DNA of 64,000 nucleotides, from the NCBI GenBank assembly GCA_902522335.1, contig CABYVD010000002.1, forward strand, positions 16,428 through 80,427, written 5' to 3'. How positions within the stretch are numbered: the stretch's first letter is position 1; the number at the start of each line of letters is the position of its first letter. Shown piece by piece: positions 1 through 64,000 of the stretch. Position numbers and translations under genes: made by a program. A model generated the notes under the pieces. The model searched no databases, had not been told where the DNA came from, and saw only the letters and a list, made by a program, of their open reading frames with translations. The stretch comes from Halieaceae bacterium (GTDB taxonomy: Bacteria > Pseudomonadota > Gammaproteobacteria > Pseudomonadales > Halieaceae).

Positions 1-146
1 TCCCGCGATCGAACCCAGACGGTGTCAGCGTTAATGCGCGCTGTCTGAACTTGGACACCGTAGAAGTGATTTACGACAAGCCGTTCGACGGTCGCAGCTG
101 GGAAAAGAACGCGGGCTCACTGGCCCACCTTTCCAAAGAAAGCTAA
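1..146 (+). CDS. GFA/CENP-V family protein (glutathione-dependent formaldehyde-activating-like), 3' part only
   Basis: Manual translation from nt 3: PRSNPDGVSVNARCLNLD...PFDGRSWEKN...*, TAA at 144-146. PRSNPDG.SVNARCL and FDG..WE are typical of GFA/CENP-V C-termini. Truncated by the window edge. Confidence 0.8.
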   Translation, partial: PRSNPDGVSVNARCLNLDTVEVIYDKPFDGRSWEKNAGSLAHLSKES

Positions 147-149
147 AAC

Positions 150-599
150 ATGAATCGCACCGCCGCTTACTGGAATACAACCCCGCTCGAGCAGTTGAAT
201 GCTGAGGAGTGGGAATTATTATGTGATGGGTGCGGTAAATGTTGCCTGCACAAGTTGCAGGATGACGAAACTGATGAGGTATTCTACACGCGAGTCGCTT
301 GTCGACTTCTCGATATGAAGTCCGGCGGTTGCTCAGACTACGTTCACCGATTTTCCAGAGTGCCGGATTGCATGGACGTCAGCAAAATGACCCCAACCGA
401 AATGAAGTGGCTACCATCGAGTTGCGCCTACCGCCTTCGTGCAGAATCAAAACCTTTGCTCGAATGGCACCCGCTAATTAGTGGACATGTCTCAACAGTA
501 TTCAAGGACCCCAACCGCATTCGTGGCCGGGTCATATCGGAAACCGAGGTGCCAGAGGAAAACCTTGAGGATTACATCATCCGATGGATCGATGCCTGA
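150..599 (+). CDS. ycgN: YcgN/UPF0260 family cysteine-cluster protein
   Basis: EWELLCDGCGKCCLHKL...ACRLLD...CSDY..R...VPDC...WLPSSCAYR...WHPLISG is the characteristic YcgN pattern. Confidence 0.9.
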   Translation: MNRTAAYWNTTPLEQLNAEEWELLCDGCGKCCLHKLQDDETDEVFYTRVACRLLDMKSGGCSDYVHRFSRVPDCMDVSKMTPTEMKWLPSSCAYRLRAESKPLLEWHPLISGHVSTVFKDPNRIRGRVISETEVPEENLEDYIIRWIDA

Positions 600-618
600 T
601 CAGGTTTTGGCTGTGTCG

Positions 619-1035
619 CTACGCGGCTGGTGGAGAGTAGTAGCCTAACAATCTAGGGTAGCCGCTCTTTGTTCTACGGCTGAAGCGAGAGTCCCAGGCA
701 TCCCACACCGTGCCATGTCGAATTGCCATCACATGCCGGGGTATGACCGCTATGAAGTGACCATCCCTAGGTATGTCGGGAAGGTAGGCGTTTTTGGTGA
801 GCGTGAGCTCCCAACCTTTGCCCGTGAGGTAGAGGTAATGAACCGGGGTCATCACACCATCCGCAATCGAGGGATAGAGACCGCCTGTCATCTTTTTCTG
901 CAGATAGGACAAGTCTTCTCGAACGTTGTTATAGGACTCACCGGTAATCAAGCAGATCGCACGGACAACGCAGTCCGCGCGGCCACGAAAACCAGCTCCT
1001 TCTCGCCCCCCATCGTGTTGTACAAATTCCAACAC
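619..1035 (-). CDS. Conserved hypothetical protein, DGGR...DCVVRAI family (possible Cys-His-Asp hydrolase)
   Basis: ORF 619..1131. The likely start is GTG at 1035 (VLEFVQHDGGR), with a G-rich RBS-like sequence upstream and no overlap with the divergent gene at 1109. Motifs DCVVRAI and RHVMAI..G.VWDAWDS. Confidence 0.65.
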   Translation of the reverse strand: MLEFVQHDGGREGAGFRGRADCVVRAICLITGESYNNVREDLSYLQKKMTGGLYPSIADGVMTPVHYLYLTGKGWELTLTKNAYLPDIPRDGHFIAVIPRHVMAIRHGTVWDAWDSRFSRRTKSGYPRLLGYYSPPAA

Positions 1036-1108
1036 TGCGCGCGCCCCACCCTGTGTATTAATGTTATTTCGAAATATCATGGTGGCTGGATCAATTTGAG
1101 GTGCTGTT

Positions 1109-2083
1109 GTGACAGTAAATTTTACAGACATTGAGCGCGCCCATCAGCGTATCGCGCACCTCATTACCCGAACACCATTGTTGAACTCGCCTCGGCTCGA
1201 TGCGATTGCCGGTCGGCGTCTTTGGCTAAAAGCGGAACCCTTGCAAGTCACCGGCAGCTTTAAGTTCCGTGGCGCCTGTAGCGCCATCAGTGCGCTGTCG
1301 AGTGAAGCGCTGGATCGAGGTGTCATCGCATACTCGTCGGGCAACCATGCTCAAGGAATCGCGCTCGCCGCAAAGCTGTTTAAGACCCGCGCCACAATCG
1401 TCATGCCTCATGACGCACCCGCTAACAAAGTCGCCAATACACGTGCTTACGGCGCAGACGTCGTTCACTATGAGCGAGGCGTCGAAAGTCGCGAGGACAT
1501 CGGAGCAGACCTGGCGCGAAGACACGGTTTAACGCTCGTGAAACCCTACGATGATCCCGCGGTCATCGCCGGTCAGGGCACCGTAGGTCTGGAGCTCTCC
1601 GAACAAATGGCGGAGCGGAAACTCTCAGTCTCTGCCATCCTATGCTGCTGCGGGGGTGGGGGTTTGAGTGCAGGCATAGCGACCGCCATGGCAGCGACGA
1701 ATCCCGGAATCACCCTGTACACGGCTGAGCCCGAGGGATTCGATGACACTGCTCGCTCATTGTCTCTGGGAGAGCGGGTTGCAAACGAAACCGAGCAAGG
1801 CTCCATCTGCGACGCCATGTTGACCCCGACACCGGGTGAAATTACATTCCCAATCCTTAAAGCACTGGCAGGTGGAGGATTTGCTGTCAGCGACGATCAA
1901 ACACTTCGCGCCATGCGCTACGCTTTCGATGCACTAAAATTGGTCATCGAGCCCGGTGGTGCGGTTGCACTAGCGGCGGCTTTATTCGCAGACAATCTGC
2001 CCTCATCTGATGATCTTGTCGTGATCGTTTCCGGCGGCAATGTGGATGAGGCAACGTTTGCAAAAGCGCTGACTATTAGCTGA
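1109..2083 (+). CDS. PLP-dependent threonine/serine dehydratase (catabolic type, no ACT domain)
   Basis: KAEPLQVTGSFKFRGA (PLP lysine), SSGNHAQG, GQGT, GGGGL, EPGGA, SGGNVD; 324 aa. Confidence 0.9.
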   Translation: MTVNFTDIERAHQRIAHLITRTPLLNSPRLDAIAGRRLWLKAEPLQVTGSFKFRGACSAISALSSEALDRGVIAYSSGNHAQGIALAAKLFKTRATIVMPHDAPANKVANTRAYGADVVHYERGVESREDIGADLARRHGLTLVKPYDDPAVIAGQGTVGLELSEQMAERKLSVSAILCCCGGGGLSAGIATAMAATNPGITLYTAEPEGFDDTARSLSLGERVANETEQGSICDAMLTPTPGEITFPILKALAGGGFAVSDDQTLRAMRYAFDALKLVIEPGGAVALAAALFADNLPSSDDLVVIVSGGNVDEATFAKALTIS

Positions 2084-2291
2084 GTAAATACCTGCTATTC
2101 CCCCTGTGACAAATTACCAAATTCGGTGATCTGCGCCATCTCGTCGACCGTATGTTCAGCGTAATCAAGCGGTGGGGAGAACCGGTGCGCCGGAGCTTGG
2201 TGGAGATTGCGAGTGCGGACATAAGGACAACCGTATTTGCGCCATTTTATCCAGCCCCCTCCGCAGGCGATTTTTCGAGAGGGAGAACACC

Positions 2292-5200
2292 ATGAGCGAT
2301 GACCGTACCTGGGGCGTACTTGCATCTCAGTCAACTGAGGATGCGCTTAGAAATCACATCACAGGCACGGCGGATGAATTTCATGCCGACGTCGCAGCAC
2401 GCGAGATCCATTGGCAGTATCCGTCCTGCGGCGCGTGGCTTGCCCGCGAGGACGGAAACGACTGGGTAGGCTGGAGCTCCCGTGGTGAAGCCACTGGCAT
2501 AGAGGCTGACTGCTGGACGCCTTGGCAGTCCGTTTTAGACGAGTCGGCTGCGCCCTACTACAAGTGGTTTACCGGTGGTCAAACAAATGCCTGTTTCAAC
2601 CTTGTCGATCGTCATCTGCTATTGGGTAGAGCTGACAAGACAGCCATCATTTTTGAGGGTGACCGATGGGATCCCTCAAAAAACAACGGGCGAGGCGGTC
2701 CGGTTACCGAGCAGCATTTCAGCTATCGCAAGGTCTTTGAAGAAATCATTGCGCGCATGCAGGTACTGCGAGACTTGGGCTTGAACAAGGGCGATCGAAT
2801 TGCCTTTAACCTACCCAACATCCCTGAACAGATTTTTTACATGCTGGCAGCGCAGCGGATGGGCGTGGTCTATACACCGGTCTTCGGCGGTTTCTCGGCA
2901 AAAACTCTGTCAGACCGCATTCACGATGCCGGGGCAAAGCTCGTCATCACCGCTGACGGCGGCTATCGAAACGCCGAAGTGGTCGGTTACAAGGGAACCT
3001 ACGCTGACCCAGCCCTCGATAACTACATCCCGAGGGAGACAGCCCTCGCTACGTTAAAAGCGGTATTGGCAACGTATGACCTCGGTGATTTGGCGGACAC
3101 GCTGTACAGCGACGTTAACAGCGCGCTGGCTGGCGAAATAACCCTTGAAAGGTCCGATGTCATGCGCGAACTCGGCGCCTCACTGGCGAGCCAGAACGCG
3201 ATTGCACCAGAGCTGACAGCGGAGTTACGTACGGCAGTGGCCCGACAACTCGCGGACGCCAAACACAACGTAGAGAACGTGATTGTCGTCGAATATACAG
3301 GTCAGGAAGTGGTGGAACATGCGCGAGACAGCTGGTCGAACGACCTCGTTGCCTCTGCAAAAGCCACGATTGCAAAACACCTTGGAGTTAAAGATTTCGA
3401 GACCCTCAGCTCAGAGGAGCCAGCCGCGTTGTGGGCCAAGCTCAATGCAGTCCTGCCTGTTGAGAGCGTTGACTCGAACTTCCCCCTATTCATCATTTAC
3501 ACGTCCGGATCAACGGGCAAACCCAAGGGTGTTGTCCACACGCATGGAAGCTGGCTGAGTGGCGTTAGCCACACCATGCGCACAGTCTTCAACGCCACCG
3601 AAGATGACACGCTCTACGTCATTGGTGATCCAGGCTGGATTACCGGCCAGAGTTATTTGATTGCGGCTCCCCTGGTACAAGGTATGACGACCGTTATTGC
3701 CGAGGGCTCTCCTCTCTTCCCTCATGCCGGTCGTTTCTCGTCGATTATCGAACGCTACAAGGTCACCCTCTTCAAAGCGGGTTCAACATTCCTCAAAGCG
3801 GTCATGACAGACCCTGCAAGTGCTCGGGAAATGGCCGACTTTGACATGTCCTCGCTGCGCGCGGGCACCTTCTGTGCAGAGCCGGTGTCGCCAGCTGTTC
3901 AGCAATTTGCAATGGACAACATCTGCAAGCACTACATCAACTCGTACTGGGCGACCGAGCACGGCGGCATCGTATTTAGTTGCCCCTGGGGCGGCTACAA
4001 GCCCCTCGCAGCTGATGCTAAGACATGGCCTCTCCCCTGGGTTCAAGCTGAAGTTCGCGTAGCCGAAACTACCGCGGATGACGGCACCGTAACGGTGTGG
4101 CGCACTGCGGAATCGGGCGAGAAAGGTGAGCTGGTCATCACGCAGCCCTATCCTTACCTGGCACGAACGCTCTGGGGCGACGCAGACAACCTGTTTGAAG
4201 ATAGCTGGCGCGGGGATATCGACCGTTTCAGTGAGGTCTACTTCAACCGCTGGGACGGTGAGCTGACCTACACTCAGGGAGACTATGCGCGTCAGCACGA
4301 TGATGGCGCATTTACCCTGCACGGTCGCTCTGATGACGTGATCAACGTATCAGGCCACCGAATCGGCACCGAAGAAATCGAAGGCGCCATCTTGCGCGAC
4401 AAGACCCTGCGCGAAGACTCCCCTGTGGGTAACGTTGTGGTCGTGGGTGCACCGCACGATGAAAAAGGCGAGACGCCGGTCGCATTTTTGGTGGCAGCTG
4501 CAGGTCGAAAGCTCTCCGATGACGATTTAGCGCGACTGCAATCTCTGGTCCGATCGGAAAAAGGCGCTACCGCCGTGCCGTCCGACTTCTTAGTTGTATC
4601 AGCGTTTCCGGAGACACGCTCCGGTAAATACATGCGCCGAACGCTTCGCTCCATCCTGCTTGATCAACCACTCGGCGATATCTCCACGCTCAAAAATCCT
4701 GAATCCGTTGAGGAGATCCGGACAGCCGTCGCCCAGTGGAAGGACTTCGGCCGATTGACTGAGGCAAGACGCGTCGTTCAGACATGGCGTTATCTGCGTG
4801 TCGAAACTCATGAGGTCGCACCGGGTCACTTGGTGGCCTTGGTTGTGATTAGCAGTCCTCCCGTAAACGCATTGAGTGAGCGAACGCTCGACGAGCTTCA
4901 CACGGCACTGACACAGCTCGCTCACCAGGACGATCTATCCGCCATGGTTGTGACAGGTGCGCGGAATACCTTCGTTGCGGGCGCGGACGTAAAAGAGTTA
5001 CTCAAGATTGGCGAGAAAGGTGACTTAGAGTCTGCTCAAACACTGCCAAATGCGGCTCAGACAGCCTTCTCAACACTCGAGAACCTCGATATCCCGATTA
5101 TTGCGGCCGTTAACGGACCCGCGCTAGGTGGCGGTAACGAATTGGTACTTGCCTGTTCGCACGTCATTGCAGCCAAGCACGCCGAATTCGGCCAACCAGA

Positions 5201-7703
5201 GATCAACCTGAACCTCCTCCCCGGTTACGGTGGTACACAGCGTCTGACGCGTAAGCTCTATGACGCCCACGGTGTGGATGGTGCAGCTCAGGCCCTGCGC
5301 ATGATGCTCGATGGCCGTACGATTGATGCCGATACCGCACTTAAGATTGGCCTCATCGACGACATTGTGACCACGGAAGGCCTCTCCACTGTCGAAGCAG
5401 CCATGGCTGCCCTACGGGACCATTTTGCCGGTGGCGACGCGCTGAAAATGTCTATGGCACGGCGTAAAAAACTGAAAGACCAGCGAGAGCAGTCCGTCGG
5501 GATTGACGAATCACTGTTGAATCACCCGGGTGTTGCTTTAGCGCTCAAACAGATTCGCGCGAGTGGCCGTAACAAGCCAGTGGACTTCATCATTGATGCG
5601 ATGCTTACCGGTGCCCGCGATGGCCAGGCAGCGGGTCTGCGCCGTGAGGCCGAGTTATTTGCACAAGGTGTCTGTGATCCTGAATGCGGCCCCAATGGCA
5701 TCTCAGCATTCCTGGAAAAGCGCAGTGCACCGCTGCCACCCAAACCCAAGGCTGTGCAACCTGACGCCTCGGCAGAGGAGCGTGCAGCGCTCATCGAAGA
5801 TAGCAAGTTGCTTCCCATGGGCGCTAGCTTCTTCCCTGGCATCACTCCCATACCCGAGTACCAACTTGGTTATGGCGTGATGCGATCACACGAGGACGGG
5901 AGGCCGCTACACGGTGATCCTGTGGTTGCGGAAAAAGAGCTGGTCTTCCCTACTCCCACACCGGGTCCTAACGAGGCGCTAGTCTACATTCTCGCGTCTG
6001 AGATGAACTTCAATGATATCTGGGCAATCACAGGTATCCCTGTCTCTCCTTTCGATGCGCGTGATGCTGATGTACAGGTCACTGGTTCAGGTGGTGTCGG
6101 CATGGTGGCGCAGTTGGGTCAGGACCTTGTCCATGAAGGCCGTCTGTCCGTGGGTGATATTGTGAGTATCTACTCGGGTCAGAGCGAATTAATGGCGCCT
6201 GATCAGGGCTTGGATCCTATGGCGGCGGATTTCCGCATCCAGGGATACGAGCGAAACGACGGTAGTCATGCTCAGTTCCTGACGGTCCAAGGACCGCAGT
6301 TACACGCGAAACTGCCTGGCTTGAGCATTGAAGAAGCCGGTTCTTACGGCCTGACCATGGGTACAATTCATCGTGCGCTTTACAACACACTTGCTATCGA
6401 GCCAGGAAAGCGCCTGTTTGTCGAGGGTGCTTCAACGGGTACCGGCTATGACTGCCTGCGAAGCGCACTTTCCTCGAGTTGTGCCGCGTTGGGTATGGTC
6501 TCTAGTGACAGCCGTGGCGAGCGTGTCGAGGCGGTTGGCGGCCATGCCATCAACCGAAAAGACGATCGATGGGCTGATATCTTCACTGCCGTTCCTGATG
6601 ACCCAAGCGAGTGGGCCGCATGGGAAGCAGCCGGTGAGGCGTTCGTCGCCGAGGCTGAGAAGAAAGTTGGCGGTCAAATCGACTACTCGGTTTCTCACGC
6701 CGGCGAAACCGCCTTCCCACGATCATTCCAGCTACTCGGTGAAGACGGCGTACTTACCTTCTACGGTGCGTCGTCCGGTTATCGCTTCACCTTTATGGGT
6801 AAAGCTGGGGCTTCTACTCCAGCTGCGCAATTCTCAAAAGCCGGATTGCGAGCGGGTCAGTCATTGCTCGTCGTGTACGGCCCTGGTGCCGAGGACGGAA
6901 TCGTCGACCCAGTTGCTATCGAAGCCATCGAGGTCGGTTGTCAGCGCGGTGCGCAGGTAGCTGTTCTCGTTGATACGGTCTCTCAGCGAGAGTTTGTTTC
7001 CTCCCTTGGCTTTGGCGCACAGATGAAAGGTGTGGTCAGTATCGAGGAAATCGAACGTCGCCTCGGCGATGACTTCGATCCACCCGGACCCTTCCAGCAG
7101 ATGCCGAATCCTTTCACGGAATCAGCGGCATTCAAGGAATCTGTGCGGGCCTTCTCGGACCGAACACTCAAGCCTATTGGCTCTGCGATCGCTCCCTTGT
7201 TGCGCAACACGCTCGACAAGCGCGGACTTCCGGACGTCGTTTTTGAGCGCGCAGGACGCGACGGACTTTCACTTGCCACATCACTGGTTAAACCCAATGT
7301 TGGCAAGATCGTCTACTCGGAGGACCTCAAGGGCTCACGCTTCAGTTTCTATGCACCTCAAGTATGGATGCGCCAGCGTCGAATCTTGATGCCAACCGCA
7401 GAGATTCGCGGTACGCACCTCAATACATCACGCGAGTTTGCGGAGATGCAGGAACGTATTGCCGCGGGACACATCAATATTCTCCCTCCGACAATCATCC
7501 CCATGGAAGACGTACCAGAGGCACACCAAGCTATGTGGGAAAACCGGCATGCAGGCGCTAATTACGTTGCCATGCACGCGTTACCACGAACCAACCTCAA
7601 GTCACGGGACGAGTTGTACCGCGCTTGGGCTATCCGCGACGCAATGGAGCGTGGCGAGACACTTACGAAAGTAGAAACAGGATCAGCAGGAGCACTCCGA
7701 TGA
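2292..7703 (+). CDS. pcs: Trifunctional propionyl-CoA synthase (3-hydroxypropionyl-CoA synthetase + dehydratase + acryloyl-CoA reductase)
   Basis: ATG 2292 follows GGGAGA. Domain order is acyl-CoA synthetase (YTSGSTGKPKG, YWATEHGG, GRSDDVINVSGHRIG, PETRSGKYMRR), crotonase (FVAGADVKE, GGGNEL, FGQPEINLNLLPGYGGTQRL), then a Ccr-like MDR reductase (EMNFNDIWA, GYERNDGS, EGASTGTG, GTHLN). Size (~1800 aa) and order match Pcs. Confidence 0.95.
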   Translation: MSDDRTWGVLASQSTEDALRNHITGTADEFHADVAAREIHWQYPSCGAWLAREDGNDWVGWSSRGEATGIEADCWTPWQSVLDESAAPYYKWFTGGQTNACFNLVDRHLLLGRADKTAIIFEGDRWDPSKNNGRGGPVTEQHFSYRKVFEEIIARMQVLRDLGLNKGDRIAFNLPNIPEQIFYMLAAQRMGVVYTPVFGGFSAKTLSDRIHDAGAKLVITADGGYRNAEVVGYKGTYADPALDNYIPRETALATLKAVLATYDLGDLADTLYSDVNSALAGEITLERSDVMRELGASLASQNAIAPELTAELRTAVARQLADAKHNVENVIVVEYTGQEVVEHARDSWSNDLVASAKATIAKHLGVKDFETLSSEEPAALWAKLNAVLPVESVDSNFPLFIIYTSGSTGKPKGVVHTHGSWLSGVSHTMRTVFNATEDDTLYVIGDPGWITGQSYLIAAPLVQGMTTVIAEGSPLFPHAGRFSSIIERYKVTLFKAGSTFLKAVMTDPASAREMADFDMSSLRAGTFCAEPVSPAVQQFAMDNICKHYINSYWATEHGGIVFSCPWGGYKPLAADAKTWPLPWVQAEVRVAETTADDGTVTVWRTAESGEKGELVITQPYPYLARTLWGDADNLFEDSWRGDIDRFSEVYFNRWDGELTYTQGDYARQHDDGAFTLHGRSDDVINVSGHRIGTEEIEGAILRDKTLREDSPVGNVVVVGAPHDEKGETPVAFLVAAAGRKLSDDDLARLQSLVRSEKGATAVPSDFLVVSAFPETRSGKYMRRTLRSILLDQPLGDISTLKNPESVEEIRTAVAQWKDFGRLTEARRVVQTWRYLRVETHEVAPGHLVALVVISSPPVNALSERTLDELHTALTQLAHQDDLSAMVVTGARNTFVAGADVKELLKIGEKGDLESAQTLPNAAQTAFSTLENLDIPIIAAVNGPALGGGNELVLACSHVIAAKHAEFGQPEINLNLLPGYGGTQRLTRKLYDAHGVDGAAQALRMMLDGRTIDADTALKIGLIDDIVTTEGLSTVEAAMAALRDHFAGGDALKMSMARRKKLKDQREQSVGIDESLLNHPGVALALKQIRASGRNKPVDFIIDAMLTGARDGQAAGLRREAELFAQGVCDPECGPNGISAFLEKRSAPLPPKPKAVQPDASAEERAALIEDSKLLPMGASFFPGITPIPEYQLGYGVMRSHEDGRPLHGDPVVAEKELVFPTPTPGPNEALVYILASEMNFNDIWAITGIPVSPFDARDADVQVTGSGGVGMVAQLGQDLVHEGRLSVGDIVSIYSGQSELMAPDQGLDPMAADFRIQGYERNDGSHAQFLTVQGPQLHAKLPGLSIEEAGSYGLTMGTIHRALYNTLAIEPGKRLFVEGASTGTGYDCLRSALSSSCAALGMVSSDSRGERVEAVGGHAINRKDDRWADIFTAVPDDPSEWAAWEAAGEAFVAEAEKKVGGQIDYSVSHAGETAFPRSFQLLGEDGVLTFYGASSGYRFTFMGKAGASTPAAQFSKAGLRAGQSLLVVYGPGAEDGIVDPVAIEAIEVGCQRGAQVAVLVDTVSQREFVSSLGFGAQMKGVVSIEEIERRLGDDFDPPGPFQQMPNPFTESAAFKESVRAFSDRTLKPIGSAIAPLLRNTLDKRGLPDVVFERAGRDGLSLATSLVKPNVGKIVYSEDLKGSRFSFYAPQVWMRQRRILMPTAEIRGTHLNTSREFAEMQERIAAGHINILPPTIIPMEDVPEAHQAMWENRHAGANYVAMHALPRTNLKSRDELYRAWAIRDAMERGETLTKVETGSAGALR

Positions 7704-10700
7704 ATGATATGAGCGATATTCCCCAGGATCTGCTGACGCAGTCCATCGCTGGGCGTCGACTCGACAACAAATGCATCATCCTGACCGGTGCCGCCGGCTC
7801 CATTGGTAGCTATATCACTCGGCAATTACTGCGCGAGGGCGCGCGGGTCATGCTGACAGGTCGTGATCAGGGCAAACTTGATGACTTCATGGGCGACTTA
7901 GTCGATGAAGGATTCGAGGAAACCTTCATGGTCAGCGCGACAGGTGATTGCGCGGATCCTGAGGTCTGCCGACAGATTGTGGCAAAAACAGTTGCCGCCT
8001 TCGGTCCGATCGATGTGTTGGTCAATAACGCCGGTGCTGCAGGTCCTAAGTTCACGCTTCGCGACATCCCGTTTACCGAGGCAGAGCAACGCGCAGCTGA
8101 TTCCGACCAAACAATGTTCGATTCGGCGATGAATCTTTTGGGTGCGCCTTGGAATATGGCGCGTGCTGCGGCTCCGCATATGTCGGCGGGTGGCAGCATC
8201 ATCAACGTATCGACCATCTTCTCAAGAACGCATTACTACGGCCGTATTCCTTACGTGGTACCGAAGTCGGGGCTGAATGCACTGGGCAAAGGCTTAGCGC
8301 TCGAGCTGGGCGAGAAGCAAGGCATTCGAGTCAATACTCTCTTCCCTGGCCCCATCGAGTCAGAGCGCATTGAAAGCGTATTTGCGCGAATGGATGAACT
8401 TCAGGGCGTCGAGCCAGGTAGCACGGGTAAAGAGTTCCGCGACCTGATGATTACGACCCGAACATCGGACGGTGGACTGGAGTACAAGTACCCGACACCC
8501 ACCGACGTTGCATCCGGCATTGTCTGGCTTGCGTCTGATGAGTCATCTGCGCTCTCAGGACACCACATTGAAGTCACTAACGGTATGCAAGTACCTGCGC
8601 AAAGTCGATCTCAGCTTGTATCGTGGCCCGATAAGCGACTCGAGGATCTCTCGGGTCAGGTTGTGCTCATTCTGGGTGGCGATGACTACCAAGAGGCAGT
8701 CACCTTTGCGGAACGCCAGATCCAAAGTGGCGCCCGTGTCATGCTGGCCTTCCGAAATCTGAATACGGTCGGTCACGCCCGCTCATTACTACAGGCTCGA
8801 AACCTTGATGACGTTCAGCTATCACACCTAGACCCCCTTCGCAGGGAGTCGGTAGATCGCTCAATGCAGTTGATGTCGGATCATTTCGGTCGGTTAGACG
8901 GGGTGATTCTGCTGCCGCAAAAGCCTAACGGTGAGTACGGTTATTCCTTGTGTACTGCGAATGATGAGGATGTAGCGAACTTTGTCCGTGACGAGGTGGT
9001 AGCACCTGTGGCCTTCGCATCGAGCTTCGCTCGAAACATGGATCGCCTGTTTGCAGACGGCGAGCCACCCGCGATTGTCTACGTCACAAACCCATCTGAT
9101 CGTCACGGTAATCTAATGAACGAAATCATCCGCGCCTCAGTCGAAGCACTGATTCGTGGCTGGCGTCACGAGGACGAGACACTGGCAAACGCCGGCGATC
9201 TCACATGGGCTGTTCAGCCCAACCAGATGGTGCGCTACGACACCGAGGACGAAGAGGCATTAACCTTCGCCGCCGATTGGGCAGCAACGCTGACCAACCG
9301 CGTCCGTAAAATGGATTCGATTAATCTGTGGTTACCCCGCAGTATCAAGCGTTCGACGGGTAAGAGCTCAATGCCGTCCTCTATCTCGCGTGTACTACCG
9401 GGATTACACAAAGGTCGCACCGCGGTCATCACCGGAGGCAGCCTAGGCATTGGTCTGCAACTGGGTCGTTTCCTTGCGATTGCAGGTGCGCGCGTACTTC
9501 TGAGCGCACGAAGCGAAGGCAAGCTCGCGGAAGCTCGAGATGAGATTGTCGACGAGCTGCGCAATATTGGTTATCCAAGACCCGAAAGCCGCGTCACCAT
9601 CTTGGGCGGCATCGATGTCGGTGATCCCGATGCACTCGATCGACTTCACGCCCACGCGGTCGCGGAGCTTGGCCATGTCGACTTCCTGATCAACAACGCC
9701 GGTATTTCAGGCGCTGAAGAGATGGTTGTTGATATGACGCGTGCCGATTGGGATCGCACCATGGAAGCCAACCTCATTTCAAACTACTCGTTGATACGTA
9801 AATTCAGCCCAGCAATGAAGGCGGGTGGTAGAGGTTCCATCTTGAACGTATCGAGCTACTTTGGTGGCGAAAAATACGTGGCTGTGGCCTACCCCAACCG
9901 AGCAGATTATGCCGTGTCAAAGGCGGGTCAGCGGGTGCTGGCAGAAATTCTGTCGCGGCACCTCGGACCGGAGATTCAGATTAACGCGCTGGCTCCCGGT
10001 CCCGTTGACGGTGCTCGCTTGCGCGGCTCTGCCGAGGCGCCCGGGTTATTTGACCGTCGCGGACTGCTGGTCCTTGAGAACAAGCGGTTAAATGAGGTTC
10101 ATAAGGCCATTCTGGCCGGCATGTCGAGTGGTTTCAGTGCAGATGATGTAATGACGCTTGCAAGTAACGCAGTGGACGGTATTGATATCGATGCACTGCC
10201 AAAGCCAATCGCGCGTCTCGTACTGAAGATCCGTGACTCGGGTGGCCTTGGAAACTCATCCAACTACCTCATGCATACGGGCATCGCAGAGAAACTGATG
10301 ACGCGGCTTGTTCGCGCGGGCATTCTGAGCGATGAGCAGCGCGAGCAGTTCCTTGGAACTTTCGTTGATGCGCCGGCGCCCTTCTTTGAATTCGCCGAGA
10401 CGTCAAAGCAGGCGGAGCAGATTGAAACGGGTATTTTGAACCGTCTTCACCTGCATAAGATGCCAACCGATGAGCAGGTGGGACTGTCAACAGTATTCCA
10501 TCTTGCGGACGACATCGTCAGTGGCGAGACCTTCCACCCCTCCGGCGGCCTGAAGTTCGATCGCTCGGTTACAGAGGGTGAATTGCTGTTGCCCCCTAAC
10601 GAGAGCGAGATTGCGAAACTGCAGGGTAAGCGCATCGTCCTGATTGGCGATTCGATGAAAAACGAGCTTGCCAATATTGCTAATGGTTTCTTGGCTCAAA

Positions 10701-11350
10701 ACGTTGAGAAGCTCTGGGTACTCACGAAGACTGAAGACGCCGCGAATGCCATGAAGCACAGCGTCGACAACCCCAATGGGATTAATGTCGAGTGCCGAGC
10801 CATTGGCGATGAGCTCGAATCCAGTTTGGATGACATTCTCCGCAATGAGGGCGGCTACGATGTTGTGGTTAGCAGTCCGTTTGAGCGTTTACCCCTAAAT
10901 GCGCTTGCAGCTAACGCAAACGAGCCCTGGGATCGCGTTCTTAGCGACGATGAGTTCAGAAAGCTGGTGCATGATCAGCTCACGCATCACTTCCGTGTGG
11001 CACGCACATCTGCATTGGTGCCGAATTGTCAGATCGTTTTGATTACGCCTGACACGTCGCTTGCATCGACACGTGAAGAATTTGCTTTGGCCTTGTTTGT
11101 GAAGAACTCGCTACACGCTTTCACAGTGACATTGGGTGTTGAGGGAGAGCGTTTACCGACGGTCCCAGCCATTAACCAGGTTCAGTTGACGCGACGGGCG
11201 CATACCGAAGAGCCGTCAAACGATCAGGAACTAGCAGAAGAAATGACGCGTTTGGTGCATGCGGTGCTTCAGTGCTCCGTACCCGCGCCAACGCCATCTG
11301 ATAGTCGTTATCTGTCGAAGATCTTCCGTGGTAATGCAGTAACGGTGTAG
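7700..11350 (+). CDS. mcr: Bifunctional malonyl-CoA reductase (Chloroflexus type)
   Basis: ATG 7700 overlaps the pcs TGA (ATGA), with AGGAG at 7688. 1216 aa of tandem SDR modules: TGAAGSIG/NNAG/YYGRIPYVVPK and TGGSLGIG/NNAGISG/YPNRADYAVSK, plus SGETFHPSGG and a C-terminal RGNAVTV, as in Chloroflexus-type MCR. Confidence 0.93.
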   Translation: MNDMSDIPQDLLTQSIAGRRLDNKCIILTGAAGSIGSYITRQLLREGARVMLTGRDQGKLDDFMGDLVDEGFEETFMVSATGDCADPEVCRQIVAKTVAAFGPIDVLVNNAGAAGPKFTLRDIPFTEAEQRAADSDQTMFDSAMNLLGAPWNMARAAAPHMSAGGSIINVSTIFSRTHYYGRIPYVVPKSGLNALGKGLALELGEKQGIRVNTLFPGPIESERIESVFARMDELQGVEPGSTGKEFRDLMITTRTSDGGLEYKYPTPTDVASGIVWLASDESSALSGHHIEVTNGMQVPAQSRSQLVSWPDKRLEDLSGQVVLILGGDDYQEAVTFAERQIQSGARVMLAFRNLNTVGHARSLLQARNLDDVQLSHLDPLRRESVDRSMQLMSDHFGRLDGVILLPQKPNGEYGYSLCTANDEDVANFVRDEVVAPVAFASSFARNMDRLFADGEPPAIVYVTNPSDRHGNLMNEIIRASVEALIRGWRHEDETLANAGDLTWAVQPNQMVRYDTEDEEALTFAADWAATLTNRVRKMDSINLWLPRSIKRSTGKSSMPSSISRVLPGLHKGRTAVITGGSLGIGLQLGRFLAIAGARVLLSARSEGKLAEARDEIVDELRNIGYPRPESRVTILGGIDVGDPDALDRLHAHAVAELGHVDFLINNAGISGAEEMVVDMTRADWDRTMEANLISNYSLIRKFSPAMKAGGRGSILNVSSYFGGEKYVAVAYPNRADYAVSKAGQRVLAEILSRHLGPEIQINALAPGPVDGARLRGSAEAPGLFDRRGLLVLENKRLNEVHKAILAGMSSGFSADDVMTLASNAVDGIDIDALPKPIARLVLKIRDSGGLGNSSNYLMHTGIAEKLMTRLVRAGILSDEQREQFLGTFVDAPAPFFEFAETSKQAEQIETGILNRLHLHKMPTDEQVGLSTVFHLADDIVSGETFHPSGGLKFDRSVTEGELLLPPNESEIAKLQGKRIVLIGDSMKNELANIANGFLAQNVEKLWVLTKTEDAANAMKHSVDNPNGINVECRAIGDELESSLDDILRNEGGYDVVVSSPFERLPLNALAANANEPWDRVLSDDEFRKLVHDQLTHHFRVARTSALVPNCQIVLITPDTSLASTREEFALALFVKNSLHAFTVTLGVEGERLPTVPAINQVQLTRRAHTEEPSNDQELAEEMTRLVHAVLQCSVPAPTPSDSRYLSKIFRGNAVTV

Positions 11351-11370
11351 CTCTGGGCAGGGTGATCACC

Positions 11371-11399
11371 AAAACCGGGGCACTGCCCCGGTTTTTTTT
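11371..11399 (+). terminator. Rho-independent terminator of pcs-mcr
   Basis: AAAACCGGGGCACTGCCCCGGTTTTTTTT: GC-rich hairpin followed by a T-tract, 20 nt after the mcr stop. Confidence 0.9.
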
Positions 11400-11485
11400 G
11401 CCCAGCTTGTTCTTGTCACTTTCCTTTGCACGCTCGCTAGATACTGAGTAGTCTCGGCAAAAGCTAATAACAAAAGAACAGGCTT

Positions 11486-12934
11486 ATGACAGACAGCGGC
11501 ACTGCGCTCCCGTTTAGTACGAAATTCCTATACGGATTCGGTTCGATTGCCTACGGGATTAAAGACAACGCGTTCGCCTATTTCCTGCTATTTGTTTACG
11601 TTCAAGTCTTCGGTCTTGCCCCTGATCTTGCCGGTCTGGCCATCCTGATCATGCTGATCTTCGATGCCATCTCCGATCCACTGATTGGCTATATTTCCGA
11701 TAACACCAAGTCGCGCTGGGGCCGCAGACACCCGTTTATCTACGGATCCATCATCCCCGTATCGCTGACGTTCTTTCTGATTTGGGACCCTCCCACTGCC
11801 GCCTCCGATCAAGTGCTTTTCTGGTACCTGCTGGTAATGGGTATTGGTATACGAACCACCATTACCCTTTACGAAATACCCAGCACGGCGCTGGGTCCTG
11901 AATTGACTCAGGACTATGTTGAGCGCAGCTCTCTGATCGCGTTCAGGGCCTGGTTTGGCTGGTGGGGCGGGCTCACCATGTGGAATCTGCTTTGGGTCTT
12001 TGTCGTCTACAGCAGCGCCAACGGTACGCAAGACGCTCGCTATGTGCCAGAGACCTGGGTGGTTTATGGCATTGGCTGCAGTATTGTCATGGCCACTGCC
12101 ATACTGGTAACAGGCGTGGGGACGCATAAACACATCCCACATCTCCACATACCAGATGAAGTTGAGAAGGAGAGCAAAAGCAAGCAGGTAAAGACGGTAC
12201 TGAAAGACATATGGCTCACACTGAATGTCAGCCGTAACTACCGCATACTGTTCATTGCTTACATCGTTTGCAAAGCTGCCTCGGGGCTATTTACCAACCT
12301 AACGCTCTTCTACTACAGCTATTACTGGGAACTGGAGCCTTCGGACATTCTCACCATTGGCTTGAGTCTGTTTCTTGCTCCGGTGCTCGGTCTAAAACTC
12401 GCGCCCATGTGCAGCGGCCTATTTGGCAAACGAAATACGGCTATTGGCTTTTTCGCGGCTTCCATGGTGCTAGAAAATGCGTTAATTCTGCTGCGCGTTC
12501 TAGATCTGCTGCCCTCCAATGACTCACCTTTGATATTGGCCTGTGTTCTCGCCTGTCACTTTGCTGCTGTCGCTTGCATCATTGTGGCTGGAACGGCGGT
12601 GGGCTCGATGGTCTTTGACACGGTGGAGGAAGTGGAGACCGCCACCAACAAGCGCATGGAGGGAACGCTATTGGCGGCGCGTTCGTTTGCTGAAAAGTGC
12701 ATGGCAGGGGCTGGTGCGTTTTCTGCAGGCCTCATTCTGAGCTTTGCGGCGTGGCCTGAAGACGCCAAGCCTGGCCTCGTATCACAAGCGACACTCGACA
12801 CGGTGGGCATCTACACGGTCATTGCATCGACGGCGCTCTGGTTACTGGGTCTCTTTTTCATCGGCAAAGTTCGTGAAAACAAGGAGGCGCACGCTGAACG
12901 CCTCTCAGGGCTTGCGGCCAAAGGTGCCCAGTAG
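11486..12934 (+). CDS. MFS transporter, glycoside-pentoside-hexuronide (MelB-like) family
   Basis: DAISDPLIGYISDNTKSRWGRRHPF, YEIPSTALGPELTQDYVERS, about 12 hydrophobic segments. Confidence 0.85.
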   Translation: MTDSGTALPFSTKFLYGFGSIAYGIKDNAFAYFLLFVYVQVFGLAPDLAGLAILIMLIFDAISDPLIGYISDNTKSRWGRRHPFIYGSIIPVSLTFFLIWDPPTAASDQVLFWYLLVMGIGIRTTITLYEIPSTALGPELTQDYVERSSLIAFRAWFGWWGGLTMWNLLWVFVVYSSANGTQDARYVPETWVVYGIGCSIVMATAILVTGVGTHKHIPHLHIPDEVEKESKSKQVKTVLKDIWLTLNVSRNYRILFIAYIVCKAASGLFTNLTLFYYSYYWELEPSDILTIGLSLFLAPVLGLKLAPMCSGLFGKRNTAIGFFAASMVLENALILLRVLDLLPSNDSPLILACVLACHFAAVACIIVAGTAVGSMVFDTVEEVETATNKRMEGTLLAARSFAEKCMAGAGAFSAGLILSFAAWPEDAKPGLVSQATLDTVGIYTVIASTALWLLGLFFIGKVRENKEAHAERLSGLAAKGAQ

Positions 12935-13026
12935 AATCTCACGGGCACCATGGATTTGCTGACACGATCACGACATGATTAAAGCCTCGCTCACTCCCCT
13001 GTAGGAATACGATAGGACACGCTTTT

Positions 13027-14307
13027 ATGAAATCTCTTAAATCCCTGCTTGTTGCTACTGGCTGTGCGGTATTACTGCCCATGCACTCGCTAGCGGCAGA
13101 CGTGACCGCAAAAATCGATGCCGTAATGCCAAAGGTTGTCGAATGGCGACGCGATTTTCACCAACACCCCGAACTCAGTAATCAGGAATTTCGGACGGCA
13201 AAAATTGTCGCCGATCACTTACGATCTCTGGGTATGGAGGTTGAGACTGAGGTGGCTCACACCGGTGTGGTTGGGACACTGCGCGGAGGCGACGGCCCAG
13301 TCGTTGCTTTGCGCGCCGATATGGATGGACTGCCTGTCACCGAATTAGTTGACCTCCCGTTTGCATCAAAAGCACGAGGTGTCTACCAGGGTCGCGAAGT
13401 CGGGGTCATGCACGCCTGCGGCCATGACAATCACGTGGCTATTTTGATGGGCGTAGCCGAGGTCCTCGCTGGTATGGGCGATGATTTACCTGGGACAGTT
13501 AAATTCATATTCCAACCGGCAGAAGAAGGCACGCCGGACGGGTCAGTTGGCGGCGCGGAGCTCATGCTCATTGAAGGCGCGTTTGAGAATCCGCGGCCCG
13601 ATGTCGTGTTCGGGCTACACGTGTTTCCATTTCCGGTCGGCACCATTGCAACACGCCCTGGCGGACTCATGGCTTCATCAGATCGCCATCAAATCACCAT
13701 CAAAGGCAAACAGACACACGGCGCTGTGCCCTGGGCGGGCGTCGACCCCATTGTGACGGCCAGCCAAGTCGTCCTGGGACTTCAAACCATCGTCTCACGA
13801 CAACTAGATGCCACATTAACGCCCTCCATCGTTACCATCGGACGGGTTAAGGGCGGTGTACGCAACAACATCATCCCCGAATCAGTAGAACTTGAGGGCA
13901 CCATCAGGACCTTTGATGCTGAAACCCGTATCGATATTCACAAGCGGATTAGGCGCACAGCCACCAATATTGCTGAAGCTGCAGGCGCAACAGCCGATGT
14001 TGTGATTGATCAGGGGTATGGCGTCACTCGCAATGATCCCAATCTCTTTCAACAAATGTCGCCCACGCTGGAGCGCGTCGCGGGTGATCGCTTCATCGAA
14101 GCCTCGCAAACCACAACAGCCGAGGATTTCTCCTTCTTCGCCAATGAAGTACCGGGCCTCTTCTTGTTCTTGGGGGTCGCACCTGACGATCCGACCTTGA
14201 TCTATCCCAACCACTCGCCTCGCTTCTATGCAGACGAACGGGCGCTCCCGGTGGGTGTCGAGGCACTGACCTCAATGACTTTGGACTACATGATGTCCGA
14301 GCCGTAA
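13027..14307 (+). CDS. M20D family amidohydrolase with N-terminal signal peptide
   Basis: WRRDFHQHPELS, LRADMDGLP, MHACGHD, FQPAEEG, GVRNNIIP, AEDFSFF, PNHSPRF; Sec-type signal ending ...SLA-A. Confidence 0.9.
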   Translation: MKSLKSLLVATGCAVLLPMHSLAADVTAKIDAVMPKVVEWRRDFHQHPELSNQEFRTAKIVADHLRSLGMEVETEVAHTGVVGTLRGGDGPVVALRADMDGLPVTELVDLPFASKARGVYQGREVGVMHACGHDNHVAILMGVAEVLAGMGDDLPGTVKFIFQPAEEGTPDGSVGGAELMLIEGAFENPRPDVVFGLHVFPFPVGTIATRPGGLMASSDRHQITIKGKQTHGAVPWAGVDPIVTASQVVLGLQTIVSRQLDATLTPSIVTIGRVKGGVRNNIIPESVELEGTIRTFDAETRIDIHKRIRRTATNIAEAAGATADVVIDQGYGVTRNDPNLFQQMSPTLERVAGDRFIEASQTTTAEDFSFFANEVPGLFLFLGVAPDDPTLIYPNHSPRFYADERALPVGVEALTSMTLDYMMSEP

Positions 14308-14328
14308 CCGCTCGAGAGTAAACTCGGG

Positions 14329-15864
14329 CTAAAAGGCGTCTCGAAGCTGCCGTTTTAGGATCTTTCCGATGTCGCTTCGAGGCAGCTCATCCATAAAGGT
14401 GACGCCGGCAATGGCCTGAATGGCGCTCAGCCGTTTGTTCGCATCGAGCCTGATGTCTTCCTCGGCGCGCTCACTGTCAGCGCGCCTGACTACGAACGCC
14501 CATGGGGTTTCACCCCAGTCCTCCGAAGGTTTAGCCACTACCGCTGACTCAACCACATCCGGCATGGCGTTCAGGGCCTGCTCCAGGTCGGTGGCGTAAA
14601 TATTCTGACCCCCCGACAGAATCATGTCCTTGATTCTGTCACTCAAAAACAACCAGCCATCCTCGTCGAGGTAACCCACATCGCCTGATCGATAGAAAAG
14701 CCTACCCTGCTCATCGAACCAGTGCATCGCCTTGGTGGCCTCCTCACGATTGAGATAGCCATCACTCATGATGCCCGCGCGCCCAACAATTTCGCCCGAC
14801 TCGTTGGGTCCCAGTAATTCACCGTTTTCGCCCAGAATTTTCAATTCGTTCCCAGGCTGTACCTGACCTACCGAACCCAACTTACCTAGCTCTGCGGCTT
14901 TCCGCGCTATTAAGGTTGTAGCGACACCGCCCTCGGTTAAACCGTAGAACTCCAGTAACTGTGCACTCGTATCCGCCAGAATCTTCTCTTTCATGACGGC
15001 TGATAGTGGTGCACTGGTAGAGAACAGCCACTTCACACTTTTCCAGTTATCCGGTGAATGATTGGGCGAAGCCCACATGCGTTGGTACTGCACAGGCACG
15101 AGCATGGCATGGGTGATCGCGTAGTCGCGAATCAACTCGTTTGCGCGCTCCGCGTTGAACTTGCGCATGATGACCTGTGTTGCACCCACCCACACCGAGG
15201 GCCACCAGGTCGTGATTGTGGTGTTTGAGTATAGGGGCGTACTCGTAAGAACGACACCACCCTCAAACTCCATCTTTTCAGTGCCAGAAATGAGAAGATT
15301 GCGCGCGAGATGGCTGTGAATGATGCCCTTGGGGATGCCGGTCGTCCCGGAGCTGTAGAGAATATCGTATTCCTCGTCGAGCGCCATGTGGACATTCGGT
15401 GAGCTAGCATCAAAGGTATTGGCCCACGCCGTATGATCATGAAATTGCTCGCAAGCCGTCTCCAACGCAAATCTTAGATCCGCCCTGATCGAGGAGATGT
15501 CCATGAAGTGCTCAAGCGCTGCATTGCGGTATTGATCTGAGACAAACAGGCCCTTTACCGCGCTGTCGAGCAGCATATTTCTCTGCGCCTCTGGTGTCGC
15601 CGTGTTTGGGACAGGCACCATGCTCGCACCCGAGCACAAGATACCTGTCATCACCTCTGCACACTCGACGCTGTTGCGCGATAGGACGGCTACGCGATCA
15701 CCTTTACCAATGCCGGCTGCAATGAGTCCGTTAGCGATACGAAAAACGTGATCAATACTACTTTTATTGTCGCGCATGACGCCGTCAATGATATAGGCCA
15801 GCCGCGCAGGCTGATTCGTCCTACGGCTATCAAGTCGTTCACAAAGCGATAGGGTCGGGGTCAC
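14329..15864 (-). CDS. Class I adenylate-forming enzyme (acyl-CoA ligase)
   Basis: YSSGTTGIPKG, FYGLTEGG, SGDVG, DRIKDMILSGG, LPRSDIGKILK. Likely start is GTG 15864 after GAGG; the ORF-track start at 16071 overlaps the psiE-like gene. Confidence 0.88.
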   Translation of the reverse strand: MTPTLSLCERLDSRRTNQPARLAYIIDGVMRDNKSSIDHVFRIANGLIAAGIGKGDRVAVLSRNSVECAEVMTGILCSGASMVPVPNTATPEAQRNMLLDSAVKGLFVSDQYRNAALEHFMDISSIRADLRFALETACEQFHDHTAWANTFDASSPNVHMALDEEYDILYSSGTTGIPKGIIHSHLARNLLISGTEKMEFEGGVVLTSTPLYSNTTITTWWPSVWVGATQVIMRKFNAERANELIRDYAITHAMLVPVQYQRMWASPNHSPDNWKSVKWLFSTSAPLSAVMKEKILADTSAQLLEFYGLTEGGVATTLIARKAAELGKLGSVGQVQPGNELKILGENGELLGPNESGEIVGRAGIMSDGYLNREEATKAMHWFDEQGRLFYRSGDVGYLDEDGWLFLSDRIKDMILSGGQNIYATDLEQALNAMPDVVESAVVAKPSEDWGETPWAFVVRRADSERAEEDIRLDANKRLSAIQAIAGVTFMDELPRSDIGKILKRQLRDAF

Positions 15865-16028
15865 GATGGAGTACCTCACAAAACAGTTGTCTAAGGATCT
15901 ATCTACCCAATGGAAGATACCAAAGATTTGATTGTCTAACAGGCTATAAAAAACGCCCAAAAAGACTGAACGGACCTGAATTTTGGTCCGTAAAACCTTT
16001 TGAAGCAGCGGGTTTTGGGCAACACGCC

Positions 16029-16457
16029 ATGGAACAGCACGAAAATAAAGAAGGCAACACGCAAGAGTCAAAATTCATTGATCGGTTTGACGACGTGGTA
16101 TTGGGGCTTTTTGCCTTTGCCGAACGAGGACTGCTTCTACTGATTGGTGCATTAGCGATCGTCGCGGTTGGGTTCGAATTAGGCGCCTTACTGGTCAACC
16201 GCGATATTAATCTTGCTGATCTGCTGTTACTCTTTATCTACCTCGAGGTGCTTGGCATGGCCTTCGCCTACTACTCGACCCACAGTGTGCCCGTTACCTT
16301 ACCCGTGTTGATTGCAATTACAGGCATTACACGACTGATTCTACTTAGCAAAGATTCAGAGCCAAGTGAGTTGATGTACGAGGCCGGCGCCGTGTTGTTG
16401 CTGGCAATTGCCTATGGTGCGTTGTCCTGGGCATCGAACTTCTTCAAACGCAAATAA
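16029..16457 (+). CDS. PsiE-family membrane protein
   Basis: LADLLLLFIYLEV.GM...Y...VPVTLPVLIAITGITRLILL; 4 TM segments. Confidence 0.85.
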   Translation: MEQHENKEGNTQESKFIDRFDDVVLGLFAFAERGLLLLIGALAIVAVGFELGALLVNRDINLADLLLLFIYLEVLGMAFAYYSTHSVPVTLPVLIAITGITRLILLSKDSEPSELMYEAGAVLLLAIAYGALSWASNFFKRK

Positions 16458-16507
16458 AGCTGGCGCCCTGACTTCTCGTCAGGTTTGATCCTCGTCTATC
16501 ATGGCGT

Positions 16508-17347
16508 ATGCATCTTCGTCGCCATCGTATTAGAGTCTTGACGGTAAACGTTTTCTTGAGAGTCCTCGCTCTCTTCGTTGTGTCATTGCCGGTACAGGCT
16601 ATTTCAGAACCAGTCAGCTTTGGCGACGTACTGCAGCTCCCTGTCAAAGAAGTCGCTCAGACACTGGCTTATGGAAGCTCACCACAGAATACGGTCGTCA
16701 ATATCAGAGGATCAGACTCATCGCGAGGTGTTGTCACCCTGATCCACGGCGGCTGTTGGTCCAACGCCTACGACCGGAATCACGCTTTGCCTATGGCCGA
16801 GGCGCTTTCAACCATGGGCTACGATGTTTGGGTGCCTGAGTATCGGCGAGTGGGTGATGAAAGTGGCGGTTGGCCCGGCAGCTTAGAAGACATCATCGCG
16901 GCGGTTGAGTTCGTAACCGATAAAACAGGACAGCAACCCATCCTCGTAGGCCATTCTGCCGGTGGGCACCTGGCCTTGCGCGCTGCCCAGACGAGTGTGG
17001 CGATTGACGGTGTGGTGGGCTTAGCGCCCATCACTGACCTTGTGTCTTATGGCGCAGAGTCAGGGAGTTGTCAGTCGATGGTTGCCCCTTTTATGGGTGA
17101 CGAGACTTATTCTCCGGATGATTCCTATCGAGATGCTTCAGTGACTCTGCACGCTATCAATGTTCCCGTGTCTGTCGTGATTGGCAAAGAAGACCCCATC
17201 GTCGGAGCAAATCAGGTAGCGGCTTTCGACAGTGGGCAGATAATCACGGTTAAAGGTGCCGGGCATTTTGATGTCATACATCCCAAAACCGAGGCATTTA
17301 GCGCTGTTACGAACGCGCTCGAAGCAATCAAGGAGAAAGGTCACTGA
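16508..17347 (+). CDS. Alpha/beta hydrolase (HGGxW, GHSAGG), candidate kynurenine formamidase or esterase
   Basis: IHGGCW, EYRRVG...GGWP, GHSAGGHLAL, D(PIV), AGHFD. Start uncertain; hydrophobic N-terminus ending VQA. Ends 4 nt before kynU. Confidence 0.8.
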   Translation: MHLRRHRIRVLTVNVFLRVLALFVVSLPVQAISEPVSFGDVLQLPVKEVAQTLAYGSSPQNTVVNIRGSDSSRGVVTLIHGGCWSNAYDRNHALPMAEALSTMGYDVWVPEYRRVGDESGGWPGSLEDIIAAVEFVTDKTGQQPILVGHSAGGHLALRAAQTSVAIDGVVGLAPITDLVSYGAESGSCQSMVAPFMGDETYSPDDSYRDASVTLHAINVPVSVVIGKEDPIVGANQVAAFDSGQIITVKGAGHFDVIHPKTEAFSAVTNALEAIKEKGH

Positions 17348-17351
17348 GCTC

Positions 17352-18560
17352 ATGAGTGCCGGCGATTTTGAAAAATTACGTTCGCGTTTCCAGCTGCCAG
17401 ACGGCAAGGTCTATCTGGACGGCAATTCGCTTGGAGCCCTACCTCGCCACACAGTAACGCGGCTACAAGAAGTGATCTCAAGGGAGTGGGCTGACGAAAT
17501 TGTCAGTGGCTGGAATACTAAAGCGTGGATAGATCTGCCGCTCAGTATCGGCGATCAAATTGCTCCCATCATTGGCGCCGCATCGGGTACCGTCGTTTGC
17601 TGCGATAGTTTATCGATCAATTTATTCAAGGCGCTGACCGCCTGTCTAGAACTGAACGAAGGTCGAAGCCTGATCACTTTGGAGGATGGCCAGTTTCCCA
17701 CCGATAGCTACATCGCTGACGGTTTATCGCAACTCCTTGGCGCTGATCGCTGCCGGACACAAGCTGTCGATATTGCTGCGCTGACACCTGAGACTCTCTC
17801 TGAATCTGCCGCGCTACTGCTGTCCCACGTTGACTATAAATCTGGCGCTCTAAGAGATATGGACGCCATTACTGCCATGGCGCAGTCCGTTGGGTGCTTG
17901 GTAATTTGGGATTTAGCGCACAGTGCGGGGGCCATTGATATGAATCTGGAGGCGAGTCAGGTCGACTTTGCCGTTGGCTGTACCTATAAGTTTCTGAACG
18001 GTGGGCCGGGCGCGCCAGGCTTCCTCTACATCGCTGGGCGTCATCAGGAAGTCCAGAACCCCCTTCCGGGCTGGATGGGCCATGCGCGTCTATTCGATTT
18101 TGAAGCCAAGTACGAGGCGGCGCCGGGTATCAAAAGATTCCTGACGGGCACCCAAAGCGTTCTTGCGCTCAGCGCTGTCAATGCCTCTCTGTCGGTATTT
18201 GAGGGACTCACAATGCAGGACGTCAGAGCTCGAAGCCTCGCGATCACGGGACATTTCATAGCTCTCTGGGAGCAAAGCTCGGTACTGCAATCGCACGCCG
18301 CGCTGGTCACACCTATCGATGATGCGCAGCGTGGTTCTCAGGTCAGTCTTGCGCTTGAGAGTGCGTTTCCTGTGAGCCAGGCATTGATTGCAGATGGCAT
18401 CATCGTCGACTTTAGAGAACCCAATATCGTCCGATTTGGCTTTTCACCGCTCTACAACACGTTCAGCGATGCCGACCAGGCAATCGCATCGCTCGAAGCT
18501 GTACTTACCAGCGAACGCTACCGCCTACCTCAGTTTCAAATTCGATCGACGGTCACATGA
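17352..18560 (+). CDS. kynU: Kynureninase
   Basis: YLDGNSLG, FPTDSY, WDLAHSAG, GCTYKFLNGGPG (PLP lysine), GWMGH, RGSQVS, DFREPN.VRFGFSPLY; ATG 17352. Confidence 0.95.
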   Translation: MSAGDFEKLRSRFQLPDGKVYLDGNSLGALPRHTVTRLQEVISREWADEIVSGWNTKAWIDLPLSIGDQIAPIIGAASGTVVCCDSLSINLFKALTACLELNEGRSLITLEDGQFPTDSYIADGLSQLLGADRCRTQAVDIAALTPETLSESAALLLSHVDYKSGALRDMDAITAMAQSVGCLVIWDLAHSAGAIDMNLEASQVDFAVGCTYKFLNGGPGAPGFLYIAGRHQEVQNPLPGWMGHARLFDFEAKYEAAPGIKRFLTGTQSVLALSAVNASLSVFEGLTMQDVRARSLAITGHFIALWEQSSVLQSHAALVTPIDDAQRGSQVSLALESAFPVSQALIADGIIVDFREPNIVRFGFSPLYNTFSDADQAIASLEAVLTSERYRLPQFQIRSTVT

Positions 18561-19057
18561 CAGCTGATGACCCATCGCTGACACTCCTGAGATCAAAGGT
18601 ACGGGACGTCCCTGACTTTCCGACGCCCGGCATCCTTTTCAAAGACATCACCCCGCTTCTCTCAGATCATCACGCGATGGATGCAGCGCTTAGTCTTCTC
18701 GCTCTAGCGATTGAAGACCTGATGTTTGATGTCATCGCAGCGCCGGAGGCACGGGGGTTCATCTTTGCGGCGCCCCTAGCGAGCCACTTCGGGGTTGGCC
18801 TCGCACTTATTCGCAAGCCAGGTAAGCTACCGGCGGCAACTCTGAGTCATACGTACTCACTGGAATACGGAAATGACACCCTGGAAATGCACGCCGACAG
18901 CTTTGAAGGGATGGTTTCACCCAGGGTTCTGATAGTCGATGACGTACTTGCCACGGGCGGCACGGCCGCCGCGTCAGCTGAACTCATCAAAAGTGCTGGC
19001 GGAGTGGACTTGAAAAAGAAAAGCTCTGAAGTATTATACGCCCCTTCGCGCCCGTAG
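18557..19057 (+). CDS. apt: Adenine phosphoribosyltransferase, apparently C-terminally truncated (possible pseudogene)
   Basis: VPDFPTPGILFKDITPLL, EARGFIF, IRKPGKLP, YSLEYG, IVDDVLATGGT. Homology ends at ...IKSAGG; the frame then runs through a tRNA promoter and stops inside the tRNA. Confidence 0.85.
   Translation: MTADDPSLTLLRSKVRDVPDFPTPGILFKDITPLLSDHHAMDAALSLLALAIEDLMFDVIAAPEARGFIFAAPLASHFGVGLALIRKPGKLPAATLSHTYSLEYGNDTLEMHADSFEGMVSPRVLIVDDVLATGGTAAASAELIKSAGGVDLKKKSSEVLYAPSRP
19010..19044 (+). promoter_or_regulatory. Sigma70 stable-RNA-type promoter for tRNA-Arg
   Basis: TTGAAA (19010-15), 16-bp spacer, TATTAT (19032-37), then GC-rich discriminator ACGCCCC directly before the tRNA. Confidence 0.75.
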
Positions 19058-19124
19058 CTCAGCTGGATAGAGTACCTGACTACGAATCAGGCGGTCGTAC
19101 GTTCGAATCGTACCGGGCGCGCCA
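19048..19124 (+). tRNA. tRNA-Arg(ACG)
   Basis: 77 nt. Acceptor stem GCGCCCG/CGGGCGC, D-arm TAGCTCAGCTGGATAGAG, anticodon arm CCTGA-CTACGAA-TCAGG, T-loop GTTCGAATC, encoded CCA. Confidence 0.97.
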
Positions 19125-19125
19125 T

Positions 19126-19166
19126 ATACAAAAAAGCCTCATCTATTGGATGGGGCTTTTTTGTAT
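19126..19166. terminator. Bidirectional intrinsic terminator after tRNA-Arg
   Basis: ATACAAAAAAGCCTCATC-TATTG-GATGGGGCTTTTTTGTAT inverted repeat with A and T tracts, between the tRNA and a convergent gene. Confidence 0.85.
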
Positions 19167-19227
19167 CCGGTGGTCTTCGTAGATATTCGGGGTGCTGCGA
19201 GGCCAACTGAAGCCATTCAGTTTGAGC

Positions 19228-20853
19228 TTAATTCCCACCGAACTGCTGCTCACGATTCGTTTTGTCAAGAAACGAGTCTTCGGTACCTCTGGACTGTATT
19301 TGGCTCAAATCCGCTGTCATTAAAACACCGGTAAGCTCGGTCATGGTTGAGGTCTGACTCACAAACAACTGCTCATTCCACCGATCGATCCCTGAATCTG
19401 ACGTCCAGTAGTAGCCTAAAAACCCGCCTAGGCCAAAACCCGGCAGATCCAAGCAATGCCAGACATCGCAGTTGTAGTAACCGGTATCAGCCTGACCAAT
19501 AGCGCCTACTCCCCACCACACCTGTTGAAGCGAACCGCGCTTTCCGGGGCGCTCAGGGACGGACAACTGTGCGCGCGACCAGCCGTATTTACTCACCGCA
19601 GTTTTCGCCGCTGTTATGAGTTGTTCGTTATTGCGAGTCCATAAATAGGACTGTTCCGCATGACCCGTAGGCTCGACACGCCCGTCGACTTCTCGGTAAT
19701 CCATTTCACCCAGGTGCTCGGTCTGGATCATTCCGACAATGTTGCTCTTCTTTTCAGGGAAACGTGTGAACCAATCCGGTGCTGCATGCGCGTCCTCCAT
19801 ACCGGGCATGTAGTGCCGGCAATCCAGAAACACAGTCAACGTTCGTGGTCGTTCACTTTGAGGAATATTGGAAAAATATTTCACAATGCCAAGCAGCCCT
19901 AACGCGCCGTTATCTTGCGTAATCGACGGTCCGTCTGTGTGATTGACCAGAATGATTTGCTCATCTTCTGGCGTACCGTAATTAGCACCGGGCAAATAAG
20001 CGATGTACTGAAAAGCTTCTGAGGTTTTTACCGTAGCCTCAAGCCTTAGTGTCGCCGATTTACCCTGCTTGGCATCTTCAATCACTTTAGCGCCATCTTC
20101 TCGAGACAAGATTAGGGTTGGCGAGTTGTACAGTGTGGGCACACCAAATGTGTATAGACCTTTTGTGCGCTCGTAGGCCATGTCGTAGACAATGATGGCA
20201 CCCGCCGCGTTGCCATCACGTGGGATACGATCGAGCCCCTGCGCTAACTGCCACCAGATATCAAACGTAAAACTCTCGGCGGGTGGAACGAACTCAAACG
20301 GCGCCGGTAACGTTTCCGCATCGGTTGCATATTCATAATCATTAAAGGTGTAGTTAATTAAGTAAGTATCGGAATACGGAGAGTTGGGGTGTTTCATCGT
20401 GGGAATGACGACGATCTTTCCTTCAATCGACTCCGGAGGATCGTCATGATCGTAATAAATGAGCTCCGCAGTAATACCTTCGGGCCCTGTTGAGCCCGAG
20501 TAGGCACCATAGTGTGCAACTCTCACCGATGCTCCATCGGATGATAGCGACCATTGAGTGCTATCTTCGGACGTCTGCCAACGCTCGAATTGCCAGGCAT
20601 TCCTTGTTCCATCAACTACGCCATAGGTATCGAGCGTGGTCTCTAGAAACAACATGTAGCTCAACCATTCGGAGCTCCCCGTCAGTGTGGGTAGGTTCTT
20701 GTGTTTTACTGATGCCCACTCAATGGCCTCTTCGGGTGTTACCAACCAGTCGTCACGGATATCAGTCAAATTAGGGTGCTGACCAGAATTGTCAGCCTCG
20801 CATGCGGCTAATCCGAGTAGTGCAAAGCAAAGCGCTATTGAAAGTATCTTCAT
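19228..20853 (-). CDS. Lipoprotein with PA domain and M28-like Zn-peptidase fold (atypical active site)
   Basis: Lipobox LLGLAA-C; PA-like segment (GITAELIY...IEGKIVV...AAGAII); ILVNHTDGP...DNGALGLL...RPRTL; EHLG. Confidence 0.7.
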   Translation of the reverse strand: MKILSIALCFALLGLAACEADNSGQHPNLTDIRDDWLVTPEEAIEWASVKHKNLPTLTGSSEWLSYMLFLETTLDTYGVVDGTRNAWQFERWQTSEDSTQWSLSSDGASVRVAHYGAYSGSTGPEGITAELIYYDHDDPPESIEGKIVVIPTMKHPNSPYSDTYLINYTFNDYEYATDAETLPAPFEFVPPAESFTFDIWWQLAQGLDRIPRDGNAAGAIIVYDMAYERTKGLYTFGVPTLYNSPTLILSREDGAKVIEDAKQGKSATLRLEATVKTSEAFQYIAYLPGANYGTPEDEQIILVNHTDGPSITQDNGALGLLGIVKYFSNIPQSERPRTLTVFLDCRHYMPGMEDAHAAPDWFTRFPEKKSNIVGMIQTEHLGEMDYREVDGRVEPTGHAEQSYLWTRNNEQLITAAKTAVSKYGWSRAQLSVPERPGKRGSLQQVWWGVGAIGQADTGYYNCDVWHCLDLPGFGLGGFLGYYWTSDSGIDRWNEQLFVSQTSTMTELTGVLMTADLSQIQSRGTEDSFLDKTNREQQFGGN

Positions 20854-21031
20854 GTGTGGCGGGTCTTATATGTTTTATACGCTGGAGAATAGCACCCAAA
20901 AATGCGCTTTCAATACCGCTCGAGAGATACAAATTTGGGCCACGAGACCCTGACACGTCTGCTGCGCCACTGGACTGACCAAAGCGGTCGAAGTATCGTC
21001 TACGACGATGTATTAGAAACGGAGTCTTGTT

Positions 21032-22069
21032 ATCGGACCGCTGGCTGACATTTCGAGTGAGTTACTTACGCTTCTAAGAGATAACCTACCGCGAGACCTC
21101 ACGTGGCCATTCCTCTTACTCACACTGGTAATTGCCATAGCCATCTGGTTCTTACGCGGTGGTCGCGGCTCGAAGAATGCTTCAGGTCGGGAGCGTCCCG
21201 CCGACTTACTCGATTATCTGCTGCCTCGCGACATATACACGCACACTTCAGCGCGCGTGGATATTACGCTCTACGTCTTCGAGCGGCTGTTGCGACCCCT
21301 ATGGGCTGCTGCCTTGATTCTAAGCGTTGGAGCATTTGCCGAGACGCAAGTGATAGCAGGATTAAGCGCGGTAATGGGTAGCGGGCCTGCGCTCGATACA
21401 GGCCTAGGATGGATGCTCTTCTACAGCCTGGTAACACTGCTGGTGTATGACTTTGTCTTTTACGCCATTCACTACACAGAACACAAAGTGCCCGCTTTGT
21501 GGGTCATCCACAAAGTGCACCACTCAGCTGAGGTCTTAACCCCACTAACACGGTACCGAGAACACTTCCTAGAAGGCCCCATCTACGCTGCAGGCGCAGC
21601 CTTGGCTTATGGCATCGCAGGTGGTCTTTTTAGCTGGCTAATTGAAGCTGACATCACACAAGCGACGCTGTTTAACATCGGTTTCTTTTCACTACTGTTC
21701 GGCTTCAATGGATCGTTTCGGCATTATCACGTTGCGTTCCATTACCCCGTGTGGCTATCAAAATGGTTACAGAGCCCGGTCATGCATCACACGCATCACA
21801 GCTACCTGGAGAAGCACTGGGACACCAACCTAGCGGCCGTGACCAGTCTTTGGGATCGACTATTCGGGACGCTTTATATCCCTGAAAAGGACGAGTACAC
21901 CCCCTGGGGACTAGGGCCCGAAACGCAGGATCAATATCGGAGCTTCTGGCAAAACACAACTGGTCCCTTTAAGGACTGGTTCGCCATGCTCACAGGCGGT
22001 TCAATGCGGACAAGCAACCCATTGGCTGGAGGTGCCGCCAGGACGGATGTGAATTCTAGAGAGCGCTAA
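21032..22069 (+). CDS. Sterol desaturase / fatty acid hydroxylase family di-iron membrane enzyme
   Basis: His boxes HYTEH, HKVHHS, REHFLE, FRHYH, HHTHHS. The frame stays open upstream of the track's GTG 21257 and encodes a TM helix plus YLLPRDIYTHTSARVD. True start uncertain (ATC 21032 or CTG 21041). Confidence 0.85.
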   Translation: MGPLADISSELLTLLRDNLPRDLTWPFLLLTLVIAIAIWFLRGGRGSKNASGRERPADLLDYLLPRDIYTHTSARVDITLYVFERLLRPLWAAALILSVGAFAETQVIAGLSAVMGSGPALDTGLGWMLFYSLVTLLVYDFVFYAIHYTEHKVPALWVIHKVHHSAEVLTPLTRYREHFLEGPIYAAGAALAYGIAGGLFSWLIEADITQATLFNIGFFSLLFGFNGSFRHYHVAFHYPVWLSKWLQSPVMHHTHHSYLEKHWDTNLAAVTSLWDRLFGTLYIPEKDEYTPWGLGPETQDQYRSFWQNTTGPFKDWFAMLTGGSMRTSNPLAGGAARTDVNSRER

Positions 22070-23680
22070 TTATTGTGTGCCAAACACCACAAGCACGCCC
22101 AAGAGTAAAAACGTCCAAAGCCCGAGGAACCCGTAAGCCGGCACCCAGCTTTTCGTAAACCCAGCGTTCTGATAGAAGGCGGGACTCCAAAGGAGGTCTG
22201 TAAGTTCCTGTTCCGATGAGGGCTGGCCACTGGTCATCAGCCCTACACCCATCGTGGCTGCCAACCCGATAACGTTCCACCATAGCCAAGAAACAGAGGG
22301 CATAGCTGTCCACAATAAGGCATTGATAGCGAGACCGGCAAAGAAGCCAATTCGGGCACCGCGTCCAGTGGCGCTCTTCGTCATTAGTCCCAAAAGGAAG
22401 ACGCCAAGAATAGGACCGTTAATGAGCGAGCCTACCTTGTTAACCGCTACGATCACTGTCGATGCGATATCGTCAACGAAGAACGCTGTCACCAATGCGA
22501 ACACGCCCCAAAAGACGGTGAGTGCCCTGCCCCACCATAGCTCTTGCGCTGGCGTGGCAATCCGCTCTTTCATGGCGGGCTTCACAAAGTCCTTCAATGT
22601 GGTGGCAGATAAACTGTTAATCACGGAGTCAAGCGACGACATGGCTGCGGCGAGCAGCGCAACGACAGCTAGCCCCATCACCCCAACCGGTAACTCCCGC
22701 GAGAAAAGGACAGGCAGCGCCATGTTGTAATTGGGTGCATCGTTGATCAAAGGCAGCGACGACAGAAAGTCGGTATTTAAGCCCGCGTATGCTGCGAGTC
22801 CCGCGCCAATAAGGCAGTAGAGCAAGACCAGAGGGAAACGCAGGACACCGTTGATAATCAATATCTTTTGGTTGTCGTCCTGCGTCGCTGCACAGAGCTG
22901 TCGCTGCACCTGACTCTGATCGCAGCCATAATAGGCAACATAAAGGAAAAATCCGCCGATCAGCATAGGCAAGAAGGCAAAGTCATGACCGTCACCCAGA
23001 CCGTGATGTCGAAATGACAGCGCCGCAGTGCGCTCAGCTGGGATCTGCGCCAGCATTGATTCAAGACCACCTGCCGACCCAATCAATAAGTACGCAAGAT
23101 AACCAAGGACACTGGTCAAAATGATCATTTGGATAACATCACTGACTATGACGGCACGTATGCCACCCAGAACATCGTAGATAATCGTGATGGCGCCAAA
23201 TAAGACAACCGATTGAGCAAACGAAAGCCCAGTCGTGATGGCGATCATGCTTGCCACGCCATAAACGGTGATACCCGCTACTGCAGCCCGCGACAACTGA
23301 AACATGCCACTGATAAGTAGCTGCGTTTTATCGTCAAAACGCCGCCCCAGATAAAGGTAAACCGACACCAAACGCTGCCGATGAAACACGGGAATTAAAA
23401 ATATGGCGATAAAAATCATCGCTAACGGCAGCGCTAGCTCGTACTGCAGCCAGACGAGTCCACCACCGACAACAAAGGCGACAAACGCAGGTGCACCGAG
23501 AATACTGTTGGTCGAGCACTGTGTTGCCATAACGGAGAGCGCAACACTGATCGGGCCACTGCTGTTACCGGCAACAAAGTAATCCTCGGCAGTCTCCTGG
23601 CGTCGTGACAAATGCAGACTCATCGCCACTAAACCGGACAGGTAAATTACCACGACGAACCAATCAAGCGTTGCTAGCAT
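22070..23680 (-). CDS. Sodium:solute symporter (SSS) family transporter
   Basis: EDYFVAG, LSVMATQCS, YLGRRFD, GGIRAVIVSDVIQM, YGCDQSQVQR, AAAMSSLDS.INSL. Its stop abuts the stop of the convergent gene. Confidence 0.92.
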   Translation of the reverse strand: MLATLDWFVVVIYLSGLVAMSLHLSRRQETAEDYFVAGNSSGPISVALSVMATQCSTNSILGAPAFVAFVVGGGLVWLQYELALPLAMIFIAIFLIPVFHRQRLVSVYLYLGRRFDDKTQLLISGMFQLSRAAVAGITVYGVASMIAITTGLSFAQSVVLFGAITIIYDVLGGIRAVIVSDVIQMIILTSVLGYLAYLLIGSAGGLESMLAQIPAERTAALSFRHHGLGDGHDFAFLPMLIGGFFLYVAYYGCDQSQVQRQLCAATQDDNQKILIINGVLRFPLVLLYCLIGAGLAAYAGLNTDFLSSLPLINDAPNYNMALPVLFSRELPVGVMGLAVVALLAAAMSSLDSVINSLSATTLKDFVKPAMKERIATPAQELWWGRALTVFWGVFALVTAFFVDDIASTVIVAVNKVGSLINGPILGVFLLGLMTKSATGRGARIGFFAGLAINALLWTAMPSVSWLWWNVIGLAATMGVGLMTSGQPSSEQELTDLLWSPAFYQNAGFTKSWVPAYGFLGLWTFLLLGVLVVFGTQ

Positions 23681-23925
23681 TCGACGCCCTCCACGTCTTA
23701 TTTATGGGGTGATAACCAAAACCACTGACAGAGACCAACTTCAAACTGCAACGAGTCTGGCGGAAACCAAAACCAATCTATTATCACCATACATCATCTC
23801 GATTGACATAAAGTTAAGGTCGAAAATGGCAGACCACTGATGCCGCCGATAGGCGCCAGCAGTCAAGACTAAATACGCCCATTTGAACGGCTGGAAAATG
23901 ACGTTCTAACTGTCATACTCACCAT

Positions 23926-24849
23926 ATGACTAAAACGAATACACATATTTCCTATTTGATGGGCGCAGGTCTTGCGATCTACTCCCAGCAAGCTGCGCTC
24001 GCACTCTTCTTGGGTATTGGACTCGCCGTAACCGTCGGTCCGGCCCCTCTGAGCGATGCCTCTCGACTATCACGCGGTGCGCTACAAAGCGGTGTGGTTA
24101 TCCTGGGATTAGCCCTACCGTTCAGAGAGGTCATGACACTGGGTTCGGCTAATGGCGCTGTCGTCTCGGCAATGGTTCTAGCCACCCTGGTCAGTGGTCT
24201 TATCTTGTTAAAGCTGCTTCGGACCGATGATGTCAGCGGAAAACTTTTGACAACGGGTACAGCAGTCTGTGGGGGTACCGCGGTGGCCACCCTCGCACCG
24301 GTGATCAAAGCCGAGAACCAGCAGGTCGCTCAAACCCTCACTATTATCTTCGTCCTTAACGGCATCGCCATTATTTTGTTTCCTGCGATCGGCCATACGA
24401 TGGATTTGAGTCAGCAGCAATTCGGCATGTGGACTGCTATCGCCATTCACGACACCTCTTCCGTTGTAGGTGCTGCCGCCGCCTATGGTGACGAGGCACT
24501 AACGACTGCGGCGACATTAAAGATCCTTCGTATTTTGTGGCTCATCCCGGTGATAATCGTGGCGAGCTACTCGATGAAGCGCATCAGCGCCAACGAGATT
24601 CGGATACCGCTCTTCGTCACTGGCTTCATCGTAGCCAGTCTGATCGGCAGCTACTCCCAGTTCGATGGGGGGGTCACCAGCCTGTTCTCACTGATCAGTA
24701 AGAGCCTATTTGGTCTCGCTCTATTTCTAATCGGTTCACAGATGTCTCTGGAGTCGCTCAAGACGATCTGCCCTCGGCTGATTGGCATGGCACTGGTGCT
24801 TTGGTCGGCTCTGAGCCTCGGCAGCCTTTACTGGGTAACAACGGTCTGA
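23926..24849 (+). CDS. YeiH/UPF0324 family membrane protein (putative sulfate exporter)
   Basis: GTAVCGGTAVA..APVIKA, FGMWTAIAIHDTSSVVGAA, ATLKILRILW. Confidence 0.88.
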   Translation: MTKTNTHISYLMGAGLAIYSQQAALALFLGIGLAVTVGPAPLSDASRLSRGALQSGVVILGLALPFREVMTLGSANGAVVSAMVLATLVSGLILLKLLRTDDVSGKLLTTGTAVCGGTAVATLAPVIKAENQQVAQTLTIIFVLNGIAIILFPAIGHTMDLSQQQFGMWTAIAIHDTSSVVGAAAAYGDEALTTAATLKILRILWLIPVIIVASYSMKRISANEIRIPLFVTGFIVASLIGSYSQFDGGVTSLFSLISKSLFGLALFLIGSQMSLESLKTICPRLIGMALVLWSALSLGSLYWVTTV

Positions 24850-25017
24850 CAACCCAATCGCTTCGATTCATTTTCGATAAGCAGATCCATTTTCTTTGCC
24901 GTTAGTCCGACAAGTGGATGACGAAACAAAAGATTTTGGGCAGACTTCCGGCTCATTTGTTAGCGGCGCTACGAAGCGCTGTAATCTTTGACTCGAGAGA
25001 GATTAAAAGGATTGTTC

Positions 25018-26388
25018 ATGGCTCAGTGGGAATGCATCGTTTGTGGTCTGATCTACGACGAGAAAGAAGGATGGCCCGATGATGGTATTGCGTCCGGCAC
25101 AAAGTGGTCTGACGTACCCGACGACTGGACATGTCCTGATTGCGGTGTTGGTAAAGATGATTTCGAGCTCATTCCAGGCACAGAAGATGAAGCAGAATCT
25201 GAGGACGCATCTGTATCGCGCAACGCCGGACCTGCGGACCACCCTATAGTCGTCATCGGTTCTGGACTTGCGGCTTACAGCTTGGCTAATGCCATCAAGA
25301 AAACGGATGCAGATGCGGCCATAACGCTAATCACGCGCGACGGTGGTGAAAACTACTCTAAACCTATGATCTCAACAGGTTTCACCAAGAAATTTGAGCC
25401 TGATCAACTGGCCACTCAAACCGCCGAAAACATGTCAGACAATCTGGGCGTCACCGTACGAACACGCACCGAAGTTGCGTCGCTCGATACGGATTCGAGT
25501 GAAGTAGTGCTGACGTCCGGAGAGCGAGTACCCTACTCGAGCCTGGTACTCACGCTGGGCGCTGAGCTGATTCGCCCACCCATGGGCGGAGATGCCGCCG
25601 ATGAGGTCATGGGGGTTAACGATCTGGATGACTACAGACGGTTCAGAGACACACTAGCTCAGACGGGTGTCAAAAAGGTCGCGGTTATTGGTGCAGGACT
25701 CATTGGCTGCGAGTTCACTAACGATCTTCTCAATGGTGACTTCTCGGTTGAAGCTGTCGATCCGATGGATTACTGCCTACCCACGCTATTGCCTGAAACC
25801 GCAGGACGCGCTGTTCAGCGAGCGCTAGAAGAAAAAGGAGCACGCTTTCACTTCGGGCCGCTGGCAACGGACATCAACCGATCCGAGGACGGCTACACCG
25901 TTACCCTTAATAACCGCGAAATCATCGAAGCAGACGCCGTACTGTCCGCAGTGGGTGTTCGCCCCAGAACGCAACTTGCGGCTGACGCGGGGATTGAGTG
26001 CGGACGCGGTATTAAAACGGACCGGTACCTGCGCACGAGTGTCGAGAATGTCTACGCCATTGGCGACTGTGCCGAGGTGGAAGGCAACGTCTTAGTCTAC
26101 GTCGCACCGCTCATGGCAGCTGCGCGTGCTCTAGCGGCCACGCTGACTGGCACGCCGACGGAAGTAGCCTATCCCGCCATGCCGGTGACTATTAAAACAC
26201 CCGCGTGTCCGGTCTGTGTATCACCCGTAGGGCGTGACGCCGAAGGTGAATGGACCATTGAGGCTGATGGACAGGACGTCAAGGCCTTGTTCCACAGTCC
26301 AAAGGGTGACCTACTTGGCTTTGCGCTAACGGGCCAGGCCGTGAAAGAGCGGATGCCGCTGACCAAGCAGCTTCCAGCCATTCTCTAA
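25018..26388 (+). CDS. Rubredoxin / NAD(P)H:rubredoxin reductase fusion protein
   Basis: N-terminal [33 protein letters not shown], acidic linker, then a RubB-like flavoprotein ([43 protein letters not shown]) in one frame. Confidence 0.93.
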
Positions 26389-26415
26389 TTCATCGACAGA
26401 CCCGATTAAAAACCA

Positions 26416-26445
26416 TAAAAAAAGGCGCCATTGCGCCTTTTTTTA
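26416..26445. terminator. Bidirectional intrinsic terminator
   Basis: TAAAAAAAGGCGC-CATT-GCGCCTTTTTTTA between convergent genes. Confidence 0.9.
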
Positions 26446-26463
26446 TTCTCCGGCACAGAGGTT

Positions 26464-27648
26464 TCAGCAGGCCTCTACCAAACCGGCGGCGCCCTGACCT
26501 CCCCCAACACACATAGTCACAACGCCATAACGACCATTGGTGCGTTTCAGCTCACGCAGAATGCGACCCACCATCCGTGAGCCCGTCATACCGAAGGGGT
26601 GACCGATAGCGATACTGCCGCCATTCACGTTGTACTTGGCATTGTCGATACCAAGGAAGTCCCGGCAATAGACACACTGCGATGCGAACGCCTCGTTAAG
26701 CTCCCAAAGATCAATATCATCCTGACTGAGGCCCGCGCGCTTAAGGAGCTTTGGAATCGCAAATACGGGTCCAATCCCCATCTCATCAGGTTCACAGCCT
26801 GCAGTGACAAAGCCGCGGAAGTAACCCAAAGGCTCTACACCCAGTTGTTTAGCGCGTTCAGCACTCATAAGAAGCGTCATTGAGGCACCATCGCTCAACT
26901 GTGACGAGTTGCCAGCAGTGACGCTACCACCTTCTTCAAACGCCGGCTTTAGCATGGAGAGTCCATCGAGTGTGGTGTCGACCCGATTGCACTCGTCGCG
27001 ATCAACCATCACATTTTTCAATGTCTCGTCTCCTGTTTCCTTGTTCACCAACTTCATGGTGGCAGGCATAGGTACGATCTCGTCCTGAATCGCACCGGCA
27101 TCGACGGCCTGAGCATAACGCTGCTGGCTCTGAAGCGCATACTCATCCTGAGACTCGCGAGTAACGTTGTATCGCCGAGCTACCACTTCAGCTGTATTGC
27201 CCATCTGCATGAATACCTCAGGCTTGTTTTCGAGCAGCGCACAGTTCTGCTGGTACTGACCTTCCTCCTGGCGCATTCGCATTGAGATGGACTCTGCGCC
27301 GCCGGCCATCATGACATCGGTGTAGCCCGAACCAATTTGATTTGCTGCCATCGCGACTGTCTGGAGTCCCGAGGCACAGAAACGATTCACTGTAGTACCC
27401 GTCGCCTCGATCGGTAGCTTCGACAGAACAGAGGCCATGCGTGCAAGATTGCCACCTTGCTCACCCGACTGATTTGCTGCACCTAAGATGACGTCCTCGA
27501 CCTCTCCCGGATCAAATTGGGGGTTTCGATCGATGAGCGCATCAATCAAAAACGCAGCCATATCATCGGAGCGCGTCCAATTAAAACTCCCCCTAAACGA
27601 CTTGGCCAGTCCGGTGCGCACGCTATCTACTACTAACACATCTCTCAT
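26464..27648 (-). CDS. Acetyl-CoA C-acyltransferase (thiolase)
   Basis: VNRFCASGL, TAGNSSQLSDGA, ELNEAFA, NGGSIAIGHPFGMTG, TMCVGGGQG. Confidence 0.95.
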   Translation of the reverse strand: MRDVLVVDSVRTGLAKSFRGSFNWTRSDDMAAFLIDALIDRNPQFDPGEVEDVILGAANQSGEQGGNLARMASVLSKLPIEATGTTVNRFCASGLQTVAMAANQIGSGYTDVMMAGGAESISMRMRQEEGQYQQNCALLENKPEVFMQMGNTAEVVARRYNVTRESQDEYALQSQQRYAQAVDAGAIQDEIVPMPATMKLVNKETGDETLKNVMVDRDECNRVDTTLDGLSMLKPAFEEGGSVTAGNSSQLSDGASMTLLMSAERAKQLGVEPLGYFRGFVTAGCEPDEMGIGPVFAIPKLLKRAGLSQDDIDLWELNEAFASQCVYCRDFLGIDNAKYNVNGGSIAIGHPFGMTGSRMVGRILRELKRTNGRYGVVTMCVGGGQGAAGLVEAC

Positions 27649-28024
27649 ATCGAATTCCTTCCTGCTAGTAAATTGACCCTAGTCGCCGATAAGTCTATTG
27701 CGGCAACGTATCTTATTTTCAAATTCACGACGTTTTCCAATTACACAAATTAGCGTCAAGTCCTGTTAGCTTATATCGACCCTGCTACCTATGCCTGTAA
27801 TTTTGCACCCACTCAATCTTCACAAACTACGCCTTTACATTCTTTTGGCAGTATGACGAACATCGATAACCTCTTTTGCGTAGCCTCCACCAAAGATTAA
27901 CCCGTAGCTCCCAATCTGCAAAAAAATGGCCATTTTCGTAAACTCCGAACATCGCTCTGCTCACGAGTCTCGAACGCCTACTATGAAGGCTTTTTGTTGC
28001 TTGGGATGCAACAGATCCAGGGCG

Positions 28025-28900
28025 TCAATTCTCTTCAAACTTATTTGCCGCCGCCATCGCCTTTGCGTCGAACCCACCCAATTTATCACCGGACAGCAGG
28101 TCATTATGTGCGTGGGCAAAATGATGCCAAGCAAACGCCGCCTCCATACCTTGCCGCTTGCCCTGAAGGTCCTCGACGTTATTGATCGCCTGCTTCGTCA
28201 GAGCTAGACCAAGGCGCGGCACCGCTGCAATCTTAGTAGCGAGCGCGGTTACATCATCTATTAGGCTGTCCCGGGAGCTAATCAGATTGACCATACCCAT
28301 CTGGTAAGCCCGCTCGGCGCCCATTTTGCTGCCTGTAAACAAAAACTCTTTTGCGATTCGCGGATTGAGCTCATAGGGATGTGCAAAATACTCGACGCCT
28401 GGGATCCCCATTCGGACAACAGGGTCAGAAAAATACGCGTCGTCTGTAGCAACTATCAAGTCGCAAATCCACGCAAGCATCAAGCCACCGGCGATACAAG
28501 CACCCTGTACCGCTGCAATAGTTGGTTTAGGGATATCGCGCCACCGGCGACACATCCCGAGATAAGCCTCCGCTTCTCGGACGTAAAGAAACTCGCCACC
28601 TGACTTATTTGCGTGGTCATACCAACTGGTGACGCGATCCTGACTGCACTGCAAATCCTGCCCAGGTGTGCCAATGTCGTGCCCGGCTGAAAAATGCTTT
28701 CCCTCACCGCGCAGTACAATGACTTTAACATCGTCGTCGGCGACCGCCTTCATGAAAGCGGCATCCAGCTGATAAGTCATGCGACTATTCTGCGCATTGC
28801 CATACTTGGGCCGATTCATGGAGATCCAAGCAATTCCAGCGCCAAATTCGTAGATGACTGAATCACCTACTTCATCATGATCGTTTCTAACATCGCTCAT
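28025..28900 (-). CDS. Enoyl-CoA hydratase/isomerase family protein
   Basis: MNRPKYGNAQ, FSAGHDI, PKPTIAAVQGACIAGGLMLAW.CDL, FSDPVVRMG. Confidence 0.92.
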   Translation of the reverse strand: MSDVRNDHDEVGDSVIYEFGAGIAWISMNRPKYGNAQNSRMTYQLDAAFMKAVADDDVKVIVLRGEGKHFSAGHDIGTPGQDLQCSQDRVTSWYDHANKSGGEFLYVREAEAYLGMCRRWRDIPKPTIAAVQGACIAGGLMLAWICDLIVATDDAYFSDPVVRMGIPGVEYFAHPYELNPRIAKEFLFTGSKMGAERAYQMGMVNLISSRDSLIDDVTALATKIAAVPRLGLALTKQAINNVEDLQGKRQGMEAAFAWHHFAHAHNDLLSGDKLGGFDAKAMAAANKFEEN

Positions 28901-29376
28901 TTTGTTCTCCCTTGCGGCACGGTAGATGATGGGTAATTGTGCGTAACCTGCATGCCTAGTCCATTGAGTGGATCTGATACCGATCTTATGCGAAAACTCG
29001 GAGGTGTTGGAGCATCGTTCTCACTGATCAAGCCTGTTTTTGTAGTCCAAAATAACAAGCCTTATTGCGTTTTAGACCGCAAAATATCCAATCGAATGTT
29101 AGCAATCCGCAATCGTTTGTTTACTGATAAAGGTTCAGCAACTCCCAGCAGTTTGCAGACTGCATGGTACCAACGCGAATGTTTTCAATAACGCCTTGCC
29201 CTCAAACGCTTTTGGGAACGAGGAAAAAACTTCTGAGACTGCATTGTGATAATTAAGGAGTTCTGCTCTAGGGTAATTCACACTAATCTCATAAAGGGTG
29301 GGTTAGACTTAGCAACTCGTATGCTGAAGCGTCCGATAACGGCGGCCACGAACCGAGCTTCTTTAAACTGGAATCC

Positions 29377-30546
29377 ATGATGAGCGACCGTGAGTCTAGC
29401 GAGCTTTTGGGTGTAAAAAGGTTAATCTCACCAATACTAATATTGGCAGTTTCTACTGCGATTTTTGTTGCGCTGGTAAAAAACCAACCGACACTGAAGA
29501 CGACCGCGAAGAAGCCAGTTCCCGTCGCGGTTAGGGCTCTCGATATCAATCTTGCCCCAATGCAACTCAGCGTCAACTCTGAAGGCAATGTGCAGCCCAG
29601 TGTAGAGACGAAGCTAGTTGCACAAGTGGCGGGCGAGGTAGTCAAACTCTCCTCAAGCCTTGTTGCTGGCGGGGAATTCAGCGAAGGCGATATTTTGCTG
29701 AAGTTGGATCCGCGAGACTATGAAATTGCACTGGCGAGGTCTGAAGCCGCATTGTCACGCGCGCAAGCAGAGCAGCGCTTTGCCGCTGAGGAGGCTTCGC
29801 GCGTTCGATCACTGTACGGTGATGAGTTGACGAGCATCGCGCAGCTGCAGAGCGCCGAACGATTACTATCGATCGCAAACGCCAACGTGGATGACGCGTC
29901 TGCAGCTATGAAACGCGCGAATGTGGATCTCGAGCGCACGGTCTTCACCGCACCCTTCAATGGTCGTGTTCGCGCAGAGAACGTGGATATCGGGCAGTTT
30001 TTGTCCAAGGGGGCCATGATTGCCACCCTGTATGACACCGATCGACTCCAAGTTCGCCTGCCTCTGGCAGACGCGCAGCTTGCTTATCTGGATCCAAGCT
30101 ATGCGCAAACCGGACTGTCGGGTGAAGAACCGGCGAATGTGACGCTGAGCGCCAACTACGCCGGAGACCAGCAATCATGGTCGGCCAAACTACTTCGAAC
30201 GGAAGGAGAAATCTCAACAAAAAGTCGCTTTTTGCATGTCATCGTCGAAGTGACCGAGACGCTCAACGATAATGGCGTCCGACTGCCCGTTGGGCTATTC
30301 GTTGACGCAGTCATAGCAGGTCGTACCGTCGACGGTTTAGTGTCTGTGCCACGGGGTGCCCTACGGTCCGATAACTCGGTCATGGTTATCGACGACGATA
30401 ATCAGCTCCACTTCCGAGATGTTTCTGTGTTCAAGCTCTCGGACACCGACGTACTTGTCTCTGAAGGACTAGCCTCGGGAGAGCGCATCAGCATCTCTCC
30501 ATTACAGTTTGTGGTTGAGGGTATGCCTGTGACCGTGATTGACTGA
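29377..30546 (+). CDS. RND efflux periplasmic adaptor (membrane fusion protein)
   Basis: N-terminal TM, QVAGEVV...GDILLKLDPRDYE, APFNGRV, LPVGLFV, GLASGE. Confidence 0.9.
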   Translation: MMSDRESSELLGVKRLISPILILAVSTAIFVALVKNQPTLKTTAKKPVPVAVRALDINLAPMQLSVNSEGNVQPSVETKLVAQVAGEVVKLSSSLVAGGEFSEGDILLKLDPRDYEIALARSEAALSRAQAEQRFAAEEASRVRSLYGDELTSIAQLQSAERLLSIANANVDDASAAMKRANVDLERTVFTAPFNGRVRAENVDIGQFLSKGAMIATLYDTDRLQVRLPLADAQLAYLDPSYAQTGLSGEEPANVTLSANYAGDQQSWSAKLLRTEGEISTKSRFLHVIVEVTETLNDNGVRLPVGLFVDAVIAGRTVDGLVSVPRGALRSDNSVMVIDDDNQLHFRDVSVFKLSDTDVLVSEGLASGERISISPLQFVVEGMPVTVID

Positions 30547-30555
30547 GGCCCGCAA

Positions 30556-33500
30556 ATGCCAAAGCTCATAGCCTGGTTTGTCGATAACCCCGTTGCCGCC
30601 AATCTATTAATGTCCATCCTAATTGCCTCGGGGCTATTGGCGCTCAACGATTTACGTAAGGAAGAGTTCCCAAACGTCGATGCGCCCGTCGTCATGGTCA
30701 CTGTCCCCTACTTGGGTGCAGCACCAGCCGAAGTAGAAACTGGCGTCTGTGCGCGCATCGAAGAATCGATCGACGGCATTGAGAATATTGTCAAGGTCAA
30801 AACGACTGCTGCGGAGGGTCAGTGCAGTGTCGCTGTCGAGCTGGAAATGGACGCTGATAAACCCAAAGCGCTTGACGATATCAAGGCTCAGATCAACGCC
30901 ATCTCTACCTTTCCTGCAAATACGGAGCCTCCCATTGTCTCGCAGGTCACTATGCGCAGTCTTGTGGCTCAAATAGCGGTGCACGGCGATACAGATGAGC
31001 GTTCACTGAAAAACATCACCGAGTCGATCCGAAAGGATCTGCTCGAACTCTCCGAAGTAAGCCTTGTCGAGACACTTTACATGCGTGCAGACGAGATATC
31101 TGTTGAGATATCTGAAGCCACATTGCGCAGACACCAACTGACATTGGAGCAAGTCGCGCACGCTATTTACAGTTCCAGCATCGATATACCCGGCGGTTCT
31201 GTTAAGGCCGATGCTGGCGAGATTCGTCTGCGAAGCACCGGTCAGCGCTACACAGGAGAAGAGCTGGAAAACGTTGTAGTGGCATACGAGCCTGGTGGTG
31301 GTCGTCTGTTGCTCCGAGATATCGCTACGATCGTCGATGGGTTTGAAAATGTGGATCAATACGGCGAATTTAATGGCGAACAAGCCATGATGATTCAAAT
31401 TTCGCGTATCGGTAACGACGATGCCATCGAAATTTCGGAGGCCGTTGTTGCCTACATTGAGAGCAAAGAACGGGAACTCCCCGAGGGTATTCATTTCACG
31501 ATGTGGAGTAATGAAGCCGACGAGCTCGTCGGGCGACTAGGAACCATGGTTAATAACGCATTAGGGGGTCTTTTGCTCGTCATTGTCAGCCTATCGCTGT
31601 TTCTCCGAGTACGACTCGCGCTGTGGGTTAGTGCGGGTATTCCCGTTGCCATTTTCGGCGCACTAGCTTTCTTCCCAAGTGCAGGATTGAGCATCAGCAC
31701 CCTATCCCTCATGGGTCTTCTACTGTCACTGGGGGTAGTTGTCGACGACGCGATTGTAGTTGGTGAACGAATCTACACAAAGGAGCAAGAAGGCTTTGAC
31801 CCTCGCACCGCCGCGATCCGGGGCACGAGTGAGGTCGCAGTACCCGTCTTCTTTGGAGTTCTGACGACCATTGCCGCGTTCATGCCGCTACTGAATGTGA
31901 ACAGTAATCTGGGGCAGTTTTTTGTCTCGATAGGCGGCACTGTCGTGCTTTGTCTGATCTTCAGCATTGTCGAATCTCAGCTGATTTTACCGTCCCACCT
32001 CGCCCACCGCAGTCAAAAACGAGCTCAGTATGGATTTAGTCAACGATGGGAGACATTACAGGACCGGATTGCTGGCTCGCTGGAGTCTTTTGCGACACGC
32101 CGCTATAAGCGATGGATTGAGTGGGGTATCGATAACCGCTACACAACTTTGTCTATTGCACTTGCGATGATGGTTATCATGGGTGGTTTGGTAGCAAGTG
32201 GTCGTGTCGTTTTCCAGTTCTTTCCTGCAGTCGCGGGAAATAATGTAGTCGCACGAGTGGTCATGCCCGAGGGCTACCCACTGGAAAGCACACAGGCCGT
32301 CATCGAGAAGATTCAGGCCTCCGCGGCCGAGACGCGACTAAGAGTAGATGCCGGGCGCGATGACGGCAAGTCAGCGTTCAAAAACGAGCTCTCATCGGTC
32401 GGCGTCAGCATTACCCAAGACTTTGCTATGGTAGGCGATACTGGATCTAACGTTGCCGAAGTCTCTTTAAACCTTGTTCCCTATCGTGAGCGCGGCGGTA
32501 TGACGCCTCAAGAGGTAGTAAATCTCTGGCGAGACCTGACCCCCCCGATTCCCGATGTCGTTGAACTCAGCTTCTCGGCGGACGCCGTCTCCATGGGTGC
32601 CGATATTGATCTTGAACTCCGAGGCCGAGATATTGAGCAACTTGGACGCGCTGCCAACGAGTTGACTGAAATCCTTACAACTTACGGTGGTCTTTACGAC
32701 ATTAGTAATAGTTACCGTTCTGGTAAGCGCGAGCTCGCCTTGAAGGTGCTCCCCGAAGCTGAAGCGCTGGGACTGACACAGGCGGATCTTGGCAATCAGG
32801 TGCGAGATGCTTTTTATGGGCGAGAAGCGCAGCGCGTGCAACGAGGCCGCGATGATGTTCGAGTGATGGTACGATTCCCACAAGATGATCGTCGGTCACT
32901 TGCCAGTTTGGAAACAATGACCATACGTCTGCCCGACAGTACCGAGGTACCGGCTCTGTCAGTCGCCAAAATAACACCCACGGTTGGTAATTCTGCCATT
33001 AACCGAACGGACGGACAGCGGACAATCAACGTTATAGCGTCTGCCGACCGAGAACTTACACCACCGGAAACAGTCCTCGCCGAGATATTCAGGAAGCACG
33101 TACCGCAGCTGATGGAAAACTATCCAGGAATCAGCGTGTCACAGGCGGGTGAAGCCGAGGAGCGAACCCGCGCATTGAGTGGCCTTTTGAGTGCCAGCCT
33201 CGTGGCATTGATGGTCATCTATACCTTGCTTGCAATCCCATTGAAGTCGTACTTGCAGCCCCTCGTAGTCATGGCCAGTATTCCGTTTGGTTTCATTGGC
33301 GCCATTCTGGGGCACGAGATCATGAACTATGACCTGGTATTCTTCTCGTTGCTCGGGATGATTGCACTCGCGGGCGTGGTAATAAATTCAAGCCTGGTGC
33401 TCGTCGACTTTATTAACCGTAACCAACGCCTCCACGGTATGGGACTCAGAGAGGCGGTCATTGACTCGGGAATGTCGCGTTTCCGGCCTATTTTCTTGAC

Positions 33501-33717
33501 ATCGGTAACCACATTCATGGGTTTACTACCGCTTATGGTCACCCGTGACTTTGATACAGCGCCCTTCGTACCCCTCGCAGTGTCACTTGGGTTTGGTGTC
33601 GTCTTCTCTACGGCAGTTACTTTGGTATTGATACCGGCCCTTTACGTCATTCTTTACGACTTTCTCACATTCATCCGAGCCGAGTCCGAAGAAACCGCGG
33701 TATCCGCTCAAAGCTAG
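30556..33717 (+). CDS. RND efflux transporter permease (AcrB/CusA superfamily)
   Basis: WFVDNPVAANLLM, GVVVDDAIVVGE, RFRPIFLTSVTT.MGLLP; 1053 aa. Confidence 0.93.
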   Translation: MPKLIAWFVDNPVAANLLMSILIASGLLALNDLRKEEFPNVDAPVVMVTVPYLGAAPAEVETGVCARIEESIDGIENIVKVKTTAAEGQCSVAVELEMDADKPKALDDIKAQINAISTFPANTEPPIVSQVTMRSLVAQIAVHGDTDERSLKNITESIRKDLLELSEVSLVETLYMRADEISVEISEATLRRHQLTLEQVAHAIYSSSIDIPGGSVKADAGEIRLRSTGQRYTGEELENVVVAYEPGGGRLLLRDIATIVDGFENVDQYGEFNGEQAMMIQISRIGNDDAIEISEAVVAYIESKERELPEGIHFTMWSNEADELVGRLGTMVNNALGGLLLVIVSLSLFLRVRLALWVSAGIPVAIFGALAFFPSAGLSISTLSLMGLLLSLGVVVDDAIVVGERIYTKEQEGFDPRTAAIRGTSEVAVPVFFGVLTTIAAFMPLLNVNSNLGQFFVSIGGTVVLCLIFSIVESQLILPSHLAHRSQKRAQYGFSQRWETLQDRIAGSLESFATRRYKRWIEWGIDNRYTTLSIALAMMVIMGGLVASGRVVFQFFPAVAGNNVVARVVMPEGYPLESTQAVIEKIQASAAETRLRVDAGRDDGKSAFKNELSSVGVSITQDFAMVGDTGSNVAEVSLNLVPYRERGGMTPQEVVNLWRDLTPPIPDVVELSFSADAVSMGADIDLELRGRDIEQLGRAANELTEILTTYGGLYDISNSYRSGKRELALKVLPEAEALGLTQADLGNQVRDAFYGREAQRVQRGRDDVRVMVRFPQDDRRSLASLETMTIRLPDSTEVPALSVAKITPTVGNSAINRTDGQRTINVIASADRELTPPETVLAEIFRKHVPQLMENYPGISVSQAGEAEERTRALSGLLSASLVALMVIYTLLAIPLKSYLQPLVVMASIPFGFIGAILGHEIMNYDLVFFSLLGMIALAGVVINSSLVLVDFINRNQRLHGMGLREAVIDSGMSRFRPIFLTSVTTFMGLLPLMVTRDFDTAPFVPLAVSLGFGVVFSTAVTLVLIPALYVILYDFLTFIRAESEETAVSAQS

Positions 33718-33861
33718 GATATATCGCCCAGCAGCCCATTCATATGCCTGATAGTTGCAAGAACTCCATTCCTAAACACACACGAAAAACCAGTACACCG
33801 TGACGAGTGCAGCTAACCAGTGAGGCAACGCCGAAGCTGGAGCTATTCGGCGATTTCATGC

Positions 33862-33892
33862 AAAAAAAAGCCCGCAGTTTGCGCTGCGGGCT
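33862..33892 (-). terminator. Rho-independent terminator of the TonB-dependent receptor gene
   Basis: AAAAAAAAGCCCGCAG-TTTGCG-CTGCGGGCT on the + strand is a hairpin plus T-tract on the - strand, 20 nt past the stop. Confidence 0.88.
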
Positions 33893-33912
33893 CTTCATCA
33901 GATGGAAAGTCC

Positions 33913-36900
33913 TTATATTGAGTAAGAAAGACCCAAAATGAAGGTGCGACCACGCGGACCGACGGGCCATGCGTTCTGAGTCGCATACGGTTCTTCATCA
34001 GTAACATTGTTGATTATCGCGCGGAACGTCAAAGCATCGCTATAGCGATACCTGGCATTTAAATCAGTAATCACGACTGAGTCGAAGAACCCTGCATCGC
34101 CATAAAGCGCCTGGTTATCTCCCAAACCAAGGACTTCCTCGATTTCGTCTACACCTTGCTTGCTCTGGTATGTAGTTTTCATTCCTAAAGTCATCGCTCC
34201 TCGACCAACTGAGGCGCGGAAGACTGCCGTAGTTTTGGGCCGCCCAATTTCCTGCATTTCAGGGTCCACATCAGACGCATCGAGCGGATTAAAGAAACGA
34301 TTCAGCTGGTCTTGTTTTGAACCGGTCAAGCTTAGTCGGAAGTCTAAATCTTCGAGCGCAAACTCGTAAGCCGCGGTAACATCATAACCATCTGCTTCAA
34401 GACTCGCGAAGTTGATTTGCCCCGTCTCGAGGAAGTTCAAACCACCGTCCGCACGACGCGTAAACGCGTCACAGAACCCGAGGTTAGGGTAGTTGGTGGA
34501 GTCGTAACAACCTTTGAGGATGTCACCCGCACCAACGGCTGAGATCGCATCTTCGATGGCAACATCCCAGTAATCTACTGTGATAGTGAGGCCCTCGATA
34601 AAGCTAGGTGTCAGCACAAAGCCGATGGTATCGGTATCCGCAGTCTCTACGCCCAGATTAGGGTTGCCACCAGATACTCCGTTAAAACGCGCTGTAAGTG
34701 GGTTCGCCCACGCGTACTCACCCGCTTCGTTGTAGATAGCAGAGTTTGCTACGCCAATCGCCTGGAGTGCTGCCGCACAGTTTGCTTCACGAACCGACGA
34801 ACCTTCGTTGATTCGCAGCGCATCACAGGGGTCTTCGTTCTTACCGATGAAGATTGGGAGACGCGGATCATACAGCTCGGAGATGTTTGGAGCGCGAACA
34901 GCCTCAGAGGTTGTGTAGCGCAAACGGACTTGATCAAAGGGCGCCCACGTTGCACCGAACTTCCATGAAGTGGCTTCGCCCAGCGTCGAGTAATCCGCCT
35001 GTCGCACCGCTGCATCCACTGTTAACTCACGTGCAAACGAGCGATCAGCAAAAATGGGAAGGCGAATTTCCGCAAACACGTCAGTTACATCATAATCACC
35101 CGACGTATTGAACTGCTGGGTGTTATCGAACGAAGTGAAGCCAAACAACCATGGCGACACCTCACTGACCTGCACTCCAGGCGTGAAGGATGTTCCCGCT
35201 GGCAGAATACCCAGCGTAAGGGGGTCCAATTGGTTGTCGCTTGACTCATCGCGATACTCGATACCAGCTGCGTAACCTATGGGACCATCCAGCAACCCAC
35301 TAAGGACATCAAACGAACCGACCGCTGTGATGTTCAGAACAAACTGTTCGACTTCGAGCTCATCTGTCAAACGCTCGGTGATAAAGTCCTGTGCCTCTGG
35401 GCTAGCAGCGTAAGTGCCAAAGGGGTTAAGCGGCTGACACTGACCATCACCTGGTGTGAATGTGTAATAACGGTCACTGTAAAAACTGCCCTCAGTGTAA
35501 CCGTTTGCCCACGCAAAGTAGTCGATCGGGTATGCAGCTGTTGGATCCAAATCTGAGCGACAAACGGGGTTACCATTGGCGTCCGCCACTGTATCCATTG
35601 CTGCGTAGAACCGGTCAAGCAGGATACTGGTTGAGGCTGACTTCTGCTCAAAGGTGCCCTGATTCACCGAAAACTCGACCATATGGTCCTCAGCCGGTTG
35701 CCACTCAAGACCGGCTACGACACGTGTCGTTTCGCGCGTGTACTCAGAGCCGTCTTCATGCCAATCGAGCGCGTCTTTAGTGAAGATCAAATAACCCACC
35801 TGATCCATAACGGGCTGAAGCTCGGCCGGTAGGTAAGGGTTATCGGGCGTAATCTCAAGCGTATCGAAAAACCCGTCGTACTCAGAGTAGGTATTTGTTT
35901 CAGCTTTCACGTACTTAGTCTCGAGAAAACCTTTCAAACTGTCGCTAAATTCATAGCTCACATTAAAATTGACGACCTGACGATCCGTCTCTGGATAAAG
36001 CGTATCGATGTTGTGGTTTCCGTATGCGCTGTCACCGCCCGTACTGAGCAGGCCGTCAATGAGGACACCGTCCTGGTTTACGCGAACGCTGCCGTCTGGG
36101 TTTGTTAACCAGCAACCCGCGAGATAGCCGACTCGACCACCCTCTGATTCCTGGCAGTCGGCAATGCCATTCCCGTTAATATCGACATAAATATTCCCTC
36201 GCCCACCAAAACCGGGTGCAACCGAACCTTCATGGGACGTCAGCCAATAACCAACGTCATTTAGCACCGTGCGAGGTGGACCGTTAGGATCCGGATTATT
36301 TACGGTAAATCCAATTCCATTATCACGTGACCACGAACGCTCGCCGTACAAAATACCTGAGTCATCCTCTGCACTGACGGTCAGCACGGCATTACCGCGA
36401 CCATCGGCAAAATTTGTTCCCCAAGCGATATCGAGAACCGTGGTTTCACCAGCGCCGCGCTCTGGACGCCCTGTCGATAGATCAATCTCCAGACCTTCAA
36501 AGTCGTCTTTCAAGATGAAGTTCACAACACCGGTTACCGCATCAGCACCATAAACCGCTGAGGCGCCACCGGTCGTCACTTCAACGCTTTTAACCAAGGC
36601 ACGGGGAATCGAGCCGACATCAACCGCTTGTGAACCACGAAAACCTGCCACGTGACGGCGCCCATTGACCAGCGTCAAGGTTCGTGAGCCGCCCAACCCG
36701 CGAAGGTTGAGGCTGTTTGCGCCGGTTGATGAGTTCTCAGCAGTAATCGAGGAAACAAGCGCGGGGATATCGGCAACGATATCGGCAATGTTGATTTCAC
36801 CCGAGTTACGGATGTCTTCCTCAGATACCGCCTGAATGGGTACTGAAGAGATGGCGTTTGAATCAACGGGAATACGGGATCCCGTAACGATGACTTCTTC

Positions 36901-36990
36901 CAACTTTTCCTGGGCTGAAACCGCGGGTGCTGCTGTGGCAACGGCGACTGCCAATGCAAAGCCGGGTTTCCGAGACAATGACTTGATCAT
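33913..36990 (-). CDS. TonB-dependent receptor
   Basis: Signal peptide, TonB box LEEVIVTGSRI, plug NLRGLG..RTLTLVNGRR and GGASAVYGADAVTGVVNFI, RAPNISEL, C-terminal GRTFILGLSYSI. Confidence 0.95.
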   Translation of the reverse strand: MIKSLSRKPGFALAVAVATAAPAVSAQEKLEEVIVTGSRIPVDSNAISSVPIQAVSEEDIRNSGEINIADIVADIPALVSSITAENSSTGANSLNLRGLGGSRTLTLVNGRRHVAGFRGSQAVDVGSIPRALVKSVEVTTGGASAVYGADAVTGVVNFILKDDFEGLEIDLSTGRPERGAGETTVLDIAWGTNFADGRGNAVLTVSAEDDSGILYGERSWSRDNGIGFTVNNPDPNGPPRTVLNDVGYWLTSHEGSVAPGFGGRGNIYVDINGNGIADCQESEGGRVGYLAGCWLTNPDGSVRVNQDGVLIDGLLSTGGDSAYGNHNIDTLYPETDRQVVNFNVSYEFSDSLKGFLETKYVKAETNTYSEYDGFFDTLEITPDNPYLPAELQPVMDQVGYLIFTKDALDWHEDGSEYTRETTRVVAGLEWQPAEDHMVEFSVNQGTFEQKSASTSILLDRFYAAMDTVADANGNPVCRSDLDPTAAYPIDYFAWANGYTEGSFYSDRYYTFTPGDGQCQPLNPFGTYAASPEAQDFITERLTDELEVEQFVLNITAVGSFDVLSGLLDGPIGYAAGIEYRDESSDNQLDPLTLGILPAGTSFTPGVQVSEVSPWLFGFTSFDNTQQFNTSGDYDVTDVFAEIRLPIFADRSFARELTVDAAVRQADYSTLGEATSWKFGATWAPFDQVRLRYTTSEAVRAPNISELYDPRLPIFIGKNEDPCDALRINEGSSVREANCAAALQAIGVANSAIYNEAGEYAWANPLTARFNGVSGGNPNLGVETADTDTIGFVLTPSFIEGLTITVDYWDVAIEDAISAVGAGDILKGCYDSTNYPNLGFCDAFTRRADGGLNFLETGQINFASLEADGYDVTAAYEFALEDLDFRLSLTGSKQDQLNRFFNPLDASDVDPEMQEIGRPKTTAVFRASVGRGAMTLGMKTTYQSKQGVDEIEEVLGLGDNQALYGDAGFFDSVVITDLNARYRYSDALTFRAIINNVTDEEPYATQNAWPVGPRGRTFILGLSYSI

Positions 36991-37300
36991 CTTAGCGTCC
37001 TTTCATGGTTTGGTTGCTCGATCCATCCATAGGCACGGACCGCGCGTTTTCTTTAGTTATTCGGCACAAACGTGCCCGCGTTACATTACGCACTTTGCAG
37101 TATATAGCTGTGCACACATGTGACAAGCTAAGGCCACACCAACAGAAAAATTATTACCAAAAACAATGGCTTGTAATTTTTTCATGCCAATGAAATTTCG
37201 ACGAAAAGCCCCAAATTGGTGAAGTTGCGTTGAGGTATGCACTGAATTGGTGCTGACCGGCTTGTGCGCGCGCTCCCCTGTAGTATGATGTACAGGGCGT

Positions 37301-37729
37301 TCAAAAGCCCTCTGCGGCTGCAGATAAGAGTGTCAAACATGCCACCGCTCGCTCCCCTGCCGTCTGCGGAACGAAGATGTGATCGTGATAAAAACCCGCA
37401 ACCACATTGGCGCTAATCGCCTCGGAAGCGAGGGCTTGTGACACCGCAGCAGTGAGACCCACCGCCTCTAAGCTCGAGTGAATATTGAGCGTGATGCGCG
37501 CCATGGGCTCACTGGAGACATCAAACTCCTCGGCTCTTTCCCACGGGACAATCAGGGTCGTGCCTTCAGTCTCCCGAAACGTCGCTAGTGCGTGCTCCGC
37601 CAAATACTCGCTCGAGACCTCATCCACCGACACGAAGGCCCAGATCTGATCATCCAGCGACGGCGACATCTGCGCAATTAAGGTCAACAGATCGGACTCG
37701 CCCGTGCTTCCGATTTCGTTCGTGCTCAT
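37301..37729 (-). CDS. ACT-domain protein (DUF2241 type)
   Basis: GESDL..L...MSP.L, FRETEGTTLI, ITLNIHSSLEAVGLTAAVS..LA...ISANVVAGFYHDHIFVP. Confidence 0.88.
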   Translation of the reverse strand: MSTNEIGSTGESDLLTLIAQMSPSLDDQIWAFVSVDEVSSEYLAEHALATFRETEGTTLIVPWERAEEFDVSSEPMARITLNIHSSLEAVGLTAAVSQALASEAISANVVAGFYHDHIFVPQTAGERAVACLTLLSAAAEGF

Positions 37730-37943
37730 TTACTACAATCCTGATGAAATCACGCTCAACCCTAACACGTAGGCCACGACTGACCATGCAATCGCTTGAT
37801 CACACCATAGTCTTGAGTAGACTGAAGCAAAGCATTGGGGGGTAGTTGACGAGGAAACTGGGGATTCCGCTTCCCCCCTAGAACTGAACTAAATGCGGCC
37901 ATAGGCTGTGGAAGGAGCCGTCCTATTTTATTGAAAATAAGCT

Positions 37944-38387
37944 TTAGAGCCCCTCGCCCGAGTCCGAATAGATCACCCAAATCTTTCGATAACCATCGGT
38001 TTCCCAAATACCCGTCCACTCCTTGGGGATGGTGACCGCTTCTCCTGCATTGATGGTCATTTGGCTGCCGTCATCAGATGTCAGTGTGACGCTGCCCTCG
38101 AGAAAAAACATGAACTCATCGACGCCGTAGGGTTCAGTAATCTCAGATCGCGACTTACCCGCTTTGTACATACCGGAGGCGAACTTGCCGTCAGACGACC
38201 TCAGGGCAGTGATGTCCAGGATATTACCGGTCGGTGTCTCAGTGACGATGGTTTTTGGATTATCAAAGGCTTTACCCATCAGATCGGCATTCGATAGCTT
38301 GGCGGGATGTATTGTCTCGGCGACTGTCAGTGAACTTGCAGCCGTCAAGAAGATTGAGGCCGTGAGACCTTTCAAATAGCGAGTCAT
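37944..38387 (-). CDS. Cupin-domain protein (DUF861/EutQ-like) with signal peptide
   Basis: SSDGKFASGMY, DEFMFFLEGSVTLT, AGEAVTIPKEWTGIWET.GYRKIWV. Start is ATG 38387 or 38420. Confidence 0.8.
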   Translation of the reverse strand: MTRYLKGLTASIFLTAASSLTVAETIHPAKLSNADLMGKAFDNPKTIVTETPTGNILDITALRSSDGKFASGMYKAGKSRSEITEPYGVDEFMFFLEGSVTLTSDDGSQMTINAGEAVTIPKEWTGIWETDGYRKIWVIYSDSGEGL

Positions 38388-38571
38388 CAAAGCATTGGTT
38401 CCAGTTATAGTTCTAATCATCGATTCATAGTCCCCCTTCCGCACAGGCTCATTATTTAATATCGAGGTGCCACTCAGTTCGCTCACAAAGATTTTACACC
38501 CTCTCGGATTTGAGATGCCTCGCCCCTATGCATTCAGGCTACTGATCAGGGCGTCGCATGAGTGTTGTTCA

Positions 38572-40461
38572 TTAGCCCTCAGCCAATTCAATTTGCTCGT
38601 TGACCGCCCGATCCGCAGCATCCACCGCCCCATCGACATAGGCGTGTGCCTCTGAGTCCGAGTTCGCGATGCTAATGCGCCCTATTTGCGCTCTTCCAGC
38701 AATATGCGGGCCGTTATATCGGTTATAGCTGGGGTTAATTCCAATCCCCTCGAACTCGAAGGCATAACCATGGGGCCAGCGATTGAGCGTAATGCCGGCC
38801 ATGTCGCGGTCCACATCAAACCCATGAGGGCCGAGCATGCCATCAAAGTGTTTGATAATGTCGTCTTCAAAATCTTGATAAGACATTTCGAGTAGTTTCA
38901 TGCGCCCTGCCCGGTATTGGTCCTTGGCGGGCAGCCCTCTCGCTGTCGGCGAATACCAAGCGGTAACCACAATGGGTCTGTCGGTGTATTGGGCATATTC
39001 GTAGTCACCAATGCTGACCGGGTAGTCCAAGTGCAAGTACTTGAAATAAACATCGCCCGGCGAATAAAACATGAAATGTCCTGCATCTTTAAACGACTGC
39101 CAGTTCCTTAACGCAAATGTGCCCAGCACGAACGGAATCTTGGTGGCCTGACCTATCGCCTCGGTTTGAGCCTGACTCGCCTCGGGACACAGGTGCGGGA
39201 TGATTTGGTTATAGCAGGCCATAACCGTATGCTTCGCTCGCACTCGGTAGGTTTTACCGCCGTTGACGTAAGCGACATCGACGTATTTGCCATCAGGCGT
39301 GTTCTGCGCCCTGACCACGGTGCTGTTGAGCCGAATCTTGATCGCATTATCGGGTCTGTCTAACCGACTGTAATCAGCTTTTGCCGTCACCAGGTCTTCC
39401 ATGGTGCTGCTGGGCATAGCGTCGGGAATCAGGTTACGGACCAAGGCACGCGCAATGCTGGCATTGCCGTCCGGAAACTTGAAAATATAAGGCTCTTCTT
39501 TTTCCTCCGATGGTCGCACCCCCACTTCGTCCGTACCCGGGAACCAGTAAATCATCGCTTCCCACGCCGAAATGGCCTCCCAGCCCGCGCCCATCAACGG
39601 AAGCCAGGAATCCTGCAGAATGCCTCTAACGGACTCGGGTTGTTGTGCGTAATCTTTGAGGAAATCGAGGTAACTCGTCTCGCGTAGAACTGCCTCGCGC
39701 TCTGTATTTGAGAGACCCTCCAAATAATCTTTGCCACCCTTCAACAGACTGGCGAAAGCCTGCTGATCCTCTTTACAGATGGGCATGTCACCCGTGATGT
39801 TATTGAGTTGAAAACCCCAGCGATCCCACCAGTCCTGAATAGGGTTTTCAGTGATGGCGCGTTTTCCAAAGGTCGCCTCGTCGAAATAAATGCCGCGGGT
39901 CATACCGCGCTCTTCGAAGAAAGACTGGTCGTGGTAGTCGTAGAAGCGCTCAACGAAGATGCCGAGATCCCTCAGCAGCTGACTCGCGACCGGTGAGTAG
40001 GCCGAGGGCGTATCAATCGCTTGACTCCCCCCGTAACCAATCAGTGTGTCGCCATCGACCGAGAGCTCGTTACGACGCGCATGCCCACCAAAGTCATCGT
40101 GGTTATCCAATACGAGGATCTTGCTGTCGCTTCCGTGCCGGTCTCTAAAGAACTTGGCAGCCGCCAGTCCCGAGATCCCACCACCGACGACTATTAGGTC
40201 GTAGGTTGTCTCCGTTTGCTCTTTAGGTAGAGTGAATGCTCTACCCTCGCGTGCCAGCGCATGGGCGATCTCATAGGTACCATCCACACTGCCACGCATA
40301 CCGGTGAGCGCGGGCGGATAGTAATCAGGTCCCAATGAGTGGGACGGGAGTAAACCTTGCGCGAGTACTTCGAGTGGCGTCAGGTGGAGCCCAGCTGCAC
40401 CAACAGCCATGCCATTGATAAAATCACGGCGTGTGAGTTTTTGCTTTACTGGGCGCTTCAT
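38572..40461 (-). CDS. Tat-exported flavoprotein, spermidine dehydrogenase (SpdH)-like
   Basis: Twin-arginine TRRDFING, YYPPALTGMRG, VVGGGISGLAAA, LDNHDDFGGHARRNE, FPDGNASIARALVR, TLNRWPHGYA, IANSDS; ATG 40461. Confidence 0.8.
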   Translation of the reverse strand: MKRPVKQKLTRRDFINGMAVGAAGLHLTPLEVLAQGLLPSHSLGPDYYPPALTGMRGSVDGTYEIAHALAREGRAFTLPKEQTETTYDLIVVGGGISGLAAAKFFRDRHGSDSKILVLDNHDDFGGHARRNELSVDGDTLIGYGGSQAIDTPSAYSPVASQLLRDLGIFVERFYDYHDQSFFEERGMTRGIYFDEATFGKRAITENPIQDWWDRWGFQLNNITGDMPICKEDQQAFASLLKGGKDYLEGLSNTEREAVLRETSYLDFLKDYAQQPESVRGILQDSWLPLMGAGWEAISAWEAMIYWFPGTDEVGVRPSEEKEEPYIFKFPDGNASIARALVRNLIPDAMPSSTMEDLVTAKADYSRLDRPDNAIKIRLNSTVVRAQNTPDGKYVDVAYVNGGKTYRVRAKHTVMACYNQIIPHLCPEASQAQTEAIGQATKIPFVLGTFALRNWQSFKDAGHFMFYSPGDVYFKYLHLDYPVSIGDYEYAQYTDRPIVVTAWYSPTARGLPAKDQYRAGRMKLLEMSYQDFEDDIIKHFDGMLGPHGFDVDRDMAGITLNRWPHGYAFEFEGIGINPSYNRYNGPHIAGRAQIGRISIANSDSEAHAYVDGAVDAADRAVNEQIELAEG

Positions 40462-40719
40462 TGCTTTAGTCGCTGCTCCCTTCAAATGCTGTTCTAAACC
40501 TTCTTGAACTTTCTTTACACGGATAGTGGCTGCAATTACCTGCTTCTCGACGCATGCGGACACTTCGCTTTGGCAGTGTCATCACCATAGGCCTGCCGCC
40601 TGCAAAAGTAAAAGCACTGGCAGTCACCAGCAACTTGTCGTTTACTCACGGGAAGGGAGCTAAACGTGGTCCGCGAGTAAACAAAATAAAAACCTAAATT
40701 TAAACGATAGGAACGAAGA

Positions 40720-42639
40720 TTGATGTCGACGACAAAAAAGACCCTACTTCTCGCTACCCCGGTGGTCCTGCTTAGTGGATGGTTTGCTTACGACTACTTG
40801 GTGACCAATCTCAAATTTATACCTAACACTGATGAAGAGCGCGCGGCGATTCGAGCTGAGATAGCAGCGCAAGACGAAAACACCTTCTACAAACCTGTGC
40901 AGGGTCCAAGGTCACTTCAGCCGGCAAACCCACTTAACAACGTCTACTTCGGGGACCTTCACGTTCACTCTAACTTGTCTGCGGACGCTTACCTTTTTGG
41001 TAACCGGCGAGATCTCGATGCGACCTACCGGTTCGGCAAAGGCGAGTCAGCGCCGATTGAGACCGGTGAAATTATTGAAATTACACGACCCCTAGACTTT
41101 GCCGCGGTCACCGACCACGCCGAGGGCTTTGGGCGTGTCACGGCATGCTTTGATCCTGCAACACCAGAGATTGCGGAGAGCTGTGAGCTGCTCAACAGCC
41201 CTAACTTACTGTCGTTTATAGAGATAAGAGCAAATGTTGAGAACCGGCCCTTGGTCGAAAACCTCAGTTATTTTGGCGATGACAAAGCGGTGGAGCGTCA
41301 GTATCACCTGAATACGTGGGAGGCGATAAAAGCGGCGGCTGAGCGACACAACGAACCAGGCGTCTTCACTACCTTTGCTGCCTACGAGTACTCCCCTGCC
41401 ATGGTCGATCGGGGTAAGCACCACCGTAACGTGATCTTCCGCACCAGTGTCACGCCCGACTACGCCGTCTCTGCCTATGACGCCGACTCCGAGATTAATC
41501 TCTGGAAACAACTGGATGCGTCTTGCGGCGAGGGCTGTGAGTTTCTGACGATTCCCCACAATCCGAACAAGAGTTGGGGCTTGGCCTTCGCCAGCGAAAC
41601 GATTGATGGCGTTCCCTACACCCGCGATGACTGGCGCCTTCGTGAGAAATTTGAGCCTTTGGTTGAGATGTTCCAGATCAAGGGTAACTCCGAGTGTGTG
41701 CTTGGCTTTGGCGCCACCGATGAAGAGTGTGGCTTCGAACAGTTCTTCCCCGTTTGTGAGGAAGGACAGGTCACAATGTGCATTCATCCAACCTCAATGG
41801 CTCGAGACGGTCTTAAGAAAGGACTGGTGTTGGAGGAGACCCTCGGTTTTAACCCCATGAAGTTTGGCCTAATGGCCTCGACTGATACCCACAACTCGAA
41901 CCCGGGTGATGCAGAAGAATGGGACTACCGCGGTGCCAACTCCTACATGGGCTCGCCGGCTAAAGAAAGGCTTTCAGATGGCCTGCGACAACCCAAAGTC
42001 ACCAACCCGGGTGGTCTCGCCGCGGTATGGGCACCGGAAAACACGCGTGATGCCTTGTTTGACGCCATGAGCCGTCGTGAGGTCTACGCGACCAGTGGAA
42101 CACGCCCAACGCTCCGCTTCTTTGCAGGTGCCAACTTACCTGAGGACATCGCGCAAACAGGTGATCTTGAAGCCGCTTATACCAATGGTGTTGCCATGGG
42201 TGGCACCCTCAATCCTGATGATGGTGCGCCACGACTGTTTGTTTGGGCCACGCAAGACCCCGACCATGCACCGTTAGCGAAAATACAAATCATCAAAGGC
42301 TGGCTCGAGGACGGCGAGACCCGTGAAAAAATCTTTGAGGTTGCTTGCGCGGATACCCACGTCAGTGGTGCCTGCGTTTCCACGCTAGCGCCAGTCGATC
42401 TCAGTGACTGTTCCTGGTCCGCCAATGCAGGCGCGCCAGAACTTCGCGCGGACTGGGTAGACCCGGACTACGATGCCAATCACAACGCGTTTTATTACGC
42501 GAGAGTGATTCAGATACCGAGCTGCCGCTGGACCACCTATGACAGTTTGCGGCTAGGACAGGCGCCGCCGACAGACGTACCGGCCGCCATAACCGAAATG
42601 GCATGGAGTTCACCTATCTGGGTGTCATCCAGAGACTGA
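40720..42639 (+). CDS. DUF3604 domain protein (PHP-like metallo-hydrolase)
   Basis: YFGDLHVHS..SADA, LDFAAVTDHAE, AYEYS, HRNVIFR, IPHNPN.S, STDTHN, GGLAAVWA.ENTR, REVYATSG, FYYARV, AWSSPIW. Confidence 0.9.
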   Translation: MMSTTKKTLLLATPVVLLSGWFAYDYLVTNLKFIPNTDEERAAIRAEIAAQDENTFYKPVQGPRSLQPANPLNNVYFGDLHVHSNLSADAYLFGNRRDLDATYRFGKGESAPIETGEIIEITRPLDFAAVTDHAEGFGRVTACFDPATPEIAESCELLNSPNLLSFIEIRANVENRPLVENLSYFGDDKAVERQYHLNTWEAIKAAAERHNEPGVFTTFAAYEYSPAMVDRGKHHRNVIFRTSVTPDYAVSAYDADSEINLWKQLDASCGEGCEFLTIPHNPNKSWGLAFASETIDGVPYTRDDWRLREKFEPLVEMFQIKGNSECVLGFGATDEECGFEQFFPVCEEGQVTMCIHPTSMARDGLKKGLVLEETLGFNPMKFGLMASTDTHNSNPGDAEEWDYRGANSYMGSPAKERLSDGLRQPKVTNPGGLAAVWAPENTRDALFDAMSRREVYATSGTRPTLRFFAGANLPEDIAQTGDLEAAYTNGVAMGGTLNPDDGAPRLFVWATQDPDHAPLAKIQIIKGWLEDGETREKIFEVACADTHVSGACVSTLAPVDLSDCSWSANAGAPELRADWVDPDYDANHNAFYYARVIQIPSCRWTTYDSLRLGQAPPTDVPAAITEMAWSSPIWVSSRD

Positions 42640-42731
42640 AGCACCATCTAAAGCCGGTACTTTTCGATCTTTTAGGGATTTTTCGCTATTTTTCTCGACT
42701 TATAGCGAATTTTAACGGCTTTTGGTCGTTT

Positions 42732-43088
42732 CTAGCTGTCGCCTTCCAGCAAGTCTTCATTGCCGGCATCGTCCTTCTCCGGCGACGTCAAAATAAGTTT
42801 TTGAGGTTTATCCTTCGACTTTCCAATCGGCTCGTTCGTCTCCCATCGCACGCATCGATCGATGGCCACATTGCCCTGCGGATTATCGATAGTGTTGCCC
42901 AGACTGTACTGACCTGCCACCACACCTGCTTTTGGTGCAATTTCCTGACTCAAACACTTTGGGAAATACGGTGTGCTGTCGAGCCCCAGTTCTTTCTCGA
43001 GCGCAGCGACCTCGCGCTGCTTGGGTGTGGCACAGCCTGCTAGCGTGAAGCTTGTGATGATGGCGATAAGACCAACGGAGAAGCGCAT
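42732..43088 (-). CDS. Small hypothetical lipoprotein
   Basis: MRFSVGLIAIITSFTLAG-C lipobox; ATG 43088. Confidence 0.6.
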   Translation of the reverse strand: MRFSVGLIAIITSFTLAGCATPKQREVAALEKELGLDSTPYFPKCLSQEIAPKAGVVAGQYSLGNTIDNPQGNVAIDRCVRWETNEPIGKSKDKPQKLILTSPEKDDAGNEDLLEGDS

Positions 43089-43448
43089 GGGCAATTCCTC
43101 TGCTCGATTACTCACAGCTTAGTACGGCATTACGGGTTTTACGAGGGCAGACTCTTGAATAGACGCCAAGGTGGTGCTGTGGTTAAGGGTATCTCGAAGC
43201 ACATTGCGCTTGAGACATGACTGGACCGACACGTGCCGTGCCATGCACGCTGCCTTAAACCTACTGCAGCCGAGCACCTACTGAAATAGCCACTGCATTG
43301 CCTATATGCCGAACCCGAGCAAAGTGAGCACCCAATGTCACCTATGCCCGCTTTTACACAGCGAGGACATTTCGTCGCACTGGGCCTTTTCGGTGGAATC
43401 GGCTTCGGTAATACTCTGCTGTAAACACCAGTATAAGAACCACCTCAC

Positions 43449-45551
43449 ATGACCCGTAAAACAACGCACCGCACCCGATATACCCTCGTTTTTAGCGCAC
43501 TCGTCAGCTCGCTCAGCACCATGGCCTTGTTTGGATATTCAGCACCTGCCGCCGATCTTCCAGCCTTCAGTGCTGAGGACGTATTTGAGATGGAATACGC
43601 TAACGACCCTAAGGTATCGCCCGATGGGTCTCGTGTTGCCTACGTTAGAAGTTCCATGGACATCATGACTGACCGCACGCGACGCACCATTTGGGTAGTT
43701 GATATTGATGGCAGCGGTCACCGCCCATTGGTCAGTGGCGCCGGGAATTTCAGCTCACCACGCTGGTCGCCCTCCGGTGATCGGCTGGCCTACCTGTCGA
43801 ATACCGAGGGCAAAACCCAGTTGTTCGTGCAGTGGCTCGAGGGTGGTGAAACCGCCAAGGTAACCACCCTACCCCAGTCGCCACGCAGTATTGTCTGGTC
43901 ACCCGATGGTAAACACATTGCCTTTACTCGATTTGTTCCTGCACCACCTCCCACATTGGCCGATATGCCAGCCAAGCCAAAAGACGCGAAGTGGGCAGAG
44001 CCAGCAACCGTGGTTGATCGCATGACCTTCCGATTTGATGGTGGCGGCTACCTACCTACCGGCAACCAGCAGGTGTTCGTTGTGCCCGCAGACGGCGGCA
44101 CCCCGCGTCAGATGACCTCAGGGGATTACCCCATCAGCGGGACGGTCTCGTGGATGCCTGACAGCCAGTCGATCGTCTTCTCAAGCAATCGACGCGAAAA
44201 TGTTGAGTACCACCCACGTCAAAATGATTTGTATGTCGCTTCAATAACCACGGGTGAGCTCACTCAAATGACGGACCATGCGGGTCCTGAAGGCAATCCC
44301 GCGGTATCACCCAATGGTCGATACCTTGCCTACACGTCAGCCGCCGATACACGGCAGGGCTATAACCGCGCGGACCTCCGCGTCATGGATTTAACCTCGG
44401 GCGAGAGCCGTTCGCTGACAGCCGACCTCGATCGATCGGTGTCTGATATCCAATGGTCAGCCGACAGCAAAAGCATCTGGATTCGCTACAACGATCTGGG
44501 CATGGCCCGCATTGCCGAAGTTGATCTGAAGGGCAACCTCACGCGAGCCGATGTTGTTCTCGGTGGTACGGCACTGGGACGTCCTTACACCAGTGGCACG
44601 TTCTCGGTCGGGGGTAAAGACCGTATTGCCTACACGCTAGGTCGCGACGATCGACCCGCAGATCTCGCGCTAATGCGGTCTGGCAAGCAACCGCTGCAGC
44701 TGACAGACCTCAACAGTGACCTCATGGGGCAACGTGAAATGTCGCGGGTTGAGCGCATGGTCTGGCCCTCCTCCCACGACAGCATGGAAATCGAAGGCTG
44801 GGTGATGAAACCACCCGGCTTTGATCCCGAAAAACAGTACCCCATGATTCTGGAGATCCATGGCGGTCCGCACTCGGCCTATGGACCGAACTATTCGACC
44901 GAAGCACAGCTGTTTGCGGCCGCAGGCTACGTGGTGTTCTACACCAACCCTCGGGGCAGCACGAGCTATGGCGAGAAGTTCGCGAATGAAATCGACTTGG
45001 CCTATCCCGGCTACGACTACGATGACCTGATATCAGGCGTGGATGCACTCATCGACAAAGGCTATGTCGATAGCGACCAAGTGTTTGTTACTGGCGGCTC
45101 CGGTGGTGGCGTCTTAACCGCCTGGATTGTCGGTAAAACCGATCGGTTCCGAGCGGCCGTGGTCGCAAAGCCCGTCATTAACTGGGCGAGTTTCGTGTTA
45201 ACGGCCGATCTCAACTACTTCTTTGCGACCACCTGGTTCGATGTCGCCCCATGGGAAGATTACGAGAGTTACTGGAAGCGCTCACCCCTGTCGCTAGTGG
45301 GTAATGTCTCGACGCCCACAATGTTGCTTACGGGCGAGGAGGATTACCGAACGCCCATGAGCGAAACCGAGCAGTACTATCAAGCCTTGAAGCACCGGGG
45401 CGTTGATACGTTGATGGTTCGCATCCCCGGCGCAAGCCATAGCATTTATGCGCGGCCCTCCAACCTCATCGCGAAGGTCAACAATATCTTGGCGTGGTTT
45501 GAGCGCTACAGGGATGATGTGAGTGATGCAGAGGACGGTGCGGCTAAATAG
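43449..45551 (+). CDS. S9 family peptidase (acylaminoacyl/dipeptidyl peptidase)
   Basis: Repeated WSPDG beta-propeller, IHGGPH, NPRGSTSYG, GGSGGG nucleophile, GEEDYRTP, ASH; signal peptide. Confidence 0.93.
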   Translation: MTRKTTHRTRYTLVFSALVSSLSTMALFGYSAPAADLPAFSAEDVFEMEYANDPKVSPDGSRVAYVRSSMDIMTDRTRRTIWVVDIDGSGHRPLVSGAGNFSSPRWSPSGDRLAYLSNTEGKTQLFVQWLEGGETAKVTTLPQSPRSIVWSPDGKHIAFTRFVPAPPPTLADMPAKPKDAKWAEPATVVDRMTFRFDGGGYLPTGNQQVFVVPADGGTPRQMTSGDYPISGTVSWMPDSQSIVFSSNRRENVEYHPRQNDLYVASITTGELTQMTDHAGPEGNPAVSPNGRYLAYTSAADTRQGYNRADLRVMDLTSGESRSLTADLDRSVSDIQWSADSKSIWIRYNDLGMARIAEVDLKGNLTRADVVLGGTALGRPYTSGTFSVGGKDRIAYTLGRDDRPADLALMRSGKQPLQLTDLNSDLMGQREMSRVERMVWPSSHDSMEIEGWVMKPPGFDPEKQYPMILEIHGGPHSAYGPNYSTEAQLFAAAGYVVFYTNPRGSTSYGEKFANEIDLAYPGYDYDDLISGVDALIDKGYVDSDQVFVTGGSGGGVLTAWIVGKTDRFRAAVVAKPVINWASFVLTADLNYFFATTWFDVAPWEDYESYWKRSPLSLVGNVSTPTMLLTGEEDYRTPMSETEQYYQALKHRGVDTLMVRIPGASHSIYARPSNLIAKVNNILAWFERYRDDVSDAEDGAAK

Positions 45552-45629
45552 CCCGCACCCACACGCCGAAAACGAGACAACTACGGTCCAGATACAACCC
45601 AAAGAAATAATTTTTAAGAAGGTAAACCC

Positions 45630-46829
45630 ATGCGATCACTCCTTACTGCCCTTACTCTCGGGGCCATCACGCTAAGTGCTGTAGCGCTGCCAGCGAGCGC
45701 CACGACAAAGCAAGAAGTAGAAGGTCTCCTCGAGCGACTCAAATCAGGCGATCTTGACGCCAATGTTCTGCTTTACCCCACCGCTGATCGCCGTGTGGCC
45801 TTTGCGCATGCCAACGCCTGGATGCCGACGCGTCCCTTGTTTCCATCCGAGAATCCCCATGCCCTGACCACAGAGATTGACGGGGATCTTGAAAATGTGA
45901 GTTATCAAGTCGGTGGTGAGACATTCACGGTTGGGGATTTTCTGAAGCGGGAACCCCTCATGGGTATGGCGGTCGTCAAGGGCGACACCATCAAGCTTGA
46001 GCACTACGCTAAAGACCATAGTCCGGAGTCTGTCTGGGTCCCGTTCTCGGTAACCAAGTCCTTTACCTCAACGCTCATTGGTGCCGCGGTAAAAGATGGG
46101 TACATCGGCAGTATTGATGACACGGTCGAGACCTATTTGCCGCGGCTCAAAGGCACGGCTTACGGCGCGGTGTCGATTAAAAACATTCTTCAAATGTCTT
46201 CGGGCGTGGCATGGAATGAGAACTACGCCGATCCGGATTCTGACGTCGCGAAAGCGGGTACGTACCAAGGGACCCAGCTAACGGATTACTTGGGAACGCT
46301 GCCGCAAAAGCACAAACCCGGAAAGGTGTTTAACTACAACACAGCTGAAAGCAATCTCTTGGGTGAGGTATTGAGAGCGGCAGTCGGCAACTCGGCCACT
46401 GACTATATGAACGCCAAAATCTGGCAAGGTTTTGGCATGGAGCATTGGGGTAATTGGATGCAGTCCGCCCCGTTTGCTGGCGAAACCGGCGGCTGCTGCA
46501 TCAGTGCATCCGTCCGTGACTATGCGCGACTCGGTATTTTCGTGAAAAACGGCGCGGTGAATGCGGTAGGTGAGTCCATCGTGCCCGATGGCTGGATGGC
46601 CGAGGCCACATCACCCTCAAAAGGATATGAAGGCTACGGGTACAAGTGGTGGCTAGAGGGCGGCGGTAGCTATATGGCTGCGGGTATCTTTGGCCAGTTC
46701 ATCTTCATCGATCCAAATAATGATGTCGTAATCTCGATGCACAGCAATGCGCCTGCGGCCGTGGAAACCAACTACCACGCCCATGCCGATGCTGCGATGA
46801 AGGCAATTGCGGCGTCTTTCGGCTCGTAA
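45630..46829 (+). CDS. Secreted serine hydrolase, beta-lactamase class C / NylB-like family
   Basis: FSVTKS (SxxK), LQMSSG, FNYNT, RDYARLG, YGYKWW, AAGIFGQ. Confidence 0.88.
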   Translation: MRSLLTALTLGAITLSAVALPASATTKQEVEGLLERLKSGDLDANVLLYPTADRRVAFAHANAWMPTRPLFPSENPHALTTEIDGDLENVSYQVGGETFTVGDFLKREPLMGMAVVKGDTIKLEHYAKDHSPESVWVPFSVTKSFTSTLIGAAVKDGYIGSIDDTVETYLPRLKGTAYGAVSIKNILQMSSGVAWNENYADPDSDVAKAGTYQGTQLTDYLGTLPQKHKPGKVFNYNTAESNLLGEVLRAAVGNSATDYMNAKIWQGFGMEHWGNWMQSAPFAGETGGCCISASVRDYARLGIFVKNGAVNAVGESIVPDGWMAEATSPSKGYEGYGYKWWLEGGGSYMAAGIFGQFIFIDPNNDVVISMHSNAPAAVETNYHAHADAAMKAIAASFGS

Positions 46830-46962
46830 ACTCTGACTTTCAACGACTCAAGAGGTGTACGTTAGTTAAGGCGACCTTTTTTTTCTTGGGCAACGGTTTT
46901 TGAAAAACGGTTTTAGACAAGGGGGCACGGCTCACGGTAAACCTTCAAGCTGCAATCAAAGG

Positions 46963-47721
46963 TTAGTCCCTACCTAGAATGAGTGTGGGCACACCATGAG
47001 TTTTGTCACGCACCGTGCAGACCCTAGTGCCGGGACGTCGGCCGGTGCGGACCTCTGAGACATCAAAACCACGCTCAGTGAGCTCGCAATGGGTCGCTTC
47101 GATATTGTCCGTACGCCAGCTCAAACCGAAGAAGCGATCCCGCTCGGGACCTAGAGGCTTCGATATGGGCTGGTAGACCTCAACGATGAGATCACCGCAG
47201 CGAAAGAACATCAGACGCGCATCCCAGTTCTCGTTGGTGAGATCGAGCCGCATATCGAGCTGTAACCGACCACCCAGTAACGCAGAGGTGAAGTCTCCAT
47301 CCCCACTAGCAACCACTGCATGATCAAGACCTGATAAGGCCCCCGGGCTTGGCAAATCGCCGGACTCGATGTCACGCGCGGCCGTCAGAGCCAAGTTCAC
47401 GCTGCGAGTAGTCTCCGGATTGAGAGCCAGGAATTGATTATCCGACGCATCATCAACGATCTCGATGCCTACATTGGGCAGTCGGCGACGCGCACCGTCC
47501 AAGTCAGGACAGCCAAAGACCAGCTGTTTGAGGCCCTGCCTCTCAGAGGTTTCGACCAATCGGAGGCAGGTATTTGCCAGCTGAAAACTCACTGAAGAAC
47601 CGCCTCGGAACTCCCCTTCCTGCCCGCCAGTCCCCGTCAGAGCCGCATAATCAATCGCCGCAGCAGGCAGGTCGTTGACGCCAACAACGACAGAATCGAG
47701 TTGAGAAATCATTCGGGACAT
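46963..47721 (-). CDS. VOC (glyoxalase-like) family protein, two-domain
   Basis: LDSVVVGVNDL and LDHAVV repeats, FFRCGDLIVEV, GLSWR, GRRPGTRVCTVRD.THGVPTL; ATG 47721 after AAGGA. Confidence 0.8.
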   Translation of the reverse strand: MSRMISQLDSVVVGVNDLPAAAIDYAALTGTGGQEGEFRGGSSVSFQLANTCLRLVETSERQGLKQLVFGCPDLDGARRRLPNVGIEIVDDASDNQFLALNPETTRSVNLALTAARDIESGDLPSPGALSGLDHAVVASGDGDFTSALLGGRLQLDMRLDLTNENWDARLMFFRCGDLIVEVYQPISKPLGPERDRFFGLSWRTDNIEATHCELTERGFDVSEVRTGRRPGTRVCTVRDKTHGVPTLILGRD

Positions 47722-47950
47722 AGCGTCCTTCCTTAGTTTTGATTGTCTAAGCCAGTGCTGCAAGGATACGTGGCTGCTTTTTCAAACCCAAGGGTTATCG
47801 CCTGCCAATGGGAATTTCAATTGGCTTCCCAGTTCACCGTCCCGTTTCAGACGAGAGAATGAGTTTCTTGTGCGTCTCGCTGTGTTTCGCCAAGCTACGT
47901 GAGTCTGGTCCAATCGTGGTGAGTAAAAGGCAATCGCACGTGTGAGCGGT

Positions 47951-49018
47951 CTAGTCCTCATTCTGCTCAAATGGCAACCGCCGCGATGCGTGCTCCCAAC
48001 CATCCTGAAGCCTGACGCCGATGCCAATGAGACGCACCGGCATCTCGCGCCGCTGCCATCCCTCGATGAGTAGCTGACGATAGTCAGACTCGACGGCTGC
48101 GGTCCCCACACGCTCGACCGTTGTACTGCTGAAGTCGGAGAATTTCAGTTTCACAAAGGCTTTGTGAATGCTTTCGCTGGCATTCGCTGACTCAATGCGG
48201 CCCAGTAATTGCTCGAAGAGCTTGTCGACGTAAGGCTCCCACACTGTGGGTCCCGCGAGGTCTTCACCAAAGGTGGTTTCAACGCTGATCGATTTGCGGA
48301 TACGGCTCGGTTGGACCGGGCGCTCGTCTTTGCCACGCGCGCGCTCGTGAAGCACAACACCGAACTTGCCAAAACGGCGAATGAGGTCATGGAGTTCCCA
48401 CTCGCGGATATCCGCGCAGGTCTTGAGGCCGTAGCGATGCATTTTTTCAGCGGTCACCGAGCCGACACCGGGTATCTTTTTCACAGGCAATGCGCCGACA
48501 AAGGCGTCGACCTGCTCGGGCGTCACAACGGTCAATCCGTCGGGCTTCTTCCAGTCCGAGGCGACCTTGGCGATAAACTTATTTACTGAGACACCCGCCG
48601 AGACCGTGATATCGAGCTCCTTTAGTACCTTGGCCCGAATTTCCTTAGCGATTTTCGTCGCAGTCAAGCTCTCGCCACTCGACTCAGATACATCCAGATA
48701 AGCCTCGTCCAGCGACAGCGGCTCGATGATTTCGGTGTACTCCTCAAATATGCCGCGCATGGCCTTGGACGCCTCACGGTATTTCATGAACTGCGGCGGT
48801 ACGACGGTTAAATGCGGACAGAGGCGCATGGCATGCGCTGTGGACATGGCTGAGCGCACCCCGAACTTGCGCGCATCATAGTTGGCCGTCGTGAGTACAC
48901 CCCGACGTTCGGCACTGCCCCCCACCGCCATGGGGATACCGCGCAACGTTGGGTCGTCACGCATCTCTATGGCGGCGTAAAAGCAATCAGCGTCGATGTG
49001 AATGATCTTGCGCTGCAT
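47951..49018 (-). CDS. dinB: DNA polymerase IV
   Basis: RKIIHIDADCFYAAIE, ANYDARKFGVRSAM, EPLSLDEAYLDV, AKVASDWKKPDG, RKSISVETTF, VRLIG. Confidence 0.96.
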   Translation of the reverse strand: MQRKIIHIDADCFYAAIEMRDDPTLRGIPMAVGGSAERRGVLTTANYDARKFGVRSAMSTAHAMRLCPHLTVVPPQFMKYREASKAMRGIFEEYTEIIEPLSLDEAYLDVSESSGESLTATKIAKEIRAKVLKELDITVSAGVSVNKFIAKVASDWKKPDGLTVVTPEQVDAFVGALPVKKIPGVGSVTAEKMHRYGLKTCADIREWELHDLIRRFGKFGVVLHERARGKDERPVQPSRIRKSISVETTFGEDLAGPTVWEPYVDKLFEQLLGRIESANASESIHKAFVKLKFSDFSSTTVERVGTAAVESDYRQLLIEGWQRREMPVRLIGIGVRLQDGWEHASRRLPFEQNED

Positions 49019-49060
49019 GGCAGTTCCACTCAGTCAGACGTGAAGGCAGCCATGGAAGAT

Positions 49061-50572
49061 CTACCCCTCAAACCACGCATTGAGTGCTGGCTTGGTGACC
49101 TTACCGAGCGCGTTGCGCGGCAAGGCATCGGTGAAAATCCACTTTCGAGGGACCTTGTAGCCACTCATGCGCTCACGTGACCACTGAACGAGGTCACCCT
49201 CAGAGACAGCGTTAGCCAGAACAACAGCCGCGGCAACGATTTCGCCCCATTCATCATCCGGCACACCAATCACGGCTACTTCGCTGACATCCGGGTGCTC
49301 AAGCAAGGTGGCCTCAATCTCGAGCGCAGAGAGCTTGTAACCACCCGACTTGATAATGTCGATGGAGGCACGCCCCAAGATGCGATACGCGCCTTCATCA
49401 ACAACCGCAATATCACCTGTCAGAAACCACCCGTCGGCAAACGCCTTTGCAGTGGATTCAGGATTGCCCCAATACTCTCTGAAGGCTGTCCGGCTTTTCA
49501 CAGCTAGCTCTCCGGGCGTTGCTGGATCGGTAATGTCCTCACCGCTCTCGCTGACACGTTTAATCACAACACCGGGCAGCGGTTGCCCTACATGGCCGGG
49601 CCGACGATCACCCTCGTAAGGGTTGGAGAGCGCCATACCTAACTCGGTCATGCCATAACGCTCAAGGAAACGCTGAGATGTCAGCGTTTCCCACTCGTCG
49701 AAGAGGGGCACCGGGCAGGCAGCAGAGCCCGAAACGTTGAGACGCATATTGGCGAAGCCCTCAGTTACTTGGTCACGCGTGGCGTCATCCAATGTCTTTA
49801 GATAGGCAACGAGTTTGACATAGATGGTAGGCACCGCCATGAAGACCGAGTAGCGATCGTTCGCCACCTTTTGACAGACCTGCTGGGCATCAAACCGCGC
49901 GTAAAGATCGACCGTCGCGCCTCGCCACAACGCACACAGCAAAATATTGACGATGCCGTGGACGTGATGGAGCGGCAAAAATAATGGGATAACATCCGTC
50001 GCTTCCCAGCCCCAGGCCTCAACTAGCGAAGTCACCATTGCCGAGACGCTAGCGACCGTATGAACGACGCCTTTGGGCTTTCCGGTTGTACCGCTGGTGA
50101 AAACAATGATCGCACCCTGCTCCCCCGCCAGCGGCAAAGCACTCGGCGCCTCCGCCTCGGGTAAGTCTTCGACCGCAAGCTGCTCAACCCCGAGCGTTTC
50201 ACAGACGGCATCGAGCGCCTTCGAGCGCATCTCACTGGGGAGAAGCAGTCGTCTGACACCGGCGACCGATAGACAATGCGACAGCTCGCCTGCACTCGCG
50301 TGAACACTCAGAGGAACGGCAATACCACCTGCCGCCACAACACCAATAATCAGTGCCGCGTAATCAAAGCTTGCGGGATACAGGAACGCCACGCGCTCTT
50401 CTTTTAATGAAGCCTCACCGTTCAGCAAGCCAGCAATAACATGACTTACAGCATCGTTTAACTCGGTGTAAGTGAGACTCCGCTCACCATCAACCAGCGC
50501 GATCGCCTCACCCGCGTGGTTGAGGCTCGGAAACCACGTCACCTTTTCAGTGCTCACGGGCTCAGCGCTCAC
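49061..50572 (-). CDS. Acyl-CoA synthetase, MatB/ACSF3-like (malonate-CoA ligase type)
   Basis: FTSGTTGKPKG, LPLHHVHG, FMAVPTIY, VSGSAA, LERYGMTE.GM..SNPY, DIIKSGGYKLSALEIE, LPRNALGKV.K. Start uncertain; overlaps the upstream MFS stop. Confidence 0.82.
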   Translation of the reverse strand: MSAEPVSTEKVTWFPSLNHAGEAIALVDGERSLTYTELNDAVSHVIAGLLNGEASLKEERVAFLYPASFDYAALIIGVVAAGGIAVPLSVHASAGELSHCLSVAGVRRLLLPSEMRSKALDAVCETLGVEQLAVEDLPEAEAPSALPLAGEQGAIIVFTSGTTGKPKGVVHTVASVSAMVTSLVEAWGWEATDVIPLFLPLHHVHGIVNILLCALWRGATVDLYARFDAQQVCQKVANDRYSVFMAVPTIYVKLVAYLKTLDDATRDQVTEGFANMRLNVSGSAACPVPLFDEWETLTSQRFLERYGMTELGMALSNPYEGDRRPGHVGQPLPGVVIKRVSESGEDITDPATPGELAVKSRTAFREYWGNPESTAKAFADGWFLTGDIAVVDEGAYRILGRASIDIIKSGGYKLSALEIEATLLEHPDVSEVAVIGVPDDEWGEIVAAAVVLANAVSEGDLVQWSRERMSGYKVPRKWIFTDALPRNALGKVTKPALNAWFEG

Positions 50573-51878
50573 CGGCAAACACCCACAAAAGCAGGCCGCC
50601 GATAACCAGCGGTAAGGCGAAGCTCAGAAACAGGCTGTACATACCCCAGCCGGCAGAAATGAGGGCCGCCGCCAACAAGGGCGATGCGATGGCTCCAGTT
50701 CTTCCCAGCCCAGCAGCCCAGCCGACGCCGGCGGCACGCACATCGCTCGGATAGGCCCGCGTAGCCAATGCATAGAGACAGGTGAAGCCGCCATGTAAGA
50801 ACACACCGCCAATAAACATGAGCGTCGTGAGGCTACCGAGCGCAGTGGGCTCGGTTAAGCCGACGTAGGCTAATACGCCCCCAGCTGATACGAAAAACAT
50901 TGAAAGTAACGGCGCCAGCGGTAAGCGCGTGGTGAGAAACGCAAGCACCAAAATGCCGGGAATTGCGCCCAGATTGAATCCTGTCAGCGCCTCAATACCC
51001 TGCGCACGTGTATAGCCTGAGTCCACAAACAATATCGGTATCCACGACAGCATGAAGTACATGGTGAGAAAACCCATGAAATAAATGGCCCAGAGCACCA
51101 GTGTTCTAAGACGCCGCTCAGCTGTCAGAATCTGCACAACGGGCGTCGCGCTGGGCCTCGTGACGGTGGCACTCATGCCATTCACGGCCTCCCGGCTCAG
51201 GCGCGCTAACAAAGCGTTCACCGCTGCCTCGCGTTCCGGTTGGTTACCCGCGCGGCTTGCCAGAAACTCGGGGGACTCGGGTAAAAACGCCCAGGTCACG
51301 AGGCCAATCAATGAGGTCAGAATGCCGCCCGCCGTAAAAACCGCGGTCCAGCCATAATCAGGAATCAACGCATTGGCGATGGGGCCGGCTAACACCGCCC
51401 CGACGGGATAGCCCATAACCACCAGCGAAACGGCCAGACTCCGATAGCGACTCGGCATGAACTCGGAAGCAAGTGCAGGTGCACTGCCAAAAATCACGCC
51501 GATACCAAGACCCGAAATGAACCGAAGGATGGCAAAAATGGTGACGGAAGCCGTACTCGCGATCCAACTGACAGCAAGCATGCTTAGACTCACAAGGATC
51601 ATCGCAGCAACTAACAAAAGACGGCGGCCTAGCTGATCCGATAGCGGTGCCAAACCCGCCGCGCCAATGGCCATACCAACCAATGCTGCGCTAAATAACG
51701 GACCTAAAGCCGCCCGCTCAAGACCCCAGGAAGCCGCCACACTGGGCGCCGTTACTGACATGGCGACGACATCAATACCGTCAGCAAGATTCAGCATAAA
51801 CCCGAGCAGAACAACCAACCACATGAGTGGCACAACGGGCCCCTCGTCGATGCGTGCTCGCACCAAATCAGCACTCAT
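50562..51878 (-). CDS. MFS transporter, aromatic acid:H+ symporter (AAHS; PcaK/MhpT-like)
   Basis: ADGIDV..MS..AP, FSAALVGMAIGA, DQLGRR, SEFMPSRYR, LPESP, YPSDVRAAGVGWAAGLGR.GA; ATG 51878. Confidence 0.88.
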   Translation of the reverse strand: MSADLVRARIDEGPVVPLMWLVVLLGFMLNLADGIDVVAMSVTAPSVAASWGLERAALGPLFSAALVGMAIGAAGLAPLSDQLGRRLLLVAAMILVSLSMLAVSWIASTASVTIFAILRFISGLGIGVIFGSAPALASEFMPSRYRSLAVSLVVMGYPVGAVLAGPIANALIPDYGWTAVFTAGGILTSLIGLVTWAFLPESPEFLASRAGNQPEREAAVNALLARLSREAVNGMSATVTRPSATPVVQILTAERRLRTLVLWAIYFMGFLTMYFMLSWIPILFVDSGYTRAQGIEALTGFNLGAIPGILVLAFLTTRLPLAPLLSMFFVSAGGVLAYVGLTEPTALGSLTTLMFIGGVFLHGGFTCLYALATRAYPSDVRAAGVGWAAGLGRTGAIASPLLAAALISAGWGMYSLFLSFALPLVIGGLLLWVFAGER

Positions 51879-52029
51879 GGTCTTTCCTTTTGCTCTGCCT
51901 GCGGCTGCCGCTCGCACCCGAAAAATGGGGCTAATCAAACATCCTATCGATAAGCTCGATGATAAAACGAAAAAGCTGTGCCTGTCCGCCGGAAGTGCAC
52001 CGGCTCGGAGGCATTAATTCTCGTATGAA

Positions 52030-52569
52030 TTAGACTCGACGAGCGATTTTGACGGCTTGCTCCGACCCAAAACCCACAACCCAGCACCACGCCTTGAGCA
52101 GGCTCGATTGACCCTCCGCTTCACCGCCAGCCTCGTCGCGATGGTCAGCTTCATCGTCGCAGAACTGATGTATCGCAGCGGTTAGTGTCGTGTCTCCGTA
52201 CGCCTCCAGCGCCGCATACTGCGACTCGTAGTGTTTGACAACGAAGGTTTCAACCGCCTCTATCGAGGCATAGACCCAATTTCGTCCACCGAGCGCAGAG
52301 ACCGCACCCAAAATGAACCCAGACAGCCGCCAGAGGGGTAGCAACAGGCTTTTCTGACGGGACGTTAACCACTCCTCAAAGAAACCGAGATGGGTCTCCT
52401 CGGTCGCCAGATGATGCTCAGCGAAGGCGCGTATTTCAGCATCACGCGAAACGGCCAGCACACCTTTGTAAATCCAAACCGCGCCGGTCTCGCCTGCATG
52501 ATTCGAGCGCATCTCGCCCGCAAGGTGAGCAGGTAGGGTTGAGGCAGATTGTAAGGATGCTGTATTCAT
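52030..52569 (-). CDS. Coq7-like (demethoxyubiquinone hydroxylase family) di-iron protein
   Basis: HAGETGAVWIYKG, EETH, AVETFVVKHY..Q, DDEADHRDEA: ferritin-like E/ExxH ligands. Confidence 0.8.
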   Translation of the reverse strand: MNTASLQSASTLPAHLAGEMRSNHAGETGAVWIYKGVLAVSRDAEIRAFAEHHLATEETHLGFFEEWLTSRQKSLLLPLWRLSGFILGAVSALGGRNWVYASIEAVETFVVKHYESQYAALEAYGDTTLTAAIHQFCDDEADHRDEAGGEAEGQSSLLKAWCWVVGFGSEQAVKIARRV

Positions 52570-52612
52570 AGCTGACCGCCTTTTAAAAGCGGCTCAACTA
52601 TAGCGTATTAGC

Positions 52613-53728
52613 TTAAGAAGTCAGGGCTTCGGCGGGCGATATCGCATCCAAACTTAACGCTTCCCCGACACCGGCGTGCGTCAGCTTGCCCGCGTGCACG
52701 TTCAAGCCAAGCGCAAATCGCGCATCTCCTCGCAATGCATCCAGCCCTTGATCGGCCAAACGCAACACGTAGGGAAGCGTTGCATTAGTGAGTGCTAAGG
52801 TTGCCGTTCTCGCCACACCACCTGGCATATTTGCCACACAATAATGAACGACGCCATCCACCTCGTAGGTGGGATCTTGGTATGACGTTGCACGAGACGT
52901 CTCGAAGCAACCGCCCTGATCGATCGCTACGTCAACCATGACACTGCCCTTTTGAAGCTTTGAAACCAGATCGCGGCTCACTAACTTTGGTGCAGCGGCA
53001 CCGGGAATGAGCACAGCACCAATGATCAAATCCGCATCCATGACCTGCTCTTCAAGTGCCGCCGCACTCGACCAGACGGTCTCGATGCATGACATGAAGA
53101 TGTCATCGAGATAGCGAAGTCGATCGAGTGAACGATCGAGAACTACAACCCGTGCGCCCATACCCTGCGCGACACGCGCCGCATTGGTGCCTACAACACC
53201 TCCGCCGATGACCACAACTTTGGCAGGTGCAACGCCTGGCACCCCACCGAGTAGCACACCGCGGCCTCCACTGGATTTCTTAAGGAAGTCACCACCCGCC
53301 TGGGCCGCCAGGCGACCGGCGATCTCTGACATAGGCGCTAGGAGTGGCAAGCCGCCGTTCGTACCCTCTACCGTTTCATAAGCAATGCAGGTTGCTCCGC
53401 TCTCCATGAGCAAGTCGGTTTGCTGACGATCAGCGGCCAAATGAAGGTAAGTAAACAGCAATTGACCCGGGCGAAGTTGCCGACACTCGTCAGGCTGCGG
53501 TTCCTTCACCTTAACAATCAGGTCACACTCGGCAAAAATCGTGGTAGACGCGTCAGCAATGGTCGCTCCGGCGGCGACATAATCCTCGTTCGAGAAACCT
53601 GCGCCCTCACCGGCGTGTGTCTCAATCATGACCTCATGACCATCGTTGACCAGCTCAACAACACCTGCGGGAGGCAGACCCACACGGTACTCGTGGTTTT
53701 TGATTTCCTTTGGAACGCCAATACGCAT
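52613..53728 (-). CDS. ald: Alanine dehydrogenase
   Basis: MRIGVPKEIKNHEYRVG, VKVKEP, FTYLHLA, LPLLAPMSEIAGR, GGGVVG, DVAIDQGGCFETS, HYCVANMPG. Confidence 0.97.
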   Translation of the reverse strand: MRIGVPKEIKNHEYRVGLPPAGVVELVNDGHEVMIETHAGEGAGFSNEDYVAAGATIADASTTIFAECDLIVKVKEPQPDECRQLRPGQLLFTYLHLAADRQQTDLLMESGATCIAYETVEGTNGGLPLLAPMSEIAGRLAAQAGGDFLKKSSGGRGVLLGGVPGVAPAKVVVIGGGVVGTNAARVAQGMGARVVVLDRSLDRLRYLDDIFMSCIETVWSSAAALEEQVMDADLIIGAVLIPGAAAPKLVSRDLVSKLQKGSVMVDVAIDQGGCFETSRATSYQDPTYEVDGVVHYCVANMPGGVARTATLALTNATLPYVLRLADQGLDALRGDARFALGLNVHAGKLTHAGVGEALSLDAISPAEALTS

Positions 53729-53885
53729 AACGGTTGACCTTTTTACTCTATGAGGCCTCTAAAACGAGCAGGTGATATTCCGATATTAGGGCCGATTTGT
53801 GACTTTATTTGTTTTAAATTTGCGTATTTTTCAGTGGAATCCACTTTATAGTTGCGCTATTTTTCAATAAACCACTGCTCGAGAT

Positions 53886-54353
53886 TTGGTAATAGAAACC
53901 CTTTCAAAAACTGATAGAAAGATTCTGTGGTTGCTTCAAAAAGACGGCAGAATGAGTGTGGCTGAAATTGGTCGTCGCGTAGGACTCACCGCTTCACCCT
54001 GTGCCGATCGTATTAAGCGCCTGGAAAGTCAGGGTGTGATTACGGGCTACTACGCGCGCTTGTCCCCCACCAAATTGGATGCCGGTTTAGTTGTTTTCGT
54101 TCAAGTGACATTGCAACGGACGGCAGGCGATGCCTTTAAAACGTTTACCGACGCGGTCGAACTCATCCCCGAGGTTGAAGAGTGCCACCTTGTCTCTGGT
54201 GAGTTCGACTTCTTGGTTAAAGCGCGAGTAAAGAATATGACCCACTACAAGGACCTTCTGGCCGGCTCGCTGCTCCAACTACCCAATGTGCAAGAGTCTA
54301 AGAGCTACCCTGTGATGGAATCTGTTGTGCAGCGGTCGGGAATTAGGCTGTAG
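53886..54353 (+). CDS. Lrp/AsnC family regulator, divergent from ald
   Basis: DRKIL..LQKDGR.S...I...VGLT.SPC..R.KRLE..GVI.GY; ECHLVSGEFDFLVKARV, close to Lrp. Confidence 0.92.
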   Translation: MVIETLSKTDRKILWLLQKDGRMSVAEIGRRVGLTASPCADRIKRLESQGVITGYYARLSPTKLDAGLVVFVQVTLQRTAGDAFKTFTDAVELIPEVEECHLVSGEFDFLVKARVKNMTHYKDLLAGSLLQLPNVQESKSYPVMESVVQRSGIRL

Positions 54354-54539
54354 TCATTTAATTAGGCAAGGATTCACATTGCTCCTGGCGTTTTTAACGC
54401 ATCATGTGACCTGAGATTTGCAGCGGTTTTACTGGGCACATGATTGGGCACCCACGCCTATATCGTTAAGACGCGTTCTATTTGCATGGTCAAATCGAAA
54501 ATACTGTCATAAGCTGTGACACAAAAATTGGTAGTGTAT

Positions 54540-55622
54540 ATGAAAATCTTAAGAACCCCAGATAGCTGCTTCGAGGACTTGACGGACTATCCGTTCGAGC
54601 CTCACTACACGACTATAAAGACGCATGACGGTCAGGATTTGAGAATCCATCACATCGATGAAGGCCCAAGAGACGGTGCCCTAGTGCTGTGCATACACGG
54701 CCAGCCCGTATGGAGTTATCTCTACCGAAAAATGATTCCTTATCTCACGGTCGCCGGTCTGCGCGTCATCTGCCCTGACCTTGTGGGCTATGGGAAGAGC
54801 GATAAGCCTGCGGCCCGTGAAGACTATACCTACGAGCGCCAAGTCGAATGGATGGGCGCTTGGTTAGAGCAAAATAACTTTTCAGGGATCACGTTCTTTG
54901 GTCAGGACTGGGGTGGACTCATTGGACTTCGTCTGGTTGCCGCCTACTCAGAGCGCTTTGCTAACGTGGTAATTGGCAATACGGGCCTGCCTTATAATCC
55001 AGACGTTCCGCAAGCATTGGTTGACGAAGTTGAGGACTATCGTGCTAATGCGCCGACACCGACGCTATTCAGCATGACCAAGGAGCTGCGATCGCTATCA
55101 TGGGGCGGCGAGGCCGCAAACCCCGCGCGCATCTTCGCCGTCTGGCAAAAGTTCTGTTGGGAAACCGCATACCTACCGATTGGGCTTATGCTATCAATGA
55201 TGACCGAGCAGCAACCGGCGTTCATGAAGATCGCCAAGGCGCTACTGCACAAATTGGGCATGCGAGCGCCGCTACCCTCGTCCGTTGCCAAAGCTTATGA
55301 CGCGCCTTTTCCGAACGCCGAGTACACGATGGGGCCGCGCGCAATGCCCAGTCAGGTACCGTCGTTACCAACATCACCGTCACTCGAGCAGCAACGACTG
55401 GCTTGGGAATTTTTCGACACCTTTGATAAGCCTTTTGTTTGCGCGTTTGCCGACGATGACCCTGTCACCAAAGGTGGCGACGCCATCTTCTTACAGCGGG
55501 TTCCAGGTACCAAAGGTCAGCCGCATACCACTATCAAAGGTGCTGGGCACTTCTTACAGGAAACGCGTCCAAAAGAGGTGTCTCAGGTCATTATTGACGT
55601 CGTAGCGCGGTCAGCTTCCTAG
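54540..55622 (+). CDS. Haloalkane dehalogenase (HLD-I / DhlA-like)
   Basis: MKILRTPD..F..L..YPF.PHY, HGQPVWSYLYRKM, PDLVGYGKSDKP, QDWGG (Asp nucleophile + Trp), AYDAPFP, DDPV, AGHFLQE. Confidence 0.88.
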   Translation: MKILRTPDSCFEDLTDYPFEPHYTTIKTHDGQDLRIHHIDEGPRDGALVLCIHGQPVWSYLYRKMIPYLTVAGLRVICPDLVGYGKSDKPAAREDYTYERQVEWMGAWLEQNNFSGITFFGQDWGGLIGLRLVAAYSERFANVVIGNTGLPYNPDVPQALVDEVEDYRANAPTPTLFSMTKELRSLSWGGEAANPARIFAVWQKFCWETAYLPIGLMLSMMTEQQPAFMKIAKALLHKLGMRAPLPSSVAKAYDAPFPNAEYTMGPRAMPSQVPSLPTSPSLEQQRLAWEFFDTFDKPFVCAFADDDPVTKGGDAIFLQRVPGTKGQPHTTIKGAGHFLQETRPKEVSQVIIDVVARSAS

Positions 55623-55707
55623 AGCGATCCACTGTCGGACTGGTGCTTGAGCTGAAGATTCTGCGCGCCCGACCCTCGAGGTGAGCGCGCCTAACCACCT
55701 AATCGCT

Positions 55708-56925
55708 TTAGCCCTCGTTGATCTCCCGAACAGTCATCTTGCCGAGCTGTGACATGTGCACCTCATCGGGACCATCGGCAATTCGGCAGAATCTCGCCAG
55801 CATGAAAACTTCAGGAATCATCGTATCCTGACAGACACCCATACCACCAAAGACCTGCATGGCGCGATCAGCCACCTGTTGCGCCATTTGTGGCGCCACG
55901 ATCTTAACCATGCTGATGAGTGGTCGTGCGGCCGTCATACCCTGCGTGTCCATCACATGCGCCGCATGGAGGGTCAGCAGGCGCGCTTGCTCGATATCGC
56001 AGCGGCAGCGGGCAATCTCATGCTGCACGCTCGTTTTCTTGATCAATGGCTCACCAAAGGCCACGCGCTCCTCAACACGGGAGCACATGAGCTCAAGACA
56101 GCGCTGTGCCATACCCACGAAGCCCATCGCATACTGAAACCGACCCGGGCCCAAACGACCTTGCGCGATTTCAAAGCCACAGCCCTCACCCTTAATCATA
56201 TTGGTCACTGGCACACGCACGTCCTCAAACAGTAGCTCTGCCTCGCCGGCAGGCGAGTGAAGTGAGTCAAAGACGCGTAGCTCGCGAACCAACTTAATCC
56301 CGGGAGTGTCTCGGGGAACCAAAATCGTTGAGTGCTGACGATGCCGTGGGTTCTCCGGATTTGACTTACCCATGACCAGCATGACTTTACAACGCGGATT
56401 GACGGCACCTGTGGTCCACCACTTGCGCCCGTTAAGCACGTACTCGTCGCCGTCACGCTTTATTTCCAACTCCATATTCGTCGCGTCGCTCGAGGCAACC
56501 TGTGGCTCCGTCATAGCGTAGGCACTTCGAATTTCACCAGCCAATAAGGGCTCGAGCCATTCTTTTTGCTGTGCCTCAGTACCGTATTTAGCCAGTACTT
56601 CCATGTTGCCCCGGTCAGGGGCATTACAATTGAAGACAGACTGTGCCCATGACACCTTGCTCATGGTTTCAAACAACGGCGCAATTTCGACATTGGTGAG
56701 ACCGGGACTCCACGGCTGGTACTCATGGGGAAGGAACAGGTTCCATAAACCCTCTGCCTTTGCCAACGCGCGCAACTCGTCGTACCAAGGTGGCGTGGTC
56801 CACAGCTTATCTTGATCTAGACACCACTCGTGCCAATCGTGTTCTCGGGGGTATATGTGCTTATCCATAAATGACTGTAACTGCACTTTGAGCCCCATCA
56901 CCCGATCATTTAATTCAAAACCCAT
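55708..56925 (-). CDS. Acyl-CoA dehydrogenase (ACAD10/11-like)
   Basis: GLWNLFLP, FNCNAPD.GNMEVL, AMTEPQVASSDATN, NGRKWW, AQGRLGPGR, RIADGPDEVH. Confidence 0.93.
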   Translation of the reverse strand: MGFELNDRVMGLKVQLQSFMDKHIYPREHDWHEWCLDQDKLWTTPPWYDELRALAKAEGLWNLFLPHEYQPWSPGLTNVEIAPLFETMSKVSWAQSVFNCNAPDRGNMEVLAKYGTEAQQKEWLEPLLAGEIRSAYAMTEPQVASSDATNMELEIKRDGDEYVLNGRKWWTTGAVNPRCKVMLVMGKSNPENPRHRQHSTILVPRDTPGIKLVRELRVFDSLHSPAGEAELLFEDVRVPVTNMIKGEGCGFEIAQGRLGPGRFQYAMGFVGMAQRCLELMCSRVEERVAFGEPLIKKTSVQHEIARCRCDIEQARLLTLHAAHVMDTQGMTAARPLISMVKIVAPQMAQQVADRAMQVFGGMGVCQDTMIPEVFMLARFCRIADGPDEVHMSQLGKMTVREINEG

Positions 56926-57006
56926 GAGCCTCTTTCCTCTTCAAAAATACGGGAACATCGCTTGAACAGCGCGTCCCGGGGTGTCAGTAATCACTCTTAC
57001 CAAATG

Positions 57007-58059
57007 TCACGATGCGAATAGCATCGCTTCAATACCGGTCCCCTCAAGTACCGCATCAACCAACGCGCGATCAGACTCCGATAGCGCCTGATACTGCTCG
57101 TTGGTCCACCGGAGGCACTTGGCCTGGTAAGGGAAGGTTTGCTGCACCCAAGGCGCACCATCAATTTCGCATTCCCAGGTCTTTTCGCCCTGCTCAACGG
57201 CCTTTGCATTGGCCAATTGTGCGGGCGCATAAACGCGACCAATTTCAGACAGAAGTTCGCGCAAGCTCTCTGGTTGCTCTTCAAGATCAGTCCAGTCCTG
57301 TCGTGTAGGCTCCAGCCCACTCTGATCTTCAATTTGATCAACCCAGGCCACTGTTCGCGGCGATACCTCATGCGCTATTGCACGGGAGGTTGGATCGAAC
57401 CCAACTAGCTGCGTTAGCTGCCCATGCAACCCAAAATCACCAGCACCGGGGCGATTGCCGAGCATGAACTTTTGGTTCGACAGGTGGGATTCCATCGCCG
57501 CAAGAAAACGTCGATAGCTCGCATCAATCACGGGCGCAGTGGTGTCATTTGAGCCAACAACATAAAGACGCCCTATCTGACGCTCCGAAATATGCTGCTT
57601 GAATTGCTGAAAAAACTCAGTGGGCATACTGACATCCATGCCCAGCGGCAGGAGTGTCCCAGCATTATCCGCATCGTCACTAAAGTGCCAGCGGTAATGG
57701 AACATGTATTTGGTACACCACTCGTCAGCGAAATCCTCAATCAGGTAATCGATGAAGGCGAGCGCCGGATCCTCTGGCAACACCGATCGACCCGAATACA
57801 TGGCTTCAAGCCTTCGAATAATCGGGGTCGAGTCGCACTCGGCAGCCATTCCATCATCGCTTTCGAAAAAAAACGTCGGCATAAAGATGGGACGTGGCTT
57901 TTCGACACTCATTGCATCGCAAGCTGTCTCCGGTTGCCCCCAGTGAATACTGTAAGGAATGCGGCGGTAGCGAAGCAGCGCTACCATCTTCTGCGTGTAG
58001 GGTGACCCTGTGCCACCCACCAATTTGAGTGGTGCCTCTGACCTCATATGCATCCTCAT
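57007..58059 (-). CDS. Large glutathione S-transferase family protein
   Basis: GSPYTQKM..LLRY, DSTPII, IEDFADEW.TK.MFHYRW, LG.RP..GDFGL.GQL, FPYQAKCL. Confidence 0.82.
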   Translation of the reverse strand: MRMHMRSEAPLKLVGGTGSPYTQKMVALLRYRRIPYSIHWGQPETACDAMSVEKPRPIFMPTFFFESDDGMAAECDSTPIIRRLEAMYSGRSVLPEDPALAFIDYLIEDFADEWCTKYMFHYRWHFSDDADNAGTLLPLGMDVSMPTEFFQQFKQHISERQIGRLYVVGSNDTTAPVIDASYRRFLAAMESHLSNQKFMLGNRPGAGDFGLHGQLTQLVGFDPTSRAIAHEVSPRTVAWVDQIEDQSGLEPTRQDWTDLEEQPESLRELLSEIGRVYAPAQLANAKAVEQGEKTWECEIDGAPWVQQTFPYQAKCLRWTNEQYQALSESDRALVDAVLEGTGIEAMLFAS

Positions 58060-58098
58060 TTTTATTCGCGTTAATGCTTTAACTTACGACAGAAATAG

Positions 58099-58115
58099 TG
58101 ACACAATTAATGTCA
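58099..58115. promoter_or_regulatory. Palindromic operator candidate TGACA-N7-TGTCA
   Basis: atagTGACAcaattaaTGTCAatat in the divergent GST / DUF1330-like intergenic region. Related copies at 62488-62504 and 63266-63282. Confidence 0.55.
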
Positions 58116-58270
58116 ATATGTAAGCCTTTGCATGGAGTATTCGCCGTTCGCCGTAGAGTGGTAAGAGGCATCGGTAAAAAAGCAATGTCTTCAGCACTTA
58201 GAAACAAAAAGCTGTAGTGTTGACGACCTAAAACAAATTCTAAGAAACCTAATCAACGTGGAAATTCATC

Positions 58271-58900
58271 ATGTCTGCTCGAATGAAGATTTGGCTCCTA
58301 CCTGCCCTCCTCTACGGTGCTTTTCTTTTCTGGTACACGCCTACAGGTGGCCCTCTATCTGACGTCGAAGTTGACAACTTCATCGCAAAAATGGAGCAAA
58401 ACGGTGGCGCGTCAGAGGCCATGGCGATGATCAGGCAATTTGGTGAAGAGGATACCGGCAAGCACTTCATCATGATCAACAACATCGATTACAACGAGTC
58501 GCCCGGGGACGCAGCTGGGGCAGCGCCCGGGGAAAATGCACAACAACTTATGGACCGTTACATGGGACATATGATCCCGGCCATGCTCTCGCGAGGGTCA
58601 CATCCGGTCATGTTGGGGCCAGCCGCCTACCGCAGCATGGATGTCATTGGTGTAGAGGGTGTCGATGTATGGGATATGGGCGGGTTAGTGCGCTACCGAA
58701 GTCGACGTGATTTCCTCGAGATTGTGACCGACCCTGCGTTCAGCGGTAAACACCACTTCAAAGCAGCGGCACTCGAGAAAACCATCGCCTTCCCTGTCGA
58801 GCCCGACTTCAATTTGGGAGATCCACGGCTACTGCTTGGACTATTGATCCTCTCCTTATCGGCCCTCGCTGATGCACGGCACTCATCACAACGAGGATAA
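58271..58900 (+). CDS. Membrane-anchored DUF1330-like (dimeric alpha/beta barrel) protein
   Basis: N- and C-terminal hydrophobic helices. The core FIMINN...WD...LVRYRSRRDFL...H..K.AAL resembles the DUF1330 gene at 60155. Confidence 0.65.
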   Translation: MSARMKIWLLPALLYGAFLFWYTPTGGPLSDVEVDNFIAKMEQNGGASEAMAMIRQFGEEDTGKHFIMINNIDYNESPGDAAGAAPGENAQQLMDRYMGHMIPAMLSRGSHPVMLGPAAYRSMDVIGVEGVDVWDMGGLVRYRSRRDFLEIVTDPAFSGKHHFKAAALEKTIAFPVEPDFNLGDPRLLLGLLILSLSALADARHSSQRG

Positions 58901-58973
58901 GACAGGTAACCGCACTCCCCACTCAGAGGAGTTCCTACCACCCCTTGGCGTCTCAACGCAGCGAATTTGAGGA

Positions 58974-60101
58974 TTAAGCCCAGACCTCGAGGTTATCTGC
59001 ACGCTCGATGCGTCGGCTCAAAGATGCCTTAAGGATGGCGGCCATACCCGACTCGGTAAGTACCGCATCGACACCAAGCCTCTCTGCCGCAGACAGACTC
59101 GCGTAATCGTCCTGAACCCGTTGCAGGAGGTAAAAACGATGCGGTTGAGTTAAGGCTTCGATGGTCTCGCCCCGTAAAACGAAGCTCGCCGTCCCCGGTG
59201 CTTTGGCAAGCCGCCCTACTGCCGGCGCACCGGTTTCTGGCTTGTTTTCAGCTAACCAACAATTAATTACATCAGCCGCACCAAGGGTTTCAGGCACAAA
59301 ATCTTCGGCCAAGATTCGCAAGACAGCCATCAACGACTCAGGCACCTCATCATCTTCAACAAAGTCGGTACCTGCATTGAAAAACTCCGGTATATCCTGA
59401 TCGTAGCGGTTCATCCGCTCCACCCATCGGTGCACCGACACCGCGCGCTGCTGCATGAGCTTTGCAGGGTGGGGATCTCGTCCCAGATGCGCATACATCG
59501 GCGCAATGAGGCCAAAGTCGCCAATACTGGGGCGCCATCCAAGTAAGTACGGATACTGCTCGAAATGCGTATTCAAAGCCTCCAGATAGTCGAGGTAGAG
59601 TGACTCGACCACGGCCTGAGTTTGCGCAGTGACACCAAATATCATCGCGGCATAACGCATACGATTCATCATGGCCTCGGTCTTCTCGCGTCGCTCGGGT
59701 GTATCTCGCTGCGAATAAAGAAAGTGGTAACGAACGAAAGCCAAATTGTCCTCGGGAAAATTCCATCGATAGTGCATGGCTGGACGCAACAACCCATCCG
59801 TACCAATGACGTCAAAAAGTGCACTGATGATTCGCTGCTTCGGACCTGTCGGACGACTCGGTCGACCATTTGCCGCCTCAAAGTGTTCAATGATGGCGGC
59901 GCCATCACGAATGACCTCGCCCTCGGGCGTCACGAGTGTCGGAATAGTAGGTAATTTCCCTTTAGGTAAGACGTCTGCCTTGAAGCTCTCGTGACCTGTT
60001 GAGAGCTCCTGAAAGGGGATTTGATGTTTGATGAGGTAACTGCGCGCACGACCCGAATATAGGGAGTGTGTCATCGCATACAAAATATAGGGTTTGGCCA
60101 T
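58974..60101 (-). CDS. Large glutathione S-transferase family protein (paralog 2)
   Basis: SLYSGRARSYL, IPTL...DGAAII, LRPAMHYRW, YLLG.RPSIGDFGL.APMYAHLGRDP, WVERMN. Confidence 0.82.
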   Translation of the reverse strand: MAKPYILYAMTHSLYSGRARSYLIKHQIPFQELSTGHESFKADVLPKGKLPTIPTLVTPEGEVIRDGAAIIEHFEAANGRPSRPTGPKQRIISALFDVIGTDGLLRPAMHYRWNFPEDNLAFVRYHFLYSQRDTPERREKTEAMMNRMRYAAMIFGVTAQTQAVVESLYLDYLEALNTHFEQYPYLLGWRPSIGDFGLIAPMYAHLGRDPHPAKLMQQRAVSVHRWVERMNRYDQDIPEFFNAGTDFVEDDEVPESLMAVLRILAEDFVPETLGAADVINCWLAENKPETGAPAVGRLAKAPGTASFVLRGETIEALTQPHRFYLLQRVQDDYASLSAAERLGVDAVLTESGMAAILKASLSRRIERADNLEVWA

Positions 60102-60154
60102 TTATGCCCTAACCATCTTACTGTGGTTGGTTTGAGTAAGCGTTTGTTTTTAGA

Positions 60155-60571
60155 TCAGAAGATCACGGCATTCGCAGTTTCAATATTCAGCTGGCCCGCC
60201 AAGCCCGCCGACCGGTGCACCGAGATCTCTTGATACTCCGGCAGCTGCATCATCTCCAACATGGCGGCCCGCGATGGGTACTGAGCGATAGCTACCGAAT
60301 CCCAGAGTTCCTCAACCTCACCCAACATTAGACGGCTGACCTCACCAGAAAAGACCAGCTTGCCACCGACTTTAGCAAGAGTCTTCATCACGCCTCTCGA
60401 ATAAATAGCGTAGGCCTCTGCGCCCGTCAGCTCAGTCTCACGGCCGTCCTCGTAGCTCGCCTTGTCCTTAAACTTCAACAGATTGACCATGCTTATGGGG
60501 CCATCAGGGCCAGGGGCCAGAAACCCCGCCATCTGCTCCTGTGTTGGAATTACACTGTTCTCTACTTTCAT
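60155..60571 (-). CDS. DUF1330 domain protein
   Basis: GPISMVNLLKFK..A.Y, GAEAY..Y, WD.VAIAQYPSR.A..EM...PEYQ....HR.AGL. Confidence 0.85.
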   Translation of the reverse strand: MKVENSVIPTQEQMAGFLAPGPDGPISMVNLLKFKDKASYEDGRETELTGAEAYAIYSRGVMKTLAKVGGKLVFSGEVSRLMLGEVEELWDSVAIAQYPSRAAMLEMMQLPEYQEISVHRSAGLAGQLNIETANAVIF

Positions 60572-60634
60572 CCTGTTTGTACCTGTTGATGCGTCATTTT
60601 CAACTTTAAAAATAAATCCATCGGTCGGCCGATA

Positions 60635-62314
60635 TTAATTCGGCCAGTAAATGTACTCGTCACCGCCCTCAAAATGCTCCACCAATGTCTTGTCGATACT
60701 AATCGCACTTTCCATAACTGCGGGATACAGCGGCGTTCTCGCACTCGCGGCGTGCTCATCAAGCAGAGCCATCAACTCGGCGACTTTTTCAGGGTCGCTC
60801 ATCGCTAAGTTGTGTTGCTCGTTAGGGTCGTCGGCGAGATTGAACAGCCACTGCTTGTCCGGGTTCGCCGTGACCTGAAGCTTCCAGTCTTCGTGACGCA
60901 CGACTCTGTAATGTCCACTCTGCCAGAATAACGTGTCACGGCTCCACGCATCTTTGCCGGACTCTGTCGCCAAGGGCAGCAGGTTCTTACCGTCGATGAT
61001 CACGTTTTGGGGCTCATCAGCACCCGCAGCTGCAGTGAGTGTTGGCATAACGTCAATATGCGCGACGGGCTCCTCTGCGACAGTACCCGCCGTTATCCTG
61101 GCTGGCCACTTCATCATGAGGGGTACCCGGATGCCACCCTCAAACTGGCTAATCTTCCAGCCCCGGAACGGCTTGTTAATGTCAGGTAGGCCAATATAGC
61201 CCGGCCCCCCATTGTCGTTTGTAAAGATAACCAGGGTGTTATCGTCCAAACCAGCCTCTTCCAGTGCAGCGTTGATACGACCCACACTTCGGTCAAGCGA
61301 GCGGATCATGGCAGCGTAAACCCGTGCGCGGTGTGGAGTGATGTCGCCCACTGCCTCGTAATCCTCACGCGTTGCCTGCAAGGGCGTATGTACGCCCCAA
61401 TGACCTAAATACAAGAAAAAAGGTTGATATTTATTGGCGTTAATGATGTTGATGGACTCATCGGTCCAGTAATCCGTTAGGTAACCTCGTGGCTCAAATC
61501 GATCTTGATCGCCCGAATTAAAGCTATTAGCGAATCTCAAACGAGCCCACAGAAACTGATCAATGGGGTCAAAATTGAGCTTTGCATTTACGACATTCGG
61601 ATCGTCCTCTGGAAGGTAGAGCGCGCTGGCCATGAGCAAGCTCTGATCGAAGCCCTGTTCATGTGGCGCCATGCCGTTTTTACGTCCTAAATGCCACTTC
61701 CCAATATGGTAGGTGGCATAGCCCTTATCTTTGAGAACCTCGGCAATTGTTACTTCTTGAGGTGGAAGACCTTGCTCCTCATAGGGCGGCTTAGTTTCAT
61801 CGAGCGCGGCGTCATAGAGCATGGGCGGTGCGCCCCGATTCATCTCCTCTGAAATTCTGGAAATCATTGGCGCCATGCCAGACGGCATTGGTGTGAACTC
61901 AAATCCCGTTCGTGTCGGGTAACGACCCGTCATCAACATGGCACGCGACGGGGCGCAGGTGCCGGCGCCAGAGTAGGACTGGGTAAAGACCACGCCGTCT
62001 GCCGCTAACTGATCAATGTGAGGCGTCTTGACGCGGCCATCAGCTAGGCCACCGCCAAACGCAGAGATATCGTTGTAGCCCAGATCATCAGCGACGATAA
62101 GAATGATATTAGGTGGACGCTCAGTGAGAGGGATAACGGCTTCATCCGGCCCTTTATTCCACGGAATATCGCGTGGTGGACCAACCTCGTATTCATTCGC
62201 CGACTGATACTTCACGAGAGCTAATAAGATCTGCGTTTGATTTTGATATGCACCCAGCGCCGCGATCGTCAGTAATGCTGCAACGGACAGTAGAACTTTC
62301 CTCATCGTTTCCAT
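60635..62314 (-). CDS. Cys-type (formylglycine-dependent) sulfatase, exported or membrane anchored
   Basis: PNIILIVADDLG, CAPSRAMLMTGRY (CxPxR), GKWHLG, HTPLQA, NDNGG, EGGIRVP, LFNL..DP.EQ.NLA. Confidence 0.93.
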   Translation of the reverse strand: METMRKVLLSVAALLTIAALGAYQNQTQILLALVKYQSANEYEVGPPRDIPWNKGPDEAVIPLTERPPNIILIVADDLGYNDISAFGGGLADGRVKTPHIDQLAADGVVFTQSYSGAGTCAPSRAMLMTGRYPTRTGFEFTPMPSGMAPMISRISEEMNRGAPPMLYDAALDETKPPYEEQGLPPQEVTIAEVLKDKGYATYHIGKWHLGRKNGMAPHEQGFDQSLLMASALYLPEDDPNVVNAKLNFDPIDQFLWARLRFANSFNSGDQDRFEPRGYLTDYWTDESINIINANKYQPFFLYLGHWGVHTPLQATREDYEAVGDITPHRARVYAAMIRSLDRSVGRINAALEEAGLDDNTLVIFTNDNGGPGYIGLPDINKPFRGWKISQFEGGIRVPLMMKWPARITAGTVAEEPVAHIDVMPTLTAAAGADEPQNVIIDGKNLLPLATESGKDAWSRDTLFWQSGHYRVVRHEDWKLQVTANPDKQWLFNLADDPNEQHNLAMSDPEKVAELMALLDEHAASARTPLYPAVMESAISIDKTLVEHFEGGDEYIYWPN

Positions 62315-62555
62315 TACCTCCCCGTCGATCTATCGTTGACTCTCTCACGATCCACCACCTCTAGATGAATAGTTCTGGAGAGAGTCGCATCACCTCGTCA
62401 GCACCACCTCAACGTAATGGATTACCGCAGCGGTTATGACATTGGGTAGTTATACGCATGGCCTTTAAAGACACACGCCAGTTATTTAGTCATAGATTAT
62501 GTCAATTAAAGCCGGCAATGCAATCAAGCATTTAATTAAAGGGGTAGTTGTCGGT

Positions 62556-63149
62556 TTACGCGCGGGCGATAAGCCCCAGAAGCAATGACTGAATGATGGC
62601 GGCACTATCAGCTCTGGTGAGCCTCTGCTCACCTCGCAATCGCTGCCACATTTCGAACGACGCAATCGCATCGATCGATTCCCGAGTTGATTCAGAAAGA
62701 TTGCTGATCTCAGGAAGCCATTGCTCGAGATCTTTGCGAAGTCCTCGCTGGCTGCGTGCGTAGTTTGATCGAAGCATCTCATACCGCCAGAGTTGCGCTT
62801 TGGTCCCTAGCATAAGATTTTTCAAACGCTCAAATGCATCACTGCGCCGCTCAATGGCTCGGCTTACCCTCTCCTCCAGCGACCCTTCACGATCACCACC
62901 CAAAAATAGCGCTTCGTAGGAATCACGGAGGTGGTCGTCTACCGCTTTAAACAGTGTCTCCATGTCTTCGAAGTGTCGAAAAAAGGAACGTATTAACACA
63001 CCAGCACGATCAGATATTTGCTGGGCAGTCGGCACCAGCACACCCTCTTCTTGAAGTGAGAGTGCGGCCTCAATAATGGCCAAACGTGTGCGCTCGCCAC
63101 GCTGTCGACGACCATCTACCGAGACCACTGCATTGTTGTTTGCCATCAT
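62556..63149 (-). CDS. TetR/AcrR family transcriptional regulator
   Basis: DGRRQRGERTR.AIIEAA...PTAQQI..RAGV..RSFFRHF.DME HTH; ATG 63149 or 63146. Confidence 0.9.
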   Translation of the reverse strand: MMANNNAVVSVDGRRQRGERTRLAIIEAALSLQEEGVLVPTAQQISDRAGVLIRSFFRHFEDMETLFKAVDDHLRDSYEALFLGGDREGSLEERVSRAIERRSDAFERLKNLMLGTKAQLWRYEMLRSNYARSQRGLRKDLEQWLPEISNLSESTRESIDAIASFEMWQRLRGEQRLTRADSAAIIQSLLLGLIARA

Positions 63150-63448
63150 GCCTTCCAGGCCACAAGGGTTTGGAATCGCAAAGTGTACACCGACACCACT
63201 TGCCACTGCACACCTGTCACTATCGCGCCTTTTGGACTCACCCTGCTGCGCGAGGGAACATGCTTTGACAAAGTTACCGTCACCGGAGGGTTATCGGATA
63301 ATTCGGTCTTAGGCCCGATCGAGTTGAATGAGCGGTTTGCTTGTATCTGATTCCGGTGCCGTACTTCGACTCTATTCCTCACCGCTTTGCTACTATGGTC
63401 CTAAGATCTACTTTTATTGGAAACGCACTGTAAACAAGAGCGACCACA

Positions 63449-64000
63449 ATGCCTTCAAAATTCATTCGATCCACCCTCGCCTCCGCACTCCTCACACTCT
63501 GGTCACTCGCCTCACAGGCTAATGAGGGTGTCATCAGCAGTATTGAAACCCGATCACAGCAGCTAACAGATCTCAGTGACCTCATTTGGGATCTCGCCGA
63601 GGTGGGCTATCAGGAAACGCGCTCAAGCGAAGCATTAAAAAGTGCCTTGTCAGCTGAAGGCTTCAGCATTGAAGGCGGTGTCGCTGATATCCCGACGGCG
63701 TTTGTTGCCAGTTACGGATCCGGCGAGCCAGTCATTGCTGTCATGGGCGAATTCGATGCACTACCCGGTATTAGCCAAGCAGCGGTGCCTTTCGAGCAAA
63801 AAATCGAGGGCAAGAATGCGGCTCAGGCCTGCGGCCATCACCTGTTTGGCGCAGGTTCAGCCGGCGCGGCTATTGCAGTCAAAGAATGGCTCGAGCGCAC
63901 GGGCACCCCGGGCACAATTCAGTTCTTCGGTACGCCGGCTGAGGAAGGTGGCTCTGGAAAGGTCTATATGGTGCGGGCGGGTCTCTTTGATGATGTGGAT
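63449..64000 (+). CDS. M20 amidohydrolase, AbgB-like, with signal peptide (5' part only)
   Basis: Manual translation from ATG 63449: MPSKFIRS...IWDLAEVGYQETRSS...IPTAFVASYGSG.PVI...GEFDALPG...ACGHHLFG...GTPAEEGGSGKVYM. Runs off the window end. Confidence 0.88.
   Translation, partial: MPSKFIRSTLASALLTLWSLASQANEGVISSIETRSQQLTDLSDLIWDLAEVGYQETRSSEALKSALSAEGFSIEGGVADIPTAFVASYGSGEPVIAVMGEFDALPGISQAAVPFEQKIEGKNAAQACGHHLFGAGSAGAAIAVKEWLERTGTPGTIQFFGTPAEEGGSGKVYMVRAGLFDDVD

Follow-up and report, generated by a model that had tools for sequence, protein, structure and literature searches.

What does a Halieaceae bacterium do with pcs and mcr, two giant genes whose products work, in Chloroflexus aurantiacus and Roseiflexus castenholzii, within a complete autotrophic 3-hydroxypropionate bi-cycle? 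Malonyl-CoA reductase (Mcr) takes malonyl-CoA and two NADPH through malonate semialdehyde to 3-hydroxypropionate. Propionyl-CoA synthase (Pcs) combines a 3-hydroxypropionate-CoA ligase (ATP to AMP), a 3-hydroxypropionyl-CoA dehydratase and an acrylyl-CoA reductase (one NADPH), yielding propionyl-CoA; free 3-hydroxypropionate is accepted by Pcs alone.

The window analysed here, meaning the whole stretch of 64,000 nucleotides, belongs to a metagenome-assembled genome (MAG) that is 61% complete. An initial annotation had described the locus as a stand-alone operon in an apparently heterotrophic host, and had considered for it an alternative to the glyoxylate shunt, a light-driven electron sink and the use of acrylate from dimethylsulfoniopropionate (DMSP).

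A coupled operon with defined ends

The ORF table and the raw sequence agree on both genes (Table 1). The pcs frame opens with an ATG, preceded by the Shine-Dalgarno sequence GAGGGAGAA at 2279-2287, and closes with TGA at 7701-7703; mcr also opens with an ATG and stops at 11348-11350. The hairpin and T8 run that follow mcr occupy 11375-11399, with the stem-loop CCGGGGC / ACT / GCCCCGG, and the 55-nt terminator stretch has a folding energy of -31.1 kcal/mol, compared with -17.1 +/- 2.9 in its shuffles (z -4.8). Full-length genes, ATGA overlap and strong terminator, as originally described, were thus all confirmed by ORFs, sequence and fold, and with the overlap the claim of a coupled operon stands. 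A consensus terminator scan overlooked the hairpin after mcr, which folding reveals clearly.

Table 1 Features of the pcs-mcr locus (window coordinates).
Feature	Position	Strand	Basis
pcs upstream leader/intergenic region	2084..2291	+	read from sequence
pcs, trifunctional propionyl-CoA synthase, 1803 aa	2292..7703	+	Pfam, 6EQO match, family motifs
ATGA overlap, pcs stop/mcr start (translational coupling)	7700..7703	+	sequence
mcr, bifunctional malonyl-CoA reductase, 1216 aa, four tandem SDR domains	7700..11350	+	8HI4/8HJW match
Intrinsic terminator: A4, 7-bp GC stem, 3-nt loop, T8	11371..11399	+	sequence, fold

In the leader, a short stem CUCC(2259-2262):GGAG(2282-2285) could mask the pcs Shine-Dalgarno sequence; it is kept in eight close relatives, without covariation. 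A consensus scan of 2084-2291 found no sigma-70 consensus. A riboswitch or other known RNA near pcs was rejected: no Rfam family lies in the leader, and the only Rfam match in 1-20000 is a tRNA. Control of pcs by PpsR was likewise discarded, TGT-N12-ACA occurring within 350 nt upstream in one of 58 loci and being absent from the window. Nor did a shared regulatory motif emerge from the last 110 nt before pcs in 30 lineages, where only the ribosome-binding site is common.

Pcs and Mcr keep the catalytic residues compared

Pfam places the Pcs domains in the order AMP-binding, ECH_1 and ADH_N/ADH_zinc_N, that is ligase, enoyl-CoA hydratase and enoyl reductase in a single chain of about 1800 aa. 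Residues 18-1790 align with the solved Pcs 6EQO at 1854 bits. The motifs YTSGSTGKPKG and TRSGK (adenylation), GGGNE and GQPE (crotonase) and a glycine-rich NADPH site were located at residues 403, 775, 946, 967 and 1379, respectively. They are generic family motifs rather than a structure-based residue list; the first four are retained in 56-58 of 58 orthologues.

Mcr shows two adh_short blocks in Pfam, and both 8HI4 (1019 bits) and 8HJW (951 bits) can be aligned to it from residue 19 to residue 1216. In SDR1 of the Roseiflexus enzyme (RfxMCR), a Thr-Tyr-Lys triad is joined by a Tyr and an Arg that hold malonate semialdehyde (PMC10470521); T165, Y172, R175, Y178 and K182 of that enzyme align gap-free with T172, Y179, R182, Y185 and K189 here. 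The same is true of S731, Y743, R746, Y749, K753, R785, L795 and R799, which correspond to S719, Y731, R734, Y737, K741, R773, L783 and R787. The comparison covered SDR1, SDR3 and the extra domain, whose compared residues were shown to be essential in the Roseiflexus enzyme (PMC10470521), with R1164 of SDR4 lying outside it. End-to-end alignment with solved structures and retention of the compared residues thus uphold the assigned enzyme identities. Judged from sequence, both giant genes are confirmed as real and intact.

The pair and its known counterparts

Almost all related loci that extend far enough upstream have pcs immediately before mcr. The 4-nt overlap recurs in most lineages, from Halieaceae to Woeseiaceae, and the flanking genes vary. 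A pair conserved with its overlap amid changing flanks indicates that the selected unit is the pair itself, leading from malonyl-CoA to propionyl-CoA. Neighbouring genes were accordingly rejected as functional partners, pcs and mcr alone being common across lineages: YcgN, a PALP dehydratase, the MFS_2 symporter and an M20 amidohydrolase accompany the cassette in the subclade of at least 91% Mcr identity and nowhere else.

Similar pairs are already known. In Erythrobacter sp. NAP1 and Porphyrobacter (Pcs 6EQO; PdMCR 6K8S-6K8W), the same two giant enzymes, identically ordered, belong to an aerobic anoxygenic phototroph without the full bi-cycle. Besides the Pcs alignment given above, the C-terminal half of Mcr aligns with theirs at 551 bits; those hosts are alphaproteobacteria, whereas the present one is a gammaproteobacterium, in which mcr is not followed by accA. 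Within its own family, HTCC2080, NOR5-3, Luminiphilus syltensis NOR5-1B, Chromatocurvus halotolerans and Pseudohaliea rubra also possess this cassette, for the most part with an identical overlap. These cultured OM60/NOR5 carriers are all aerobes containing bacteriochlorophyll a, and their proteins are 67-75% (Mcr) and 67-69% (Pcs) identical to those of the window, which in contrast comes from a species of the HTCC2080 genus not yet in culture and has flanking genes of its own. OM60/NOR5-type strains with the cassette were reportedly listed by Zarzycki and Fuchs as early as 2011; a Halieaceae genomics paper leaves the cassette unmentioned (PMC10100682). Mcr and Pcs of Chloroflexus and Roseiflexus (8HJW, 8HI4) share domain architecture and catalytic residues with the present pair, but the Chloroflexus genes are unlinked (Caur_2614, Caur_0613; PMC3150298), unlike the coupled operon described here. 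The cassette is not new: it is a solid but ordinary further example in a group already known for this half-pathway.

The host is an aerobic anoxygenic phototroph

Contig C20 of the same MAG carries pufL and pufM with adjoining bchY/Z-type genes, so the initial description of the host as apparently heterotrophic was wrong. Its closest relatives are Halieaceae of the Luminiphilus type, including HTCC2080. The host is an aerobic anoxygenic phototroph of the Halieaceae (OM60/NOR5), an uncultured Luminiphilus-type species of the HTCC2080 genus. Phototrophy genes and kinship together place it among the marine aerobic photoheterotrophs that had been cited, in that same annotation, as the known case of partial sets. 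The pcs-mcr overlap, the type-II reaction-centre and bacteriochlorophyll genes and the lack of RuBisCO in all 21 genus genomes identify the locus as a stand-alone cassette of such organisms.

We then asked how far cassette and phototrophy go together in 200 Halieaceae species, using raw counts uncorrected for shared ancestry. mcr occurs in 52 of them, and 49 of these carriers have pufLM; the other three are fragmented MAGs, 81-95% complete, with BchNB/YZ-type (bacteriochlorophyll-reductase) genes. None of the 132 sampled genomes without puf has mcr. In genus g4, where four of 21 genomes are puf-positive, both mcr carriers fall within those four. Among 13 further carriers outside the sample (labelled Woeseiaceae, Wenzhouxiangella, Lysobacterales, Myxococcota and others), 12 have pufLM; in one carrier (L080/G231) neither puf nor bch genes were seen. 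This very tight link between cassette and phototrophy is the useful extra of the present example.

mcr is missing from 16 of 65 puf-positive genomes, four of the 16 being single-contig, so the cassette is not required for phototrophy. Nor is the pairing a matter of physical linkage, mcr and puf lying 40-216 kb apart where one contig holds both. Within Halieaceae the Mcr tree shows mostly vertical descent, which implies a modest number of independent gains and losses. In the same sample true RuBisCO is confined to three puf-positive, mcr-negative genomes (none of the 49 with both puf and mcr), and ccr was found in one genome of the 200.

A proposed role in light-linked carbon co-assimilation

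We now propose a role for this pcs-mcr cassette of aerobic anoxygenic phototrophs: as read from gene content, it plausibly, and in our estimate somewhat probably, supports a light-linked co-assimilation of acetyl-CoA and 2 HCO3- to succinyl-CoA. Working with the host's own acetyl-CoA carboxylase, propionyl-CoA carboxylase, epimerase and B12 mutase, the pair would consume 3 NADPH and about 4 ATP equivalents for each succinyl-CoA formed. The onward route from propionyl-CoA, which the initial annotation had listed for checking among other things, is present: contig C28 encodes pccA (truncated by the contig end), methylmalonyl-CoA epimerase, the mutase and MeaB, pccB precedes this cluster in the same-species genome, and methylmalonyl-CoA mutase occurs in 195 of the 200 Halieaceae. 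Co-occurrence with phototrophy suggests that the cassette would be active when ATP from light is in excess and the pyridine nucleotides are in a reduced state. C4 units could then be made from acetyl units without carbon loss, with reducing power disposed of simultaneously. In other phototrophs that job falls to the Calvin cycle or the ethylmalonyl-CoA pathway.

The suggested alternative to the glyoxylate shunt was not borne out and can be read as an added route at most: a long-type isocitrate lyase is present, and 17 of 20 genus members have malate synthase G. With the shunt also available, the cassette is unneeded for growth on acetate.

More tentatively, pcs-mcr may be an accessory module of bacteriochlorophyll phototrophy rather than the leftover of an autotrophic cycle. 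It is kept almost only with a type-II reaction centre (in Halieaceae, Woeseiaceae, Wenzhouxiangellaceae and Myxococcota) and is mutually exclusive with RuBisCO in Halieaceae. It would thus give these aerobic phototrophs a light-driven, carbon-saving and reductant-consuming route of their own, to which a share of the light-stimulated dark-type CO2 uptake described in marine photoheterotrophs could be due.

Restriction to phototrophs and exclusion of RuBisCO fit equally well a pure redox valve, in which 3 NADPH are burnt per malonyl-CoA, the quinone and NAD(P) pools stay oxidised for cyclic photosynthetic electron flow, and the carbon gain is incidental, propionyl-CoA being reoxidised. Pigment production in L. 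syltensis, C. halotolerans and P. rubra depends on how reduced the substrate is (PMC3666943), and all three have Mcr with pcs directly upstream. Obligate aerobes, however, can pass electrons to O2, and where about 4 ATP equivalents are spent and a TCA intermediate is the end product, a carbon gain is hard to avoid. The genomic data cannot tell this valve apart from co-assimilation; we consider it unlikely as the sole function.

A catabolic use appears more doubtful still. Pcs would convert 3-hydroxypropionate or acrylate from outside the cell, DMSP cleavage being one source, to propionyl-CoA, and Mcr would run in reverse or handle malonate semialdehyde from beta-alanine or uracil breakdown. 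The ability of Pcs alone to use free 3-hydroxypropionate speaks for this, as does the habitat, DMSP-rich marine surface water. So does the downstream neighbour of mcr beyond the terminator, an MFS_2/GPH-type symporter gene: in two other Luminiphilus lineages a 35-36% identical symporter lies near mcr, on the opposite strand. But the conservation of this symporter and the other flanks ends with the close subclade noted above, and pcs alone would suffice for uptake, yet mcr is coupled to it across lineages. Restriction to bacteriochlorophyll phototrophs would also be left without a reason. The earlier DMSP/acrylate idea gained no support from a search confined to cupin DMSP lyases, which gave none above cut-off in 21 genus genomes.

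If co-assimilation is the true role, one acetyl unit and two bicarbonates would give a C4 acid on light-derived ATP, with a higher carbon yield and an unaccounted CO2 sink. Few coastal aerobic phototrophs are as abundant as Luminiphilus and other OM60/NOR5 bacteria. The present gains are twofold: a host lifestyle corrected from heterotroph to phototroph, and a testable pattern in the Halieaceae sample, mcr seen in phototrophs only and never with RuBisCO, which points to experiments in strains already cultured.

The second half of the bi-cycle is not found

Chloroflexus and Roseiflexus complete their bi-cycle with mcl, mch, mct, meh and smtAB, a second half not found here. Most other ORFs of at least 140 aa in the 64-kb window were scanned with Pfam or NCBIfam, and among them there is no carboxylase, HpcH/CitE-type lyase, class III CoA-transferase or MaoC hydratase; for the ORFs scanned, the original statement that the window holds no other bi-cycle gene is accurate.

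Beyond the window, a malyl-CoA lyase-type gene (HpcH family, PF03328) has no match in genomes G001-G003, including the 100%-complete same-species genome G002/G121, and no HpcH/CitE-family gene occurs in G065 or G111. The sole HpcH-family gene of the host MAG encodes an HpaI-type aldolase within an hpa aromatic-cleavage cluster: the candidate on contig C62 was rejected as a malyl-CoA lyase, being HpaI-like and adjoining HpaH and HpaG homologues. In HTCC2080 the HpcH-family match resembles CitE/RipC, and its 75 bits fall below the malyl-CoA lyase cut-off of 500. The cassette is thus stand-alone as first described, and the pathway here is not an autotrophic cycle. That the pair is half of a complete autotrophic bi-cycle with its remaining genes elsewhere is highly improbable on these matches, even though the MAG is so incomplete and some MAGs of Burkholderiales and Gemmatimonadota have been proposed to contain full sets (PMC9802188).

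Expression

In four studies, contigs assembled from RNA libraries match the operon with 92-100% identity and run across the pcs/mcr junction; given possible DNA carry-over, they hint only weakly at transcription. In runs X1 and X3 contig depth is higher in the operon than in its flanks, contig depth being a measure that cannot rank genes and DNA perhaps being present. Porphyrobacter ULC335, an alphaproteobacterial phototroph, up-regulates its 3-hydroxypropionate bicycle genes in the daytime, and a role in CO2 co-assimilation has been proposed there too (PMC10674011).

Intact pcs-mcr operon

The initial annotation's joined genes for propionyl-CoA synthase (Pcs) and malonyl-CoA reductase (Mcr), with an ATGA overlap and a closing hairpin, are confirmed by the ORF table and the sequence. 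Neither gene contains an internal stop, and the hairpin folds at −31.1 kcal/mol (z −4.8).

Features of the pcs-mcr operon and other observations in the window
Feature	Position	Strand	Description
CUCC:GGAG stem	2259-2285		short stem upstream of pcs
pcs	ATG 2292 to TGA 7703	+	1803 aa, preceded by GAGGGAGAA
pcs/mcr overlap	mcr ATG 7700 to pcs TGA end 7703	+	ATGA, raw sequence
mcr	ATG 7700 to 11350	+	1216 aa
Terminator hairpin	11371-11399	+	GC-rich, between A4 and T8; closes the pcs-mcr unit
Symporter	11486-12934		MFS_2/GPH-type, downstream of mcr
Phosphoribosyltransferase ORF	18557-19057		end abuts tRNA gene
tRNA gene	19048-19121	+	Rfam, 64.6 bits
ORF	19228-20853	-	541 aa, no Pfam or NCBIfam match
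Rubredoxin fusion	24988-26388	+	one chain, fused to rubredoxin reductase with Rbx_binding domain

Pcs has AMP-binding, crotonase and MDR-reductase domains and Mcr two SDR blocks (Pfam). Residues 18-1790 of Pcs are alignable with the solved propionyl-CoA synthase 6EQO (1854 bits), and residues 19-1216 of Mcr with the solved full-length malonyl-CoA reductases 8HI4 (1019 bits) and 8HJW (951 bits). Essential residues of the Roseiflexus malonyl-CoA reductase have been defined by mutagenesis (PMC10470521): in gap-free alignments they are identical to T172, Y179, R182, Y185 and K189 in SDR1, and to S719, Y731, R734, Y737, K741, R773, L783 and R787 in SDR3 and the extra domain. In Pcs the adenylation motifs are conserved, as are the two crotonase glutamate motifs and a glycine-rich nucleotide site. 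The chemistry of both enzymes is established.

Where a related locus includes enough sequence ahead of mcr, pcs almost always directly precedes it, and the 4-nt overlap is mostly conserved; the genes flanking the pair are common to the closest subclade only. The short stem upstream of pcs, which could mask its Shine-Dalgarno sequence, is kept in eight close relatives with a consensus energy of merely −6 kcal/mol and no compensatory changes among them. In one single-contig genus member (G084:C1:2880158-2883804), the mcr match falls into two adjoining pieces in different frames (residues 1-765 and 764-1216), which suggests that the gene is frameshifted or decaying in this species.

Host and phylogeny

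The host's own metagenome-assembled genome (MAG; 1.86 Mb, 78 contigs, the window lying on contig C2) is rated 61% complete, so absences from it mean little. Its contig C20 carries pufL and pufM, with two nitrogenase-like BChl reductase genes adjoining. RuBisCO was found neither in this MAG nor in 20 genus members. Mcr relatives are present in 305 species genomes: the closest (91-100% identity) belong to Halieaceae and Luminiphilus MAGs, followed by HTCC2080 (75%) and by NOR5-3, L. syltensis, C. halotolerans and P. rubra (67-68%). Taken together, the photosynthesis genes, the relatives and the lack of RuBisCO hits identify an OM60/NOR5 aerobic anoxygenic photoheterotroph, and the "apparently heterotrophic" host of the initial annotation has to be given up. 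In the Mcr tree all Halieaceae form one well-supported clade, the window falling within a 16-row Luminiphilus subclade; Woeseiaceae, Wenzhouxiangellaceae and Myxococcota fall into a sister clade.

Association with phototrophy

Halieaceae are usually described as photoheterotrophic. Of 200 evenly drawn Halieaceae species, 52 carry mcr and 65 carry pufLM: 49 genomes have both, 3 mcr alone, 16 pufLM alone and 132 neither. The three mcr carriers without pufLM, fragmented MAGs of 81-95% completeness, each have BchNB/YZ-type genes, so that phototrophy genes accompany mcr in 52/52 carriers. Fisher's test (p 7e-29, uncorrected for kinship) overstates the link, because relatives are not independent. 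Contrasts within genera point the same way: in g4, where 4/21 genomes are puf-positive, both mcr carriers are among those four, and in g24 all ten carriers fall within the 15 puf-positive genomes. Where one contig holds both, the distance between mcr and puf is 40-216 kb.

Beyond this sample, pufLM accompanies mcr in 12/13 carriers (labelled Lentisalinibacter, Woeseiaceae, Wenzhouxiangella, Lysobacterales, Ca. Azophilus, Polyangiaceae, Myxococcota or unclassified). The remaining carrier, the Pseudomonadales MAG bin.308 (locus L080, genome G231), has pcs-mcr and neither pufLM nor a BchNB/YZ-type gene in its 2.6 Mb; it is either incomplete or a true non-phototrophic carrier.

As for possible competing sinks, ccr occurs in 1/200 Halieaceae genomes and true RuBisCO in three only, all with puf and without mcr. 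These three phototrophs (G071, G085 and G176; form-I-like large subunit, 459-467 bits) are possibly photoautotrophs or CBB redox-balancers.

Proposed metabolic role of the cassette

That pcs-mcr stands alone, outside a complete 3-hydroxypropionate bi-cycle, holds up: the HpcH/CitE family, which includes malyl-CoA lyase, has no member in comparison genomes G001-G003, of which G002 (= G121, Mcr 100% identical) and G003 (= G065) are rated 100% complete. The own MAG has a single match, an HpaI-type aldolase whose gene neighbours encode HpaH and HpaG homologues, and the match in HTCC2080 is CitE/RipC-like. The bi-cycle thus cannot close in this lineage.

The downstream propionyl-CoA genes assumed earlier were recovered. 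Contig C28 of the own MAG begins within a biotin carboxylase subunit, after which come methylmalonyl-CoA epimerase, the mutase (1281 bits, cut-off 876) and MeaB; in the same-species genome, a PccB-type carboxyltransferase precedes this cluster. The mutase, found in 195/200 genomes, is a core gene of Halieaceae. Genes of the accA and accD types are present. So is the glyoxylate shunt, with a long-type isocitrate lyase in the own genome and malate synthase G in 17/20 genus members.

Judging from gene content, the propionyl-CoA formed by Mcr and Pcs would be converted to succinyl-CoA by the housekeeping route. We infer that this route runs in the light, as a carbon-saving path consuming ATP and NADPH, since the cassette is restricted to phototrophs and exclusive with RuBisCO, and homologous genes of Porphyrobacter are up-regulated in day-time (PMC10674011). 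The cassette is less likely to serve the catabolism of 3-hydroxypropionate or acrylate, which would require neither mcr nor phototrophy; the search for a cupin DMSP lyase in 21 genus genomes gave no match above the cut-off. RNA-library contigs from four marine or aquatic studies cover nearly the whole operon at 92-100% identity, two of them spanning the pcs/mcr junction; as DNA carry-over is possible, they argue only weakly for expression.

The cassette was already known from Erythrobacter NAP1 and, reportedly, from NOR5 strains since 2011. A Halieaceae genomics paper of 2023 does not mention it (PMC10100682), and a 2026 preprint describes its role in aerobic phototrophs as still open. The window adds one more species with a known cassette; the phototrophy pattern is the sole part worth following up.

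Neighbouring genes

We scanned most other ORFs of at least 140 aa in the 64-kb window and found no bi-cycle or carboxylase-family gene among them; to that extent the reported absence of bi-cycle partners stands. Their products are YcgN, a PALP dehydratase, the MFS_2 symporter, an M20 amidohydrolase, acyl-CoA ligases, kynureninase, transporters, a thiolase and a crotonase, along with an RND pump, a TonB receptor, peptidases, GSTs, a sulfatase and regulators. Two other Luminiphilus lineages (L033 and L073) have a counterpart of the symporter (35-36% identical) next to mcr but on the other strand, a recurrence that may reflect chance or a substrate transporter. The table also lists an ORF free of family matches, a rubredoxin fusion and a tRNA gene.
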